Part shown: positions 1-40,277 of the stretch, piece after piece
How positions within the stretch are numbered: the first letter of the stretch is position 1
How the letters are laid out: every line of letters begins with the position of its first letter
Source: a virus
Taxonomy: Duplodnaviria > Heunggongvirae > Uroviricota > Caudoviricetes
DNA length: 40,277 nt
Virus record (IMG/VR): IMGVR_UViG_2563366843_000005
Strand: one strand, 5' to 3'
Translations under genes and position numbers: made by a program
Notes under the pieces: generated by a model
Told to the model about the DNA's origin: nothing
Databases searched by the model: none
Seen by the model: the letters and a program-made list of their open reading frames with translations, nothing else

Positions 1-1143
1 CTATGCTGTTTTGATATCTACGATAATCCAGTCTTTACCACGATCATCATTGTATCGGTCGGTCATTTTTCTGGATTTATGGCCTAACAACTTTTGCGTA
101 TCCAGACCCTGTTCCCGATATAACCGTTCTGACAGAGATCGCTGCTCATGAAATGTGGGCGCAGTTCCTTGCTCCCATTTTATGCCACATTTTTCCCTGG
201 CCTTTTTAAAAGCCGTTGTCAGAGTATTTGCAGAAACCTGGTCCCCTCTGTTTGCTTGAGAGGTTGTGTGACGGTAATGGACCAGATATTTACTAACAAC
301 AGCATCCCTGCACTGAGATATAACTTCACGAAGGGTAATATTCAGAGCATCGCATTTCAGGTTAAGCGGAATAGCAAGTTTTGAACCGGTTTTTTCCTGA
401 GTAATGTGCAACATGTCGTCCCAGATATCAGAGAATTTCAAATTGCAGATATCGCCTAAACGTTGTCCAGTGACAAGAGCAAGTAGCATCCCGCATTTTA
501 AATAGGGCTGCCGTCTGCTTACGCTGTCAAATATTGCCTGCCATTCGGGCAGTGATAATCTTTGGCGGTTTACTCGATTTCGCGGTTGTTTTGTTGCCTG
601 CGCTGGGTTAAATCCTGGCGGAACATGTCCTGCGTGTTGTGCTTCTTTGAAGACGTCGATCAACACCATTCTCACGACTTGCGCCATCCTGTTATGACCT
701 TCAGCCTTTACAGCATCAATTATTTCGGCAATATCAAGTGCGGTAATATCCTTGAGGTGTTGCATTCCACAATGCTCACGGAAAAGACGAATGGGTTTGC
801 CTTTTTGCCGATAGGAGTTGGGTCTTAGTTCATTATGTTGCAGCCTGTCCTCCTGGATAGAAATATATTTATCAAGCCATTCTGTCACCGTAATGTCTGA
901 GCGCCTGCCTTTCATTCTTTCTAGACGCTCATTGACGCTTAATATTTGTCGAGTACGTTGTTCAGCAATAATGGTATTTGCTTCAGTAGCAACTTGTTTT
1001 GCTTCATTCTCATCAGTTCCTAAGCTATGAAAACGACCGGATAGTGGATGTTTGTATTGCCAATATACCTTTCCGGTTCGCTTATCTAATTTGCAATATA
1101 AATTGGGTATAGAGATTTTGTGAGATCGGGGTCTAGCAGCCAT
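1..1143 (-). CDS. int: phage integrase, tyrosine recombinase (lambda Int family)
   Basis: 380-aa ORF with C-terminal catalytic region motifs (HEQRSLSERLY, LLGHKS, RY); 5' end overlaps xis as in lambda; stop codon at 1-3, so attL is outside the window. Confidence 0.9.
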   Translation of the reverse strand: MAARPRSHKISIPNLYCKLDKRTGKVYWQYKHPLSGRFHSLGTDENEAKQVATEANTIIAEQRTRQILSVNERLERMKGRRSDITVTEWLDKYISIQEDRLQHNELRPNSYRQKGKPIRLFREHCGMQHLKDITALDIAEIIDAVKAEGHNRMAQVVRMVLIDVFKEAQHAGHVPPGFNPAQATKQPRNRVNRQRLSLPEWQAIFDSVSRRQPYLKCGMLLALVTGQRLGDICNLKFSDIWDDMLHITQEKTGSKLAIPLNLKCDALNITLREVISQCRDAVVSKYLVHYRHTTSQANRGDQVSANTLTTAFKKAREKCGIKWEQGTAPTFHEQRSLSERLYREQGLDTQKLLGHKSRKMTDRYNDDRGKDWIIVDIKTA

Positions 1144-1369
1144 CAGCGATTATCCGTTGGAGTTTTGGGTTTGCGTTTATTGGGAGTTGCGGTTCTGCAA
1201 GCGTTCCTACAAAACGGGAATTTCGGTCAATCATCCAGTAGCGACCAACTTTTATAGCGGGTGGGGCCATCATTTTCCCTTGCGCGTATTTTTTCAGAAC
1301 TCGCTCACTTGGTGCTAAGTCCCCAAATTCTTCTTTAGCCCAGTCCTGTAAAGTGATTAGTCGAGACAT
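1133..1369 (-). CDS. xis: excisionase
   Basis: 78-aa ORF immediately upstream of and overlapping int; small basic protein typical of lambdoid Xis. Confidence 0.7.
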   Translation of the reverse strand: MSRLITLQDWAKEEFGDLAPSERVLKKYAQGKMMAPPAIKVGRYWMIDRNSRFVGTLAEPQLPINANPKLQRIIADGC

Positions 1370-1508
1370 TTGTCCTTCTCTTAGCTGCTGAGGGAGTTTG
1401 TGACCGATATATCTGACATGATATTAAGCTCATGGCAGGTACATCTCTTGACTGGTCATAGAGATAAATTTAATGCTGAGAAATGCAGTATTGAATTTAT
1501 CAATTTTT

Positions 1509-1748
1509 CTATTTCCTGCGTATGGCACGTAACTTCTTAATGTGTTCTGCCGTTTCGATCTCTTCTGCTATCCGATCTGCATCAGCTTTATTCACAGGTT
1601 CAAAGTCATGATTAAAGCGGAACATGCTGGCGATACATGTTCTGCCTTTTCGGATGTAGTGAACTTTGTTGTGGGTAGAACACAGGATTTTGCAGGGAGT
1701 GCCGTGGTGGTCGACGTACCAGGTGTTAGGAAAAATGATTCTGAACAT
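1509..1748 (-). CDS. hypothetical protein (b-region, Cys/His-rich)
   Basis: 79-aa ORF co-oriented with the pL operon between xis and exo; no recognisable family. Confidence 0.4.
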   Translation of the reverse strand: MFRIIFPNTWYVDHHGTPCKILCSTHNKVHYIRKGRTCIASMFRFNHDFEPVNKADADRIAEEIETAEHIKKLRAIRRK

Positions 1749-1795
1749 TTTTACACCTCAGTTGGACGATGTTGAAATTTGCTGCTTTGAGGCCA

Positions 1796-2014
1796 TTACA
1801 ATCCCCATTGTTTGTTCTTAAGTTCGATCTCCTCCTGGCAACTTGCACAAGTCCGACAACCCTGAACGATCAGGCGTCTTCGTTCATCTATGGGAGCGCC
1901 ACACTCACAACAATGAGTGGCAGGTACAGCCTGGAGGTTCAGACGACGCATTTTTATTGCTGTATTGCGCTGTAATTCTTCAATTTCTGATGCTGAATCA
2001 ATGATGTCTGCCAT
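1796..2014 (-). CDS. TraR/DksA-family C4 zinc-finger protein
   Basis: 72 aa with CxxC-(17)-CxxC motif (CCECGAPIDERRRLIVQGCRTCASC), typical of phage TraR-like RNAP-binding proteins. Confidence 0.6.
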   Translation of the reverse strand: MADIIDSASEIEELQRNTAIKMRRLNLQAVPATHCCECGAPIDERRRLIVQGCRTCASCQEEIELKNKQWGL

Positions 2015-2112
2015 CTTTCATTAATCCCTGAATTGTTGGTTAATACGCTTGAGGGTGAATGCGAACAATAAAAAAGGAGCCTGTAGCTCCCTGATGATTT
2101 TGCTTTTCATGT

Positions 2113-2394
2113 TCACCGTTCCTTAAAGACGCCATTTAACATGCCGATCGCCAGGCTTAAATGAGTCGGTGTGAATCCCATCAGCGTTACCGTTTCGCGG
2201 TGCTTCTTCAGTACGCTACGGCAAATGTCATCGACGTTTTTATCCGGAAACTGCTGTCTGGCATTTTTGATTTCAGAATTAGCCTGACGGGCAATGCTGC
2301 GAAGGGCGTTTTCTTGCTGAGGTGTCATTGAACAAGTCCCATGTCGGCAAGCATAAGCACACAGAATTTGAAGCCCGCTGCCAGAAAAATGCAT
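2113..2394 (-). CDS. hypothetical protein, lambda orf61-like (probable true start at internal Met, 2328)
   Basis: ORF in the lambda orf61/orf63/orf60a position upstream of exo; recalled similarity to lambda b-region small proteins. Confidence 0.4.
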   Translation of the reverse strand: MHFSGSGLQILCAYACRHGTCSMTPQQENALRSIARQANSEIKNARQQFPDKNVDDICRSVLKKHRETVTLMGFTPTHLSLAIGMLNGVFKER

Positions 2395-2404
2395 TCAGTG
2401 GTTG

Positions 2405-2596
2405 TCATACCTGGTCTCTCTCATCTGCTTCTGCTTTCGCCACCATCATTTCCAGCTTTTGTGAAAGGGATGTGGCTAACGTATGAAATTCTTCGTCTGT
2501 TTCTACTGGTATTGGCACAAACCTGACTCCAATTTGAGCAAGGCTATGTGCCATCTCAATACTCGTTCTTAACTTAACAGGAGATGCTTTGTGCAT
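2405..2596 (-). CDS. hypothetical protein, lambda orf63-like
   Basis: 63-aa ORF, position and recalled similarity to lambda orf63. Confidence 0.45.
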   Translation of the reverse strand: MHKASPVKLRTSIEMAHSLAQIGVRFVPIPVETDEEFHTLATSLSQKLEMMVAKAEADERDQV

Positions 2597-2757
2597 ATCG
2601 CCTCCCGTTTATTATTTATCTCCTCAGCCAGCCGCTGTGCTTTCAGGGGATTTCGGATAACAGAAAGACCGGGAAATACCCAGCCTCGCTTTGTAACGGA
2701 GTAGACGAAAGTGATTGCGCCTACCCGGATATTATCGTGAGGATGCTTCATCGCCAT
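2569..2757 (-). CDS. hypothetical protein, lambda orf60a-like
   Basis: 62-aa ORF (60 aa from MKHPH) directly upstream of exo, overlapping its start as in lambda. Confidence 0.45.
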
Positions 2758-3428
2758 TGCTCCCCAAATACAAAACCAATTTCAGCCAGTGCCTCGTCCA
2801 TTTTTTCGATGAACTCCGGCACTATCTCGTCAAAATTCGCCATGTACTTTTCATCCCGCTCAACCACGACATAATGCAGGCCTTCACGCTTCATACGCGG
2901 GTCATAGTTGGCAAAGTACCAGGCATCTTTTCGCGTCACCCACATGCTGTACTGCACCTGGGCCATGTAAGCCGATTTTATGGCCTCGAAACCACCGAGC
3001 CGGAATTTCATGAAATCCCGGGAGGTAAACGGGCATTTCAGTTCAAGGCCGTTGCCGTCACTGCATAAACCATCCGGAGAGCAGGCGGTACGCATACTTT
3101 CGTCGCGATAGATGATCGGGGATTCAATAACATTCACGCCGGAAGTGAACTCAAACAGGGTTCTGGCGTCGTTCTCGTACTGTTTTCCCCAGGCCAGCGC
3201 CTTAGCATTAACTTCCGGAGCCACACCGGTGCAAACCTCAGCCAGCAGGGTGTGGAAGTAGGACATTTTCATGTCAGGCCACTTCTTTCCTGAGCGGGGC
3301 TTTGCTATCACGTTGTGAACTTCTGAAGCGGTGATGACGCCGAGCCGTAATTTGTGCCATGCATCATCCCCCTGTTCGACAGCTCTCACGTCGATCCCGG
3401 TACGCTGCAGGATAATGTCCGGTGTCAT
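2748..3428 (-). CDS. exo: lambda exonuclease (Red-alpha)
   Basis: 226-aa protein matching recalled lambda Exo along its full length ([50 protein letters not shown]...). Confidence 0.95.
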
Positions 3429-4210
3429 GCTGCCACCTTCTGCTCAGTGGCTTTCTGTTTCAGGAATCCAAGAGCTTTCACTGCTTCGGCCTGTGTCAGT
3501 TCTGACGATGCGCGAATGTCGCGGCGAAATATCTGGGAACAGAGCGGCAATAAGTCGTCATCCCATGTTTTATCCAGGGCGATCAGCAGAGTGTTAATCT
3601 CCTGCATGGTTTCATCGTTAACCGGAGTGATGTCGCGTTCTGGCTGACGTTCTGCAGTGTATGCAGTATTTTCGACAATGCGCTCGGCTTCATCCTTGTC
3701 ATAGATACCAGCAAATCCGAAGGCCAGACGGGCACACTGAATCATGGCTTTATGCCGTAACATCCGTTTGGGATGCGACTGCCACGGCCCCGTGATTTCT
3801 CTGCCTTCGCGAGTTTTGAATGGTTCGCGGCGGCATTCATCCATCCATTCGGTAACGCAGATCGGATGATTACGGTCCTTGCGGTAAATCCGGCATGTAC
3901 AGGATTCATTGTCCTGCTCAAAGTCCATGCCATCAAACTGCTGGTTTTCATTGATGATGCGGGACCAGCCATCAACGCCCACCACCGGAACGATGCCGTT
4001 CTGCTTATCAGGGAAGGCGTAAATTTCTTTCGTCCACGGATTAAGGCCGTACTGGTTGGCGACGATCAACAATGCGATGAACTGCGCATCGCTGGCATCA
4101 CCTTTAAATGCCGTCTGGCGAAGAGTGGTGATCAGTTCCTGTGGGTCGACAGAATCCATGCCGACACGTTCAGCCAGCTTCCCAGCCAGCGTTGCGAGTG
4201 CGGTACTCAT
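3425..4210 (-). CDS. bet: recombination protein Bet (Red-beta), single-strand annealing protein
   Basis: 261-aa protein matching lambda Beta; 4-nt overlap with exo. Confidence 0.95.
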
Positions 4211-4215
4211 CCGTT

Positions 4216-4512
4216 TTATACCTCTGAATCAATATCAACCTGGTGGTGAGCAATGGTTTCAACCATGTACCGGATGTGTTCTGCCATGCGCTCCTGAAAC
4301 TCAACATCGTCATCAAACGCACGGGTAATGGCTTTTTTGCTGGCCCCGTGGCGTTGCAAATGATCGATGCATAGCGATTCAAACAGGTGCTGGGGCAGGC
4401 CTTTTTCCATGTCGTCTGCCAGTTCTGCCTCTTTCTCTTCACGGGCGATCTGCTGGTAGTGACGCGCCCAGCTCTGAGCCTCAAGACGATCCTGAATGTA
4501 ATAAGCGTTCAT
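4216..4512 (-). CDS. gam: host-nuclease inhibitor Gam (98-aa short form)
   Basis: [21 protein letters not shown]... matches the lambda GamS core; an in-frame stop upstream excludes the longer lambda form. Confidence 0.9.
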
Positions 4513-4641
4513 GGATAAACTCCTGAAATTTTGATGTGCGGATCCAGACAGTGCGTTAACTGCATAGTTGTTTGAATGAACTCGCTTGATTAATCAAAAT
4601 GTTGGATCACACTATGTCTTGCTCAAAATCTGATAAATAAG

Positions 4642-4956
4642 GTGTCTAGAATGCTGATTGATAAGTTAAAGTCTTCTCCGATGTACCCAACCGCAGAAAT
4701 GGGTAAGCAGTCGAAAAAGAATCATTGGTATGTAAGGGAAAAGGGGAGTGATCAACCGCAAGACCAGACCTGGAGAGCTTGGTGGGAATCTCGCTCGCTT
4801 GGCAAAGGCCATATCAATTGGAGATCTACATGCGTAGCAGAAAATGTACTCGATCCATTCAATCCGCCATCTCGGTTTGAGGTTGATTTCAAAGCCCCTG
4901 ATGGGAGTATCTACAACCTTGAATTTGCTTTGGCTCCACACGGCCCAAACAAGTGA
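4642..4956 (+). CDS. hypothetical protein (ATG at 4651), antisense to the pL operon
   Basis: 104-aa hydrophilic, Trp-rich ORF; AAGG about 9 nt upstream of ATG 4651; no recognisable family. Confidence 0.35.
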   Translation: MSRMLIDKLKSSPMYPTAEMGKQSKKNHWYVREKGSDQPQDQTWRAWWESRSLGKGHINWRSTCVAENVLDPFNPPSRFEVDFKAPDGSIYNLEFALAPHGPNK

Positions 4957-4960
4957 GTAG

Positions 4961-5371
4961 TTAGTGGCTCAGACCACCGCCAGTACCATTCAGGTAAACC
5001 TCCACGAGCAAATCTTTTGTGTACGTTCGTTCGATGCCGCGATGCAAGTAAAGCCGACCGCGCAAATTAGCTGATGCCGTCCAGGTACCATCTTTGTGTT
5101 TAACCAGCATACCTGGCCGGACGGCACCGCGATTAACGGTCTGAGTTCCGTAATGTTGATGAACCATAAAAACTCCTGCCCGTAAGCTGGGCTGCTGAAC
5201 ATATAGAGACTTCTGCGCGTATTCAGGCGGTGGATGGCCGCCGGTTGTCATAACTAAGCCGCCTCGTTGAAGCGACTGAGGTATGAAGTGTTGAGTTGAT
5301 TTCAGCTGGTCACACCGACGTTCACGCGTCCGCTTCACCCCTCGCACTCCCCGGAGCCTGCTGAAATTCAA
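4961..5371 (-). CDS. hypothetical protein, first ORF downstream of pL; possible N-like antiterminator
   Basis: GC-rich ORF starting at TTG or an internal GTG/ATG; N-proximal Arg-rich stretch (VKRTRERRCDQLK) resembles arginine-rich motifs of N proteins; no C-terminal similarity to lambda N. Confidence 0.3.
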   Translation of the reverse strand: MNFSRLRGVRGVKRTRERRCDQLKSTQHFIPQSLQRGGLVMTTGGHPPPEYAQKSLYVQQPSLRAGVFMVHQHYGTQTVNRGAVRPGMLVKHKDGTWTASANLRGRLYLHRGIERTYTKDLLVEVYLNGTGGGLSH

Positions 5372-5431
5372 GCTGCGGATCTAAGCGGTCATCGCAACGG
5401 CGAATCAGGTGGTTGCCGTATCGTTGTGTTG

Positions 5432-5487
5432 TTGCGACATGGTGATAATAGCTATTGCTATTAGTGATATCAATACTTATTGCTATT
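5432..5487 (-). promoter_or_regulatory. pL promoter with OL operators (-35 TTGATA at 5468-5473, 17-bp spacer, -10 TATTAT at 5445-5450, minus strand)
   Basis: Sigma-70-like hexamers on the minus strand; three TTGC-core 8-mers at 5432, 5455 and 5480 (about 25-bp spacing) mirror the array at PR. Confidence 0.5.
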
Positions 5488-5612
5488 GATTGATGCATTT
5501 TGATATTAACTGTTTGATAGCAAAAGGAATTAATTTTGTGACTTGCATCGCATAGCGATAACTGAAGCGGGGGTTGTGGTGGTTTTTTGAACGGTGTGTG
5601 ATGAGGGGAGGC

Positions 5613-5640
5613 AAAAGAAAACCCGGCACGACGGCCGGGG
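5613..5640 (-). terminator. rho-independent terminator ending the cI operon
   Basis: GC stem CCCGGC/GCCGGG with 6-nt loop, followed on the minus strand by a T-run (TTTTCTTTT), directly after the stop of the 287-aa gene. Confidence 0.6.
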
Positions 5641-5643
5641 AAA

Positions 5644-6507
5644 TCATTTCGCATCTACAATAAATAACCTGTTTATCTGGCCTTTTTTAACAGTAGCCTT
5701 TGCGGTTATAGTGAATACTGCAGATGGATCACCTTTGGTTGATATATATGCACTAAGAGCTCTAATATACGGGTTATTCTTCTTTCCTGCAGCTGGATCG
5801 CTAATTTCAGCAGTGATTCTCTTTTTTGAGTCATCACCATCTAAAATTATTTTAGCTGTCATATTTTGTGCATCAAATTCTGTAAGAAAAGCACGATACT
5901 CACGAAGACCGAGAACTTCATCATCATCAAGCCTATCAATTTCAGCTTTATCTCTCTCGTTAACTTTTAGAAGGCAGCCGTCAACATTTGTTGCAACACT
6001 TATCTGATCGCAAGTATTACCAATAGGTGATACTGCCTGCCTTACAGAGGGGCGAAGCTCTACAGCCATTCGGTCAATCAAAGAGATCAACTTATCAATG
6101 GTTCCAGCATCCTTGTTTCCTAGTGCCTCTATGGCCTTTTCAAGTGACTGCTGCAAAGCTTTCATTTCATCTTTCTTGTTAGAATTTCTCGCAAAAATAT
6201 ATTGTAGTATTGCGCCAAGTATAGTTGCGGCGATCCCCGAGAACAACTGGTTCTGAGTGGCGAAGTTAAGAACTGCTTCAAGAGTAAAGCAGTTAGCTTT
6301 TGCTTCGCGTGCGTAAACCTTAACTTCCTGATAATTAATGTATTTACTATATTTTTGTGTAACAGAGAAAGAAGCTGCTGTTGAGAGAACTTTAGAAAAA
6401 CCCTTTAGGGATTCTCCTAGGCAGTTCAAATCTATTTCATGATTTAAAGCATCTTTTCCGTCATACCTAAGAGAGATTTTTATATCCTGTAAAGCGTCAC
6501 AATCCAT
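5644..6507 (-). CDS. hypothetical protein in the rexAB-equivalent slot; candidate exclusion or defence protein
   Basis: 287-aa ORF, visibly AT-rich, 66 bp downstream of cI on the same strand, followed by a terminator; one central hydrophobic segment ([18 protein letters not shown]); no recognisable family. Confidence 0.6.
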
Positions 6508-6573
6508 AAATCGCTCTCGTCTAATTCTAATTAAATTTACTATCCCCTAAACGACTCATCAGCACAGTACTGA

Positions 6574-7266
6574 TTATCCATGTTTCCTGTACGTCTGGGG
6601 CATGCTCCCAATAACCTTACCGAAGATGAACACCCGGTTCATCTCGTCTTTCTCGATCGGGTCCCACGGTGAGTAGCTCTTGTTATCAGAGATAACCAGC
6701 AGCTTATCCTTCATCATTTGCAGGCGCTTTACATGGGCGGTGTCGTCGTACAGAAACGCATAGATGCCATCACCGTCGAAAGATTTAACCGTGATATCAA
6801 CGAACAGCAGATCACCTGGTTCGATCGTTCCTGACATGCTGTCACCACGCACGTTAATGATGCGGATATTTTCCGCCTTCCTGCCATCGAACATGTGACG
6901 AGCATCGTCAAACGAGTACTCAACCGAGCGTAGGACTTCTACAAACTCACGGTTGATGACTCCCGGCCCGGCACTCACTTCTATATCAAGAACGTCAATC
7001 TTGAAGTATTTGGAATGGTTGACAGTAGGCTTCCCTGATTGTTGACCGTCATTTCTCATCGGGCCTATGCCTGATGAGAGCCACTCTGTTCGAACACCCA
7101 ATGCATTAGCTATTTCAACAATTTTTGTTGAGCCGCGCGCGTTGCCGCTTGTCAGTCTCCAGATTGTTGGTTGAGCTACGCCAGACGCCTTTGCAAGAGC
7201 GCCTTGAGACATCCCAGATTGTTCCATCGCTAGGTTTAAGCGATCAGCAAGAGTTTCTTTTTTCAT
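6574..7266 (-). CDS. cI: CI-type prophage repressor (HTH plus S24 LexA-like peptidase domain)
   Basis: N-terminal HTH; Ala-Gly cleavage site (VSAGPG); GDSM serine and downstream KRL lysine of S24 peptidases; start set at ATG 7264-7266 (leaderless relative to putative PRM) rather than the upstream ORF start at 7323. Confidence 0.85.
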   Translation of the reverse strand: MKKETLADRLNLAMEQSGMSQGALAKASGVAQPTIWRLTSGNARGSTKIVEIANALGVRTEWLSSGIGPMRNDGQQSGKPTVNHSKYFKIDVLDIEVSAGPGVINREFVEVLRSVEYSFDDARHMFDGRKAENIRIINVRGDSMSGTIEPGDLLFVDITVKSFDGDGIYAFLYDDTAHVKRLQMMKDKLLVISDNKSYSPWDPIEKDEMNRVFIFGKVIGSMPQTYRKHG

Positions 7267-7275
7267 AAGTTTTAA

Positions 7276-7345
7276 TTTATACGCTTGCGTATTGATGGTC
7301 AAAACACGTTTTGCTATTGTCATGGTTAATACGCATTGCTATTAT
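7276..7345. promoter_or_regulatory. OR operator region with divergent PRM (leftward) and PR (rightward; -35 TTGTCA 7317-7322, -10 TATTAT 7340-7345)
   Basis: TTGC-core 8-mers at 7285, 7311 and 7336 at the same spacing as at pL; 14-bp palindromes ATACGCTTGCGTAT (7279-7292) and CAAAACACGTTTTG (7300-7313); PRM-like TTGACC-15-TATAAA on the minus strand ending next to the cI ATG. Confidence 0.55.
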
Positions 7346-7376
7346 TCATTCATTGTAATACCAATAGGAATTGATA

Positions 7377-7604
7377 ATGACAAATCAAACCATTCAACTC
7401 GCAATCAGTATTACAGGTAGTCAAAAACGACTGGCAGATCTATGCGGTGTAGCCCAGCCCACTGTTTGGCGTTGGCTACACGGTGGCGGAATTGATGCCC
7501 GCTATGTAATGAAAATTGTCTCAGCCACTGGTGGAAAGATTAAGCCAGCAGATATTCGTCCCGACCTCGCACCATTGTTTAACGCGAGTAATTCTGCCGC
7601 CTAA
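7377..7604 (+). CDS. cro: Cro-like HTH regulator
   Basis: Small HTH protein (QKRLADLCGVAQPTVWRW) divergent from cI and directly downstream of PR. Confidence 0.7.
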   Translation: MTNQTIQLAISITGSQKRLADLCGVAQPTVWRWLHGGGIDARYVMKIVSATGGKIKPADIRPDLAPLFNASNSAA

Positions 7605-7634
7605 TCTGCGGCGTTAACTGATAAGGCGATGATT

Positions 7635-8174
7635 ATGCAACCACTTACATACCAACAGACTAGCGGATTTAGCCCGACTGCGGTGATAAATCGTTCTCAA
7701 ATAAAACAGGTGCCAGGCCACGAAAAAATTCGTGATGCCGTCCGCGCCTGGTCTGCTGAAGATAATCAGGATGTAGTTGCCGCACTCATTGTGAATGAGT
7801 ATCGAGCACAGGGCGGCGGCACCATCGATTTTCCTGATGATGTCAGTCGTGCACGCCAGAAGCTGTTCCGCTTCCTCGATAACAAATTCGATTCTGAAAA
7901 ATACCGAAATAACGTGCGTGAACTGACCCCGGCAATTCTGGCGGTATTACCGCTGGAATATCGCGGCCACCTGGTTGAGCAGGATAGCTTCATGGCTCGG
8001 CTGGCTGAAATGGAAAAGGAACTCAGTGAGGCAAAGCAGGCGGTCATTCTCAACGCACCACGCCACCAGAAACTGAAGGAGATGAGTGAAGGCATTGTGT
8101 CGATGTTTCGAGTGGACCCGGATCTGGCTGGTCCATTGATGGCGATGGTCACCACCATGCTGGGGGCAATATGA
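7635..8174 (+). CDS. hypothetical early regulatory protein in the cII position
   Basis: 179-aa ORF between cro and O; much larger than lambda CII with no recalled similarity to it. Confidence 0.4.
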   Translation: MQPLTYQQTSGFSPTAVINRSQIKQVPGHEKIRDAVRAWSAEDNQDVVAALIVNEYRAQGGGTIDFPDDVSRARQKLFRFLDNKFDSEKYRNNVRELTPAILAVLPLEYRGHLVEQDSFMARLAEMEKELSEAKQAVILNAPRHQKLKEMSEGIVSMFRVDPDLAGPLMAMVTTMLGAI

Positions 8175-8260
8175 CAGGTTCAAAAATGGCGAAAGTCGGT
8201 CTGCGGGAACAGAACCGACTTTCAGGTGCAAATCGTAACACACTCATTGCGGGAGGAATT

Positions 8261-9190
8261 ATGGCAAACACTGCTGAGATATTCAATTTTCCAGTGCCGG
8301 ATGCGGCACAAAAGGAGCCGCGCGTGGCAGATCTCGATGATGGTTATACGCGCATTGCAAATGAGTTGCTGGAAGCTGTAATGCTGGCCGGATTAACACA
8401 GCACCAGCTTCTGGTCTTCCTGGCTGTCATGCGCAAAACATATGGCTTTAATAAAAAACTGGATTGGGTGAGCAACGAGCAACTTTCCGAGTTGACCGGG
8501 ATATTGCCGCACAAATGTTCTGCTGCAAAAAGTGTTCTGGTAAAGCGTGGGATTCTTATTCAGAGCGGGCGGAATACCGGCATTAATAATGTGGTCAGTG
8601 AATGGTCAACATTACCCGAATCAGGTAAGAAAAATAAAGTTTACCTGAAAGAGGTAAATTTACCTGAATCAGGTAAAAAAAGTTTACCCAAATCAGGTAA
8701 AGACGTTTACCCGAATCAGGTAAACACAAAAGACAAACTAACAAAAGACAATATAAAACCTTTTTCGTCCGAGAATTCTGGCGAATCCTCTGACCAGCCA
8801 GAAAACGACCTTCCTGTGGAGAAACCAGATGCTGCAATTCAGAGCGGCAGCAGGTGGGGGACAGCAGAAGACCTGACCGCCGCAGAGTGGATGTTTGACA
8901 TGGTGAAGACCATCGCGCCATCAGCCAGAAAACCGAATTTTGCAGGGTGGGCTAACGATATCCGCCTGATGCGTGAACGTGACGGACGTAACCACCGCGA
9001 CATGTGCGTGCTGTTCCGCTGGGCATGCCAGGACAACTTCTGGTCCGGTAACGTGCTAAGTCCGGCCAAACTCCGCGACAAGTGGACCCAACTCGAAATC
9101 AACCGTAACAAGCAACAGGCAGGCGTGACAGCTAGCAAACCAAAACTCGACCTGACAAACACAGACTGGATTTACGGGGTGGATCTATGA
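8261..9190 (+). CDS. O: replication initiator protein O
   Basis: N-terminus aligns with lambda O (VADLDDGY..., LRKTYG...); ori iterons inside the gene; start set at ATG 8261 after GGAGG. Confidence 0.85.
   Translation: MANTAEIFNFPVPDAAQKEPRVADLDDGYTRIANELLEAVMLAGLTQHQLLVFLAVMRKTYGFNKKLDWVSNEQLSELTGILPHKCSAAKSVLVKRGILIQSGRNTGINNVVSEWSTLPESGKKNKVYLKEVNLPESGKKSLPKSGKDVYPNQVNTKDKLTKDNIKPFSSENSGESSDQPENDLPVEKPDAAIQSGSRWGTAEDLTAAEWMFDMVKTIAPSARKPNFAGWANDIRLMRERDGRNHRDMCVLFRWACQDNFWSGNVLSPAKLRDKWTQLEINRNKQQAGVTASKPKLDLTNTDWIYGVDL
8611..8766. repeat. origin of replication: four direct iterons (TACC[C/T][G/A]AATCAGGTAA) plus a degenerate copy, followed by an AT-rich segment
   Basis: Iterons at 8613, 8661, 8685 and 8708, degenerate copy near 8641; AT-rich 8725-8766; lies inside O as in ori-lambda. 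Confidence 0.8.
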
Positions 9191-9888
9191 AAAACATCGC
9201 CGCACAGATGACTAACTTTGACCGTGAGCAGATGCGTCGGATCGCCAACAACATGCCGGAACAGTACGACGAAAAGCCTCAGGTACAGCAGGTAGCGCAG
9301 ATCATCAATGGTGTGTTCAGCCAGTTACTGGCAACTTTCCCGGCGAGCCTGGCTAACCGTGACCAGAATGAACTGAACGAAATCCGCCGCCAGTGGGTTC
9401 TGGCTTTCCGGGAAAACGGGATCACCACAATGGAACAGGTTAACGCTGGAATGCGCGTAGCCCGTCGGCAGAATCGACCATTTCTGCCATCACCCGGGCA
9501 GTTTGTTGCATGGTGCCGGGAAGAAGCATCCGTTATCGCCGGACTGCCAAACGTCAGCGAGCTGGTTGATATGGTTTACGAGTATTGCCGGAAGCGAGGC
9601 CTGTATCCGGATGCGGAGTCTTATCCGTGGAAATCAAACGCGCACTACTGGCTGGTTACCAACCTGTATCAGAACATGCGGGCCAATGCGCTTACTGATG
9701 CGGAATTACGCCGTAAGGCCGCAGATGAGCTTGTCCATATGACTGCGAGAATTAACCGTGGTGAGGCGATCCCTGAACCAGTAAAACAACTTCCTGTTAT
9801 GGGCGGTAGACCTCTAAATCGTGCACAGGCTCTGGCGAAGATCGCAGAAATTAAAGCTAAGTTCGGACTGAAAGGAGCAAGTGTATGA
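9187..9888 (+). CDS. P: replication protein P (DnaB helicase loader)
   Basis: 233 aa, matches lambda P over its full length. Confidence 0.95.
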   Translation: MKNIAAQMTNFDREQMRRIANNMPEQYDEKPQVQQVAQIINGVFSQLLATFPASLANRDQNELNEIRRQWVLAFRENGITTMEQVNAGMRVARRQNRPFLPSPGQFVAWCREEASVIAGLPNVSELVDMVYEYCRKRGLYPDAESYPWKSNAHYWLVTNLYQNMRANALTDAELRRKAADELVHMTARINRGEAIPEPVKQLPVMGGRPLNRAQALAKIAEIKAKFGLKGASV

Positions 9889-10187
9889 CGGGCAAAGAGG
9901 CAATTATTCATTACCTGGGGACGCATAAGAGCTTCTGTGCACAGGACGTTGCCGCGGTAACAGGCGCAACCGTAACCAGCATAAATCAGGCTGCGGCTAA
10001 AATGGCGCGGGCAGGAATCCTGGTCGTTGATGGTAAGGTCTGGCGAACGGTGTATTACCGGTTCGCTACCAGAGAAGAACGGGAAGGAAAGGTGAGCACG
10101 AATCTGATTTTTAAGGAGTGTCGCCAGAGTGCCGCGATGAAACGCTTATTGAGGGTATATAAAAGAACATCAATGGGTACACAATGA
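9885..10187 (+). CDS. ren: Ren (Rex exclusion escape) protein
   Basis: MTGKEAIIHYLGTH... matches lambda Ren; C-terminus diverges at the junction with the emrE island. Confidence 0.8.
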   Translation: MTGKEAIIHYLGTHKSFCAQDVAAVTGATVTSINQAAAKMARAGILVVDGKVWRTVYYRFATREEREGKVSTNLIFKECRQSAAMKRLLRVYKRTSMGTQ

Positions 10188-10254
10188 TGAAACAGGTGAG
10201 TTGATTTCAAACTGTAGTACAATTCTCTCCAGTTTGAACAGGAAAGAATATGCT

Positions 10255-10587
10255 ATGAACCCTTATATTTATCTTGGTGGTGCAATACTTGCAGAGGTCA
10301 TTGGTACAACCTTAATGAAGTTTTCAGAAGGTTTTACACGGTTATGGCCATCTGTTGGTACAATTATTTGTTATTGTGCATCATTCTGGTTATTAGCTCA
10401 GACGCTGGCTTATATTCCTACAGGGATTGCTTATGCTATCTGGTCAGGAGTCGGTATTGTCCTGATTAGCTTACTGTCATGGGGATTTTTCGGCCAACGG
10501 CTGGACCTGCCAGCCATTATAGGCATGATGTTGATTTGTGCCGGTGTGTTGGTTATTAATTTATTGTCACGAAGCACACCACATTAA
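10255..10587 (+). CDS. emrE: small multidrug resistance (SMR) efflux transporter EmrE
   Basis: 110 aa from MNPYIYLGGAILAEVIGTTLMKFSEGF..., matching E. coli EmrE (a DLP12 prophage gene in K-12). Confidence 0.9.
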   Translation: MNPYIYLGGAILAEVIGTTLMKFSEGFTRLWPSVGTIICYCASFWLLAQTLAYIPTGIAYAIWSGVGIVLISLLSWGFFGQRLDLPAIIGMMLICAGVLVINLLSRSTPH

Positions 10588-10618
10588 AAATAATTTGTTT
10601 CTAAACGACTAAAATATG

Positions 10619-10650
10619 GAGGCTCTTATATTTATATGAGCCTCGTTTTA
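10619..10650 (+). terminator. putative intrinsic terminator after emrE
   Basis: Stem GAGGCTC/GAGCCTC with AT-rich 12-nt loop followed by a weak T-run. Confidence 0.45.
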
Positions 10651-10843
10651 TGCTTTTTGTTAATGTCTTTATTTTTTTATGTATTCTTTTGTGCTTTCAA
10701 GATTATGGCGTAAGAAAATTGCAATACGATTATTGTTGTATATTCAAGATAATGTGACCTTAATTGTCTTTTTAAATAAAAATTAAACAAAAATTATATC
10801 TCACCACTAAGGTTTATAAAAGCATACGTTAGCAGGTGTCACC

Positions 10844-12370
10844 ATGAAAAAAGCCATAGCATATATGCGATTTTCATCACCAGGTCAGATGTCTGGCGAC
10901 TCATTAAACCGACAGAGAAGACTTATTGCTGAATGGTTAAAGGTAAATAGTGATTATTATCTTGATACCATAACATATGAAGATTTAGGATTAAGTGCAT
11001 TCAAAGGAAAGCATGCACAATCAGGAGCTTTTTCGGAATTTTTAGATGCTATAGAGCATGGTTATATATTGCCAGGAACTACATTGTTAGTTGAAAGTCT
11101 GGACAGACTTTCAAGAGAAAAAGTCGGTGAAGCGATTGAGCGTCTGAAATTGATTTTGAATCACGGTATTGATGTTATAACTCTTTGCGATAATACAGTC
11201 TATAATATTGACTCTTTGAATGATCCATATTCATTAATAAAAGCCATACTTATAGCACAAAGGGCAAATGAAGAAAGCGAGATAAAGTCAAGTCGGGTTA
11301 AATTATCATGGAAGAAAAAACGGCAGGATGCACTGGAGTCAGGCACGATTATGACGGCGTCTTGTCCGAGATGGCTCTCCTTAGATGACAAAAGAACGGC
11401 TTTTGTTCCAGACCCCGACAGGGTGAAAACTATTGAGCTAATTTTTAAACTCAGGATGGAAAGGCGCTCATTGAATGCAATAGCCAAGTATTTAAATGAT
11501 CATGCTGTAAAGAATTTCTCAGGAAAAGAAAGTGCATGGGGACCTTCTGTAATTGAAAAATTATTAGCGAATAAAGCTCTGATAGGTATATGCGTACCTT
11601 CATATCGTGCAAGAGGTAAAGGAATAAGTGAAATCGCTGGCTATTATCCCAGAGTCATATCAGATGATTTGTTTTACGCTGTGCAGGAAATTCGGTTGGC
11701 ACCTTTTGGTATTAGCAATAGTAGCAAAAATCCTATGTTGATAAATCTACTTCGAACAGTTATGAAGTGCGAGGCTTGTGGTAATACCATGATTGTTCAT
11801 GCGGTATCTGGAAGTTTGCATGGCTATTATGTTTGTCCGATGAGAAGACTGCATCGATGTGACAGGCCATCAATAAAGAGAGATTTGGTTGATTATAATA
11901 TCATTAATGAGTTGCTTTTTAATTGTAGTAAAATCCAACCAGTTGAAAACAAGAAAGATGCTAATGAAACTTTAGAGTTGAAAATTATTGAGCTCCAGAT
12001 GAAAATTAATAATTTAATTGCTGCATTATCTGTTGCGCCTGAAGTTACCGCTATAGCAGAAAAAATCAGAGTATTAGATAAGGAATTACGAAGGGCTTCT
12101 GTATCATTAAAAACTTTGAAGAGTAAAGCGGTGAGCTCACTTGGTGATTTTCATGCTATTGACTTAACCAGTAAAAATGGACGAGAGTTATGCCGTACAC
12201 TTGCCTATAAAACATTCGAAAAAATCATAATTAATACGGATAATAAAACCTGTGATATCTATTTTATGAATGGCATTGTTTTTAAACACTATCCTTTAAT
12301 GAAAGTAATATCCGCCCAGCAGGCGATAAGTGCTCTCAAATATATGGTTGATGGTGAGATTTATTTCTAA
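10844..12370 (+). CDS. ybcK: large serine recombinase (resolvase/invertase family), YbcK-like
   Basis: 508 aa, low-GC; N-terminal resolvase-type domain (AYMRFSSPGQ, catalytic Ser context) plus large recombinase domain with Cys-rich zinc-ribbon region. Confidence 0.85.
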   Translation: MKKAIAYMRFSSPGQMSGDSLNRQRRLIAEWLKVNSDYYLDTITYEDLGLSAFKGKHAQSGAFSEFLDAIEHGYILPGTTLLVESLDRLSREKVGEAIERLKLILNHGIDVITLCDNTVYNIDSLNDPYSLIKAILIAQRANEESEIKSSRVKLSWKKKRQDALESGTIMTASCPRWLSLDDKRTAFVPDPDRVKTIELIFKLRMERRSLNAIAKYLNDHAVKNFSGKESAWGPSVIEKLLANKALIGICVPSYRARGKGISEIAGYYPRVISDDLFYAVQEIRLAPFGISNSSKNPMLINLLRTVMKCEACGNTMIVHAVSGSLHGYYVCPMRRLHRCDRPSIKRDLVDYNIINELLFNCSKIQPVENKKDANETLELKIIELQMKINNLIAALSVAPEVTAIAEKIRVLDKELRRASVSLKTLKSKAVSSLGDFHAIDLTSKNGRELCRTLAYKTFEKIIINTDNKTCDIYFMNGIVFKHYPLMKVISAQQAISALKYMVDGEIYF

Positions 12371-12834
12371 ATAATGATCTCGGATTTTAAGTTATGCTAT
12401 GGTGATAAAGTGCAAGACAGAATTAATTATCTTTGACGAAACTTAATGGGTAATTACTTTGTTTGCTCCCACAAGCGAGTTTTGTACGGCTGTATTGGGG
12501 TAGTAAATGAGCTATACAATCTTAATCATTTGTTAGGTGAGAACTCTTGGTCGCAGATTCAAATACTGAAAATACGTGACAAATTATTATGAGCAAAATG
12601 GTGTATGTCACGTATTTTGAATGATAGGTTAAAAAATAACACCGACTTTCGTAGGTATTACTAATAATAAAGCAGAGTTTTTAGATAGTATCAATGTGCT
12701 TTGTGTATATTGTGGCAAATAATTGGGTTGGGGGTACAATTGTGATTGCTTTTGCATAAAAATTGCGCCTTTATGCATAATGAGATAAAGGAATATCAAA
12801 TAAAATAACGATAGGTCATAACAAAGAGGTTTTT

Positions 12835-13386
12835 ATGAAAACACTTATCGTTTCAACTGTATTGGCATTCATAACATTTTCTGCGCAGGCTGCAGCATTT
12901 CAGGTCACTAGTAATGAAATAAAAACAGGAGAGCAACTTACAACGTCTCATGTCTTTTCTGGATTTGGGTGTGAAGGTGGTAATACATCGCCCTCATTAA
13001 CCTGGTCTGGTGTTCCTGAAGGTACCAAAAGCTTTGCCGTAACTGTATATGATCCAGATGCACTTACAGGCAGTGGTTGGTGGCATTGGACTGTTGTTAA
13101 TATTCCAGCAACAATAACATATTTGCCCGTTGATGCAGGGAGACGTGATGGAACAAAACTGCCGACTGGTGCTGTTCAAGGCCGAAATGATTTTGGCTAT
13201 GCTGGGTTTGGTGGCGCATGTCCTCCTAAAGGAGATAAACCACATCATTACCAGTTTAAAGTATGGGCTCTAAAAACTGAAAAGATTCCTGTAGATTCTA
13301 ACTCCAGCGGAGCGTTAGTTGGTTATATGCTTAATGCTAATAAAATCGCAACCGCTGAGATAACACCAGTTTATGAGATAAAGTAG
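12835..13386 (+). CDS. ybcL: periplasmic PEBP/UPF0098-family protein YbcL
   Basis: 183 aa with N-terminal signal peptide (MKTLIVSTVLAFITFSAQA); recalled match to DLP12 YbcL. Confidence 0.85.
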   Translation: MKTLIVSTVLAFITFSAQAAAFQVTSNEIKTGEQLTTSHVFSGFGCEGGNTSPSLTWSGVPEGTKSFAVTVYDPDALTGSGWWHWTVVNIPATITYLPVDAGRRDGTKLPTGAVQGRNDFGYAGFGGACPPKGDKPHHYQFKVWALKTEKIPVDSNSSGALVGYMLNANKIATAEITPVYEIK

Positions 13387-13395
13387 GGTGAGAGT

Positions 13396-14193
13396 ATGCT
13401 GGCAAGAGGTAAGACTAACTTAAAGATCGAAGAAATACGGATGCATAAACATCATGAGATTCATAGGGTTAAGCCTCTTATGCCAGCTTTGTGTCGTATC
13501 CGTCAGGGAAAGAAAGTTATCAATTGGGAGACGCATACTTTAACTGTTGATAATAATCAAATAATATTATTTCCTTGTGGTTATGAATTTTATATTGAGA
13601 ATTATCCTGAAGCAGGGCTTTATCTTGCAGAAATGCTTTACTTACCCATTGATTTAATTGAGAGTTTCCAAAAACTTTATACGGTAACTGATCAAATACG
13701 TAACAAAACAAGTTTCTTTTTACCTCAGAATCCTGAGTTAATATATTGTTGGGAGCAACTAAAAACATCTGTTTCCCGAGGCTTCTCAACTAAAATTCAG
13801 GAGCACTTAGCAATGGGCGTTCTACTTTCGTTAGGAGTGAATCATGTTAATCATTTACTTTTATCATATAGTAAACAATCATTGATAAGTCGTTGTTATA
13901 ACCTGCTGCTATCCGAACCCGGCACAAAATGGACAGCAAACAAGGTTGCTCGATATCTCTACATTTCTGTTTCTACATTACATCGCCGTCTAGCAAGCGA
14001 GGGGGTAAGTTTCCAAAGTATACTGGACGATGTGAGGTTAAATAATGCGTTGTCTGCTATACAAACGACGGTAAAACCTATAAGCGAGATTGCCAGAGAA
14101 AATGGTTATAAGTGTCCTTCTCGTTTTACTGAAAGATTTCATAATCGTTTTAATATAACACCAAGAGAGATAAGAAAAGCTTCCAGAGAGTAA
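13396..14193 (+). CDS. ybcM: AraC-family transcriptional regulator YbcM
   Basis: 265 aa with C-terminal AraC-type HTH; low-GC. Confidence 0.8.
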
Positions 14194-14309
14194 AAGTGTT
14201 TTAAGAAGGAGCAATTCTATCGATTTTGATTTTGGGAAATCAACACGGCATAATTATGTCACCGGAGCCTGAACAACTCCGGTGACTTCTGCGCTAAACG
14301 GGGACGTTT

Positions 14310-14411
14310 ATGCGCACATACAATCCAAACTCTCTTCTCCCTTCACAGATGCAGAAATGCACCTGCAATTCTTTGCATCTAGCGTTTGACCTCTGCGGAG
14401 GTGAAGCGTGA
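14310..14411 (+). CDS. ylcH: small protein YlcH-like (33 aa)
   Basis: Short [36 protein letters not shown] overlapping the ybcN start; below the ORF-track threshold, translated by hand. Confidence 0.35.
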
Positions 14412-14863
14412 ACCTCTCACAAGACGGCATCAAATTACATCGCGGCAACTTCACCGCTATCGGTCGGCAGATCCAGCCTTATCTGGAGGAGGGCAAATGC
14501 TTTCGCATGGTGCTTAAACCGTGGCGTGAGAAACGCAGTCTTTCCCAGAATGCACTCAGCCACATGTGGTACAGCGAAATCAGTGAATACCTCATCAGCA
14601 GGGGTAAAACGTTCGCCACTCCAGCTTGGGTAAAAGATGCTCTCAAACACACATATCTCGGTTATGAAACCAAAGACCTGGTTGATGTCGTAACCGGTGA
14701 TATCACCACTATCCAGTCGTTACGCCATACCTCCGATCTTGATACCGGAGAGATGTATGTCTTCCTGTGTAAGGTTGAAGCCTGGGCGGTGAATATTGGC
14801 TGCCACCTGACTATTCCGCAGAGCTGCGAGTTCCAGCTGCTCCGCGACAAGCAGGAGGCGTAA
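14408..14863 (+). CDS. ybcN: YbcN-like protein (DLP12 nin-region protein)
   Basis: 151 aa, GTG start preceded by GGAGG; recalled match to E. coli YbcN. Confidence 0.8.
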
Positions 14864-15033
14864 TGGCTACACCGCTTATTCGTGTCATGAACGGACACAT
14901 CTACAGAGTATCAAATCGTCGTAAGCGTAAGCCTGAGCTGAAGCCATCCGAAATACCAACACTGCTCGGATATACCGCTAGCCTGGTTGATAAAAAATGG
15001 TTGCGACTGGCAGCAAGGAGGAATCATGGCTGA
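14863..15033 (+). CDS. ninE: NinE protein
   Basis: 56-aa ORF ([56 protein letters not shown]) translated by hand; TAATG overlap with ybcN. Confidence 0.75.
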   Translation: MATPLIRVMNGHIYRVSNRRKRKPELKPSEIPTLLGYTASLVDKKWLRLAARRNHG

Positions 15034-15316
15034 TTTGAGAAAAGCAGCGCGTGGTCGGGAATGCCAGGTAAGAATCCCTGGCGTATGTAATGGCAATTCT
15101 GAAACGTCTGTACTGGCACATATCCGGCTGGCTGGATTGTGCGGTACCGGTATCAAACCGCCAGACCTGATTGCCACCATTGCATGTTCTGCCTGCCACG
15201 ACGAAATCGACCGCCGCACACATTTTGTCGATGCTGCATATGCAAAAGAATGCGCGCTGGAAGGTATGGCGAGAACACAGGTTATCTGGCTGAAAGAGGG
15301 GGTTATTAAGGCGTGA
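15026..15316 (+). CDS. ybcO: YbcO-like putative nuclease (DUF1364)
   Basis: 96 aa from [23 protein letters not shown]...; Cys-rich; overlaps ninE end and rusA start. Confidence 0.8.
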
Positions 15317-15675
15317 ATACCTACAGTATCACATTACCCTGGCCTCCGAGCAATAATCGCTATTACCGCCATAATCGCGGGCGCACGCACGTCAGTGCAG
15401 AGGGGCAGGCATACCGCGATAACGTCGCCCGAATCATTAAAAACGCAATGCTGGATATCGGCCTGGCTATGCCTGTGAAAATCCGCATTGAGTGCCACAT
15501 GCCGGATCGCCGTAGCCGTGACCTGGATAATCTGCAAAAAGCCGCTTTTGACGCACTCACTAAAGCAGGTTTCTGGCTGGATGATGCTCAGGTCGTTGAT
15601 TACCGCGTTGTGAAGATGCCTGTTACCAAAGGTGGGAGGCTGGAACTGACCATCACCGAAATGGGGAATGAATGA
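15313..15675 (+). CDS. rusA: Holliday junction resolvase RusA
   Basis: 120 aa, matches E. coli RusA. Confidence 0.9.
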
Positions 15676-15812
15676 TGTTTGAGTTTAATATGGCAGAACT
15701 TCTTCGCCACCGCTGGGGGCGTCTGCGCTTATATCGTTTCCCCGGCTCTGTTTTGACCGATTACCGAATACTGAAGAATTACGCCAAAACACTGACAGGA
15801 GCAGGAGTATGA
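15672..15812 (+). CDS. ylcG: small protein YlcG-like (46 aa)
   Basis: ATGA overlap with rusA stop; hand-translated [46 protein letters not shown]. Confidence 0.6.
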
Positions 15813-15897
15813 AGTCAGAGATAACAATCAACTAATACTGTTTTGTTGATTTTTGCTTGTAATTGGCGTTCTGGTCTGAGTTTTGTGGAGTAAGTTG

Positions 15898-16275
15898 ATG
15901 CGTGATATTCAGATGGTTCTTGAGCGTTGGGGAGCGTGGGCGGCTAATAATCATGAAGATGTGACCTGGTCGTCCATTGCCGCCGGTTTTAAGGGATTAA
16001 TTCCTTCAAAAGTAAAATCTCGCCCGCAATGTTGTGACGATGACGCGATGATCATTTGCGGGTGCATGGCCCGTCTGAAAAAGAACAACAGCGATTTGCA
16101 TGATTTATTGGTGGACTATTATGTCGGCGGCATGACTTTTATGGCGCTTGCACGTAAGCATGGGCGATCTGATTGTTGGGTTGGCAGGATGCTCCAGAAA
16201 GCTGAGGGCGTAGTGGAGGGTATGCTGATGGTGTTGGATCTCCGATTGGAGATGGATGCTGATTGTTCGAAATAA
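15898..16275 (+). CDS. quuD: late-gene antiterminator Q (QuuD-like)
   Basis: 125 aa from [22 protein letters not shown]...; Cys cluster ([12 protein letters not shown]); position upstream of the lysis cassette. Confidence 0.8.
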
Positions 16276-16373
16276 TTAAAGGAAAAGTTGCTGTCTGATT
16301 CTCATTAGTCTAACATTTTAAATGTTGGAATCGCAACGTAGTTATTATCATATAACAGCTTGTTTCCTGATTT

Positions 16374-16402
16374 AGCCAGCCTCCCCAAAGGCTGGTTTTT
16401 TT
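16374..16402 (+). terminator. rho-independent terminator downstream of Q (tR'-like)
   Basis: Stem CCAGCC/GGCTGG, loop TCCCCAAA, followed by TTTTTTT; candidate pR' hexamers TTGCTG-17-TAACAT at 16288-16316 are weak. Confidence 0.55.
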
Positions 16403-16430
16403 CTAATAAGTATTATTTCGGGTAGGGATT

Positions 16431-16955
16431 TTATTGTTTAACCCATAATAATTCATTGACATTGAATCCCAACTTTTGAGCGGTTCGCACATAGTCTGCT
16501 TTTACTTTATCTGGAATAGTTGGGGTCCTTGCCAGAATCCATAGGTATTCTCTGTTCGGACCACTGACAAGAGCATACTTATACTCATCATCCAGTTTGA
16601 TTACATTATAGCCACCATAGAAGGGGCCAAAAAACGAAACCTTCAACGCTGCAGTTTTAGTATCTCCAGTAAAGTATGCTTTACCTTCGCTCTCGCTCCA
16701 TTTATTTTTCGTTGGATCGTATCCACGGTTAAGTACACGAATCCCTCCGTCGTTCCGTTTTCCATAGGTAGCGCTGACCTGTTCCAGACCACGTTCGAAC
16801 CGGTTCTCGAGGCGAGCTATTTCATACCATTTTCCGAGGTAGCGGTTGGCGTCAAAATTTGTAATCGGCTGCACACCTTTAGGTGGTGTCGGGGCCTTAC
16901 ATGCTATAAGAGTGAAAGAGAGTGCAATGCCAGTCAACACAGGCCATAACTTCAT
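16431..16955 (-). CDS. outer-membrane lipoprotein, bacterial lipocalin Blc homologue
   Basis: 174 aa with signal peptide and lipobox (LIAC); strong recalled similarity to E. coli Blc (NFDANRYLGKWYEIAR, KAYFTG, LKVSFFGPFYGGYNVI, YLWILARTPT). Confidence 0.85.
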   Translation of the reverse strand: MKLWPVLTGIALSFTLIACKAPTPPKGVQPITNFDANRYLGKWYEIARLENRFERGLEQVSATYGKRNDGGIRVLNRGYDPTKNKWSESEGKAYFTGDTKTAALKVSFFGPFYGGYNVIKLDDEYKYALVSGPNREYLWILARTPTIPDKVKADYVRTAQKLGFNVNELLWVKQ

Positions 16956-17147
16956 AATAAATCCTGTACTTTTGATAGTTGAGAGTAAGTATGAAAGATA
17001 GATGATTACGACCGATCACTTAAAGAACTTTCATACTATATTAGGAATAGTCTATAACAGAAAAATTGTCAGTGATGACGCCAGAAAGGCAATTTATTCC
17101 GTGCACTACACAGTTTATGTGTTAATGAATTAGTCAAGGGGGAGAAT

Positions 17148-18107
17148 ATGATAAAAAAACCTGTGATTGGAATCAGCGGTTGTTTGGCCGGCTCTGCTGT
17201 TCGTTTTGATGGTGGTCACAAAAGAGCTGACTTTTTAATGGACAAATTAGTGGAATGGGTAACATTCAGACCAGTATGTCCGGAAATGGCTATAGGGCTG
17301 CCAGTTCCGCGTCCTGCTCTACGTCTTGTGCGCTCGACGCAAGGAAATATACGGATGTGTTTCAGCCACGACCAGAATGAGGATGTGACAGAGAGAATGA
17401 CAGAGTTTAGTCGTTCTTATATGGACAAATTAAAGGATGTATCGGGGTTTGTGGTTTGTGCTAAATCTCCCAGCTGTGGCATGGAGCGCGTGCGTGTCTA
17501 TGATGAAAATGGTAATCGAGGTCGTAAAGATGGAGTGGGACTATTTACGAGCACTTTGATGGAAAAGTTTTCTTGGCTACCGGTTGAAGAGGATGGGCGA
17601 TTACATGATCCAGTGCTTCGTGAGAATTTTGTTGAAAGAGTTTTTGCTTTGCATGAGCTCAATCACCTTTACAAGGAGAAATTATCAAGAAGAGAGTTAT
17701 TAGCTTTTCATAGTCGTTATAAGCTTCAGTTGTTGGCGCATAGTCAGGCAGGCTATAAAGATATGGGACCATTTGTGGCTGCAATACACGAGTGGGCGGA
17801 CCTTGAATCATACTTTGAGGTGTATCGTGATAAGCTGATGGCGATTCTCAGAAAACCTGCATCACGTAAAAATCACACGAATGTGCTGATGCATATACAG
17901 GGGTATTTTAGTAACTACTTAAGTACACGCCAGCGTAAAGAGTTGAGCGAGGTTATACTTAACTATCGTTCTGGCACATTACCTCTTCTTGCGCCGTTGA
18001 CTCTGCTGAAGCATTATCTGGGTGAGTATCCTAATGATTACTTGCTTACACAGAATTACTTCGATCCCTATCCGGACGAACTGGCTCTAAGACTGATGGT
18101 AAATTAA
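17148..18107 (+). CDS. YbgA-like protein (DUF523 TudS-like domain plus DUF1722)
   Basis: 319 aa; N-terminal Cys-containing motifs (GISGCLAG, VCPE, AKSPSCGMERV) resemble the Fe-S-binding DUF523 family; C-terminal region resembles YbgA. Confidence 0.65.
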   Translation: MIKKPVIGISGCLAGSAVRFDGGHKRADFLMDKLVEWVTFRPVCPEMAIGLPVPRPALRLVRSTQGNIRMCFSHDQNEDVTERMTEFSRSYMDKLKDVSGFVVCAKSPSCGMERVRVYDENGNRGRKDGVGLFTSTLMEKFSWLPVEEDGRLHDPVLRENFVERVFALHELNHLYKEKLSRRELLAFHSRYKLQLLAHSQAGYKDMGPFVAAIHEWADLESYFEVYRDKLMAILRKPASRKNHTNVLMHIQGYFSNYLSTRQRKELSEVILNYRSGTLPLLAPLTLLKHYLGEYPNDYLLTQNYFDPYPDELALRLMVN

Positions 18108-18458
18108 TTGTATGCGATATCATCCAAAAGGATGAGTTCCTGCATGCAGGATATTTACAATCGTAAAAACTACACTATGATACCCAGAGTGTCAGTTTGT
18201 ATAAAAACTCTGTTTACGCTGAAGAAACCATTGAGATGCAACTTAAAGTTGGTAAACATGCCAGTCAAAATATATAATATTATGATTCCACGCAGCTATA
18301 TATAATATAACAGATTGGTTTAATAATTTGTCTTTGTGAGTTAAATACATAATTTTATACTTGTGATGCAATGAGATTTTCCTTATTGTTGAACTGGCGA
18401 ATATTGATTTTCCACCTATACTTACCTGGTGTAACCCCAATGATATCAGGTGGATAAT

Positions 18459-19190
18459 ATGCCATACATATGTTCTATCATTTTGGTGTTGAACTCGTTT
18501 GATGTCCGAATTGGTAAAGAAGATATTTTGTTTAAAAAAGGAAGTGCTGTTCTCATTGATTACAATTTAAAAGATTTTTTTTCATCAAATATAGATCATG
18601 TAATGATCGTAGATGTTGAAGAGAAAACAGTTAATGATTTCTTTAAAAGCAACACACTCTCACCTTTTTCTGTAAGAAGGTTTTATCCGGCATACTTGAT
18701 GGTGGAATGTGAAGATTTTTCATTGTTAAAGAACTTGATTGCATGCTTGAATTGTGATGGCAGAACTGTGGATTTTGTTAGAAATCAAATATCACTTGCA
18801 TGTCTTGCTATCTTATCTTCAGAGAAAATAGTGCAAAGTTTTTTATTTGGATGTCTTAATAGTTTAGGAAGTAAAGTTAAGGCTATTATTCACACGGATA
18901 TATCTGCAGCATGGAGACTTTGTGATATATCTTCAAGACTGTATCTGAGTGAAAGTCTGTTAAAAAGAAAATTAAAGCACGAAGGCTTATCATTTAGTAA
19001 GTTAATTCTTGAAGAGCGAATGGTGATGGCGGAAAGGTTATTAAGCTACAATTTATATTCTGTTGGAAAAGTTGCTGAGATATGCGGTTATGAAAACACG
19101 TCATATTTTGTAAGTGTTTTCAGAAGATATTTTGGTGTTCCTCCCCATCAATATTCATCAAGACTTTTTTTAGAAAAAGACATGATGTAA
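18459..19190 (+). CDS. AraC-family transcriptional regulator, AppY/EnvY-like
   Basis: AT-rich ORF with C-terminal AraC HTH (GYENTSYFVSVFRRYFGVPP); N-terminus aligns with AppY; alternative GTG start at 18450. Confidence 0.75.
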   Translation: MPYICSIILVLNSFDVRIGKEDILFKKGSAVLIDYNLKDFFSSNIDHVMIVDVEEKTVNDFFKSNTLSPFSVRRFYPAYLMVECEDFSLLKNLIACLNCDGRTVDFVRNQISLACLAILSSEKIVQSFLFGCLNSLGSKVKAIIHTDISAAWRLCDISSRLYLSESLLKRKLKHEGLSFSKLILEERMVMAERLLSYNLYSVGKVAEICGYENTSYFVSVFRRYFGVPPHQYSSRLFLEKDMM

Positions 19191-19251
19191 CGTGATGCGT
19201 TTTAATGATTTTGTAATTTTCGTATTTGATAATTGTATGATGCTTTCAGCT

Positions 19252-19283
19252 ACGCCAGAATAATCGCTGGCGTTTTTCTTTTT
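19252..19283 (+). terminator. rho-independent terminator after the AraC-like gene
   Basis: Stem ACGCCAG/CTGGCGT, 8-nt loop, T-run TTTTTCTTTTT. Confidence 0.6.
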
Positions 19284-19378
19284 GAATAGATGTTCAAGCC
19301 TTACGCTAATGTAACTTCTATACCTTTCCTCTTCGTTCCGAACCGTGTACACCATCCGTTATTTGCGGAGGTGAGGCT

Positions 19379-19594
19379 ATGAAATCCATGGATAAGTTAA
19401 CAACGGGCATTGCCTACGGCACCTCCGCAGGCAGTGCTGGCTACTGGTTTTTACAGCTGCTCGATAAAGTCACGCCCTCACAGTGGGCAGCAATAGGTGT
19501 GCTGGGTAGCCTGGTATTTGGCTTGCTGACGTACCTGACAAACCTTTATTTCAAGATTAAAGAAGATAAGCGCAAGGCTGCGAGAGGTGAATAA
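19379..19594 (+). CDS. essD: class II holin / pinholin (S21-type), dual-start motif
   Basis: 71 aa MKSMDK... with two TM segments; GGAGGTGAGG RBS; matches DLP12 EssD and phage 21 S. Confidence 0.9.
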
Positions 19595-20091
19595 TGCCTC
19601 CATCATTACGAAAAGCCGTTGCTGCTGCTATTGGTGGCGGAGCAATTGCTATAGCATCAGTGTTAATCACTGGCTCAAGTGGTAACGATGGTCTGGAGGG
19701 TGTCAGCTACATACCATACAAAGATATTGTTGGTGTATGGACTGTATGTCACGGGCATACAGGAAAAGACATCATGCTCGGTAAAACGTATACCAAAGCA
19801 GAATGCAAAGCACTCTTGAATAAAGACCTTGCCACTGTCGCCAGACAAATTAACCCATACATCAAAGTCGATATACCGGAAACAACGCGCGGCGCTCTTT
19901 ACTCATTCGTTTACAACGTGGGTGCTGGCAATTTCAGAACATCGACGCTTCTTCGCAAAATAAACCAGGGCGATATCAAAGGCGCATGTGATCAGCTACG
20001 TCGCTGGACATATGCTGGCGGTAAGCAATGGAAAGGCCTGATGACTCGTCGTGAGATTGAGCGTGAAGTCTGTTTGTGGGGGCAACAGTGA
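19594..20091 (+). CDS. rrrD: SAR endolysin (lysozyme with N-terminal signal-anchor-release domain)
   Basis: 165 aa; Gly/Ala-rich SAR domain ([18 protein letters not shown]) followed by lysozyme domain; matches R21/RrrD. Confidence 0.9.
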
Positions 20092-20549
20092 GCAGAGTAA
20101 CCGCGATTATATCCGCTCTGATTATCTGCATCATCGTCAGCCTGTCATGGGCGGTCAATCATTACCGTGATAACGCAATCGCCTACAAAGCCCAGCGCGA
20201 CAAAAATGCCAGAGAACTGAAGCTAGCGAACGCGGCAATTACTGACATGCAGATGCGTCAGCGTGATGTTGCTGCGCTCGATGCAAAATACACGAAGGAG
20301 TTAGCTGATGCGAAAGCTGAAAATGATGCTCTGCGTGATGATGTTGCCGCTGGTCGTCGTCGGTTGCACATCAAAGCAGTCTGTCAGTCAGTGCGTGAAG
20401 CCACCACGGCCTCCGGCGTGGATAATGCAGCCTCCCCCCGACTGGCAGACACCGCTGAACGGGATTATTTCACCCTCAGAGAGAGGCTGATCACTATGCA
20501 AAAACAACTGGAAGGAACCCAGAAGTATATTAATGAGCAGTGCAGATAG
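20088..20549 (+). CDS. rzpD: spanin inner-membrane subunit Rz (i-spanin)
   Basis: 153 aa from GTG overlapping endolysin stop; N-terminal TM then coiled-coil; matches RzpD. Confidence 0.85.
20308..20490 (+). CDS. rzoD: spanin outer-membrane lipoprotein Rz1 (o-spanin), embedded in the +1 frame of Rz
   Basis: 60 aa with lipobox (VVGC) and Pro-rich region; AAGGAG RBS; fully nested in Rz. Confidence 0.85.
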
Positions 20550-20580
20550 AGCTGACCATATCGATGGGCAACTCATGCAA

Positions 20581-20874
20581 TTATTTTGAGCAATACACAC
20601 GCGCTTCCAGCGGAGTATAAATGCCTAAAGTAATAAAACCGAGCAATCCATTTACGAATGTTTGCTGGGTTTCTGTTTTAACAACATTTTCTGCGCCGCC
20701 ACAAATTTTGGCTGCATCGACAGTTTTCTTCTGCCCAATTCCAGAAACGAAGAAATGATGGGTGATGGTTTCCTTTGGTGCTACTGCTGTCTGTTTGTTT
20801 TGAACAGTAAACGTCTGTTGAGCACATCCTGTAATAAGCAGGGCCAGCGCAGTAGCGAGTAGCATTTTTTTCAT
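20581..20874 (-). CDS. bor: Bor lipoprotein (serum-resistance family)
   Basis: 97 aa with signal peptide and lipobox (ITGC); matches lambda Bor / DLP12 BorD. Confidence 0.9.
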   Translation of the reverse strand: MKKMLLATALALLITGCAQQTFTVQNKQTAVAPKETITHHFFVSGIGQKKTVDAAKICGGAENVVKTETQQTFVNGLLGFITLGIYTPLEARVYCSK

Positions 20875-21164
20875 GGTGTTATTCCCGATGCTTTTTGAAG
20901 TTCGCAGAATCGTATGTGTAGAAAATTAAACAAACCCTAAACAATGAGTTGAAATTCCATATTGTTAATATTTATTAATGTATGTCAGGTGCGATGAATC
21001 GTCATTGTATTCCCGGATTAACTATGTCCACAGCCCTGACGGGGAACTTCTCTGCGGGAGTGTCCGGGAATAATTAAAAACGATGCACACAGGGTTTAGC
21101 GCGTACACGTATTGCATTATGCCAACGCCCCGGTGCTGACACGGAAGAAACCGGACGTTATGAT

Positions 21165-21575
21165 TTAGCGTGGAAAGATTTGTGTAGTGTTCTGAATGCT
21201 CTCAGTAAATAGTAATGAATTATCAAAGGTATAGTAATATCTTTTATGTTCGTGGATATTTGTAACCCATCGGAAAACTCCTGCTTTAGCAAGATTTTCC
21301 CTGTATTGCTGAAATGTGATTTCTCTTGATTTCAACCTATCAAAGGACGTTTCTATAAGATGCGTATTTCTTGAGAATTTAACATTTACAACCTTTTTAA
21401 GTCCTTTTATTAACACAGTGTTATCGTTTTCTAACACAATGTGAATATTATCTGTGGCTAGATAGTAAATATAATGTGAGACATTGTGACGTTTTAGTTC
21501 AGAATAAAACAATTCACAGTTTAAATCTTTTCGCACTTGATCGAATATTTCTTTAAAAATGGCAACCTGAGCCAT
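21165..21575 (-). CDS. ybcV: YbcV-like protein (ORF extends to 21698; likely start at Met 21575)
   Basis: 136 aa from [11 protein letters not shown]...; position after bor as in DLP12. Confidence 0.55.
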
Positions 21576-21860
21576 TGGTAAAACCTTCCATGTGATACGA
21601 GGGCGCGTAGTTTGCATTATCGTTTTTATCGTTTCAATCTGGTCTGACCTCTTTGTGTTTTGTTGATGATTTATGTCAAATATTAGGAATGTTTTCAATT
21701 AATAGTATTGGTTGTGTAACAAAGTGCGGTCCTGCTGGCATTCTGGAGGGAAATACAACCGACAGATGTATGTAAGGCCAACGTGCTCAAATCTTCATAC
21801 AGAAAGATTTGAAGTAATATTTTAACCGCTAGATGAAGAGCAAGCGCATGGAGCGACAAA

Positions 21861-22067
21861 ATGAATAAAGAACAATCTGCTGATGATCCCTCCGTGGATC
21901 TGATTCGTGTAAAAAATATGCTTAATAGCACCATTTCTATGAGTTACCCTGATGTTGTAATTGCATGTATAGAACATAAGGTGTCTCTGGAAGCATTCAG
22001 GGCAATTGAGGCAGCGTTGGTGAAGCACGATAATAATATGAAGGATTATTCCCTGGTGGTTGACTGA
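21861..22067 (+). CDS. ybcW: YbcW-like small protein
   Basis: 68-aa ORF; position and recalled similarity to DLP12 YbcW. Confidence 0.55.
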
Positions 22068-22231
22068 TCACCATAACTGCTAATCATTCAAACTACTTAA
22101 CCTGTGACAGAGCCAACACGCAGTCTGTCACTGTCAGGAAAGTGGTAAAACTGCAACTCAATTACTGCAATGCCCTCGTAATTAAGTGAATTTACAATAT
22201 CGTCCTGTTCGGAGGGAAGAACGCGGGATGT

Positions 22232-22426
22232 TCATTCTTCATCACTTTTAATTGATGTATATGCTCTCTTTTCTGACGTTAGCCTCCGACGGCAGGCTTC
22301 AATGACCCAGGCTGAGAAATTCCCGGACCCTTTTTGATCAAGAGCGATGTTAATTTGTTCAATCATTTGGTTAGGAAAGCGGATGTTGCGGGTTGTTGTT
22401 CTGCGGGTTCTGTTCTTCGTTGACAT
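22232..22426 (-). CDS. ylcI: ribbon-helix-helix (CopG/Arc-like) small DNA-binding protein, YlcI-like
   Basis: 64 aa; basic N-terminus followed by RHH-like segment (RNIRFPNQMIEQINIAL). Confidence 0.5.
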   Translation of the reverse strand: MSTKNRTRRTTTRNIRFPNQMIEQINIALDQKGSGNFSAWVIEACRRRLTSEKRAYTSIKSDEE

Positions 22427-22625
22427 GAGGTTGCCCCGTATTCAGTGTCGCTGATTTGTATTGTCTGAAGTTGTTTTTACGTTAAGTTGATGCGGATCAA
22501 TTAATACGATACCTGCGTCATAATTGATTATTTGACGTGGTTTGATGGCGTAGATGCACGTTGTGACATGTAGATGATAATTATTATCATTTTGCGGGTC
22601 CTTTCCGGCGATCCGACAGGTTACG

Positions 22626-22637
22626 GGGCGGCGACCT
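22626..22637. other. cos: cosN cohesive-end site (12-nt GGGCGGCGACCT)
   Basis: Exact lambda cohesive-end 12-mer with lambda-like flanks (CATTTTGCGGGTCCTTTCCGGCGATCC upstream, CGCGGTTTTTCGCTATTTATGA downstream), about 220 bp upstream of nu1. Confidence 0.85.
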
Positions 22638-22853
22638 CGCGGTTTTTCGCTATTTATGAGATTTTTTGAGGGGGTGGTTGTTGTTTAATTGTTTGGTATA
22701 TCTAATTGATAAGTAAGGTGAAAATAAAATAAATACAACAACCTTACGATGTGCTTTGATGTCATTAATGTGAAAAAATTAAATGATATCAAATGGTTTT
22801 GTAAAAACACATGGTTGTTGTATCGCTTTTTATCGATGACTTATGGAGAGGAG

Positions 22854-23360
22854 ATGGCCTTTTTATTGAATAAAAGTGATATGGCCTCCTCCATCGGTAT
22901 CTCTGTTCAGGCATTTGATAAATGGGGCGTTCCTCCTGTCGAGCGTCGGGGGAGGGAAGTTTTTTATGACGTTAAAACTGTACTGGAGATAGATCGCGAG
23001 CGGCGACAACACAATCATAGAACACCTGATGACGGGGGCGATCTGGAGGAAAGGCTGCTTCGGGCCAGAGCTGAACTGACAGAAGAACAGGCCGTAGCTC
23101 AAAAACTTAAAAATCAGGTAACCGAAGGTAAGCTCATCGATTCAGACTTCTGCGTTTTCGCCCTCAGCAAGCTGGCGATGGCATTGTCCAGTACGCTTGA
23201 TTCTATTCCGTTATCCATGCAGCGACAGTTCCCGGATTTAACGCCACGTCATCTTGACCATCTGAAAACCCTTATTGCGAAGGGCGCAAATCAGTGTGCG
23301 CGGGCAGGGGATAAATTACCGGATTTGCTGGATGAATATATCAGAGCAACAACTGAATAA
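22854..23360 (+). CDS. nu1: terminase small subunit (Nu1-like)
   Basis: Aligns with lambda Nu1 throughout (N-terminal HTH region; C-terminal LPLSMQRQFPDL...); start set at ATG 22854 after GGAGAGGAG. Confidence 0.8.
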   Translation: MAFLLNKSDMASSIGISVQAFDKWGVPPVERRGREVFYDVKTVLEIDRERRQHNHRTPDDGGDLEERLLRARAELTEEQAVAQKLKNQVTEGKLIDSDFCVFALSKLAMALSSTLDSIPLSMQRQFPDLTPRHLDHLKTLIAKGANQCARAGDKLPDLLDEYIRATTE

Positions 23361-25255
23361 TCTGATGGCTGCCGTTTCGGTTGCGCTGCAGCCTCTGGTC
23401 AGGGTTGTACCGATGACGGCAGTTGAATGGGCTGACCAGTATTATTATCTGCCGAAAGAATCCTCATACGGTGACGGCGAATGGAAAACGCTGCCGTTCC
23501 AGATCGCCATCATGAACAGTATGGGGAATGATCAGGTCCGCACTGTTAATCTGATTAAATCTGCCCGTGTTGGCTATACAAAGATGTTGCTGGGGGTGGT
23601 CGGGTATTTTATTGAGCATAAATCCCGAAACAGTCTGCTTTTTCAGCCCACGGATTCTGCCGCTGAAGATTTTATGAAGTCTCACGTGGAGACGACGATT
23701 AGGGACGTGCCATGCCTGAAAGACCTTTCCCCATGGCTGGGTCGTAAACATCGTGATAATACCCTCACGCTGAAACGCTTTTCATCGGGCGTCGGTTTCT
23801 GGTGCCTGGGCGGCGCTGCCGCCAAAAACTACCGTGAAAAATCCGTGGATGTGGTCTGCTATGACGAACTTTCCTCGTTCGAACCGGATGTTGAAAAAGA
23901 GGGTTCGCCAACCCTGCTGGGGGATAAACGTATTGAGGGCTCTGTATGGCCAAAATCCATTCGCGGCTCGACGCCTAAAATCAAAGGCTCCTGCCAGATC
24001 GAAAAAGCCGCTAACGAGTCGGCACATTTCATGCGTTTTTATGTGCCCTGCCCGCACTGTGGGGAGGCGCAGTATCTGAAATTTGGCGATGAATCCACGC
24101 CTTTTGGCCTTAAATGGGAGAAGGACAGCCCCGAAAGCGTTTTCTACCTCTGTGAACATCATGGCTGCGTGATCCATCAGTCTGAGCTTGACCAGAGCAA
24201 CGGGCGGTGGATCTGTGAAAACACGGGCATGTGGACCCGTGACGGCCTGATGTTTTTCAGCGCCCGGGGTGATGAAATTCCGCCGCCGCGCTCCATCACT
24301 TTCCATATCTGGACGGCGTACAGTCCGTTCACCACCTGGGTACAGATAGTCTATGACTGGCTGGATGCACTGAAAGATCCCAACGGCCTGAAAACCTTTG
24401 TGAACACCACGCTGGGCGAGACCTACGAAGAGGCCGTGGGCGAAAAACTCGATCACCAGGTACTGATTGATAAGGTCGTGCATTACACGGCGGCGGTGCC
24501 AGCCCGGGTGGTTTATCTGACGGCGGGCATTGACTCGCAGCGAAACCGTTTTGAGATGTATGTCTGGGGATGGGCTCCGGGAGAGGAAGCCTTTCTGGTG
24601 GATAAAATCATCATTATGGGACGTCCCGATGAGGAAGAGACGCTGTTACGTGTGGATGCGGCGATCAACAAAAAATACCGCCATGCAGACGGAACCGAAA
24701 TGACCATTTCCCGTGTCTGCTGGGACATCGGGGGTATCGATGGCGAAATCGTTTATCAGAGGTCAAAAAAACACGGTGTTTTCCGGGTGCTGCCGGTAAA
24801 AGGCGCATCTGTCTATGGCAAGCCGGTGATCACCATGCCAAAAACCCGCAATCAGCGGGGCGTGTATCTGTGTGAAGTGGGGACAGACACCGCAAAAGAA
24901 ATTCTCTATGCCCGTATGAAAGCCGAGCCCACGCCTGGAATCCACGTCGTATGCCATCCGTTTTCCTGATGATCCGGAGATTTTTTCGCAGACAGAGGCG
25001 CAGCAACTGGTCGCGGAAGAGCTTGTGGAGAAGTGGGAAAAAGGAAAGATGCGTCTGCTGTGGGATAACAAAAAGCGGCGTAACGAAGCGCTGGACTGCC
25101 TGGTGTATGCCTACGCGGCATTACGTGTGTCCGTGCAACGCTGGCAGCTTGATCTGGCTGTACTGGCAAAATCCCGGGAAGAAGAGACGACCCGGCCAAC
25201 CCTTAAAGAACTGGCAGCGAAGCTGTCCGGAGGAGTGAATGGTTACAGTCGCTGA
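23332..25255 (+). pseudogene. A: terminase large subunit gpA, interrupted by a +1 frameshift in a T4 run at 24961-24964
   Basis: N-terminal 545 aa (23332-24969) and the ORF 25025-25255 both align with lambda gpA; removing one T restores ...CHPFPDDPEIFSQTEAQQL... matching lambda ...HFPNNPDIFDLTEAQQL... Confidence 0.7.
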
Positions 25256-25445
25256 ACTGCAGGCGCTGCGTCAGGCGCGCCTTGATTTATTAACCGGTAA
25301 ACGGGTGGTGTCTGTCCAGAAAGATGGTCGCAGAATTGAATATACGGCGGCTTCTCTGGATGAGCTTAACCGGGCGATCAATGATGCGGAGTCGGTACTG
25401 GGGACAACCCGACGTCGCCGTCGTCCGCTGGGAGTGAGGTTATGA
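25239..25445 (+). CDS. W: head-tail joining protein gpW
   Basis: 68 aa, matches lambda W (LTGKRVVSVQKDGRR). Confidence 0.85.
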   Translation: MVTVAELQALRQARLDLLTGKRVVSVQKDGRRIEYTAASLDELNRAINDAESVLGTTRRRRRPLGVRL

Positions 25446-27034
25446 AACGAACGCCTGTCCTGATTGATGTGAACGGTGTTCCGCTTCGTGAGAGTCTCAG
25501 CTACAACGGTGGCGGCGCAGGATTTGGCGGGCAAATGGCGGAGTGGTTGCCACCGGCGCAGAGTGCCGATGCGGCCCTGCTGCCCGCGTTGCGTCTGGGG
25601 AATGCCCGGGCAGATGATCTAGTGCGCAATAACGGAATAGCGGCTAATGCGGTTGCCCTGCATAAGGATCACATTGTCGGGCATATGTTTCTGATCAGCT
25701 ACCGTCCGAACTGGCGCTGGCTGGGGATGCGGGAGACCGCAGCAAAAAGCTTTGTCGATGAGGTGGAGGCGGCCTGGTCGGAATACGCCGAAGGGATGTT
25801 TGGCGAGATCGACGTGGAAGGAAAACGCACGTTCACGGAATTTATCCGTGAAGGTGTGGGCGTTCATGCGTTTAACGGCGAAATCTTTGTGCAGCCGGTC
25901 TGGGATACGGAAACCACGCAGTTATTCCGTACGCGTTTTAAAGCTGTGAGTCCGAAACGGGTGGACACGCCTGGACACGGTATGGGGAACCGTTTTCTGC
26001 GGGCCGGTGTGGAGGTCGATCGATATGGCCGTGCCGTCGCGTACCATATCTGTGAGGATGATTTTCCGTTCTCTGGTAGTGGACGATGGGAACGGATCCC
26101 GCGTGAACTTCCCACCGGGCGTCCGGCCATGCTGCATATTTTCGAGCCGGTGGAGGACGGGCAGACCCGTGGGGCTAATCAGTTTTACAGCGTCATGGAA
26201 CGGCTGAAGATGCTCGATTCCCTGCAGGCAACACAGCTTCAGTCGGCCATAGTGAAGGCGATGTATGCAGCGACGATTGAAAGTGAACTTGATACCGAAA
26301 AGGCCTTTGAATATATCGCCGGCGCGCCACAGGAGCAGAAGGATAATCCGCTTATTAATATTCTGGAGAAGTTCTCCAGCTGGTATGACACGAATAACGT
26401 GACACTGGGCGGAGTCAAAATTCCGCACCTTTTCCCTGGTGATGATCTGAAACTACAGACTGCGCAGGATTCAGACAATGGATTTTCTGCACTTGAACAG
26501 GCGCTGCTGCGGTATATCGCCGCCGGTCTTGGCGTTTCCTACGAACAGTTGTCCCGTGATTACTCGAAGGTCAGTTACTCAAGTGCCCGCGCCTCCGCCA
26601 ATGAGTCGTGGCGCTATTTTATGGGGCGGCGAAAATTTATTGCGGCCCGGCTGGCCACGCAGATGTTTTCCTGCTGGCTGGAAGAGGCACTTCTTCGGGG
26701 GATTATTCGTCCGCCACGGGCACGTTTTGATTTTTATCAGGCGCGATCAGCCTGGTCACGGGCAGAGTGGATTGGTGCCGGAAGAATGGCCATTGACGGG
26801 CTCAAGGAAGTCCAGGAATCAGTGATGCGCATTGAGGCCGGACTGAGCACGTATGAGAAAGAGCTGGCGCTGATGGGCGAGGATTATCAGGACATTTTCC
26901 GCCAGCAGGTCAGGGAATCTGCAGAGCGGCAAAAAGCCGGACTCTCACGTCCGGTGTGGATATCGCAGGCGTATCAGCAGCAGATAGCGGAGAGTCGCAG
27001 GCCGGAAGAGGAGACAACACCACGTGAGACGTAA
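25442..27034 (+). CDS. B: portal protein gpB
   Basis: 530 aa, lambda B-like; ATGA overlap with W. Confidence 0.95.
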   Translation: MKRTPVLIDVNGVPLRESLSYNGGGAGFGGQMAEWLPPAQSADAALLPALRLGNARADDLVRNNGIAANAVALHKDHIVGHMFLISYRPNWRWLGMRETAAKSFVDEVEAAWSEYAEGMFGEIDVEGKRTFTEFIREGVGVHAFNGEIFVQPVWDTETTQLFRTRFKAVSPKRVDTPGHGMGNRFLRAGVEVDRYGRAVAYHICEDDFPFSGSGRWERIPRELPTGRPAMLHIFEPVEDGQTRGANQFYSVMERLKMLDSLQATQLQSAIVKAMYAATIESELDTEKAFEYIAGAPQEQKDNPLINILEKFSSWYDTNNVTLGGVKIPHLFPGDDLKLQTAQDSDNGFSALEQALLRYIAAGLGVSYEQLSRDYSKVSYSSARASANESWRYFMGRRKFIAARLATQMFSCWLEEALLRGIIRPPRARFDFYQARSAWSRAEWIGAGRMAIDGLKEVQESVMRIEAGLSTYEKELALMGEDYQDIFRQQVRESAERQKAGLSRPVWISQAYQQQIAESRRPEEETTPRET

Positions 27035-28529
27035 TCTTTCACACATTATTGCCGCAGCATTCAATGAACCGCTGCTTCTGGAGCCCGCCTATGCGCGGGT
27101 TTTCTTTTGCGCGCTCGGGCGCGAGATGGGGGCAGCAAGTCTTTCGGTACCACAACAACAGGTACAGCTTGATGCTCCCGGAATGCTGGCTGAAACGGAC
27201 GAGTATATGGCCGGAGGTAAACGACCGGCCCGTGTTTACCGGGTGGTGAACGGTATTGCTGTACTGCCGGTGACCGGCACGCTGGTGCACCGGCTGGGTG
27301 GTATGCGGCCATTTTCCGGAATGACAGGCTATGACGGCATTGTCGCCTGTCTTCAGCAGGCAATGGCGGATAGCCAGGTGCGGGGCGTACTGCTGGACAT
27401 TGACAGTCCGGGCGGGCAGGCCGCCGGCGCGTTTGACTGCGCTGACATGATTTACCGCCTCCGTCAGCAGAAGCCGGTCTGGGCACTGTGCAATGACACG
27501 GCCTGTTCTGCAGCCATGCTGCTGGCGTCGGCCTGCTCCCGACGGCTGGTTACCCAGACATCCCGTATCGGCTCCATTGGCGTGATGATGAGCCATGTCA
27601 GCTATGCCGGTCATCTGGCGCAGGCCGGTGTGGATATCACGCTGATTTACTCAGGTGCGCACAAGGTGGATGGCAATCAGTTTGAAGCGTTGCCGGCAGA
27701 GGTTCGCCAGGACATGCAGCAGCGGATTGATGCGGCGCGCCGGATGTTTGCCGAAAAAGTGGCGATGTATACCGGTCTGTCTGTTGATGCCGTCACGGGA
27801 ACAGAGGCTGCCGTTTTTGAAGGTCAGTCCGGCATTGAGGCCGGGCTGGCGGATGAATTAATCAATGCGTCGGATGCCATCAGTGTGATGGCCACGGCGC
27901 TGAACAGTAATGTCAGAGGAGGCACTATGCCGCAATTAACTGCAACGGAAGCCGCCGCGCAGGAGAACCAGCGAGTGATGGGGATCCTGACATGCCAGGA
28001 AGCGAAAGGACGTGAACAGCTTGCCACGATGCTGGCAGGACAACAGGGCATGAGCGTTGAACAGGCCCGGGCGATTCTGTGCGCGGCGGCACCGCAGCAG
28101 CCGGTGGCATCCACGCAGAGTGAAGCCGATCGCATTATGGCGTGTGAAGAAGCGAACGGTCGTGAACAACTGGCGGCAACGCTGGCGGCGATGCCAGAGA
28201 TGACGGTGGAAAAAGCCCGCCCGATCCTGGCTGCTTCACCGCAGGCGGATGCCGGACCATCACTCCGTGATCAGATCATGGCACTGGATGAGGCAAAAGG
28301 GGCTGAGGCGCAGGCTGAACAGCTGGCTGCCTGCCCGGGAATGACAGTGGAGAGCGCCCGGGCTGTGCTGGCTGCGGGATCAGGTAAGGCAGAACCGGTC
28401 TCTGCATCCACAACCGCCATGTTTGAACATTTCATGGCGAACCATTCACCGGCAGCGGTACAGGGTGGCGTGCCACAGACGTCAGCAGACGGTGATGCGG
28501 ACGTGAAAATGCTCATGGCCATGCCATGA
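27024..28529 (+). CDS. C: capsid maturation protease gpC (S49/ClpP-like) with nested in-frame scaffolding protein Nu3 region
   Basis: 501 aa, GTG start; N-terminal two-thirds aligns with lambda C; C-terminal part carries three Nu3-like repeat units. Confidence 0.9.
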   Translation: MRRNLSHIIAAAFNEPLLLEPAYARVFFCALGREMGAASLSVPQQQVQLDAPGMLAETDEYMAGGKRPARVYRVVNGIAVLPVTGTLVHRLGGMRPFSGMTGYDGIVACLQQAMADSQVRGVLLDIDSPGGQAAGAFDCADMIYRLRQQKPVWALCNDTACSAAMLLASACSRRLVTQTSRIGSIGVMMSHVSYAGHLAQAGVDITLIYSGAHKVDGNQFEALPAEVRQDMQQRIDAARRMFAEKVAMYTGLSVDAVTGTEAAVFEGQSGIEAGLADELINASDAISVMATALNSNVRGGTMPQLTATEAAAQENQRVMGILTCQEAKGREQLATMLAGQQGMSVEQARAILCAAAPQQPVASTQSEADRIMACEEANGREQLAATLAAMPEMTVEKARPILAASPQADAGPSLRDQIMALDEAKGAEAQAEQLAACPGMTVESARAVLAAGSGKAEPVSASTTAMFEHFMANHSPAAVQGGVPQTSADGDADVKMLMAMP

Positions 28530-28565
28530 AGTCAGTGCTGACCATCAATAGGAGGTTTTTACAAT

Positions 28566-28913
28566 ATGGTGACGAAAACCATCACTGAACAGCGTGCGGA
28601 AGTACGTATTTTTGCCGGTAATGATCCGGCTCATACCGCCACAGGCAGCAGCGGGATTTCCTCGCCAACACCGGCACTGACGCCCCTGATGCTGGATGAA
28701 GCCACCGGGAAACTGGTGGTCTGGGACGGACAGAAAGCCGGTAGTGCGGTTGGCATACTGGTACTGCCGCTTGAAGGTACAGAGACGGCGCTGACGTATT
28801 ACAAGTCGGGAACCTTTGCGACGGAGGCAATCCACTGGCCTGAAAGTGTGGATGAACACAAAAAGGCCAACGCCTTTGCCGGCAGTGCCCTGAGTCACGC
28901 GGCGCTGCCGTAA
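28566..28913 (+). CDS. D: head decoration protein gpD
   Basis: 115 aa, lambda D-like (NDPAHTAT, TPLMLD, YKSGTF). Confidence 0.9.
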   Translation: MVTKTITEQRAEVRIFAGNDPAHTATGSSGISSPTPALTPLMLDEATGKLVVWDGQKAGSAVGILVLPLEGTETALTYYKSGTFATEAIHWPESVDEHKKANAFAGSALSHAALP

Positions 28914-28921
28914 CACGTTAT

Positions 28922-28941
28922 CAGGCCACCGCGGTGGCCTG
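28922..28941 (+). other. 20-bp perfect palindrome/hairpin between D and E
   Basis: CAGGCCACCGCGGTGGCCTG is self-complementary; intercistronic position. Confidence 0.4.
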
Positions 28942-28970
28942 ACTGATTTCTGAATGAAAGGAACTGATTT

Positions 28971-29999
28971 ATGGGATTGTTTACGACCCGCCAGTTACTC
29001 GGTTATACCGAACAAAAAGTTAAATTTCGTGCGCTGTTTCTGGAGCTGTTTTTCCGCCGTACGGTGAATTTCCATACCGAAGAGGTGATGCTGGACAAAA
29101 TTACCGGAAAAACGCCGGTGGCGGCCTATGTCTCCCCGGTTGTTGAAGGAAAAGTGCTGCGTCATCGTGGTGGTGAAACCCGCGTGTTGCGTCCGGGCTA
29201 CGTCAAGCCGAAACACGAATTTAATTACCAGCAGGCGGTTGAGCGCCTTCCTGGTGAAGATCCATCTCAACTGAACGATCCGGCTTACCGCCGTCTGCGT
29301 ATCATTACCGATAACCTCAAACAGGAAGAGCACGCGATTGTCCAGGTGGAAGAAATGCAGGCGGTAAATGCTGTGTTGTATGGCAAATACACCATGGAAG
29401 GAGACCAGTTCGAGAAAATTGAGGTCGATTTTGGCAGGTCGACGAAGAATAACATCACACAGGGTAGCGGTAAGGAATGGTCAAAACAGGATCGTGACAC
29501 GTTCGATCCTACACATGATATTGACCTTTACTGCGACCAGGCCAGCGGTCTTGTGAATATTGCCATCATGGACGGTACCGTCTGGCGTCTGCTGAATGGT
29601 TTTAAGCTGTTTCGCGAAAAACTGGATACCCGTCGCGGTTCAAATTCACAACTCGAAACGGCAGTGAAAGATCTGGGCGCAGTGGTGTCCTTCAAGGGGT
29701 ATTACGGCGATCTGGCTATTGTTGTGGCGAAAACGTCTTATGTGGCAGAGGACGGTATCGAAAAACGTTATCTTCCAGATGGCATGCTGGTCCTGGGGAA
29801 TACTGCTGCAGATGGGATCCGTTGTTACGGAGCCATTCAGGATGCGCAGGCGTTTTCCGAAGGTGTGGTGGCTTCTTCCCGTTATCCGAAACACTGGCTG
29901 ACGGTGGGGGATCCTGCCCGTGAATTTACCATGACGCAGTCCGCACCGCTGATGGTGTTGCCGGACCCGGATGAGTTTGTGGTGGTACAGGTGAAATAA
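28971..29999 (+). CDS. E: major capsid protein gpE
   Basis: 342 aa, lambda E-like throughout. Confidence 0.95.
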   Translation: MGLFTTRQLLGYTEQKVKFRALFLELFFRRTVNFHTEEVMLDKITGKTPVAAYVSPVVEGKVLRHRGGETRVLRPGYVKPKHEFNYQQAVERLPGEDPSQLNDPAYRRLRIITDNLKQEEHAIVQVEEMQAVNAVLYGKYTMEGDQFEKIEVDFGRSTKNNITQGSGKEWSKQDRDTFDPTHDIDLYCDQASGLVNIAIMDGTVWRLLNGFKLFREKLDTRRGSNSQLETAVKDLGAVVSFKGYYGDLAIVVAKTSYVAEDGIEKRYLPDGMLVLGNTAADGIRCYGAIQDAQAFSEGVVASSRYPKHWLTVGDPAREFTMTQSAPLMVLPDPDEFVVVQVK

Positions 30000-30007
30000 T
30001 CCGTGAG

Positions 30008-30036
30008 CGGGGGCGAAATGCCCCCGTGTCTTTTTT
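30008..30036 (+). terminator. intrinsic terminator-like hairpin after E
   Basis: Stem CGGGGGC/GCCCCCG, loop GAAAT, followed by TCTTTTTT. Confidence 0.55.
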
Positions 30037-30050
30037 CACAGGGGGCTGAT

Positions 30051-30425
30051 ATGGCAACGAAAGAGCAAAATCTGAAGCGGCTTGATGAACTGGCCCTGAT
30101 TCTGGGGCGTGAGCCGGATATATCCGGGAGTGCCGCAGAGATAGCGCAGCGGGTGGCGGAATGGGAAGAGGAAATGCAGTCATCCGGCGATGATGTACAG
30201 GTTATGAATATGGATATCCGGGAGCAGGAAACCGCGGCTCATGATGTTCGTGAGGAAACATCCGGCGCGTTAACGCGCATCAGAGTTCTGACCTGCCTCC
30301 ATCTCTGTGGCATTGATGGTGAAACGGGGGAATCCGTTGAGCTTGCGGATGTTGGTCGGGTGATTCTGATTATGTCCTCAGATGCAAAAACACACGTTGA
30401 TGGCGGAATGGCTGTTTATGCGTGA
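30051..30425 (+). CDS. FI: DNA-packaging protein gpFI
   Basis: Acidic protein in lambda FI position; start set at MATKEQNLKRLDEL. Confidence 0.75.
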   Translation: MATKEQNLKRLDELALILGREPDISGSAAEIAQRVAEWEEEMQSSGDDVQVMNMDIREQETAAHDVREETSGALTRIRVLTCLHLCGIDGETGESVELADVGRVILIMSSDAKTHVDGGMAVYA

Positions 30426-30771
30426 TTTTCAGAATGCCTTTGATGCCGCCCTTGCCGGGGTGGACAGTACGATTGTTGAAGTGATGGGCATCAGTGCGCA
30501 GTTCACCTCCGGTGCACAGCGTGGCGGCGAGGTTCATGGCGTTTTTGACGATCCGGAGTCGCTGGGTTTTGCCAGTAGTGGGATCCGTATTGAAGGAAGC
30601 AACCCGTCATTATTTGTGCTTACGGATACGGTTTGTGCTGTACGGCGTGGTGACACGCTGACCATTAACGGCGAGATATTCTGGGTGGATCGTGTTTCTC
30701 CGGATGACGGAGGGAGTTGTTATCTCTGGCTCAACCGGGGGCAACCACCTGCCGTTAACCGTCGCCGCTGA
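30418..30771 (+). CDS. FII: head-tail connector protein gpFII
   Basis: MRDFQNAFDAALAG... aligns with lambda FII; overlaps FI end. Confidence 0.85.
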   Translation: MRDFQNAFDAALAGVDSTIVEVMGISAQFTSGAQRGGEVHGVFDDPESLGFASSGIRIEGSNPSLFVLTDTVCAVRRGDTLTINGEIFWVDRVSPDDGGSCYLWLNRGQPPAVNRRR

Positions 30772-30781
30772 AAGGGGATGT

Positions 30782-31360
30782 ATGGCCATAAAAGGTCTTG
30801 AGCAGGCCGTTGAAAACCTCAGTCGTATCAGCAAAACGGCGGTGCCGGGTGCCGCCGCAATGGCCATTAACCGCGTTGCTTCATCCGCGATATCGCAGTC
30901 GGCGTCACAGGTTGCCCGTGAGACAAAGGTACGCCGGAAACTGGTAAAGGAAAGGGCTAGGCTGAAAAGGGCCACGGTCAAAAATCCGCAGGCCAGAATC
31001 AAAGTTAACCGGGGGGATTTGCCCGTAATCAAGCTGGGTAATGCGCGGGTTGTCCTGTCCCGACGCAGGCGTCGTAAAAAGGGGCAGCGTTCAGCCCTGA
31101 AAGGTGGCGGCAGTGTGCTTGTGGTGGGAAACCGTCGTATTCCCGGCGCGTTTATTCAGCAACTGAAAAATGGCCGCTGGCATGTCATGCAGCGTGTGGC
31201 GGGGAAAAACCGTTACCCCATTGATGTGGTGAAAATCCCGATGGCGGTGCCGCTTACCACGGCGTTTAAACAGAATATTGAGCGGATACGGCGTGAACGT
31301 CTTCCGAAAGAGCTGGGCTATGCGCTGCAGCATCAACTGAGAATGGTAATAAAGCGATGA
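30782..31360 (+). CDS. Z: minor tail protein gpZ
   Basis: 192 aa from MAIKGLEQAVENLSRISKTAVPG..., near-identical to lambda Z. Confidence 0.9.
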   Translation: MAIKGLEQAVENLSRISKTAVPGAAAMAINRVASSAISQSASQVARETKVRRKLVKERARLKRATVKNPQARIKVNRGDLPVIKLGNARVVLSRRRRRKKGQRSALKGGGSVLVVGNRRIPGAFIQQLKNGRWHVMQRVAGKNRYPIDVVKIPMAVPLTTAFKQNIERIRRERLPKELGYALQHQLRMVIKR

Positions 31361-31752
31361 AACATACTGAACTCCGAGCAGCCGTACTGGATGCACTGGA
31401 GAAGCATGACACCGGGGCGACGCTTTTTGATGGTCGCCCCGCTGTTTTTGATGAGGAAGATTTTCCGGCAATTGCCGTTTATCTCACCAGCGCTGAATAC
31501 ACGGGCGAAGAGCTGGACAGCGATACCTGGCAGGCGGAGCTGCATATTGAAGTTTTCCTGCCTGCTCAGGTGCCGGATTCAGAGCTGGATTCGTGGATGG
31601 AGTCCCGGATTTATCCGGTGATGAGCGATATCCCGGCACTGTCAGATTTGATCACCAGTATGGTGGCCAGTGGCTATGACTACCGACGCGACGATGATGC
31701 GGGCCTGTGGAGTTCAGCCGATCTGACTTATGTCATTACCTATGAAATGTGA
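31357..31752 (+). CDS. U: tail terminator protein gpU
   Basis: 131 aa, near-identical to lambda U. Confidence 0.9.
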
Positions 31753-31759
31753 GGACGAT

Positions 31760-32500
31760 ATGCCTGTACCAAATCCTACAATGCCGGTGAAAGGGGCCGG
31801 GACCACACTGTGGGTTTATAACGGGAGCGGCGACCCTTATGCAAACCCGCTTTCAGACAATGACTGGTCGCGTCTGGCAAAGGTTAAAGACCTGACGCCC
31901 GGCGAACTGACCGCTGAGTCCTATGACGACAGTTATCTCGATGATGAAGATGCGGACTGGACCGCGACCGGACAGGGGCAGAAATCTGCCGGAGATACCA
32001 GCTTCACGCTGGCGTGGATGCCCGGAGAGCAGGGGCAGCAGGCGCTGCTGGCGTGGTTTAATGAAGGTGATACCCGTGCCTATAAAATCCGCTTCCCGAA
32101 CGGCACGGTCGATGTGTTCCGCGGCTGGGTCAGCAGTATCGGTAAGGCGGTGACGGCGAAGGACGTGATCACCCGCACGGTGAAAGTCACCAACGTAGGA
32201 CGTCCGTCGATGGCAGAAGATCGCAGCACGGTAACAGCGGCAACCGGTATGACCGTGACGCCAGCCAGTGCTTCCGTAGTGAAAGGGCAGAGCACCACGC
32301 TGACCGTGGCATTCCAGCCGGAAGGTGTAACCGACAAGAGCTTCCGTGCGGTGTCTGCGGATAAAACAAAAGCCACCGTGTCGGTCAGTGGTATGACCAT
32401 CACCGTGAACGGCGTTGCTGCAGGCAAGGTCAACATTCCGGTTGTATCCGGTAATGGTGAGTTTGCTGCGGTTGCAGAAATCACCGTCACCGCCAGTTAA
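31760..32500 (+). CDS. V: major tail tube protein gpV
   Basis: 246 aa from [20 protein letters not shown]..., lambda V-like including C-terminal Ig-like domain. Confidence 0.9.
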
Positions 32501-32515
32501 TCCGGAGAGTCAGCG

Positions 32516-32929
32516 ATGTTCCTGAAAACCGAATCATTTGAATATAACGGCGTGACCGTCACGCTTTCTGAACTGTCAGCCCTGCAGCGTATTGAGCATC
32601 TCGCCCTGATGAAACAGCAGGCAGAATCCGACAGTAACCGGAAGTTTACTGTGGAAGACGTCATCAGAACCGGCGCTTTTGTGGTGGCGATGTCTCTGTG
32701 GCATAACCATCCGAAGAAGACGCAGATGCCGTCCATGAATGAAGCCGTTAAACAGATTGAGCAGGAAGTGCTTACCACCTGGCCCACAGAGGCAATTTCT
32801 CATGCTGAAAACGTGGTGTACCGGCTGTCCGGTATGTATGAGTTTGTGGTGAATAATGCCCCTGAACAGGCAGAGGACGCCGGGTCTGCAGAGCCTGTTT
32901 CTGCGGGAAAGTGTTCGACGGTGAGCTGA
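32516..32929 (+). CDS. G: tail assembly chaperone gpG
   Basis: 137 aa, lambda G-like; ends just after the slippery heptamer. Confidence 0.85.
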   Translation: MFLKTESFEYNGVTVTLSELSALQRIEHLALMKQQAESDSNRKFTVEDVIRTGAFVVAMSLWHNHPKKTQMPSMNEAVKQIEQEVLTTWPTEAISHAENVVYRLSGMYEFVVNNAPEQAEDAGSAEPVSAGKCSTVS

Positions 32930-33345
32930 GTTTTGCCCTGAAACTGGCGCGTGAGATGGGGCGACCCGACTGGCGCGCCATGCTTGCCGGGATGTCATCC
33001 ACGGAGTATGCCGACTGGCACCGTTTTTACAGTACCCATTATTTTCATGATGTTCTGCTGGATATGCACTTTTCCGGGCTGACGTACACCGTGCTCAGCC
33101 TGTTTTTCAGCGATCCGGAGATGCATCCGCTGGATTTCAGTCTGCTGAACCGGTGTGAGGCTGACGAAGAGCCTGAAGATGATGTGCTGATGCAGAAAGC
33201 GGCAGGGCTTGCCGGAGGCGTCCGCTTTGGTCCGGACGGGAATAAAGTTATCCCCGCTTCCCCGGATGTGGCGGACATGACGGAGGATGACGTAATGCTG
33301 ATGACAGTATCAGAAGGGATCGCAGGAGGAGTCCGGTATGGCTGA
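32516..33345 (+). CDS. GT: tail assembly protein gpGT, produced by programmed -1 ribosomal frameshift at GGGAAAG (32905-32911)
   Basis: Slippery heptamer GGGAAAG near the end of G; -1 frame continues as the lambda T-like ORF 32911-33345 ending just after the H start. Confidence 0.8.
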
Positions 33346-35899
33346 ACCGGTAGGCGATCTGGTCGTTGATTTAAGTCTGGATGCGGCCAGATTTGACGAG
33401 CAGATGGCCAGAGTCAGGCGTCATTTTTCCGGTACGGAAAGTGATGCGAAAAAAACAGCGGCAGTCGTTGAACAGTCGATGAACCGGCAGGCGCTGGCTG
33501 CACAGAAAGCGGGGATTTCCGTCGGGCAGTATAAAGCCGCCATGCGTATGCTGCCTGCACAGTTCACCGACGTGGCCACGCAGCTTGCAGGCGGGCAAAG
33601 CCCGTGGCTGATCCTGCTGCAACAGGGTGGTCAGGTTAAGGACTCCTTCGGCGGGATGATCCCCATGTTCCGGGGGCTTGCCGGTGCGATCACCCTGCCG
33701 ATGGTCGGGGCCACCTCGCTGGCGGTGGCGACCGGTGCGCTGGCGTATGCCTGGTATCAGGGTAACTCAACCCTGTCCGATTTCAACAAAACGCTGGTCC
33801 TTTCCGGTAATCAGTCGGGTCTGACGGCAGATCGTATGCTGGTCCTGTCCAGAGCCGGGCAGGCGGCAGGGCTGACGTTTAACCAGACCAGCGAGTCACT
33901 CAGTGCACTGGTTAAGGCGGGGGTAAGCGGTGAGGCTCAGATTGCGTCCATCAGCCAGAGTGTGGCGCGTTTCTCTTCTGCATCCGGCGTGGAGGTGGAC
34001 AAGGTCGCTGAAGCCTTCGGGAAGCTGACCACTGACCCGACGTCGGGGCTGACGGCGATGGCGCGCCAGTTCCATAACGTGACGGCGGAGCAGATTGCGT
34101 ATGTTGCTCAGTTGCAGCGTTCCGGCGATGAAGCCGGGGCATTGCAGGCGGCGAACGAGGCAGCAACGAAAGGGTTTGATGACCAGACCCGACGCCTGAA
34201 AGAGAACATGGGCACGCTGGAAACCTGGGCAGACAGGACAGCACGGGCATTCAAATCCATGTGGGATGCGGTGCTGGATATTGGTCGTCCTGATACCGCT
34301 CAGGAGATGCTGATTAAGGCAGAGGCTGCGTTTAAGAAAGCGGACGACATCTGGAATCTGCGCAAGGATGATTATTTTGTTAACGATGAAGCGCGGGCGC
34401 GTTACTGGGATGATCGTGAAAAGGCCCGTCTTGCGCTTGAAGCCGCCCGAAAGAAGGCTGAACAGCAGAGTCAACAGGACAAAAATGCGCAGCAGCAGAG
34501 CGATACCGAAGCATCACGGCTGAAATATACCGAAGAGGCGCAGAAGGCTTACGAACGGCTGCAGACACCGCTGGAGAAATATACCGCCCGTCAGGAAGAA
34601 CTGAACAAGGCACTGAAAGACGGGAAAATCCTGCAGGCGGATTACAACACACTGATGGCGGCGGCGAAAAAGGATTATGAAGCGACGCTGAAAAAGCCGA
34701 AACAGTCCGGCGTGAAGGTGTCTGCGGGCGATCGTCAGGAAGACAGTGCTCATGCTGCCCTGCTGACGCTTCAGGCAGAACTCCGGACGCTGGAGAAGCA
34801 TGCCGGAGCGAATGAGAAAATCAGCCAGCAGCGCCGGGATTTGTGGAAGGCAGAAAGTCAGTTCGCGGTACTGGAGGAGGCGGCACAACGTCGCCAGCTG
34901 TCCGCACAGGAGAAATCCCTGCTGGCGCATAAAGATGAGACGCTGGAGTACAAACGCCAGCTGGCTGCACTTGGCGACAAGGTTACGTATCAGGAGCGCC
35001 TGAACGCGCTGGCGCAGCAGGCGGATAAATTCGCACAGCAGCAACGGGCAAAACGGGCCGCCATTGATGCGAAAAGCCGGGGGCTGACTGACCGGCAGGC
35101 AGAACGGGAAGCCACGGAACAGCGCCTGAAGGAACAGTATGGCGATAATCCGCTGGCGCTGAATAACGTCATGTCAGAGCAGAAAAAGACCTGGGCGGCT
35201 GAAGACCAGCTTCGCGGGAGCTGGATGGCAGGCCTGAAGTCCGGCTGGAGTGAGTGGGAAGAGAGCGCCACGGACAGTATGTCGCAGGTAAAAAGTGCAG
35301 CCACGCAGACCTTTGATGGTATTGCACAGAATATGGCAGCGATGCTGACCGGCAGTGAGCAGAACTGGCGCAGCTTCACCCGTTCCGTGCTGTCCATGAT
35401 GACAGAAATTCTGCTTAAGCAGGCAATGGTGGGGATTGTCGGGAGTATCGGCAGCGCCATTGGCGGGGCTGTTGGTGGCGGCGCATCCGCATCAGGCGGT
35501 ACAGCCATTCAGGCCGCTGCGGCGAAATTCCATTTTGCAACCGGAGGATTTACGGGAACCGGCGGCAAATATGAGCCAGCGGGGATTGTTCACCGTGGTG
35601 AATTTGTCTTCACGAAGGAGGCAACCAGCCGGATTGGCGTGGGGAATCTCTACCGGCTGATGCGCGGCTATGCCACCGGTGGTTATGTCGGTACACCGGG
35701 CAGTCTGGCTGACAGCCGGTCGCAGGTGTCCGGGACGTTTGAGCAGAATAACCATGTGGTGATTAACAACGACGGCACGAACGGGCAGATAGGTCCGGCT
35801 GCTCTGAAGGCGGTGTATGACATGGCCCGCAAGGGTGCCCGTGATGAAATTCAGACACAGATGCGTGATGGTGGCCTGTTCTCCGGAGGTGGACGATGA
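33338..35899 (+). CDS. H: tail tape-measure protein gpH
   Basis: 853 aa, same length as lambda H; coiled-coil Ala/Gln-rich. Confidence 0.95.
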   Translation: MAEPVGDLVVDLSLDAARFDEQMARVRRHFSGTESDAKKTAAVVEQSMNRQALAAQKAGISVGQYKAAMRMLPAQFTDVATQLAGGQSPWLILLQQGGQVKDSFGGMIPMFRGLAGAITLPMVGATSLAVATGALAYAWYQGNSTLSDFNKTLVLSGNQSGLTADRMLVLSRAGQAAGLTFNQTSESLSALVKAGVSGEAQIASISQSVARFSSASGVEVDKVAEAFGKLTTDPTSGLTAMARQFHNVTAEQIAYVAQLQRSGDEAGALQAANEAATKGFDDQTRRLKENMGTLETWADRTARAFKSMWDAVLDIGRPDTAQEMLIKAEAAFKKADDIWNLRKDDYFVNDEARARYWDDREKARLALEAARKKAEQQSQQDKNAQQQSDTEASRLKYTEEAQKAYERLQTPLEKYTARQEELNKALKDGKILQADYNTLMAAAKKDYEATLKKPKQSGVKVSAGDRQEDSAHAALLTLQAELRTLEKHAGANEKISQQRRDLWKAESQFAVLEEAAQRRQLSAQEKSLLAHKDETLEYKRQLAALGDKVTYQERLNALAQQADKFAQQQRAKRAAIDAKSRGLTDRQAEREATEQRLKEQYGDNPLALNNVMSEQKKTWAAEDQLRGSWMAGLKSGWSEWEESATDSMSQVKSAATQTFDGIAQNMAAMLTGSEQNWRSFTRSVLSMMTEILLKQAMVGIVGSIGSAIGGAVGGGASASGGTAIQAAAAKFHFATGGFTGTGGKYEPAGIVHRGEFVFTKEATSRIGVGNLYRLMRGYATGGYVGTPGSLADSRSQVSGTFEQNNHVVINNDGTNGQIGPAALKAVYDMARKGARDEIQTQMRDGGLFSGGGR

Positions 35900-36225
35900 A
35901 AACCTTCCGCTGGAAAGTGAAACCCGGTATGGATGTGGCTTCGGCCCCTTCTGTAAGAAAGGTGCGCTTTGGTGATGGCTATTCCCAGCGAGCGCCTGCC
36001 GGGCTGAATGCCAACCTGAAAACGTACAGCGTGACGCTTTCTGTCCCCCGTGAGGAGGCCACGGTACTGGAGTCGTTTCTGGAAGAGCACGGGGGCTGGA
36101 AAGCCTTTCTGTGGACGCCGCCTTATGAGTGGCGGCAGATAAAGGTGACCTGCGCAAAATGGTCGTCGCGGGTCAGTATGCTGCGTGTTGAGTTCAGCGC
36201 AGAGTTTGAACAGGTGGTGAACTGA
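35896..36225 (+). CDS. M: minor tail protein gpM
   Basis: 109 aa, lambda M-like. Confidence 0.9.
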   Translation: MKTFRWKVKPGMDVASAPSVRKVRFGDGYSQRAPAGLNANLKTYSVTLSVPREEATVLESFLEEHGGWKAFLWTPPYEWRQIKVTCAKWSSRVSMLRVEFSAEFEQVVN

Positions 36226-36923
36226 TGCAGGATATCCGGCAGGAAACACTGAATGAATGCACCCGTGCGGAGCAGTCGGCCAGCGTGGTGCTCTGGGAAA
36301 TCGACCTGACAGAGGTCGGTGGAGAACGTTATTTTTTCTGTAATGAGCAGAACGAAAAAGGTGAGCCGGTCACCTGGCAGGGGCGACAGTATCAGCCGTA
36401 TCCCATTCAGGGGAGTGGTTTTGAACTGAATGGCAAAGGCACCAGTACGCGCCCCACGCTGACGGTTTCTAACCTGTACGGTATGGTCACCGGAATGGCG
36501 GAAGATCTGCAGAGTCTGGTCGGCGGAACGGTGGTCCGGCGTAAGGTTTACGCCCGTTTTCTGGATGCGGTGAACTTCGTCAACGGAAACAGCGATGCCG
36601 ATCCGGAGCAGGAGGTGATCAGCCGCTGGCGCGTCGAGCAGTGCAGCGAACTGAGCGCGGTCAGTGCCTCCTTTGTGTTGTCCACGCCGACGGAAACGGA
36701 TGGTGCTGTTTTTCCGGGGCGCATCATGCTGGCCAACACCTGCACCTGGACCTATCGCGGTGATGAGTGCGGTTATAGCGGTCCGGCGGTCGCGGATGAA
36801 TATGACCAGCCGACGTCCGATATCACGAAGGATAAATGCAGCAAATGCCTGAGTGGCTGTAAGTTTCGCAATAACGTCGGCAACTTTGGCGGCTTCCTTT
36901 CCATTAACAAACTTTCGCAGTAA
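36225..36923 (+). CDS. L: minor tail protein gpL
   Basis: 232 aa, lambda L-like with C-terminal Cys cluster. Confidence 0.9.
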   Translation: MQDIRQETLNECTRAEQSASVVLWEIDLTEVGGERYFFCNEQNEKGEPVTWQGRQYQPYPIQGSGFELNGKGTSTRPTLTVSNLYGMVTGMAEDLQSLVGGTVVRRKVYARFLDAVNFVNGNSDADPEQEVISRWRVEQCSELSAVSASFVLSTPTETDGAVFPGRIMLANTCTWTYRGDECGYSGPAVADEYDQPTSDITKDKCSKCLSGCKFRNNVGNFGGFLSINKLSQ

Positions 36924-36927
36924 TCCC

Positions 36928-37671
36928 ATGACAGAGACAGAATCAGCGATTCTGGCGCACGCCCGGCGATGTGCGCCAGCGGAGTCGTGCGGCTTCGTGG
37001 TGAGAACGCCGGAGGGGGAAAGATATTTTCCCTGCGTGAATATTTCCGGTGAGCCGGAGGATTATTTCCGGATGGCTCCGGAGGACTGGCTGCAGGCAGA
37101 AATGCAGGGTGAGATTGTGGCGCTGGTCCACAGCCACCCCGGTGGTCTGCCCTGGCTGAGTGAGGCTGACCGGCGGCTGCAGGTGCAGAGTGATTTGCCG
37201 TGGTGGCTGGTCTGCCGGGGGGCGATTCACAAGTTCCGCTGTGTGCCACATCTTACCGGGCGTCGCTTTGAGCACGGGGTGACGGACTGTTACACGCTGT
37301 TCCGGGATGCTTATCATCTGGCGGGGATTGAGATGCCGGATTTTCATCGCGGGGATGACTGGTGGCGTAACGGTCAGAATCTCTATCTTGACAATATGGA
37401 GGCGACTGGTTTTTACCGTGTCGCACTGACAGAGGCGCAGCCTGGCGACGTGCTGCTGTGCTGCTTTGGTTCATCGGTGCCGAATCATGCCGCAATTTAC
37501 TGCGGCGACGGCGAGCTGCTGCACCATATTCCTGAACAACTGAGTAAACGAGAGAGGTATACCGACAAATGGCAGCGACGCACACACTCCCTCTGGCGTC
37601 ACCGGGAATGGCACGCATCTGCCTTTACGGGGATTTGCAACGATTTGGCCGCCGCATCGACCTTCGTGTGA
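36928..37671 (+). CDS. K: tail assembly protein gpK (MPN/JAMM plus NlpC/P60 domains)
   Basis: MTETESAILAHARRCAPAESCGF... matches lambda K; HSHP JAMM motif. Confidence 0.85.
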   Translation: MTETESAILAHARRCAPAESCGFVVRTPEGERYFPCVNISGEPEDYFRMAPEDWLQAEMQGEIVALVHSHPGGLPWLSEADRRLQVQSDLPWWLVCRGAIHKFRCVPHLTGRRFEHGVTDCYTLFRDAYHLAGIEMPDFHRGDDWWRNGQNLYLDNMEATGFYRVALTEAQPGDVLLCCFGSSVPNHAAIYCGDGELLHHIPEQLSKRERYTDKWQRRTHSLWRHREWHASAFTGICNDLAAASTFV

Positions 37672-38240
37672 AAACGGGGGCTGAAGCCATCCGCGCACTG
37701 GCCACACAGCTCCCGGCGTTTCGTCAGAAACTGAGCGACGGCTGGTATCAGGTACGGATTGCCGGGCGGGACGTCAGCACGTCCGGATTAACGGCGCAGT
37801 TACATGAGACTCTGCCTGATGGCGCTGTGATTCATATTGTTCCCAGAGTCGCCGGGGCCAAGTCAGGTGGTGTATTCCAGATTGTCCTGGGAGCAGCCGC
37901 CATTGCCGGATCATTCTTTACCGCCGGAGCCACCCTTGCAGCATGGGGGGCAGCCATTGGTGCCGGTGGTATGACCGGCATTTTGTTTTCTCTCGGTGCC
38001 AGTATGGTGCTCGGTGGTGTGGCTCAGATGCTGGCACCGAAAGCCAGAACTCCCCGCACACAGACAACGGATAACGGTAAGCAGAACACCTATTTCTCCT
38101 CACTGGATAACATGGTTGCCCAGGGGAATGTTCTGCCCGTTCTGTACGGTGAAATGCGCGTGGGGTCACGCGTGATTTCTCAGGAGATCAGCACGGCAGA
38201 CGAAGGGGATGGTGGTCAGGTTGTGGTGATTGGTCGCTGA
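37569..38240 (+). CDS. I: tail assembly protein gpI
   Basis: 223 aa, near-identical to lambda I; overlaps the 3' end of K. Confidence 0.9.
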   Translation: MAATHTLPLASPGMARICLYGDLQRFGRRIDLRVKTGAEAIRALATQLPAFRQKLSDGWYQVRIAGRDVSTSGLTAQLHETLPDGAVIHIVPRVAGAKSGGVFQIVLGAAAIAGSFFTAGATLAAWGAAIGAGGMTGILFSLGASMVLGGVAQMLAPKARTPRTQTTDNGKQNTYFSSLDNMVAQGNVLPVLYGEMRVGSRVISQEISTADEGDGGQVVVIGR

Positions 38241-38300
38241 TGCAAAATGTTTTATGTGAAACCGCCTCCGGGCGGTTTTATCGTTTATGGATCATGACGA

Positions 38301-40277
38301 ATGGGTAAAGGCAGCAGTAAGGGGCATACCCCGCGCGAAGCGAAGGACAACCTGAAATCATCCCAGATGCTGAGCGTGATAGACGCCATCAGTGAAGGGC
38401 CGGTTGAAGGTCCGGTGGACGGATTAAAAAGTGTGCTGCTGAACAGTACGCCAGTGCTGGACAGTGAGGGGAATACCAATATCTCCGGTGTCACGGTGGT
38501 GTTCCGGGCAGGTGAGCAGGAGCAGACACCGCCGGAGGGATTTGAATCCTCCGGCTCCGAGACGGTGCTGGGTACGGAAGTGAAGTACGACACGCCGATT
38601 ACCCGGACCATCACGTCTGCAAACATCGACCGTCTGCGCTTTACCTTCGGTGTGCAGGCACTGGTGGAAACCACCTCAAAGGGGGACCGGAATCTGTCGG
38701 AAGTTCGCCTGCTGGTTCAGATACAGCGTAATGGTGGCTGGGTGACGGAAAAAGACATCACCATTAAGGGCAAAACCACCTCACAGTATCTGGCCTCGGT
38801 GGTGGTGGATAACCTGCCGCCGCGCCCGTTTAATATCCGGATGCGCAGGATGACGCCGGACAGCACCACAGACCAGCTGCAGAACAAAACGCTCTGGTCG
38901 TCATACACCGAAATCATCGATGTGAAACAGTGCTACCCGAACACGGCACTGGTCGGCGTGCAGGTGGATTCGGAGCAGTTCGGCAGCCAGCAGGTGAGCC
39001 GTAATTATCATCTTCGCGGGCGCATTCTGCAGGTGCCGTCGAACTATAACCCGCAGACGCGACAATACAGCGGTATCTGGGACGGAACGTTAAAACCGGC
39101 ATACAGCAACAACATGGCCTGGTGTCTGTGGGATATGCTGACCCACCCGCGCTACGGCATGGGGAAACGTCTTGGTGCGGCAGATGTGGATAAATGGGCG
39201 CTGTATGTCATCGGCCAGTACTGCGACCAGTCGGTGCCGGACGGCTTTGGCGGTACGGAGCCGCGCATCACCTGTAACGCTTACCTGACCACACAACGTA
39301 AGGCGTGGGATGTGCTCAGTGATTTCTGCTCGGCGATGCGCTGTATGCCGGTATGGAACGGGCAGACGCTGACGTTCGTGCAGGACCGGCCATCGGATAA
39401 GGTGTGGACCTATAACCGCAGTAATGTGGTGATGCCGGATGATGGCGCGCCGTTCCGCTACAGCTTCAGCGCCCTGAAGGACCGCCATAATGCCGTTGAG
39501 GTGAACTGGATTGACCCGAACAACGGCTGGGAGACGGCGACAGAGCTTGTTGAAGATACGCAGGCCATTGCCCGTTACGGTCGTAATGTCACGAAGATGG
39601 ATGCCTTTGGTTGTACCAGTCGGGGGCAGGCACACCGCGCCGGGCTGTGGCTGATTAAAACGGAACTGCTGGAGACGCAGACCGTGGATTTCAGCGTGGG
39701 TGCTGAAGGGCTTCGCCATGTACCGGGCGATGTCATTGAAATCTGCGATGATGACTATGCCGGTATCAGCACCGGTGGTCGCGTGCTGGCGGTGAACAGC
39801 CAGACCCGGACGCTGACGCTCGACCGTGAAATCACGCTGCCATCCTCCGGTACCACGCTGATAAGCCTGGTTGACGGAAGTGGCAATCCGGTCAGCGTGG
39901 AGGTCCAGTCCGTCACCGACGGCGTGAAGGTAAAAGTGAGCCGTGTTCCTGACGGCGTTGCCGGATACAGCGTATGGGGGCTGAAGCTGCCGACGCTGAG
40001 CCAGCGCCTGTTCCGCTGCGTGAGTATCCGTGAGAACGATGACGGCACGTATGCCATCACTGCCGTGCAGCATGTACCGGAGAAAGAAGCCATCGTGGAT
40101 AACGGGGCGCACTTTGACGGCGACCAGAGCGGAACGGTGAACGGTGTCACGCCGCCAGCGGTGCAGCACCTGACCGCAGAAGTCACTGCAGACAGCGGGG
40201 AATATCAGGTGCTGGCGCGCTGGGACACACCGAAGGTGGTGAAGGGCGTGAGCTTCCTGCTTCGCCTGACCGTGGCA
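38301..40277 (+). CDS. J: tail tip/host-specificity protein gpJ, N-terminal ~659 aa; 3' end outside the window
   Basis: MGKGSSKGHTPREAKDNLKS... near-identical to the lambda J N-terminus; open to the window edge. Confidence 0.95.
   Translation, partial: MGKGSSKGHTPREAKDNLKSSQMLSVIDAISEGPVEGPVDGLKSVLLNSTPVLDSEGNTNISGVTVVFRAGEQEQTPPEGFESSGSETVLGTEVKYDTPITRTITSANIDRLRFTFGVQALVETTSKGDRNLSEVRLLVQIQRNGGWVTEKDITIKGKTTSQYLASVVVDNLPPRPFNIRMRRMTPDSTTDQLQNKTLWSSYTEIIDVKQCYPNTALVGVQVDSEQFGSQQVSRNYHLRGRILQVPSNYNPQTRQYSGIWDGTLKPAYSNNMAWCLWDMLTHPRYGMGKRLGAADVDKWALYVIGQYCDQSVPDGFGGTEPRITCNAYLTTQRKAWDVLSDFCSAMRCMPVWNGQTLTFVQDRPSDKVWTYNRSNVVMPDDGAPFRYSFSALKDRHNAVEVNWIDPNNGWETATELVEDTQAIARYGRNVTKMDAFGCTSRGQAHRAGLWLIKTELLETQTVDFSVGAEGLRHVPGDVIEICDDDYAGISTGGRVLAVNSQTRTLTLDREITLPSSGTTLISLVDGSGNPVSVEVQSVTDGVKVKVSRVPDGVAGYSVWGLKLPTLSQRLFRCVSIRENDDGTYAITAVQHVPEKEAIVDNGAHFDGDQSGTVNGVTPPAVQHLTAEVTADSGEYQVLARWDTPKVVKGVSFLLRLTVA

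What the first reader, a model, noticed from the sequence alone, without database searches (positions are those of the whole stretch)
10844..12370. Large serine recombinase embedded inside a tyrosine-integrase prophage
The prophage already has a lambda-type Int/Xis, so a second site-specific recombinase of the large-serine class is not needed for integration. It may control a DNA inversion switch, resolve multimers or be a remnant of a nested element. Its targets are not evident.
Basis: inference. Interest (0 to 1): 0.4.

Follow-up and report, generated by a model that had tools for sequence, protein, structure and literature searches.

The report
ybcK: spare serine recombinase in prophage
The gene is ybcK, a long-annotated but never characterised E. 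coli prophage gene. It encodes an intact large serine recombinase carried as accessory cargo in a lambda-like phage that integrates with its own tyrosine integrase. Its DNA targets remain unknown.

Summary
Window 10844-12370 (+) is a 508-aa ORF with the full large-serine-recombinase (LSR) architecture: resolvase domain, recombinase domain, zinc ribbon and coiled coil. The catalytic residues are intact (R9, S11, D87-R88-x-x-R91). The prophage has a lambda-type tyrosine Int and Xis at 1-1369 (-).

The gene is E. coli ybcK (DLP12 type). It is already annotated as a recombinase, and as 'large serine recombinase' in phage Perceval, but no study of its recombinase activity was found.

ybcK is not decaying. 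dN/dS is 0.05-0.09, 79 of 80 phage-contig copies are intact, and it occurs in 1424 of 5426 complete E. coli genomes, at full length in 1398. It is essentially always linked to emrE.

It lies in a low-GC island between ren and ybcN, a general cargo hot spot. The right joint of that slot is shared by phages without ybcK, so cargo swapping does not need YbcK.

Nothing supports an inversion switch or multimer resolution. There are no flanking inverted repeats, no orientation variants and no att-like symmetry at the borders of the 2,084-bp ybcK indel. Relatives (37-61% identity, Enterobacterales only) also occupy accessory slots of prophages and plasmids.

Best reading: a selectively maintained accessory LSR, probably descended from the integrase of a nested element. 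Its targets are unknown.

The parts
10844..12370 (+). ybcK: 508-aa large serine recombinase. Domains: catalytic domain res 4-161 (10853-11326), recombinase domain res 191-284 (11414-11695), zinc ribbon res 302-357 (11747-11914; Cys 309, 312, 331, 339), predicted coiled coil res 373-428 (11960-12127), C-terminal beta-sheet and helix res 444-508.
10874..10876 (+). Codon of the catalytic serine S11. R9, S11 and Q15 are invariant in the 19-sequence family alignment.
10588..10843 (+). AT-rich leader of ybcK (26.6% GC). It starts with the emrE terminator-like hairpin 10619-10644. In K-12 the homologous untranslated region holds a Rho/NusG-dependent terminator that keeps ybcK silent. RefSeq annotates the small ORF ylcJ here.
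   Evidence: PMC4150792
10596..12679 (.). 2,084-bp ybcK module. It is present in the phage and absent from the otherwise collinear chromosomal emrE-ybcL-ybcM island next to fliE in about 2,560 E. coli genomes.
10255..10587 (+). emrE (SMR efflux pump), the constant upstream partner of ybcK. The emrE-ybcK junction is found in 1399 genomes, against 1398 with full-length ybcK.
12412..14224 (+). Swappable cargo segment downstream of ybcK. Here it holds segment C (12412-12679), ybcL (12835-13386) and ybcM (13396-14193). Other phages carry an esterase, an antirepressor fragment plus assorted ORFs, and so on, giving at least 9 types.
12567..12620 (.). 54-bp span with two 15-nt inverted-repeat arms (one mismatch): TGAAAATACGTGACA, 24-nt spacer, TGTCACGTATTTTGA. 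It folds as a stable RNA hairpin (z=-3.7) followed by a U-run. It is probably a terminator or operator. It occurs only in the ybcK + ybcL-ybcM arrangement, and no link to YbcK is shown.
14225..14407 (+). Conserved joint upstream of ybcN, starting with the palindrome TTGATTTTGGGAAATCAA. It is the common right border of all cargo types, including phages that lack ybcK.
1..1369 (-). The prophage's own integration module: tyrosine integrase (1-1143) and excisionase (1133-1369).

Best explanation
Shown: the ORF is ybcK, a catalytically intact large serine recombinase. It belongs to a distinct family found only in Enterobacterales. It is not the integrase of this prophage, which has a lambda-type tyrosine Int/Xis at its left end. 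It is not an invertase of a nearby segment.

Shown: it is a passenger in a low-GC accessory island (emrE-ybcK-ybcL-ybcM, 34-42% GC against about 50% in the backbone). The island sits in the ren-to-ybcN slot of the nin region, a general hot spot where lambdoid phages exchange cargo.

Inferred: the gene most likely descends from the integrase of a small element that landed there. The supporting facts are the 2,084-bp ybcK indel and the gene-sized units of relatives found in accessory slots of unrelated prophages and plasmids.

Inferred from the domains and conserved residues: it still works by the standard serine-integrase mechanism. Ser11 attacks the DNA, both strands are cut with a 2-bp stagger, subunits rotate, and the coiled coil controls direction. 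The roughly 40-50-bp sites it acts on have not been identified.

From the literature: in the lysogen it is kept silent by Rho-dependent termination in its AT-rich leader and by Hfq/polyP binding.

Inferred: it lies on the + strand between pR (O, P) and Q, so N-antiterminated early transcription during lytic growth should read through it and express it. Purifying selection shows that the protein still matters to the phage or the host.
For: Identity and architecture.

Same gene as K-12 ybcK (97.4% nt) and annotated as such. Perceval annotation 'Large serine recombinase'.

Own Tyr Int/Xis. Other ybcK phages also carry a Tyr Int (PhiR68_2; phage 4A7 with Int and Xis next to an icd fragment).

Selection and integrity: dN/dS 0.05-0.09. 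79 of 80 viral-contig copies are intact with unchanged catalytic motifs. 1398 of 1424 genomes carry a full-length copy. The gene is present in isolated phages.

Low GC.

Indel 10596-12679 against the chromosomal emrE-ybcL-ybcM island.

The hot spot is independent of ybcK: the same right joint, 14224/14225, occurs in PhiR26_1 (PD-lambda-1), PhiR30_1 (acyltransferase) and an O55:H7 prophage.

Relatives in accessory slots:
- nin-like region with a Tyr Int visible (Pantoea L010), and L018/L103;
- last gene after the tail-fibre genes (L004, L006, L008, L020, L105, L106);
- next to a partial tRNA-Leu or ssrA fragment, the mark of tyrosine-integrase attachment;
- plasmid or ICE-like contexts (L011, L110, L114).

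The unit shared between different contexts is gene-sized.

Silencing: PMC4150792, PMC10954037.
Against: No att-like sites were found. The borders of the 2,084-bp indel show no attL/attR symmetry (22 of 50 positions; 27% of random junction pairs do as well).

Flanking DNA is not conserved among family members.

In about 1,400 E. coli genomes ybcK never occurs away from emrE. So there is no sign of recent independent movement, which a live nested element should show.

Strong purifying selection without mobility argues for a function that serves the phage or host rather than a selfish element.

For the relatives at prophage ends I could not see the far end of the prophage. They may be the sole integrases of those phages.

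Expression from pR is inferred. The conserved joint upstream of ybcN is annotated in phage 82 with promoter signals (X92588), so Q might not depend on read-through.
Confidence: 0.6

Rival explanations
1. YbcK is an accessory recombinase that benefits the phage and is made early in lytic growth or infection. It might provide a second integration route when the primary attB is occupied or absent. It might instead act on competing phage or host DNA, as exclusion or defence by recombination.
For: The gene sits in the nin-type early region in three diverged lambdoid lineages: E. coli; L018/L103 at about 60% identity; Pantoea L010 at 42%. Purifying selection is strong and the gene is retained in active phages. 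In other phages the same slot holds defence genes (PD-lambda-1 in PhiR26_1; a SIR2 gene near the LSR in L018). Small serine recombinases of cryptic prophages have recently been tied to phage defence (PMC12529663).
Against: There is no PADLOC hit. No candidate attP/attB was found. No prophage is seen integrated through a site beside ybcK. Half of the relatives are not in early regions but behind the tail genes.
Confidence: 0.22
2. YbcK is a live transposase-like integrase of a minimal mobile element (about 2 kb, or emrE-ybcK) that targets phage genomes, comparable to TnpX/TndX elements.
For: There is a clean 2,084-bp presence/absence polymorphism. Gene-sized units are shared between unrelated contexts: L004 with L018, L020 with L105/L106, L019 with L107, and L108 with L118. 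The GC content is low.
Against: In E. coli there is one single location in about 1,400 genomes. The indel borders show no att symmetry. Breakpoints of the downstream cargo types are heterogeneous (283, 331, 407-427 and 486 nt after the stop), as expected from illegitimate rather than site-specific recombination. The 229-bp repeat flanking the LSR in L018 is explained by an ordinary mosaic join, because DinI-DUF1367-NinG is a common backbone order.
Confidence: 0.1
3. YbcK runs a DNA inversion switch or resolves phage or prophage multimers. These are the first reader's other two suggestions.
For: Only the general fact that serine recombinases include invertases and resolvases. A 54-bp inverted repeat lies at 12567-12620.
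Against: No inverted repeat pair brackets any segment within 5 kb, nor in five homologous loci. All 80 phage contigs have the same orientation of every block. The palindrome is absent from most ybcK phages and looks like a terminator hairpin. The architecture is that of integrases, not of the roughly 190-aa invertases or resolvases. Related phages already carry a separate Pin-type invertase.
Confidence: 0.04
4. ybcK is a functionless relic that simply has not decayed yet.
For: No att sites and no rearrangements were seen. The gene is transcriptionally silenced in K-12 (PMC4150792, PMC10954037).
Against: dN/dS is 0.05-0.09 at dS up to 0.19. 79 of 80 copies are intact, with 33 distinct protein variants that all keep the catalytic residues. 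The gene is intact even in the heavily decayed DLP12 of K-12. Deletion and over-expression change sabinene tolerance in BL21 (PMC7181518).
Confidence: 0.04

Closest known systems
E. coli K-12 YbcK (b0544, UniProt P77698), DLP12 prophage 'recombinase family protein'
   Same: It is the same gene: 97.4% nucleotide identity, 508 aa, and the same neighbours emrE, ybcL, ybcM and ybcN.
   Different: Here it sits in a complete lambda-like prophage rather than the decayed DLP12. K-12 studies give only its silencing by Rho and Hfq/polyP and a solvent-tolerance phenotype. None addresses recombination.
Phage large serine integrases (PhiC31 Int, Bxb1 Int, A118/LI Int, SPbeta SprA)
   Same: Full domain set and fold: catalytic domain, long helix E, recombinase domain, zinc ribbon with inserted coiled coil. 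Foldseek E-values run from 3e-19 to 1e-11. The profile hit to SprA has E=3e-5.
   Different: Identity is only 13-19%. The gene lies 10 kb inside the prophage and not beside an attachment site. The prophage ends at a tyrosine integrase. No attP, attB or directionality factor has been identified.
LSRs of nested or excisable elements (SpoIVCA/CisA of skin, XisF of the fdxN element, TnpX/TndX, CcrAB)
   Same: It is an LSR inside a larger genetic unit and is associated with a discrete indel. PSISearch2D paired YbcK with CisA. NCBIfam gives a weak XisF hit at E=1e-12.
   Different: The XisF score is far below the cut-off (47.8 against 375 bits). No interrupted gene is restored by excision. No excision products or alternative insertion sites are seen.
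Small serine DNA invertases of prophages (Gin, Cin, Pin; PinQ/PinR)
   Same: Same catalytic domain family. Many relatives of YbcK lie next to tail-fibre genes, as invertases do.
   Different: Invertases are about 190 aa with a C-terminal HTH and act on short inverted repeats bracketing tail-fibre segments. YbcK has the integrase C-terminal domains, and no such repeats exist. PhiR68_2 carries a separate Pin-type gene.

Membership tests
Large serine recombinase (serine integrase) superfamily | N-terminal resolvase-type catalytic domain with the nucleophilic serine and the conserved Arg/Asp residues | tested here: met
   Pfam Resolvase E=5e-19. R9, S11, Q15 and D87-R88-x-x-R91 are invariant in 19 family members.
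Large serine recombinase (serine integrase) superfamily | C-terminal recombinase domain plus zinc-ribbon domain with four Cys | tested here: met
   Pfam Recombinase E=2e-14 and Zn_ribbon_recom E=8e-8. C309, C312, C331 and C339 are invariant.
Large serine recombinase (serine integrase) superfamily | Coiled-coil motif inserted in the zinc-ribbon domain | tested here: met
   The AF2 model has two long helices at 373-397 and 402-428, between the zinc-ribbon strands and a C-terminal sheet. This region aligns with the coiled coil of A118 Int and SprA. It is a prediction only.
Large serine recombinase (serine integrase) superfamily | Catalyses conservative recombination between short att sites | not testable with these tools
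Functional integrase of the carrier prophage | Gene next to the attachment site at a prophage end, with no other integrase | tested here: not met
   The gene is about 10.8 kb from the left end. A tyrosine Int and Xis occupy the end. The same layout occurs in PhiR68_2 and 4A7.
DNA invertase (Hin/Gin/Pin) | About 190-aa enzyme with an invertible segment bounded by short inverted repeats; both orientations occur in populations | tested here: not met
   The protein is 508 aa with integrase domains. There are no bracketing inverted repeats. A single orientation is seen in 80 contigs.
Mobile LSR element (TnpX/CcrAB-like) | Discrete element with defined ends, found at more than one site or as empty and filled sites | tested here: inconclusive
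   Filled and empty states exist (10596-12679 against the chromosomal island). However, the empty version is about 10% diverged, the borders lack att symmetry, and only one location is seen in about 1,400 genomes.
Anti-phage defence system component | Match to a known defence protein model | tested here: not met
   No PADLOC hit for YbcK, EmrE, YbcL, YbcM or YbcN.

The most novel reading that the evidence does not exclude
YbcK-type enzymes form a separate class of accessory serine recombinases. They ride in the cargo slots of temperate phages that already have a tyrosine integrase, and they act on DNA other than the carrier's own attachment site. Possible actions are inserting gene cassettes into phage genomes, giving the phage a second landing site, or rearranging a competitor's or the host's DNA after induction. 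The evidence does not exclude this. The family is conserved, intact and under selection. It is confined to accessory slots and has no detectable cognate att next to it.
Probability: 0.15. Interest if true: 0.65.

Novelty: already known. Interest (0 to 1): 0.3.

Why it matters
About a quarter of complete E. coli genomes, including K-12, BL21 and O157:H7, carry this intact recombinase, and nobody knows what DNA it acts on. If active, it could rearrange genomes after prophage induction, explain how cargo enters lambdoid phages, or supply a new orthogonal integrase for genome engineering. As it stands the finding adds no new entity. It re-identifies an annotated gene and narrows down what that gene is not: not the phage's integrase, not an invertase, not a pseudogene.

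Tried and rejected
1. Inversion switch. I searched 9800-14900 and five homologous loci for bracketing inverted repeats and found none of note. No orientation variants occur in 80 phage contigs.

2. The 54-bp inverted repeat at 12567-12620 as an attP. It is missing from most ybcK phages and from the chromosomal island, and it folds like a terminator.

3. A duplicated emrE 3' end flanking the ybcK module. The similarity is not above shuffled controls (119 of 500 shuffles reach the score).

4. attL versus reverse-complemented attR symmetry at the indel borders. The match is 22 of 50 positions, and 27% of random junction pairs do as well.

5. A conserved non-coding motif up- or downstream of family members. 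None was found.

6. YbcK-driven cassette exchange downstream of the gene. The right joint is shared with ybcK-less phages, and the left breakpoints are heterogeneous.

7. The 229-bp direct repeat of the DUF1367 gene start around the LSR in L018 as a target duplication. It is better explained by an ordinary mosaic join, since DinI-DUF1367-NinG is a common backbone order.

8. Defence-system membership. There is no PADLOC hit.

9. A small downstream ORF as a directionality factor. The 107-aa ORF after ybcK in most phages is a fragment of an antirepressor (P22AR_C). It is truncated in some types and absent from this window.

10. Sequence search of the PDB with the single protein gave only a weak A118 hit. 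The profile and fold searches were needed.

11. Literature searches for ybcK, and for serine recombinase combined with DLP12, lambdoid or emrE, found no study of its recombination function.
Full report
**1. The observation**

Window 10844-12370 (+) is an uninterrupted ATG-to-stop ORF of 508 aa.
- Pfam finds the three domains that define a large serine recombinase (LSR), all well above the curated cut-offs: Resolvase (res 4-161, E=5e-19), Recombinase (191-284, E=2e-14) and Zn_ribbon_recom (302-357, E=8e-8).
- PHROGs places the protein in phrog_95 'integrase' (E=2e-120).
- An AlphaFold2 model built on a 19-member family alignment has mean pLDDT 78.9. It shows an alpha/beta catalytic domain, a long helix E (128-166), a helical recombinase domain, zinc-ribbon strands, two long helices (373-397 and 402-428) and a closing beta-sheet.
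- By Foldseek, the best matches of the model are full-length serine integrases: SPbeta SprA (9dxd, E=3e-19), PhiC31 Int, Bxb1 Int and A118 Int.
- The catalytic serine is present. It is S11 (codon 10874-10876, read directly), in the motif Y7-M-R9-F-S11-S.
- R9, S11, Q15, the block E84-S-L-D87-R88-L-S-R91-E, the block Q139-R-A-x-E-E-S-E146 and the four zinc-ribbon cysteines (309, 312, 331, 339) are all invariant across relatives of 41-61% identity.
- A profile comparison aligns LVESLDRLSRE with LVKKLDRLGRD of gamma-delta resolvase, that is D67, R68 and R71.

**2. The host element**

The window is a lambda-like prophage.
- ORF 1-1143 (-) has the lambda Arm-DNA-binding domain and the Phage_integrase catalytic domain. 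ORF 1133-1369 (-) is an excisionase.
- O (8171-9190), P (9187-9888) and ren (9885-10187) precede the region. ybcN/NinB (14408-14863), RusA and Q follow it.
- The 5.1-kb stretch 9800-14900 is 99% identical to the sequenced phages PhiR68_2, PhiR70_1 and PhiR34_1. PhiR68_2 has the same gene order, with a tyrosine integrase at its end and, in addition, a Pin-type small serine invertase near the tail-fibre genes.
- 'LSR inside a tyrosine-integrase prophage' is therefore correct.

**3. What the gene is**

It is ybcK.
- RefSeq annotates the matching E. coli genes as 'ybcK: recombinase family protein', flanked by emrE, ybcL, ybcM and ybcN. K-12 copies are 97.4% identical.
- Phage Perceval's record already calls it 'Large serine recombinase, DLP12 prophage site-specific YbcK recombinase homolog'.
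- The literature held here contains no study of its recombination activity.
- What exists is the following. There is a domain-level prediction pairing it with B. subtilis CisA (PMC6637259). A Rho/NusG-dependent terminator lies in its untranslated leader and keeps it silent in K-12 (PMC4150792). Hfq/polyphosphate binds the ybcK DNA (PMC10954037). In BL21(DE3), over-expression raises and deletion lowers sabinene tolerance, with no mechanism given (PMC7181518).

**4. It is maintained, not decaying**

- Between the window copy and those of Perceval, Turner and PhiR68_2, dS reaches 0.19 while dN stays at or below 0.010. dN/dS is 0.05-0.09.
- Of 80 IMG/VR phage contigs with the gene, 79 have the intact 508-aa ORF. 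They encode 33 distinct protein variants, none altered at R9, S11 or DRLSR.
- The gene is in 1424 of 5426 complete E. coli genomes, and at 80% of its length or more in 1398.
- Twelve GenBank phage records carry it.

**5. Anatomy of the surroundings**

GC content falls from about 50% (O-P-ren) to 41% (emrE), 27% (leader), 36% (ybcK), 32% (spacer), 42% (ybcL) and 36% (ybcM). It returns to 50% from ybcN onward. Three comparisons define the blocks.

(a) Phages Perceval and Turner match the window over 9800-12411 and 14225-14900. The stretch 12412-14224 (ybcL-ybcM here) is replaced by an esterase gene or by small ORFs.

(b) About 2,560 E. coli genomes carry a chromosomal island next to fliE, consisting of emrE-ybcL-ybcM, in some genomes followed by a porin gene. 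It matches 10178-10595 and 12680-14410 at about 90% identity. ybcK with its leader and 309 bp of downstream DNA (10596-12679, 2,084 bp) is therefore a clean presence/absence difference. The part 12412-12679 occurs only together with ybcK (674 genomes).

(c) Phages with neither emrE nor ybcK break at ren (10144-10159) and at exactly the same right joint, 14224/14225. Examples are PhiR26_1 with the PD-lambda-1 defence gene and Rha, PhiR30_1 with an acyltransferase and a lipoprotein, and an O55:H7 prophage with small ORFs. The joint begins with a conserved palindrome, TTGATTTTGGGAAATCAA.

The ren-to-ybcN interval is thus a general cargo hot spot of these phages, and its turnover does not require YbcK. 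Among the 80 phage contigs there are at least nine cargo types downstream of ybcK. Most share the first 283, 331, 407-427 or 486 nt after the stop codon and then diverge at those different points. That shared stretch holds a 107-aa ORF that is a fragment of an antirepressor (P22AR_C). Heterogeneous breakpoints are the mark of illegitimate and homologous mosaic recombination, not of one site-specific crossover.

**6. Tests of the proposed roles**

Inversion switch:
- No inverted-repeat pair brackets a segment in 9800-14900 or in five homologous loci.
- All blocks have one orientation in all 80 contigs. The row samples listed from the E. coli genome searches show no orientation variants either.

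The inverted repeat at 12567-12620:
- It has 15-nt arms with one mismatch and a 24-nt spacer (54 bp in all). It is the only conspicuous inverted repeat nearby.
- It is absent from most ybcK phages.
- It folds as a stable hairpin followed by a U-run (z=-3.7), like a terminator.

Nested element:
- The indel exists, but its borders show no attL/attR-type symmetry. The match is 22 of 50 positions, and 27% of random junction pairs in the same island do as well.
- A suspected duplication of the emrE 3' end is not above shuffled controls.
- ybcK is essentially never found away from emrE. The emrE-ybcK junction is in 1399 genomes and full-length ybcK in 1398.
- There is therefore no sign of recent independent movement in E. 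coli.

Defence: there is no PADLOC hit for YbcK or its neighbours.

**7. Relatives elsewhere**

The search of 5.8 billion proteins and a scan of one genome per species show a compact family of 505-522-aa proteins at 37-61% identity. All are from Enterobacterales: Atlantibacter, Yersinia, Erwinia, Pantoea, Kluyvera, Ewingella, Citrobacter, Lonsdalea and Pluralibacter. The next LSRs are at about 30-35% identity.

Early, nin-like regions of lambdoid prophages:
- Pantoea dispersa L010 has a tyrosine integrase visible 8 kb upstream, then CI/Cro, replication genes, the LSR, KilA-N and Q.
- Logan contig L018 and Atlantibacter L103 run O, P, several further ORFs (including a SIR2-domain gene in L018), LSR, DinI, DUF1367, NinG and Q.

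Last gene behind the tail-fibre or tail-fibre-assembly genes, at the prophage-host border:
- Atlantibacter L004 lies beside ssrA. Yersinia L006, Erwinia L008 (before lepA), and Ewingella L020, L105 and L106 show the same position.
- In Yersinia a 60-nt 3' fragment of tRNA-Leu lies about 170 bp after the LSR.
- In Kluyvera L019 a 28-nt ssrA 3' fragment plus host flank lies about 110 bp after it.
- From general knowledge, such partial tRNA or tmRNA copies are the footprint of tyrosine-integrase attachment. Those elements therefore probably also have their own tyrosine integrase. I could not fetch their far ends to confirm this.

Plasmid or ICE-like settings: Citrobacter L011 with MobA and TraD, a Pantoea plasmid and an Enterobacter ludwigii plasmid.

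Shared unit: when the same LSR occurs in two different settings, the shared DNA is gene-sized, running from 42-222 bp upstream to 0-400 bp downstream. The pairs are L004 with L018, L020 with L105/L106, L019 with L107, and L108 with L118.

Neighbours: recurrent neighbours are SOS-type cargo genes (umuD/umuC-like and dinI) in L019, L104-L107 and L018/L103.

The L018 repeat: a 229-bp direct repeat covering the first 60 codons of the DUF1367 gene plus about 50 bp upstream flanks the LSR (82% nt identity, 97% aa identity). It looked like a target duplication. It is better explained by an ordinary mosaic join, because DinI-DUF1367-NinG is a common backbone order in phages without the LSR.

**8. Interpretation**

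Shown:
- The gene is an intact LSR under purifying selection.
- It is not at the prophage end and is not needed for the cargo turnover around it.
- No rearrangement is linked to it in assembled genomes.
- Its relatives likewise occupy accessory slots.

Inferred:
- It acts by the canonical serine-integrase chemistry on unknown sites.
- It most likely descends from the integrase of a small element that entered the hot spot together with, or next to, emrE.
- It is silent in lysogens (literature). It should be transcribed when N-modified polymerase reads from pR toward Q, because every gene from O to Q is on the + strand with ybcK in between.
- A caveat applies to that last point. The conserved joint upstream of ybcN carries annotated promoter signals in the phage 82 record, so Q may not depend wholly on read-through.

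I give 0.6 to this combined reading. Within it, the identity and 'accessory, not the phage's integrase, not an invertase' are near certain, and the nested-element origin is the weak step. The rivals are:
- a phage-beneficial early recombinase, for second-site integration or action on competitor or host DNA (0.22);
- a still-mobile minimal LSR element (0.10);
- an inversion switch or multimer resolution (0.04);
- a dead relic (0.04).

**9. Novelty and score**

The entity is already known and annotated. The analysis adds population and context data and excludes several roles, but it does not reveal the targets. A specialist would not be surprised by an orphan LSR in a mosaic prophage. The open question is real but not made directly testable by sequence alone: what does an intact recombinase present in a quarter of E. 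coli genomes act on? Interest is 0.3.

Noticed in passing
window 10178-10595 and 12680-14410; locus L002 6001-8154; L017 3001-5154: About 2,560 complete E. coli genomes carry emrE-ybcL-ybcM as a chromosomal island next to fliE, in L002 followed by a porin gene. It is about 90% identical to the phage island, lacks ybcK, and extends exactly to the ybcN start. It looks like a stripped lambdoid prophage remnant, so in those strains emrE is not phage-borne.
   Followed up: partly
window 14225-14260: A conserved palindrome, TTGATTTTGGGAAATCAA (TTGAT-N8-ATCAA), marks the exact right border of every cargo type in the ren-ybcN slot. In PhiR26_1 a second, 80%-identical copy (L014 2882-3036) separates two cargo modules. 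It may be a promoter or operator (annotated as such in phage 82, X92588) that doubles as a recombination joint.
   Followed up: partly
window 12567-12620: Inverted repeat with 15-nt arms (one mismatch) and a 24-nt spacer. It folds into a stable RNA hairpin (-18.7 kcal/mol, z=-3.7) followed by UUUU. It is found only in the ybcK + ybcL-ybcM arrangement. Its function is unknown; it may be a terminator or a binding site.
   Followed up: partly
loci L028, L080, L095, L063, L026 and others: 112-435 nt after the ybcK stop; L003 4183-4506: In most ybcK phages the gene is followed by a 107-aa ORF that is only the C-terminal domain of a P22-type antirepressor (P22AR_C, E=1e-15). This suggests that ybcK was once joined into an ant-like gene. 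In Pantoea L010 the LSR is followed by a KilA-N fragment, the N-terminal domain type of such proteins.
   Followed up: partly
loci L019, L104, L105, L106, L107, L018, L103: YbcK relatives are repeatedly adjacent to SOS-type cargo genes (umuD/umuC-like operon, dinI). The gene order looks circularly permuted between loci: umuC lies upstream of the LSR in L019 but downstream in L104, and dinI lies upstream in L019 but directly downstream in L107. This could reflect a small circular element opened at different points, or plain mosaicism.
   Followed up: partly
locus L018 9625-9852 and 12611-12832; 5755-7695: A lambdoid contig carries a truncated copy of the first 60 codons of the DUF1367 (NinB-like) gene upstream of the LSR and a full copy downstream. 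The copies differ almost only at synonymous sites (82% nt, 97% aa). A SIR2-domain gene sits in the same nin region.
   Followed up: yes
locus L013 (PhiR68_2) 44078-44668; beyond the end of the window: The sister phage has three site-specific recombinases of three classes: a tyrosine Int, the LSR YbcK, and a Pin-type small serine invertase next to the tail-fibre genes.
   Followed up: no
loci L020 9945-9962; L105 and L106 at about 9942-9959: A perfect short palindrome, TGTTCA-N5/6-TGAACA, lies 40-55 bp upstream of the Ewingella LSR start codon, exactly where homology between different prophage contexts begins. It is probably an operator. A conserved 67-aa ORF follows these LSRs and ends exactly at the right homology border.
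   Followed up: no
window 10689-10707 and 10736-10754: Two 19-nt direct repeats (TTGTGCTTTCAAGATTATG and TTGTATATTCAAGATAATG, 79% identical, 47 bp apart) lie in the AT-rich ybcK leader. They are possible regulator sites and were not examined further.
   Followed up: no

Follow-up and report, generated by a model that had tools for sequence, protein, structure and literature searches.

The window analysed here is a stretch of viral DNA of 40,277 nucleotides (IMG/VR record IMGVR_UViG_2563366843_000005). Its Q–S interval contains three ORFs, one for a lipocalin on the minus strand and two on the plus strand for RudS and an AraC-family regulator, each with a strong family match. They form an island of 3.1 kb, with the antiterminator gene Q as the left neighbour and an S21-type holin gene as the right neighbour. 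The features of the region are as follows.

15898–16275, plus strand: antiterminator Q of the Q21/QuuD family, 125 aa (Pfam Phage_antitermQ, E=2.5e-51).
16276–16373, plus strand: Q-proximal leader, presumed late promoter pR′ and Q-utilisation region from lambdoid architecture.
16374–16402, plus strand: intrinsic terminator (tR′-like) about 100 nt past the Q stop codon, with a 9-bp stem, 5 GC pairs and a T7 run.
16431–16955, minus strand: Blc-type outer-membrane lipoprotein lipocalin, 174 aa (Pfam Lipocalin_2, PF08212, E=7e-44).
16956–17147, no strand assigned: divergent lipocalin/RudS intergenic region, 192 bp, presumed to hold promoters belonging to the cassette.
17148–18107, plus strand: RudS, a fusion of TudS desulfidase and DUF1722, 319 aa (Pfam 2-thiour_desulf, PF04463, E=3e-40; DUF1722, PF08349, E=2e-40).
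18154–18181, plus strand: candidate sigma-70 promoter of the regulator, TTTACA-N16-TATGAT, a 10/12 match.
18459–19190, plus strand: AraC/XylS-family regulator of the PatE/Psr/YdeO/GadW group, 243 aa (Pfam HTH_18, E=1e-14; HTH_AraC).
18575–18582, plus strand: T8 homopolymer in codons 40–43 of the regulator, a frameshift hotspot and the longest homopolymer in the window.
19252–19283, plus strand: intrinsic terminator between the regulator and holin genes, with a 7-bp stem, 5 GC pairs and a T-run.
19379–19594, plus strand: S21-type holin (EssD), the first lysis-cassette gene and the right boundary of the island (Pfam Phage_holin_2_1, E=2e-35).

An earlier note on this DNA read the interval as a three-gene cargo island in the classic moron slot between Q and S. 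The ORFs, their family matches and the flanking Q and holin genes confirm this, the slot being that of a DLP12-type lambdoid prophage, and every feature lies where the note had placed it. The occupant of the slot varies among related phages; K-12 DLP12 carries nmpC where the window carries the island. No tRNA gene was found in the Q–S interval of the window. Q of the window and K-12 QuuD share 88% identity, with the mismatches concentrated past residue 77, and it matches the Q21 structures 6p18/6jnx weakly. Sequence comparison places the left recombination boundary of the module in the 3′ half of Q, and the homology to K-12 DLP12 picks up again about 60–100 nt upstream of the holin start codon.

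The first cargo gene had been called Blc-like, and its product matches both the Lipocalin_2 profile and the NCBIfam Blc subfamily NF007786 above cut-off (316 bits for the latter, over a cut-off of 267). The Blc structures in PDB are also matched (3mbt, E=3.5e-69; 3mbt/1qwd, E<=1e-67). The N-terminus, MKLWPVLTGIALSFTLIAC/KAP, reads as a lipobox L-I-A-C with Cys19 and with Lys, not Asp, at position +2, and it aligns with LVVAC/SSP of K-12 Blc. The protein thus shares with E. coli Blc (b4149) the fold family, a lipoprotein signal with the lipobox Cys and a score past the Blc subfamily cut-off. However, it is 60% identical to K-12 Blc and 80–82% identical to the lipocalins that are linked to RudS in C. 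sedlakii and E. cloacae, and its gene lies away from the ampC-blc locus. Orthology to E. coli blc was rejected on these identities and the different genomic context, and the identities assign the phage lipocalin to the RudS-linked lineage. The gene was said to run antisense to late transcription; it does lie on the minus strand, as nmpC does in K-12 DLP12. It was also reported that blc is among the morons of infant-gut lambda phages, in more than 50% of them (PMC6969025).

The second gene had been described as encoding a YbgA-like protein. The C-terminal half of the product does resemble K-12 YbgA, but an extra desulfidase domain at the N-terminus makes it a full RudS, with PF04463 at residues 7–149 and PF08349 at residues 192–309. 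YbgA, a stand-alone DUF1722 protein some 169 aa long whose gene lies upstream of phr, was rejected as its identity: only RudS residues 164–315 match it (49% over 152 aa), and the score against the NCBIfam YbgA equivalog is 190.8 bits, under the cut-off of 237. K-12 ybgA adjoins phr; no photolyase was found near RudS in 62 chromosomal loci.

Between the RudS of the window and H3V29_gp66 (RudS_vir) of phage 1H12, identity is 93% and similarity 98%. Cys12, Cys44 and Cys110, which bind a [4Fe-4S] cluster in RudS_vir and RudS_ST (PMC11417400), are present and identical in the alignment with RudS_vir, and match Table 1 of that paper. In the alignment with TudS 6z92, C44-P45-E46 falls on the CPE motif; a KSPSCG segment with Ser107 and Ser109 can be read from the sequence outside the structural alignment. 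Overexpression of RudS_vir in E. coli lowered tRNA s4U (PMC11417400, Jamontas et al. 2024), with weaker tRNA desulfidation than that of other RudS proteins although protein levels were good, and RudS overexpression reduced the UVA growth delay (PMC11417400). From its 93%-identical relative, the RudS of the window is predicted to be a tRNA 4-thiouridine eraser. The two proteins share the domain fusion, the three cysteines and a position in the same three-gene island, but the window belongs to another allele group; over the island, the DNA of the two is about 89% identical.

The regulator starts at GTG 18450 or ATG 18459; RefSeq and the Shine-Dalgarno sequence favour the ATG, giving 243 aa. Its DNA-binding domain covers residues 161–237 by PF12833 (numbered from GTG 18450), is also matched by PF00165, and resembles that of GadX (3mkl, E=2.6e-20). 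The GC content of the gene is 0.32, against 0.43–0.44 for the lipocalin and RudS genes, and together with the AraC HTH domains this bears out the description of an AT-rich AraC-type regulator. The resemblance claimed to AppY and EnvY is only distant. Identity to AppY, YdeO and GadW is 31–34% over about 234 aa (31% for AppY), and that to EnvY is 30% in a partial alignment. The best NCBIfam model is YdeO, aligned over positions 1–232 of 253 with 126.8 bits, under the cut-off of 348. Orthology to AppY, EnvY or YdeO was therefore rejected. The closest characterised relatives are the PatE/Psr prophage regulators: the protein shows 54% identity over 235 aa with Sakai ECs_0287 (Sp1), which is probably PatE, judged by its position in Sp1/OI-8. 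Prophage-encoded PatE, PsrB and AppY activate the gadE/hdeAB acid-resistance genes (PMC10877973; PMC10057817). Judged by its relatives at 54% identity, the regulator of the window may act on acid-stress genes as well. Like PatE, PsrA/PsrB of EHEC and AppY of DLP12, it is small (243–249 aa across these proteins), AT-rich and prophage-borne, with full-length similarity. PatE-type genes (Sakai Sp1, mEp332, ev099) and appY of DLP12 occupy a tail-fibre/att slot, whereas the regulator of the window lies between Q and S.

Both terminators claimed for the region were recovered on the plus strand. Their stems (16374–16397 and 19252–19273) are each followed by a T-run and are the sole terminator-like sites in 15800–19700; the RNA of 16318–16410 folds with –24.1 kcal/mol (z=–3.7). 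The count of two is not above that in shuffled sequences (2.8 ± 1.6), so the significance of the terminators rests on their position and their conservation in other phages. Both are kept in phage 1H12 and in a Qin-type prophage.

The Q-proximal leader is 91% conserved between the window and 1H12 and is unrelated to the quuD-nmpC spacer of K-12 DLP12. A promoter scan of it gave a single 9/12 site at 16247–16276, and the late-promoter candidate hexamers are weak. The lipocalin/RudS intergenic region is 89.6% identical to that of 1H12 and cannot be aligned with the chromosomal loci. It contains a 43-aa ORF (17002–17133) which a stop codon interrupts in other alleles. The scan gave just a weak promoter-like site at 16979–17006 and no convincing promoter of either RudS or the lipocalin; RudS might therefore be expressed after induction only. 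At the candidate promoter of the regulator, the window and 1H12 share an almost unchanged block of 30 nt, and the flanking spacer is only 76% identical, with indels.

The earlier note regarded the gene combination as unusual. The survey contradicts this: of 5426 complete E. coli genomes, 1156 (about 21%) have the 3.1-kb island, and so do all 80 IMG/VR viral contigs retrieved and 12 sequenced lambdoid coliphages. The RudS gene is present at 80% of its length or more in 1064 complete E. coli genomes (about 20%). The hosts of the island are DLP12-site prophages, Qin-type prophages and cultured lambda-like phages. The order Q, lipocalin (minus), RudS (plus), AraC (plus), holin is invariant in every one of the 80 contigs that spans the island, and recurs in the Qin-type prophage, in CE10 and in the phages 2E9, 1H12 and IdasGreatGrand. 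All three ORFs are retained in each of three diverged allele groups, which have DNA identities of about 89%, 94% and 99–100%. As judged from these sequences, the cassette is real cargo, widespread among lambda-like phages of E. coli. Since each of its parts was known before, it is ordinary rather than new.

The earlier note also raised the possibility that the three genes lie contiguously at a chromosomal locus with no phage association, as a recent non-functional hitch-hiker. The lipocalin and RudS genes are indeed contiguous or closely linked in other genera, but the regulator is not there. The two are linked in 42 of 62 enterobacterial species loci (Enterobacter, Leclercia, Citrobacter), 36 of which have the order lipocalin (minus), MerR, TTR, RudS; in two loci (C. 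sedlakii and Citrobacter JGM124) they are directly adjacent, as in the phage. RudS_ST/ORF319 of Salmonella is MerR-linked too. The phage cassette and the chromosomal cluster of lipocalin, MlrA/BluR-like MerR regulator, transthyretin-like protein and RudS share about 80% identity in the lipocalin, about 70–77% in RudS, and the divergent orientation. The phage copy differs in being without the MerR and transthyretin-like genes, in its unrelated intergenic DNA and in its placement in a late operon. The AraC regulator was never found at the 62 chromosomal RudS loci; its lack of linkage to the pair there, along with its AT-richness, points to a separate acquisition.

Purifying selection acts on each of the three genes. 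Between the window and 1H12 alleles, dN/dS is 0.06 for the lipocalin, 0.10 for RudS and 0.27 for the regulator; the ranges of 0.06–0.19 for the lipocalin and 0.10–0.19 for RudS are comparable to Q and holin. Relative to the chromosomal homologues, synonymous divergence has reached saturation. A recent, non-functional arrival does not fit these values, which argue for an old, maintained acquisition.

We propose, with a probability of roughly 0.8, that a conserved, mobile moron cassette fills the interval, moving with the Q/late-promoter module of lambda-like coliphages and working as follows. The lipocalin and RudS pair would derive from the conserved enterobacterial chromosomal cluster. In that cluster, genes for an MlrA/BluR-like MerR regulator and a transthyretin-like protein usually stand between the two, and the phage copy would have dropped both. 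The AT-rich AraC-family regulator of the PatE/Psr clade would have joined the pair separately. RudS would act as a [4Fe-4S] desulfidase that turns tRNA 4-thiouridine back to uridine. From lambdoid architecture, late-promoter transcripts in the lysogen should halt at the terminator just past Q, so that the antisense lipocalin, RudS and the regulator would need promoters of their own; the terminator at 19252 would shield the holin gene from transcription of the cassette. After induction, the same architecture predicts that Q-modified RNA polymerase passes both terminators to reach S-R-Rz. Such read-through would bring high-level transcription of RudS and the regulator and an antisense run across the lipocalin. 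The likely pay-offs would be lower tRNA s4U, with less near-UV growth delay, maintenance of envelope lipids and altered regulation of acid stress.

A possible but doubtful alternative is that RudS serves mainly the lytic cycle. Having no promoter of its own, it would depend entirely on the Q-antiterminated late transcript that follows SOS or UV induction, and stripping of s4U would spare late protein synthesis from near-UV cross-linking, uncharged tRNA and the stringent response. RudS is co-oriented with late transcription between the Q-proximal terminator and S, the promoter-like site upstream is weak, the chromosomal MerR regulator is gone in the phage version, the gene is kept in plaque-forming or inducible phages, and the reduced UVA growth delay on overexpression (PMC11417400) suits such a role. 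However, the 192-bp upstream region is 89.6% conserved among phage alleles, consistent with a promoter. Many defective prophages unable to run a lytic cycle (CE10, Qin-type elements) also keep RudS intact, which argues for a benefit to the lysogen. A further reading is slightly less probable still: that UV/SOS induction triggers erasure of s4U8 from host tRNAs through RudS in the Q-dependent late operon, freeing late phage translation, or the growth of the lysogen, from the stringent response and growth delay that depend on s4U, with the lipocalin as an envelope-repair partner co-inherited from the ancestral MerR-controlled stress cluster. If true, s4U8 erasure would be a phage-encoded epitranscriptomic takeover function coupled to the inducing signal itself.

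Interruption or loss of parts of the cassette is frequent. IS elements break the island in about one-sixth of the records sampled across the ranking, RudS of BL21(DE3) is reduced to 49 codons, and SRY206 has lost the regulator to IS1. The homopolymer tract of the regulator varies from T6 to T9 across related loci, with at least four independent changes. Among complete E. coli genomes, 240 have an exact T8 match and 232 an exact T7 match; the T7 frameshift, about as common as T8, is found in about 40% of the complete genomes with this regulator allele. With the frameshift so frequent and IS insertions common, parts of the cassette are often lost, and the regulator is its most dispensable member. 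These losses would suit an island that is non-functional and decaying, persisting only inside a successful Q-lysis module. We consider this very improbable, since essentially all 80 viral contigs encode the lipocalin and RudS at full length, all three ORFs persist in the three diverged allele groups, dN/dS resembles that of Q and holin, and the saturated synonymous divergence points to long maintenance. Equally improbable is an anti-defence or superinfection module, with RudS for instance altering tRNAs against tRNA-targeting defences and the lipocalin blocking adsorption: morons in this slot often affect phage–host conflict and the lipocalin is surface-associated, but no direct evidence for such a role was found, none of the three proteins is hit by a PADLOC defence model, PHROGs files all three families under 'unknown function', and the pair has housekeeping-type, MerR-regulated chromosomal homologues in many genera.

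A mobile moron cassette of this kind shows how lambdoid cargo is assembled, from an old chromosomal gene pair and an unrelated regulator that moved jointly with Q. In the RudS study, E. coli was said to be without RudS, and the genomic context of RudS was not treated (PMC11417400). That statement fails species-wide, with a prophage copy in about 20% of complete genomes; BL21(DE3), the host of the tRNA s4U measurements in that study, has the 49-codon remnant. Because RudS is prophage-borne in these genomes, strains may differ in tRNA s4U content and UVA response according to their prophages. The regulator is a widespread paralogue of the PatE/Psr acid-resistance regulators, and its intact T8 and frameshifted T7 forms matter for inferring regulons from genomes. 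Current phage biology is unchanged unless the late-operon placement of RudS is functionally important.

Among known Q–S morons, stxAB in Stx phages and nmpC in K-12 DLP12 share with the island the slot between Q/tR′ and holin, a foreign GC content and a terminator before S. The window combines a trait of each: as with stx, it has sense-oriented genes that late transcription must cross, and as with nmpC, an antisense gene for an outer-membrane protein directly after Q. It differs from both in its cargo: in place of a toxin or a porin, it carries a lipocalin, an eraser of tRNA modification and a regulator.

An almost complete lambda-like prophage of the DLP12 type makes up the window. Its genes comprise integrase, exo/bet, a CI-like repressor gene, O, P, ybcK-ybcL-ybcM, ninB-ninE-ybcO-rusA-ylcG, Q, the lysis cassette, bor/iss, terminase, and head and tail genes. 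Three open reading frames, each with a strong family match, lie between Q and the holin gene exactly as the earlier note had described them:

15898-16275, plus strand: Q, the left neighbour of the island
16374-16402, plus strand: terminator-like hairpin, about 100 nt past Q
16431-16955, minus strand: lipocalin (Lipocalin_2, E=7e-44)
17148-18107, plus strand: RudS, 2-thiouracil desulfurase (TudS/DUF523) plus DUF1722, E about 1e-40 each
18459-19190, plus strand: regulator with an AraC-type HTH
19252-19283, plus strand: terminator-like hairpin, ahead of the holin gene
19379-19594, plus strand: P21-type holin, the right neighbour of the island

The two terminators that had been proposed are present; they are the only terminator-like hairpins on the plus strand within 15800-19700, and both are kept in related phages. 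For the regulator, the start at ATG 18459 is preferred to GTG 18450 on the basis of RefSeq and an AGGTGG Shine-Dalgarno sequence. Its GC content is 0.32, compared with 0.43-0.44 for the lipocalin and RudS genes, in agreement with its earlier description as AT-rich. A 43-residue open reading frame at 17002-17133, annotated in phage IdasGreatGrand, is probably spurious, as other alleles stop at codon 32. No tRNA gene was found in the window, an Rfam search of it gave no match at the gathering score and only sub-threshold terminator-like matches, and PADLOC defence-system models matched none of the three island proteins.

The middle gene is RudS. It had been called YbgA-like, which holds for residues 164-315, where it is 49% identical to K-12 YbgA, but not for the protein as a whole, which is a TudS-DUF1722 fusion and falls below the NCBIfam YbgA cut-off. 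K-12 YbgA is a stand-alone DUF1722 protein of 169 residues encoded upstream of phr. RudS proteins are defined by the TudS-DUF1722 fusion and are [4Fe-4S] desulfidases that strip 4-thiouridine (s4U) from tRNA (Jamontas et al. 2024, PMC11417400). Among the enzymes assayed in that work, RudS_vir is H3V29_gp66 of Escherichia phage 1H12, which occupies the equivalent three-gene island in 1H12. The window RudS is 93% identical and 98% similar to RudS_vir. The cluster ligands of RudS_vir, Cys12, Cys44 and Cys110 (PMC11417400), are all found in the window protein, together with a CPE motif that aligns with TudS structure 6z92. Overexpression of RudS genes lowered s4U in E. coli tRNA 4.7- to 26-fold; RudS_vir was active yet weaker than the other RudS proteins despite good protein levels, and RudS_KT lessened the UVA-induced growth delay (PMC11417400).

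E. coli is said to lack RudS, and tRNA s4U was measured in BL21(DE3) (PMC11417400). The statement is untrue at the species level, as the prophage RudS gene is present over at least 80% of its length in 1064 of 5426 complete E. coli genomes. In BL21(DE3) itself (locus L071 of our comparison set, NC_012971.2, 1588189-1589052, in a Qin-type prophage), the lipocalin gene is accompanied by a 49-codon RudS stump cut by IS3.

The lipocalin was expected to be a Blc-like outer-membrane protein, and it passes the cut-off of the NCBIfam Blc subfamily (316 versus 267 bits). It matches solved Blc structures with E about 1e-68, and its lipoprotein signal, as read off the sequence, has the lipobox LIAC with Cys19 and Lys at +2. 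It is 60% identical to K-12 Blc versus 80-82% to the lipocalins adjoining RudS in other genera, so by these identities it is placed as a Blc-type paralogue distinct from the ampC-linked blc. Of 19 infant-gut lambda phages, over half were reported to carry blc as a moron, a cargo gene (Mathieu et al. 2020, PMC6969025), and those phages are the phage records recovered here with the island.

The relation of the lipocalin to RudS extends to bacterial chromosomes. A survey with the RudS protein as query, taking one genome per species, gave 62 chromosomal loci in Citrobacter, Enterobacter, Leclercia, Kluyvera, Klebsiella, Lelliottia, Pectobacterium and Dickeya, with 66-77% protein identity. In 42 of them a homologue of the lipocalin precedes RudS at a short distance, on the other strand. 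The arrangement in 36 loci (within L014-L067; for example L029, 4021-6960, Enterobacter cloacae) is lipocalin (minus), MlrA-like MerR gene (plus), transthyretin/HIUase-like gene (plus) and RudS (plus). In C. sedlakii and Citrobacter sp. JGM124 the lipocalin and RudS genes are directly adjacent, with a divergent spacer of roughly 190 bp as in the phage. Separately, Citrobacter braakii ATCC 51113 carries two RudS loci on separate contigs (L004 and L005), each 76% identical to the phage protein; no lipocalin gene is linked to either.

No phage genes were found at the 62 loci, and tblastn found no AraC gene at them. The earlier note had held that the three genes lying together at a chromosomal site free of phage would mark the island as a recent non-functional hitch-hiker. 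The lipocalin-RudS pair is indeed contiguous at such sites; the regulator is absent from all 62. Synonymous divergence between the phage and chromosomal copies is saturated, and no conservation of the lipocalin-RudS intergenic DNA was detected between phage and chromosome. These two features suggest that the pair was captured long ago from a donor outside the sampled species, and leave the idea of a recent hitch-hiker unsupported. Linkage of RudS to photolyase in Enterobacteriaceae was considered and rejected, since no Phr homologue lies within +/-6 kb of RudS at the 62 enterobacterial loci. Salmonella SPI-2 'orf242', beside ORF319/RudS_ST, was likewise rejected as the AraC homologue of a chromosomal trio, the neighbour of RudS_ST being a MerR-family regulator (PMC11417400).

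Light-responsiveness has been suggested for MerR-linked RudS genes by the RudS authors (PMC11417400). The MerR neighbour, MlrA-like in Enterobacter, is 36-40% identical both to BluR and to MlrA of K-12, and no BluF was found near the chromosomal MerR-RudS loci; for these reasons a light-responsive ancestry of the BluR/BluF type for the MerR-linked cluster is possible and no firmer.

The third gene had been likened to AppY and EnvY. It is of the AraC type, and its resemblance to these two is distant. Its best NCBIfam model is YdeO, matched over the full length at 127 bits, far below the cut-off of 348 bits.

Identity of named AraC-family proteins to the window regulator
ECs_0287 (Sakai): 54% over 235 residues
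GadW: 34%
YdeO: 32%
AppY: 31%
EnvY: 30% (partial)
YbcM, encoded upstream in the window prophage: 22%

In Sakai prophage Sp1, which we take to be CP-933H/OI-8, ECs_0287 is the sole AraC-type gene. PatE (z0321) is encoded in CP-933H/OI-8 (PMC10877973). Judged by its position in Sp1/OI-8, ECs_0287 is probably PatE. PatE, PsrA/PsrB and AppY, all AraC-like and encoded on prophages, activate the gadE/hdeAB acid-resistance genes (PMC10877973, PMC10057817), and our best guess, by analogy, is that the window regulator plugs into the same circuit of its host. The regulator belongs to a narrow family that hardly occurs outside E. coli: among 5.8 billion proteins searched there were 25 clusters of it. The PatE-type genes of Sakai Sp1, mEp332 and ev099, and appY of DLP12, occupy the tail-fibre/att slot, whereas the window paralogue lies in the Q-S slot, an unusual position for a PatE-type paralogue. 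An AlphaFold2 model from an 11-sequence alignment had a mean pLDDT of 63, with a poor N-terminal domain.

YbcM is the second AraC-family regulator of this prophage, and its regulon is uncharacterised according to the AppY paper. Its gene, with ybcL for a Raf-kinase-inhibitor-like periplasmic protein, makes up another block of cargo, in the nin region (12835-14193), just downstream of the serine recombinase gene ybcK (10844-12370). A further classic lambdoid moron in the late region is the Bor/Iss-type serum-resistance lipoprotein gene (20581-20874, minus strand), which is antisense just past the Rz gene and is named iss in CE10.

About 45 nt past the RudS stop lies a sigma-70-like sequence, TTTACA-N16-TATGAT (18154-18181), which is almost invariant between the window and 1H12 alleles. 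The AT-rich spacer of 351 bp around it is only 76% identical between the two, with indels. Such an invariant block in a poorly conserved spacer argues for a candidate promoter serving the regulator, with an mRNA leader of about 270 nt.

Across the cassette genes, dN/dS between the same alleles rises from 0.06 in the lipocalin through 0.10 in RudS to 0.27 in the regulator; the comparators Q and holin have 0.12 and 0.07. The low values suggest that all three cassette genes are under purifying selection, which is weakest on the regulator. It is this gene, too, that is broken most often within the island. Codons 40-43 of the regulator contain a T8 tract (18575-18582), longer than any other homopolymer in the window. 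In 53 full-length related loci on viral contigs the tract is T8 in 44, T7 in six, T6 in two and T9 in one, and comparing masked islands with their nearest neighbours points to at least four independent changes. Exact probes in 583 complete E. coli genomes with the window-type allele matched T8 in 240 and T7 in 232. The T7 frameshift leads to a stop after codon 45, and a 195-residue product from Met50 is annotated instead (cluster P0011). A conserved 'contingency' design, or phase switch, was rejected because the tract is interrupted in other allele groups. The T8 seems to be a mutational hotspot of this allele, T7 having become fixed in one large lineage; assembly homopolymer errors possibly account for part of the T7/T8 counts.

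The earlier note had found this combination between Q and S unfamiliar. In fact few occupants of this slot in E. coli are commoner: by megablast the 3.1-kb island occurs in 1156 of 5426 complete genomes, with at least 80% coverage in 992 and up to three copies in some. It lies at the argU/DLP12 site in CE10, 100% identical, and in Qin-type prophages beside hokD-rem-ydfU in STEC1575 and BL21(DE3). Insertion sequences within it are frequent. Twelve sequenced phages carry it, IdasGreatGrand (99.2%) and eleven infant-gut 'Lambda_ev'/1H12/2E9 Jouyvirus records (89.4%). Across 80 IMG/VR viral contigs retrieved by the RudS protein, the order is Q, lipocalin (minus), RudS (plus), AraC (plus) and holin, the departures being early contig ends, frameshift-split regulators and one locus without the regulator. 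Two short contigs (JARKOR010000151 and JARKOR010000135; L056 and L061) of the 'Candidatus Nanosynbacter sp.' MAG D148_maxbin.008 carry Q, lipocalin, RudS, AraC, holin and lysozyme genes with 94-100% protein identity to the E. coli phage island; in this Saccharibacteria MAG they are almost certainly a binning error, the DNA being that of a coliphage or of E. coli.

The junctions bear on how the island spreads. The left junction falls within the 3' half of Q: the Q protein is 88% identical to K-12 QuuD, and the differences cluster past residue 77. The leader next to Q is unrelated to its K-12 DLP12 counterpart, and similarity to DLP12 picks up again about 60-100 nt upstream of the holin start. 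Together these indicate that the cassette passes between lambdoid phages as one block with the Q/late-promoter module. A search for flanking repeats hinting at transposition gave only short chance matches at the island.

As a moron cassette in a classic slot the island is of a known kind: each part comes from a described family, and the lipocalin moron and a phage RudS are already in the literature (PMC6969025, PMC11417400). Each of the three proteins has a PHROG family annotated 'unknown function'. A literature search joining lipocalin, YbgA and prophage returned no paper, the RudS paper never mentions a lipocalin (PMC11417400), and no mention of a lipocalin link was found in the RudS literature examined. 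Apparently undescribed are the fixed set of three genes and its linkage to Q, how common the island is in E. coli, the descent of two of its genes from a chromosomal lipocalin-MerR-TTR-RudS cluster, the placing of the regulator in the PatE clade, and the T7/T8 polymorphism of the regulator gene.

In lambdoid phages, Q works on a promoter that closely follows its own gene, and the late transcript must reach S-R-Rz. The firm base here is what the genes are, their constant order and strands, the pair of terminators, the purifying selection, and the biochemical activity of a RudS that is 93% identical to the window protein; the transcription scheme is proposed by analogy with the well-established arrangement of lambdoid late genes. 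In the lysogen, RNA begun at the late promoter would be halted at 16374-16402 (the leader folds stably, z = -3.7), and the cassette genes would then depend on their own promoters, while the terminator at 19252-19283 would block read-through into the holin gene. The promoter scan gave weak hexamers for the late promoter and no convincing candidate upstream of RudS. RudS may act in the lysogen, in lytic growth or in both; that it serves as an auxiliary gene in lytic growth only seems rather unlikely. A candidate reading is that a tRNA s4U eraser may have been deliberately placed under UV/SOS-triggered late control, which, if true, would make the island more noteworthy. After induction, Q-modified polymerase would pass both terminators, so that RudS and the regulator would be transcribed in the sense direction, as with stx. 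Late transcription would run antisense over the lipocalin gene, as with nmpC, which in K-12 DLP12 occupies the equivalent slot and is antisense like the lipocalin of the window.

What the first reader, a model, noticed from the sequence alone, without database searches (positions are those of the whole stretch)
17148..18107. Prophage-encoded YbgA-like protein with a probable Fe-S DUF523 (TudS-like) domain
The N-terminus carries Cys residues in contexts (GISGCLAG, VCPE, SPSCGMERV) resembling the DUF523 family, of which the thiouracil desulfurase TudS is the characterised member. The C-terminal half resembles the DUF1722 part of E. coli YbgA, a gene normally chromosomal. In the Q-S moron position it may act on thiolated nucleobases or nucleosides, possibly tied to nucleic-acid modification or counter-defence.
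Basis: inference. Interest (0 to 1): 0.5.

Follow-up and report, generated by a model that had tools for sequence, protein, structure and literature searches.

The report
Prophage copy of tRNA desulfidase RudS
This prophage gene encodes RudS, a known iron-sulfur enzyme that strips the light-sensitive sulfur mark (4-thiouridine) from host tRNA; a 93%-identical phage version has already been tested, so the gene is ordinary, although why a phage carries it is still unknown.

Summary
The ORF at 17148-18107 (+, 319 aa) is real. It has full-length Pfam matches to 2-thiouracil desulfurase/DUF523 (E 3e-40) and DUF1722 (E 2e-40). That fusion defines RudS, the tRNA 4-thiouridine (s4U) desulfidase described by Jamontas et al. 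2024 (PMC11417400).

The window protein is 93% identical, without gaps, to RudS_vir (phage 1H12 gp66). That paper showed RudS_vir lowers tRNA s4U when overexpressed in E. coli. So are the catalytic Glu46, Arg55, Ser107 and Ser109, and the tRNA-contact Ser239 and Arg240.

The gene lies between antiterminator Q and holin S of a DLP12-like lambdoid prophage. About 20% of complete E. coli genomes carry it (1064 of 5426), annotated "YbgA family protein". It is always paired with a divergent Blc-like lipocalin gene. The same pairing occurs in Enterobacter and Citrobacter chromosomes, so the phage probably captured a chromosomal block, leaving behind the MerR-type regulator found in the Enterobacter arrangement.

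Between phage alleles dN/dS is 0.10. I found no defence signature.

Its role in phage or lysogen biology is untested.

The parts
17148..18107 (+). rudS coding sequence (319 aa plus stop), a TudS-DUF1722 fusion. PGAP names the identical protein 'YbgA family protein' WP_000592546.1.
   Evidence: ORF. Pfam domains. 93% identical to RudS_vir. 100% identical DNA in E. coli CE10 and others. PHROG 3275 matched full length, E 1e-227.
17166..17594 (+). TudS / 2-thiouracil desulfurase (DUF523) catalytic domain, residues 7-149. Cluster ligands are Cys12 (17181-17183), Cys44 (17277-17279) and Cys110 (17475-17477). Catalytic residues are Glu46, Arg55, Ser107 and Ser109.
   Evidence: PF04463 E 3.1e-40. Aligns with TudS 6Z92. 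These residues are invariant in 61 homologues. Their roles were assigned by mutagenesis of RudS_KT.
17721..18074 (+). DUF1722 domain, residues 192-309, the tRNA anticodon-arm binding module of RudS. Ser239 and Arg240 correspond to RudS_KT Ser243 and Arg244.
   Evidence: PF08349 E 1.9e-40. 49% identical to K-12 YbgA. Ser239 and Arg240 are invariant.
17137..17145 (+). Shine-Dalgarno-like AAGGGGGAG, 3 nt upstream of the ATG.
   Evidence: Read directly from the sequence.
16431..16955 (-). Blc-like outer-membrane lipocalin lipoprotein gene (174 aa). It is the divergent, constant partner of rudS.
   Evidence: PF08212 E 7e-44. NCBIfam Blc subfamily 316 bits, above the cut-off of 267. 60% identical to K-12 Blc. 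Adjacent to rudS in 80 of 80 viral loci and linked to it in Enterobacter, Leclercia and Citrobacter chromosomes.
18459..19190 (+). AraC-family (YdeO/GadX-like) regulator gene with low GC. It is a variable third gene of the cassette.
   Evidence: HTH_18 and HTH_AraC domains. YdeO model 126.8 bits, below its cut-off. GC of 0.30-0.34. Present in 71 of 80 viral loci, and missing from 5 in which the holin follows rudS directly. The start codon follows the PGAP annotation.
15883..16275 (+). Late-gene antiterminator Q, the upstream boundary of the moron slot.
   Evidence: PF06530 E 2.5e-51.
16374..16397 (+). Terminator-like hairpin with a T-run between Q and the 3' end of blc. It is a candidate tR' and/or the blc terminator.
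   Evidence: Pattern scan, which found no more sites than chance predicts. Conserved in phage 1H12. The function is inferred.
19252..19273 (+). Terminator-like hairpin with a T-run after the AraC-like gene and before holin S.
   Evidence: Pattern scan. Conserved in phage 1H12. The function is inferred.
19379..19594 (+). Holin S (EssD/P21 type), the downstream boundary of the moron slot.
   Evidence: PF04971 E 2.2e-35.

Best explanation
The gene encodes a prophage-borne RudS, a [4Fe-4S] desulfidase that removes the sulfur from 4-thiouridine at position 8 of host tRNAs and leaves plain uridine.

Mechanism, by homology to TudS and RudS_KT. Cys12, Cys44 and Cys110 hold the cluster. The fourth iron is free and binds the thiocarbonyl sulfur of the flipped-out s4U. 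Glu46, positioned by Arg55, Ser107 and Ser109, activates water for attack at C4, and sulfide leaves by way of a [4Fe-5S] intermediate. The C-terminal DUF1722 domain, with Ser239 and Arg240, holds the anticodon arm so that whole tRNA is the substrate rather than free base.

Consequence, shown for RudS_KT and inferred here. With less s4U there is less UVA-induced s4U8-C13 cross-linking, less uncharged tRNA and a shorter growth delay.

Origin, inferred. The gene and its divergent blc-like neighbour were captured together from a Citrobacter/Enterobacter-like chromosome. In the Enterobacter arrangement a MerR-type regulator lies between the two genes; the phage copy has none. The pair landed in the Q-S moron slot of DLP12-like lambdoid prophages.

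Expression, inferred. In that slot the gene can be read by the Q-antiterminated late transcript, and possibly from a weak promoter of its own in lysogens.

My favoured role is a fitness factor under sunlight or UVA for the lysogen, for the induced phage, or for both.
For: Shown here:
- Both domains match full length.
- 298 of 319 residues are identical, without gaps, to RudS_vir, H3V29_gp66 of phage 1H12.
- All residues whose mutation abolished or reduced RudS_KT activity are invariant in 61 homologues: Cys12/44/110, Glu46, Arg55, Ser107/109, Arg19, Gly22, Arg59, Glu148, Arg151, Ser239, Arg240.
- dN/dS is 0.10 between the window and 1H12 alleles, with 22.5 non-synonymous and 52.5 synonymous differences.
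- The gene is present at 80% coverage or more in 1064 of 5426 complete E. coli genomes.
- In 80 IMG/VR loci, 79 have Q upstream and all 80 have blc adjacent.
- The nearest non-phage relatives, 70-77% identical, are chromosomal genes of Citrobacter, Kluyvera, Enterobacter and Klebsiella. Many keep blc next to rudS. In Enterobacter a MerR/MlrA-type regulator lies in between.

From the literature (PMC11417400):
- Overexpressed RudS proteins, RudS_vir included, lower E. coli tRNA s4U 4.7- to 26-fold.
- TudS alone or YbgA alone does not.
- RudS_KT works in vitro and shortens the UVA growth delay.
Against: - Nothing was measured on this exact protein.
- RudS_vir had lower tRNA activity than RudS_ST at similar protein levels, and the shortest lag on free 4-thiouracil. 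Its substrate preference may therefore be shifted.
- The phage clade has replaced several residues that are at least 90% conserved in chromosomal homologues, including four arginines: R71C, R175Y, R255S, R267S.
- No convincing sigma-70 promoter precedes the gene. The promoter-like count equals chance. Whether lysogens express it is unknown.
- The MerR-type regulator seen next to the Enterobacter homologue is absent.
- The UVA benefit is shown only for overexpressed RudS_KT.
- In the searchable library I found no paper that examines what the gene does for the prophage or lysogen; the RudS paper tested RudS_vir only as one enzyme among six.
Confidence: 0.8

Rival explanations
1. The phage enzyme works mainly as a TudS-like salvage desulfidase on free 4-thiouracil, 4-thio-UMP or 4-thiouridine. 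It would recycle thiolated pyrimidines released from degraded host tRNA into the nucleotide pool during lytic growth.
For: Among six RudS proteins, RudS_vir gave the shortest lag on 4-thiouracil in a pyrF auxotroph, and lower tRNA desulfidation than RudS_ST at comparable protein levels. The phage clade has lost several conserved arginines outside the catalytic core.
Against: RudS_vir still lowered tRNA s4U significantly and did not support growth the way stand-alone TudS did. The DUF1722 domain is under purifying selection, with Ser239 and Arg240 kept. s4U is a tiny fraction of cellular pyrimidine, so the salvage gain would be small (inference).
Confidence: 0.1
2. The gene is a passenger with no selected function in the prophage. 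It hitch-hiked with blc or with the AraC-like regulator, which would be the real lysogenic-conversion genes.
For: The pair looks like a captured chromosomal block. No own promoter is evident. Copies in BL21 and a few other genomes are truncated.
Against: dN/dS is 0.10 across 75 substitutions between phage alleles. All catalytic residues are kept. The gene is full length in about 1000 genomes and in every one of 80 viral loci, including 5 that lack the AraC-like gene.
Confidence: 0.07
3. The enzyme is a phage weapon or shield in phage-host or phage-phage conflict. It would edit host tRNA to escape tRNA-targeting defence nucleases or to exclude superinfecting phages.
For: Moron slots often hold conflict genes (general knowledge). 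The substrate is tRNA, a common battleground (inference only).
Against: PADLOC gave no hit for rudS, blc or the AraC-like gene. The closest relatives are ordinary chromosomal genes linked to a MerR-type regulator. To my knowledge no defence system is reported to read s4U8. The window has no phage tRNA genes.
Confidence: 0.03

Closest known systems
RudS_vir (Escherichia phage 1H12 gp66, H3V29_gp66, YP_009909557.1), tested in Jamontas et al. 2024, NAR 52:10543 (PMC11417400)
   Same: 319 aa, 93% identical without gaps. It has the same Cys12/44/110. It sits in the same Q | blc(-) | rudS | araC-like | S cassette.
   Different: There are 21 amino-acid differences, none at catalytic or tested tRNA-contact residues. 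The window allele is the commoner one in E. coli genomes: 595 genomes are at 99% or more to the window, whereas 1H12-type DNA is about 92% identical.
Chromosomal RudS of Enterobacteriaceae, e.g. Salmonella RudS_ST (STM1389, 'ORF319'), and the Citrobacter and Enterobacter homologues
   Same: Same length of 318-319 aa and same architecture. They are 70-77% identical, and blc is a neighbour in many. RudS_ST has Cys12/44/110 as here.
   Different: Those genes are chromosomal. In the Enterobacter locus I scanned, rudS follows a MerR/MlrA-type regulator and a transthyretin-like gene. The phage copy has lost that regulator and sits in a late-operon moron slot. I did not retrieve or align RudS_ST itself.
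RudS_KT (Pseudomonas putida PP_0741), the biochemically characterised prototype
   Same: Same fusion architecture. All residues essential in RudS_KT have equivalents here.
   Different: Tyr25 is Phe20 here, a change that is neutral in RudS_KT. Asn26 is Asp21. Met108 is Cys104. RudS_KT lies in a photolyase-LitR light-induced operon. I did not measure its identity to the window protein.
TudS (stand-alone DUF523; PDB 6Z92/6Z96), 2-/4-thiouracil and 4-thio-UMP desulfidase
   Same: Homologous catalytic domain with a cluster held by three cysteines and a free fourth iron.
   Different: TudS has no DUF1722 domain, acts on free bases and nucleotides, and does not lower tRNA s4U. The sequence match to the crystal structure is weak, E 2e-4 with the single sequence and 6e-6 with a profile, and covers only the first ~80 residues.
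E. coli K-12 YbgA (b0707)
   Same: DUF1722 domain, 49% identical to residues 164-315.
   Different: YbgA is 169 aa, has no catalytic domain, has no effect on s4U, and lies in an operon with the photolyase gene phr. PGAP's label 'YbgA family protein' for the window protein therefore understates what it is.

Membership tests
RudS (TudS-DUF1722 tRNA s4U desulfidase) | N-terminal TudS/DUF523 domain (PF04463) | tested here: met
   Residues 7-149, full profile, E 3.1e-40, 137.9 bits against a cut-off of 34.7.
RudS (TudS-DUF1722 tRNA s4U desulfidase) | C-terminal DUF1722 domain (PF08349) fused in the same polypeptide | tested here: met
   Residues 192-309, full profile, E 1.9e-40. It is a single uninterrupted ORF.
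RudS (TudS-DUF1722 tRNA s4U desulfidase) | Three conserved cysteines that ligate the [4Fe-4S] cluster | tested here: met
   Cys12, Cys44 and Cys110 are the positions listed for RudS_vir and RudS_ST. They are invariant in 61 homologues. Cys12 and Cys44 align with TudS Cys10 and Cys43. The assignment of Cys110 to TudS Cys104 rests on the full-length Pfam match and on the paper, not on a direct alignment made here.
RudS (TudS-DUF1722 tRNA s4U desulfidase) | Catalytic Glu, two Ser and Arg (RudS_KT Glu51, Ser111, Ser113, Arg60) | tested here: met
   Glu46, Ser107, Ser109 and Arg55 are present and invariant. Their roles come from mutagenesis of RudS_KT.
RudS (TudS-DUF1722 tRNA s4U desulfidase) | DUF1722 residues that contact the tRNA anticodon region (RudS_KT Ser243, Arg244) | tested here: met
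   Ser239 and Arg240 are invariant. The mapping is by colinear offset and was not checked on a structure.
RudS (TudS-DUF1722 tRNA s4U desulfidase) | Desulfidation of s4U in tRNA | not testable with these tools
   Shown in vivo for the 93%-identical RudS_vir and in vitro for RudS_KT. Not measured for this allele.
RudS (TudS-DUF1722 tRNA s4U desulfidase) | Predicted fold: a TudS-like core plus two four-helix groups | tested here: inconclusive
   The single-sequence AlphaFold2 model has a mean pLDDT of 40.5 and is unusable. I made no alignment-based model.
RudS (TudS-DUF1722 tRNA s4U desulfidase) | Host encodes the s4U writer ThiI (a typical association, not a strict requirement) | not tested
   thiI is a core E. 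coli gene by established knowledge. The paper reports that 94% of DUF1722-encoding species have ThiI.
Light-responsive (MerR/LitR-photolyase-linked) rudS loci | Adjacent MerR/LitR-type regulator or photolyase | tested here: not met
   The cassette has no MerR-type or photolyase gene. The Enterobacter homologue has a MerR/MlrA-type gene between blc and rudS. This is a context feature and not a criterion for the enzyme family.
Stand-alone TudS | Single DUF523 domain protein of about 150-170 aa | tested here: not met
   The protein is 319 aa with a fused DUF1722 domain.
Known anti-phage defence or counter-defence proteins | Match to a PADLOC model | tested here: not met
   No hit at E <= 0.01 for rudS, blc or the AraC-like protein.

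The most novel reading that the evidence does not exclude
The prophage uses RudS as a phage-deployed eraser of a tRNA modification. Sunlight that induces the prophage through DNA damage also cross-links s4U-tRNA by its UVA component, and that stalls translation and raises ppGpp. By stripping s4U, the phage (or the lysogen beforehand) would keep translation running and blunt the stringent response, protecting the lytic programme. The lipocalin captured with it would be a second part of the same light-stress kit. This would be a case of a temperate phage reprogramming the host tRNA epitranscriptome to override a host stress checkpoint.
Probability: 0.2. Interest if true: 0.6.

Novelty: already known. 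Interest (0 to 1): 0.22.

Why it matters
The enzyme family and a near-identical phage orthologue are published, so the molecular identity is not new. Four points are useful.

- The database label "YbgA family protein" hides a complete, probably active tRNA s4U eraser.
- About one in five complete E. coli genomes carries it on a prophage. This qualifies the paper's statement that E. coli lacks TudS or RudS homologues. E. coli strains may therefore differ in tRNA s4U level and UVA response according to prophage content.
- The gene travels as a blc-rudS pair taken from a chromosomal cluster that in Enterobacter includes a MerR-type regulator. That makes a concrete, testable case of a light-stress module turned into a moron.
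- BL21, the host used to assay RudS proteins, carries an IS3-truncated remnant of this gene.

No one has tested what the gene does for the phage or the lysogen.

Tried and rejected
- Single-sequence AlphaFold2 gave a mean pLDDT of 40.5. I ran no fold search on it.
- Sequence and profile searches of the PDB reached only TudS, and only its first ~80 residues. The third cysteine could not be aligned directly. No solved structure matched DUF1722.
- The promoter and terminator scan of 15600-19700 found no more sites than chance predicts. pR' and any own promoter of rudS stay unassigned.
- Alignment with the K-12 DLP12 Q-S intergenic regions showed only patchy similarity.
- The blc-rudS intergenic region does not align with that of Citrobacter, so I could not trace a regulator site.
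- PADLOC, Rfam and the tRNA scan found nothing relevant.
- Literature searches for a link between the prophage cassette and s4U, or for the cassette itself, found nothing. A search for lipocalins in LitR light regulons gave no usable support.
- The window as a whole is a mosaic. No complete E. coli genome covers 80% or more of its first 25 kb.
- I rejected 'E. coli YbgA-like fusion' as a description, because K-12 YbgA lacks the catalytic domain.

Full report
**Observation**

A strong Shine-Dalgarno-like AAGGGGGAG lies just upstream.

Pfam gives two non-overlapping matches, each covering the whole profile. PF04463 '2-thiouracil desulfurase' (formerly DUF523) covers residues 7-149 with E 3.1e-40. 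PF08349 DUF1722 covers residues 192-309 with E 1.9e-40. Both are far above their curated cut-offs. NCBIfam matches only the YbgA model over residues 160-315, at 190.8 bits and below its equivalog cut-off of 237.

The neighbours confirm the Q-S position in a lambdoid prophage. YbcO, RusA and YlcG come first, then antiterminator Q (15883-16275). The cassette follows. After it come a P21-type holin (19379-19594), lysozyme, Rz and Bor/Iss.

**Identity**

A TudS domain fused to DUF1722 is the defining architecture of RudS, described by Jamontas et al. 2024 (NAR 52:10543, PMC11417400). That paper reports the following.
- Six RudS proteins overexpressed in E. coli lower tRNA 4-thiouridine 4.7- to 26-fold.
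- Stand-alone TudS and E. coli YbgA (DUF1722 alone) do not.
- Purified RudS_KT acts on tRNA in vitro.
- The cluster cysteines and Glu51, Ser111, Ser113 and Arg60 are essential.
- DUF1722 binds the anticodon region.
- RudS_KT shortens the UVA-induced growth delay.

One of the six proteins was 'RudS_vir', gene H3V29_gp66 of Escherichia phage 1H12. I retrieved that phage region. The window protein is 298/319 (93%) identical to gp66 with no gaps. The 1H12 locus has the same gene order: Q, blc(-), rudS, AraC-like gene, holin.

The paper lists Cys12, Cys44 and Cys110 as the cluster ligands of RudS_vir.

In an alignment of 61 homologues (window, 1H12 and 59 chromosomal genes) the following are invariant (roles):
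- Cys12, Cys44 and Cys110;
- Glu46, Arg55, Ser107 and Ser109;
- Arg19, Gly22, Arg59, Lys106, Glu148 and Arg151;
- Ser239 and Arg240.

Cys12 and Cys44 also align with Cys10 and Cys43 of the TudS crystal structure.

**Distribution and selection**

The 960-bp gene is present at 80% coverage or more and at least 90% identity in 1064 of 5426 complete E. coli genomes, almost always on the chromosome. The 3.1-kb cassette is present in 989. PGAP calls the identical protein 'YbgA family protein', WP_000592546.1.

Cultured lambdoid phages carry it too. IdasGreatGrand matches at 99.2%, and 1H12 with a series of 'Lambda_' phages at about 89%. PHROG 3275 matches it full length but has no assigned function. 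IMG/VR holds at least 150 contigs with it.

In the 80 best IMG/VR loci, 79 have Q upstream and all 80 have the divergent blc gene. The AraC-like gene is present in 71. It is missing from 5 loci in which the holin follows rudS directly.

Between the window and 1H12 alleles dN is 0.031 and dS is 0.304, a ratio of 0.10. For blc the ratio is 0.06. Both genes are therefore under purifying selection while resident in prophages.

**Origin**

In a one-genome-per-species collection, the closest relatives outside E. coli prophages are chromosomal genes. They come from Citrobacter, Kluyvera, Klebsiella, Enterobacter, Leclercia and Pectobacterium and are 66-77% identical.

In most Enterobacter and Leclercia loci, and in Citrobacter sedlakii, a gene about 80% identical to the phage blc lies divergently upstream of rudS. 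In C. sedlakii the two are directly adjacent, as in the phage. In Enterobacter a MerR/MlrA-type regulator and a transthyretin-like gene lie between them.

I infer that the phage captured a chromosomal blc-rudS block without the MerR-type regulator that accompanies it in Enterobacter. The AraC-like gene has much lower GC, 0.30-0.34 against 0.40-0.48 for rudS. It is dispensable in some loci, so it was probably added separately.

The same Q-S slot in K-12 DLP12 holds nmpC::IS5 instead. In E. coli CE10 the cassette sits in the DLP12 prophage at argU. In BL21 a copy in a Qin-like prophage (hokD and rem nearby) is cut after 147 nt by IS3. The best relative of the window's left half sits next to icd.

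**Mechanism**

Domain identity and residue conservation are shown here. The chemistry is taken over by homology:
- a [4Fe-4S] cluster on three cysteines;
- substrate sulfur binding to the free iron;
- Glu-activated water;
- a [4Fe-5S] intermediate;
- DUF1722 holding the anticodon arm.

Activity on tRNA s4U is shown for the 93%-identical orthologue, not for this allele.

Expression is inferred. A hairpin with a T-run at 16374-16397 lies between Q and blc, and another lies at 19252-19273 before S. This resembles the pR'-tR'-moron-S layout of lambdoid phages, in which Q-modified polymerase reads through to the lysis genes. If so, rudS would be transcribed late after induction. Whether lysogens also express it is unknown, and the scan found promoter-like sites only at the chance rate.

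The proposed benefit is also inferred. It would be less s4U8-C13 photo-cross-linking under UVA, hence less translational arrest and a smaller ppGpp burst for the lysogen or for an induced phage. That inference rests on the RudS_KT result and on the light-responsive, MerR-linked context of chromosomal rudS genes described in the paper, together with the MerR-type neighbour I found in Enterobacter.

**Points against an over-simple reading**

RudS_vir showed the best growth on free 4-thiouracil and lower tRNA activity than Salmonella RudS at similar protein levels.

The phage clade differs from 59 chromosomal homologues at 21 sites that are otherwise at least 90% conserved. These include T14A next to Cys12 and the loss of four arginines: R71C, R175Y, R255S, R267S. 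None of these sites was mutated in the paper, so their meaning is open. A partly shifted substrate preference is possible.

**Rivals**

- A TudS-like salvage role is possible but secondary.
- A functionless passenger is unlikely given the dN/dS ratio and the gene's retention.
- A defence or counter-defence role has no support: no PADLOC hits, and no tRNA genes or Rfam elements in the window.

**Comparison and novelty**

The protein meets every sequence-level criterion of RudS. It is essentially the commoner allele of the already tested RudS_vir, so the finding is already known at the molecular level.

E. coli K-12 YbgA is only the DUF1722 half, so 'YbgA-like' describes only the C-terminal half.

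What is not known is the biological role of the prophage copy. Searches of the held literature found no study of it.

**Dead ends**

- The single-sequence structure model was unusable, with pLDDT 40.5.
- PDB sequence searches reached only the N-terminal part of TudS.
- Intergenic alignments gave no regulatory clue.

Noticed in passing
window 16431-16955 (-): A Blc-like outer-membrane lipocalin lipoprotein, 60% identical to K-12 Blc, is the constant divergent partner of rudS. It is adjacent in 80 of 80 viral loci and linked to rudS in Enterobacter, Leclercia and Citrobacter sedlakii chromosomes. The pair may be a functional unit, perhaps a light- or envelope-stress module. Its role is unknown.
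   Followed up: partly
window 18459-19190 (+): A low-GC (0.30-0.34) AraC-family regulator whose closest curated model is YdeO (126.8 bits, below cut-off). It is present in 71 of 80 viral loci and absent from 5 in which the holin follows rudS directly. It may belong to the prophage Psr/PatE group of acid-resistance and T3SS regulators reviewed in PMC10877973. I did not compare it with those proteins.
   Followed up: partly
L068 4001-4147 (E. coli BL21, NZ_CP053601.1 1558651-1558797): BL21 carries Q, blc and a rudS remnant cut after 147 nt by an IS3 element, in a Qin-like prophage. BL21(DE3) was the expression host in the RudS study, which describes E. coli as lacking RudS.
   Followed up: yes
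window 17148-18107, residues 14, 71, 76, 142, 175, 178, 255, 267 and others: The phage alleles (window and 1H12) share 21 replacements at sites that are at least 90% conserved in 59 chromosomal RudS proteins. They include T14A beside the cluster ligand Cys12 and the loss of four arginines (R71C, R175Y, R255S, R267S). This may relate to the lower tRNA activity and higher 4-thiouracil activity reported for RudS_vir.
   Followed up: partly
window 17457-17459 (Cys104): A fourth cysteine, Cys104, is invariant in the enterobacterial and phage clade. It sits at the active-site position that is Lys98 in TudS and Met108 in RudS_KT. Its significance is unknown.
   Followed up: no
window 5644-6507 (-): A 287-aa protein with DUF7946 and DUF7947 domains lies beside the CI-like repressor (6574-7323, HTH plus S24 peptidase). 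It has a weak PADLOC hit to the candidate defence protein PDC-S42 (E 1.5e-4). It may be a prophage defence gene in the immunity region.
   Followed up: partly
window 10201-10587, 10844-12370, 12835-14193: The early-right region carries DLP12-type cargo: an EmrE-like SMR transporter, the YbcK large serine recombinase, the YbcL Raf-kinase-inhibitor-like protein and the YbcM AraC-type regulator. This prophage therefore encodes two AraC-family regulators.
   Followed up: no
L149 2030-4326 (K-12 DLP12) versus window 16431-19190: The Q-S slot that holds blc-rudS-araC here holds the porin pseudogene nmpC::IS5 in K-12 DLP12. This shows cargo exchange at one phage site.
   Followed up: partly
L151 6140-6517 (E. 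coli GmM066 prophage related to the window): A related prophage encodes an ASCH-domain protein in the region left of the repressor. A 2026 preprint title in the search results proposes ASCH proteins as tRNA ac4C erasers. Pfam scans of the window ORFs at 4964-6507, the region left of its repressor, found no ASCH domain.
   Followed up: partly

What the first reader, a model, noticed from the sequence alone, without database searches (positions are those of the whole stretch)
24931..25030. Terminase large-subunit gene A is split by a +1 frameshift in a T4 homopolymer
The A reading frame stops at 24967-24969, and the remaining C-terminal segment, still recognisably lambda gpA, continues in another frame (25025-25255). 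Deleting one T from TTTT at 24961-24964 restores a continuous lambda-like sequence. Either the prophage is packaging-defective (early decay of an otherwise intact element) or this is a homopolymer sequencing error. A programmed shift is not known for lambda A.
Basis: seen in the sequence. Interest (0 to 1): 0.5.

Follow-up and report, generated by a model that had tools for sequence, protein, structure and literature searches.

The report
Prophage terminase gene broken by 5-bp deletion
The DNA-packaging enzyme gene of an otherwise complete lambda/phage-21-like prophage in E. coli KTE147 is broken by a genuine 5-base deletion, not by an extra T in a T-run, which is ordinary prophage decay that probably leaves the phage unable to fill its heads with DNA.

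Summary
The split of the terminase large-subunit gene is real. The reading frame from ATG 23332 stops at TGA 24967-24969, and the rest of the protein continues in the +1 phase to 25255. TTTT at 24961-24964 is the wild-type sequence in phage 21, PhiR12_1 and the closest E. coli prophages. The actual lesion is a 5-nt deletion (CGGAT) between 24937 and 24938. Re-inserting CGGAT gives a 642-aa protein that is 641/642 identical to the intact E. coli Z247 homologue. Deleting a T gives only 631/642. The window is E. coli KTE147 (GCA_000352705.1). An independent assembly of raw reads (Logan, SRR640030) shows the same junction, so this is not a homopolymer or assembly error. I did not find the deletion in any other strain searched. 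It is the only frame-breaking indel in the 18 kb of late genes that are collinear with an intact relative. The product (535 native + 10 aberrant residues) lacks the last quarter of the nuclease domain and the C-terminal tail. In lambda that tail docks terminase on the portal, and losing just 5 residues of it is lethal. Verdict: a recent, ordinary inactivating mutation with no sign of recoding. Low interest.

The parts
22626..22672 (+). Phage-21-type cosN region (GGGCGGCGACCT... cohesive-end sequence) upstream of the terminase genes
   Evidence: 43/47 identical to bases 1-47 of the phage 21 genome (OL657228), whose bases 1-12 are annotated as the cohesive end
22854..23360 (+). Terminase small subunit (Nu1-type), intact
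   Evidence: Pfam PF07471 Phage_Nu1, E=1e-20. Corresponds to the annotated small-subunit CDS of Z247. Called as a 168-aa gene in GCA_000352705.1
23332..24969 (+). 5' piece of the terminase large-subunit gene: 545 codons (535 native + 10 out-of-frame, GIHVVCHPFS) ending at TGA 24967-24969
   Evidence: Pfam GpA_ATPase at residues 49-293 and GpA_nuclease at 323-536, covering only profile positions 3-229 of 294. Deposited as ELG87576.1 'large terminase [E. coli KTE147]'
24937..24938 (+). Deletion junction: 5 nt (CGGAT) present in intact relatives are missing between these two bases. This is the actual lesion.
   Evidence: Alignments with phage 21, PhiR12_1 and E. coli Z247. Re-insertion gives 641/642 identity to the Z247 protein
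24938..25255 (+). 3' remainder of the large-subunit gene in the +1 phase (105 codons, ESTSYAIRFPDD...GGVNGYSR*). It encodes the end of the nuclease domain and the C-terminal tail.
   Evidence: Pfam GpA_nuclease profile positions 237-287, E=2.9e-11. Base-for-base identical to Z247 over this stretch
24961..24964 (+). It is wild-type sequence (codons CGT TTT CCT = R F P in the intact gene), not the lesion.
   Evidence: Same TTTT in phage 21, PhiR12_1, Z247 and 14EC047
25025..25255 (+). Orphan 76-codon ORF (GTG start) that gene callers annotate within the 3' remainder. Nothing here shows it is expressed.
   Evidence: Called as a separate gene in GCA_000352705.1 and the Logan contig. The same 76-aa sequence is on record on 115 contigs
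25239..25445 (+). gpW-type head-tail joining gene, intact. It overlaps the natural end of gene A.
   Evidence: Pfam PF02831 gpW. Synteny with phage 21, lambda and Z247
25442..27034 (+). Portal protein (gpB-type), intact. In lambda the portal is the docking partner of the terminase C-terminus that is lost here.
   Evidence: Pfam PF05136 Phage_portal_2, 530 aa. Portal contact of the TerL C-terminus in lambda: PMC4856287

Best explanation
A genuine 5-bp deletion (CGGAT, between window 24937 and 24938) has inactivated the terminase large-subunit gene. The gene is a phage-21 gene-2 / lambda A homologue in a DLP12-like lambdoid prophage of E. coli KTE147. Translation from ATG 23332 reads 535 native residues and then 10 out-of-frame residues, and stops at TGA 24967. 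The product keeps the N-terminal region, the whole ATPase domain and about three quarters of the nuclease domain. It lacks the last quarter of the nuclease domain and the C-terminal tail, 107 residues in all. Inferred consequence: terminase cannot dock on the portal and probably cannot cut cos, so no DNA-filled heads are made from this prophage alone. All other late genes, cos and the early genes look intact. The mutation is therefore probably recent, and the prophage should still be rescuable in trans by a compatible terminase or by recombination with a related prophage. The frame break itself has no function.
For: Shown directly:
- The stop and the second frame are as described.
- Intact relatives have TTTT and the extra CGGAT.
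- Re-inserting CGGAT gives 641/642 identity to the intact Z247 protein, against 631/642 for deleting a T.
- The window is 100% identical to GCA_000352705.1 and to a Logan contig built from SRR640030 reads and seen in 5 samples, junction included.
- The 5-nt gap is the only frame-breaking indel in window 22211-40277 compared with Z247 at 98.5% identity.
- The nuclease profile is cut at position 229 of 294, with positions 237-287 on the orphan piece.
- The exact truncated protein is on record only for KTE147. The junction 42-mer has 0 hits in the species-representative genomes and in the metagenome contigs. No complete E. coli genome matches better than 99.1%, which is the gap alone.

From the literature: lambda Aam42 removes only the last 5 residues of gpA, abolishes prohead binding, is lethal and is rescued about 2000-fold in trans (PMC4856287).
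Against: - Read pile-ups were not inspected. The Logan contig probably comes from the same strain's reads, so it rules out an assembler artefact but is not an independent DNA preparation.
- The loss of function is inferred by homology to lambda gpA (65% identity) and was not tested for this phage.
- It is unknown whether the deletion arose in nature or during laboratory culture.
- It is unknown whether KTE147 carries another compatible terminase.
Confidence: 0.9

Rival explanations
1. Sequencing or assembly error: the strain's gene is really intact and the 5 missing bases (or an extra T) are an artefact of the draft assembly.
For: Error-type splits of this same gene do exist in other assemblies. 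They show multiple 1-nt losses at A6, G5, A7 and T6 runs in L004, L008, L010, L015 and L017, often with neighbouring genes also fragmented. The source is a draft scaffold.
Against: The T4 run is unchanged from wild type. The lesion is a 5-nt loss in non-homopolymer, non-repeat sequence, and it is the only frame-breaking difference in 18 kb. An independent assembler working from the raw reads gives the same sequence over 12.9 kb, with the contig seen in 5 run samples.
Confidence: 0.04
2. Leaky expression: occasional +1 ribosomal slippage of Phe-tRNA on CCG-UUU-U (24961-24964), inside the 47-nt overlap of the two frames, yields a little full-length protein with GIHVVCHP in place of ADESTSYAIR. 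That could be enough for low-level packaging.
For: Any +1 shift between 24920 and 24966 fuses the two pieces. UUU_U allows re-pairing in the +1 frame (read from the sequence). The replaced stretch is one of the least conserved between lambda and phage 21.
Against: By inspection, there is no stimulatory context: the next codon is UCC, not a stop or a rare codon, and no Shine-Dalgarno-like element lies just upstream. The frame break is found only in this one strain, so it cannot be a selected recoding signal. The fused protein would carry 8 wrong and 2 missing residues inside the nuclease domain.
Confidence: 0.03
3. Two-piece enzyme: the 545-aa product and a separately translated C-terminal peptide (from GTG 25025 or ATG 25049) reassemble into an active terminase.
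For: Gene callers annotate the 76-codon ORF, and it carries the end of the nuclease profile.
Against: Residues 536-566 of the intact protein (ADESTSYAIRFPDD...EEL) would be in neither piece. No conserved split architecture exists: every other split allele examined breaks at a different place and looks like damage or error. Intact relatives are single polypeptides.
Confidence: 0.01

Closest known systems
Phage 21 gene 2 (terminase large subunit; OL657228 / M81255)
   Same: Closest classical phage homologue. After repair the proteins are 588/642 identical, and the DNA is about 94% identical over the region phage 21 covers. The gene order is the same (cos, small subunit, large subunit, W-type, portal), and the cosN sequence is of the same type.
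   Different: The phage 21 gene is one continuous 642-codon ORF. The window's copy lacks CGGAT and is split. The first ~176 nt of the query (the end of the small-subunit gene and the start of the large-subunit gene) match PhiR12-type phages rather than phage 21.
Lambda gpA (NP_040581) and its amber mutant Aam42
   Same: Same two-domain family (GpA_ATPase + GpA_nuclease) and same position in the genome. Aam42 is a C-terminal truncation that cannot bind proheads, is lethal and is complementable in trans.
   Different: Only 417/642 identical. Aam42 removes 5 residues and leaves nicking intact. The deletion here removes 107 residues, including part of the nuclease domain, so cos cutting is probably lost as well (inference).
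Intact Qin/21-like prophage of E. coli Z247 (NZ_CP021207, 3916797-3919203 region)
   Same: 98.5% identical over window 22211-40277. It is identical over 24700-25260 apart from the 5-nt gap, and the large subunit differs at a single residue (V89G) once the gap is repaired.
   Different: Its large-subunit gene is intact (642 aa, WP_086353190.1). Its early region is unrelated to the window's DLP12-like left arm.
Lambda-type G/GT -1 programmed frameshift in the tail assembly chaperone
   Same: This is the known programmed frameshift of lambdoid late operons. The window has its GGGAAAG heptamer at 32905-32911, at the overlap of the G and T ORFs.
   Different: It lies in a different gene and shifts in the other direction (-1). 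It is a feature of the lambda family (from my own knowledge), whereas the gene A frame break is a damage event found only in this strain.

Membership tests
Lambda-type terminase large subunit (gpA family: PF05876 + PF20454) | N-terminal GpA_ATPase domain | tested here: met
   PF05876 E=5.6e-55, residues 49-293, profile positions 5-247 of 247 in the 545-aa product
Lambda-type terminase large subunit (gpA family: PF05876 + PF20454) | Complete GpA_nuclease domain on the same polypeptide | tested here: not met
   The 5' product covers only profile positions 3-229 of 294. Positions 237-287 are on the out-of-frame 3' piece. The intact Z247 protein covers 3-286.
Lambda-type terminase large subunit (gpA family: PF05876 + PF20454) | Single ORF of about 641-642 codons ending with the C-terminal prohead-binding tail | tested here: not met
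   The ORF ends after 545 codons. Phage 21, PhiR12_1 and Z247 have 642 codons and lambda has 641. By descent it is a member, but it is a pseudogene.
Lambda-type terminase large subunit (gpA family: PF05876 + PF20454) | Gene order cos - small subunit - large subunit - W - portal | tested here: met
   cosN 22626-22672, Nu1 22854-23360, A 23332-25255, W 25239-25445, portal 25442-27034
Programmed +1 ribosomal frameshift (prfB type) | The frame break is conserved among homologues | tested here: not met
   Phage 21, PhiR12_1, lambda and Z247 each have one continuous ORF. No identical junction was found in 5426 complete E. coli genomes, the species-representative genomes or the metagenome contigs.
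Programmed +1 ribosomal frameshift (prfB type) | Shift-prone codon followed by a stop or slowly decoded codon, with an upstream Shine-Dalgarno-like stimulator | tested here: not met
   Read from the sequence: CAT CCG TTT TCC TGA. UUU_U could re-pair in the +1 frame, but the next codon is UCC and no AGGAGG-like element precedes it. The codon before the stop (UCC) cannot re-pair in the +1 frame.
Homopolymer sequencing error | Run length differs from that in intact relatives | tested here: not met
   TTTT is the same in the window and in four intact or near-intact relatives. The difference is a 5-nt block in mixed sequence.
Homopolymer sequencing error | Not reproduced by independent treatment of the reads | tested here: not met
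   The Logan assembly of SRR640030 reproduces the junction, with 100% identity over 12,916 nt and the contig seen in 5 samples. Read-level pile-ups could not be inspected.

The most novel reading that the evidence does not exclude
The broken gene is leaky. Spontaneous +1 slippage at CCG-UUU-U (24961-24964), inside the 47-nt overlap of the two frames, would make a small amount of near-full-length terminase. The prophage would then still package DNA at low frequency, so an apparent pseudogene would be kept partly functional by ribosomal frameshifting.
Probability: 0.03. Interest if true: 0.3.

Novelty: already known. Interest (0 to 1): 0.08.

Why it matters
The finding has little wider significance. 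It is a single-strain inactivating deletion in a prophage packaging gene, the kind of event by which prophages become defective. Two practical points follow. First, annotation of KTE147 should mark ELG87576.1 and the 76-aa ORF as one pseudogene. Second, a frame break should not be placed at the nearest homopolymer without comparing close relatives. Here the run that "repairs" the frame is wild-type, and the real lesion lies 24 nt upstream. Because everything else looks intact, the prophage is a possible natural example of a helper-dependent but otherwise complete lambdoid element. That is of modest interest for studies of prophage induction.

Tried and rejected
- An exact 42-nt junction search found no match in genome contigs or metagenome contigs, so there is no second lineage with the deletion.
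- A PDB sequence search with the intact homologue found no solved relative by sequence. I could not place the missing segment on a solved structure. I did not run structure prediction, because the Pfam profile coordinates already show what is missing.
- Literature searches for lambda gpA E586 and for the leucine-zipper endonuclease residues returned nothing relevant. Sippy & Feiss 1992 (PMC206162) is not held. My recollection that the Glu of the RRNEALD motif (residue 587 here) equals lambda E586, an endonuclease residue, is therefore memory only and is not used as evidence.
- No paper in the library mentions KTE147.
- I considered slipped-strand deletion between direct repeats and rejected it as the mechanism. 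By inspection, the deleted CGGAT is not flanked by repeats that would yield this exact deletion.

Full report
**1. What the sequence shows**

- The terminase large-subunit frame starts at ATG 23332. The mechanical ORF begins at an upstream in-frame TTG at 23275. It ends at TGA 24967-24969, which is followed at once by a second in-frame TGA.
- The phase that is +1 relative to it is open from 24920, after a TGA at 24917-24919, and runs to a stop at 25253-25255. It reads ...LESTSYAIRFPDDPEIFSQTEAQQLVAEELVEKWEKGKMRLLWDNKKRRNEALDC....
- The two frames therefore overlap by about 47 nt, and sequence alone cannot say where in that overlap the lesion lies.

**2. Where the lesion really is**

- A megablast search against phage records found about 94% identical genes in phage 21 and in PhiR12-type phages. 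There the matching stretch is 1966 nt against 1961 nt in the window.
- The alignment shows TTTT in every sequence. It also shows a 5-nt gap in the window 24 nt upstream of the T-run.
- Among 5426 complete E. coli genomes, 1881 carry this segment. The best hits are 99.1% identical over 566 nt, which is the 5-nt gap and nothing else.
- The best hit, strain Z247, reads GCCCACGCCTG-CGGAT-GAATCCACG where the window reads GCCCACGCCTG-GAATCCACG.
- Re-inserting CGGAT gives a 642-codon ORF whose product is identical to the Z247 protein at 641 of 642 positions (only V89G differs). Deleting one T also closes the frame, but it replaces ADESTSYAIR with GIHVVCHP, giving 631/642.
- The T-run is therefore wild-type (CGT TTT CCT = R F P). 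The lesion is a deletion of CGGAT between 24937 and 24938.
- After repair the protein is 588/642 identical to phage 21 gp2 and 417/642 to lambda gpA. It is a phage-21-type gene rather than lambda A in the strict sense.

**3. Is it real?**

- An exact-protein look-up shows the 545-aa product is encoded on scaffold KB733135.1 of GCA_000352705.1 and on a 14-kb Logan contig assembled from run SRR640030. That contig is seen in 5 samples.
- Both are 100% identical to the window, over 21,638 nt and 12,916 nt respectively, junction included.
- The deposited protein is ELG87576.1, "large terminase [Escherichia coli KTE147]", so the window comes from E. coli KTE147.
- Two different assemblers agree on a 5-nt loss in mixed, non-repetitive sequence. 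This rules out an assembly artefact and makes a read error very unlikely. I could not inspect pile-ups, and the Logan runs probably come from the same strain.
- Other assemblies in which the same 76-aa orphan ORF was called show a different pattern. Several have multiple single-base losses at A6, G5, A7 or T6 runs, often with fragmented neighbouring genes (L004, L008, L010, L015, L017). Others show a 1-nt insertion (L014), a rearrangement (L011), or a large deletion plus T4-to-T3 at this very T-run with a compensating insertion downstream (L016). In L009 and L012 the indels cancel out, so their early stops are probably substitutions, which I did not check.
- So homopolymer-type splits of this gene do occur elsewhere, but that is not what this window contains.

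**4. How widespread is it?**

- The junction 42-mer has no match in the species-representative genomes or in the metagenome contigs.
- No complete E. coli genome carries it.
- The exact truncated protein is on record for only one NCBI contig.
- As far as these collections show, the deletion is found only in KTE147.

**5. Context**

- Window 22211-40277 is collinear with the intact Z247 prophage at 98.5% identity.
- Apart from the 5-nt gap, the indels in that stretch are harmless. Two are 1-nt intergenic differences (22216 and 30774), one is an in-frame 9-nt divergent patch in the G-type chaperone gene, and two are a compensating pair in the J-type gene.
- Nu1, W, portal, S49 protease/scaffold, D, E, FI, FII, Z, U, V, G, T and H are called as full-length genes.
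- A phage-21-type cosN lies at 22626-22672.
- The left arm is a different, DLP12-like mosaic. It has integrase, exo/bet-type recombination genes, an S24 repressor, O and P, a Q-type antiterminator, holin, lysozyme, Rz and Bor.
- The prophage therefore looks complete except for this one gene. That fits a recent mutation.

**6. Consequence (inferred)**

- In the intact protein, Pfam places GpA_ATPase at residues 49-293 and GpA_nuclease at 323-601.
- The truncated product keeps the nuclease profile only to position 229 of 294. Positions 237-287 lie on the orphan piece.
- The last 107 residues, including the extreme C-terminus, are lost.
- In lambda, the amber mutation Aam42 removes only the last 5 residues of gpA. 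That abolishes docking on the portal and gives a very low yield, and coinfection with A+ phage raises the yield about 2000-fold. The C-terminus is the prohead-binding domain (PMC4856287).
- By homology, the KTE147 prophage should be unable to package its DNA on its own, and it probably cannot cut cos properly either. It should remain rescuable in trans by a compatible terminase. In complete E. coli genomes that carry this segment, the median is two copies per genome, so a helper in the same cell is plausible. This was not tested.

**7. Recoding?**

- Nothing supports a programmed shift. The frame break is not conserved.
- The only re-pairing site in the overlap (UUU_U) is followed by an ordinary UCC codon, and no Shine-Dalgarno-like element lies just upstream.
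- A shifted product would not restore the ancestral sequence.
- The window does contain the expected lambdoid programmed frameshift site, GGGAAAG at 32905-32911, at the overlap of the G and T ORFs.

**8. Verdict**

- This is an ordinary, single-strain pseudogenising deletion in a prophage. It is an already known kind of event and of low interest.

Noticed in passing
window 32905-32911 (G ORF 32516-32929, T-frame ORF 32911-33345): The lambda-type -1 slippery heptamer GGGAAAG sits at the overlap of the tail assembly chaperone G and T ORFs. This is the expected programmed frameshift of lambdoid tail operons and looks intact.
   Followed up: partly
window 5644-6507 (-), next to the S24 repressor gene at 6574-7323 (-): A 287-aa protein with DUF7946 + DUF7947 domains sits in the immunity region. 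It has only a weak PADLOC hit (PDC-S42, E=1.5e-4). It may be a prophage-borne defence or exclusion gene, but its function is unknown.
   Followed up: partly
window 10844-14193 and 16431-19190: There are two clusters of non-phage cargo genes, as in DLP12. The first has a large serine recombinase (ybcK-type, 508 aa), a PBP-family protein and an AraC-type regulator. The second, lying between the Q-type antiterminator and the holin, has a lipocalin, a DUF523/DUF1722 protein and a second AraC-type regulator.
   Followed up: partly
window 1-22210 versus 22211-40277: The prophage is a mosaic. Its late region is 98.5% identical to a Qin/21-like prophage of strain Z247. Its early region instead resembles DLP12-like prophages of other strains, with at most 83% coverage in any complete E. 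coli genome. The similarity to Z247 begins near 22211, just upstream of cos.
   Followed up: partly
L004 (NZ_CP024155, 14EC047), L008, L010, L015, L017: In these public assemblies the same terminase gene has several 1-nt losses, each at a homopolymer run (G5, A6, A7, T6). Neighbouring genes are fragmented too in L010, L015 and L017. These are probably long-read sequencing errors annotated as frameshifts or split genes.
   Followed up: partly
L016 (GCA_002109685.1, ADIR01000007.1) 945-2731: This is a remnant terminase gene with an internal deletion of about 900 nt. It has TTT instead of TTTT at the very run named in the finding, and a 1-nt insertion 50 nt downstream that compensates. It is an older, more decayed copy of the same gene.
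   Followed up: no
window 24967-24972: The out-of-frame reading ends in two consecutive TGA codons (TGATGA). This is a chance by-product of the GAT GAT (Asp-Asp) codons of the native frame.
   Followed up: yes
window 32629-32636: A short, highly divergent patch in the G-type chaperone gene is 9 nt shorter than in Z247 and stays in frame. It looks like a local mosaic exchange rather than damage.
   Followed up: no
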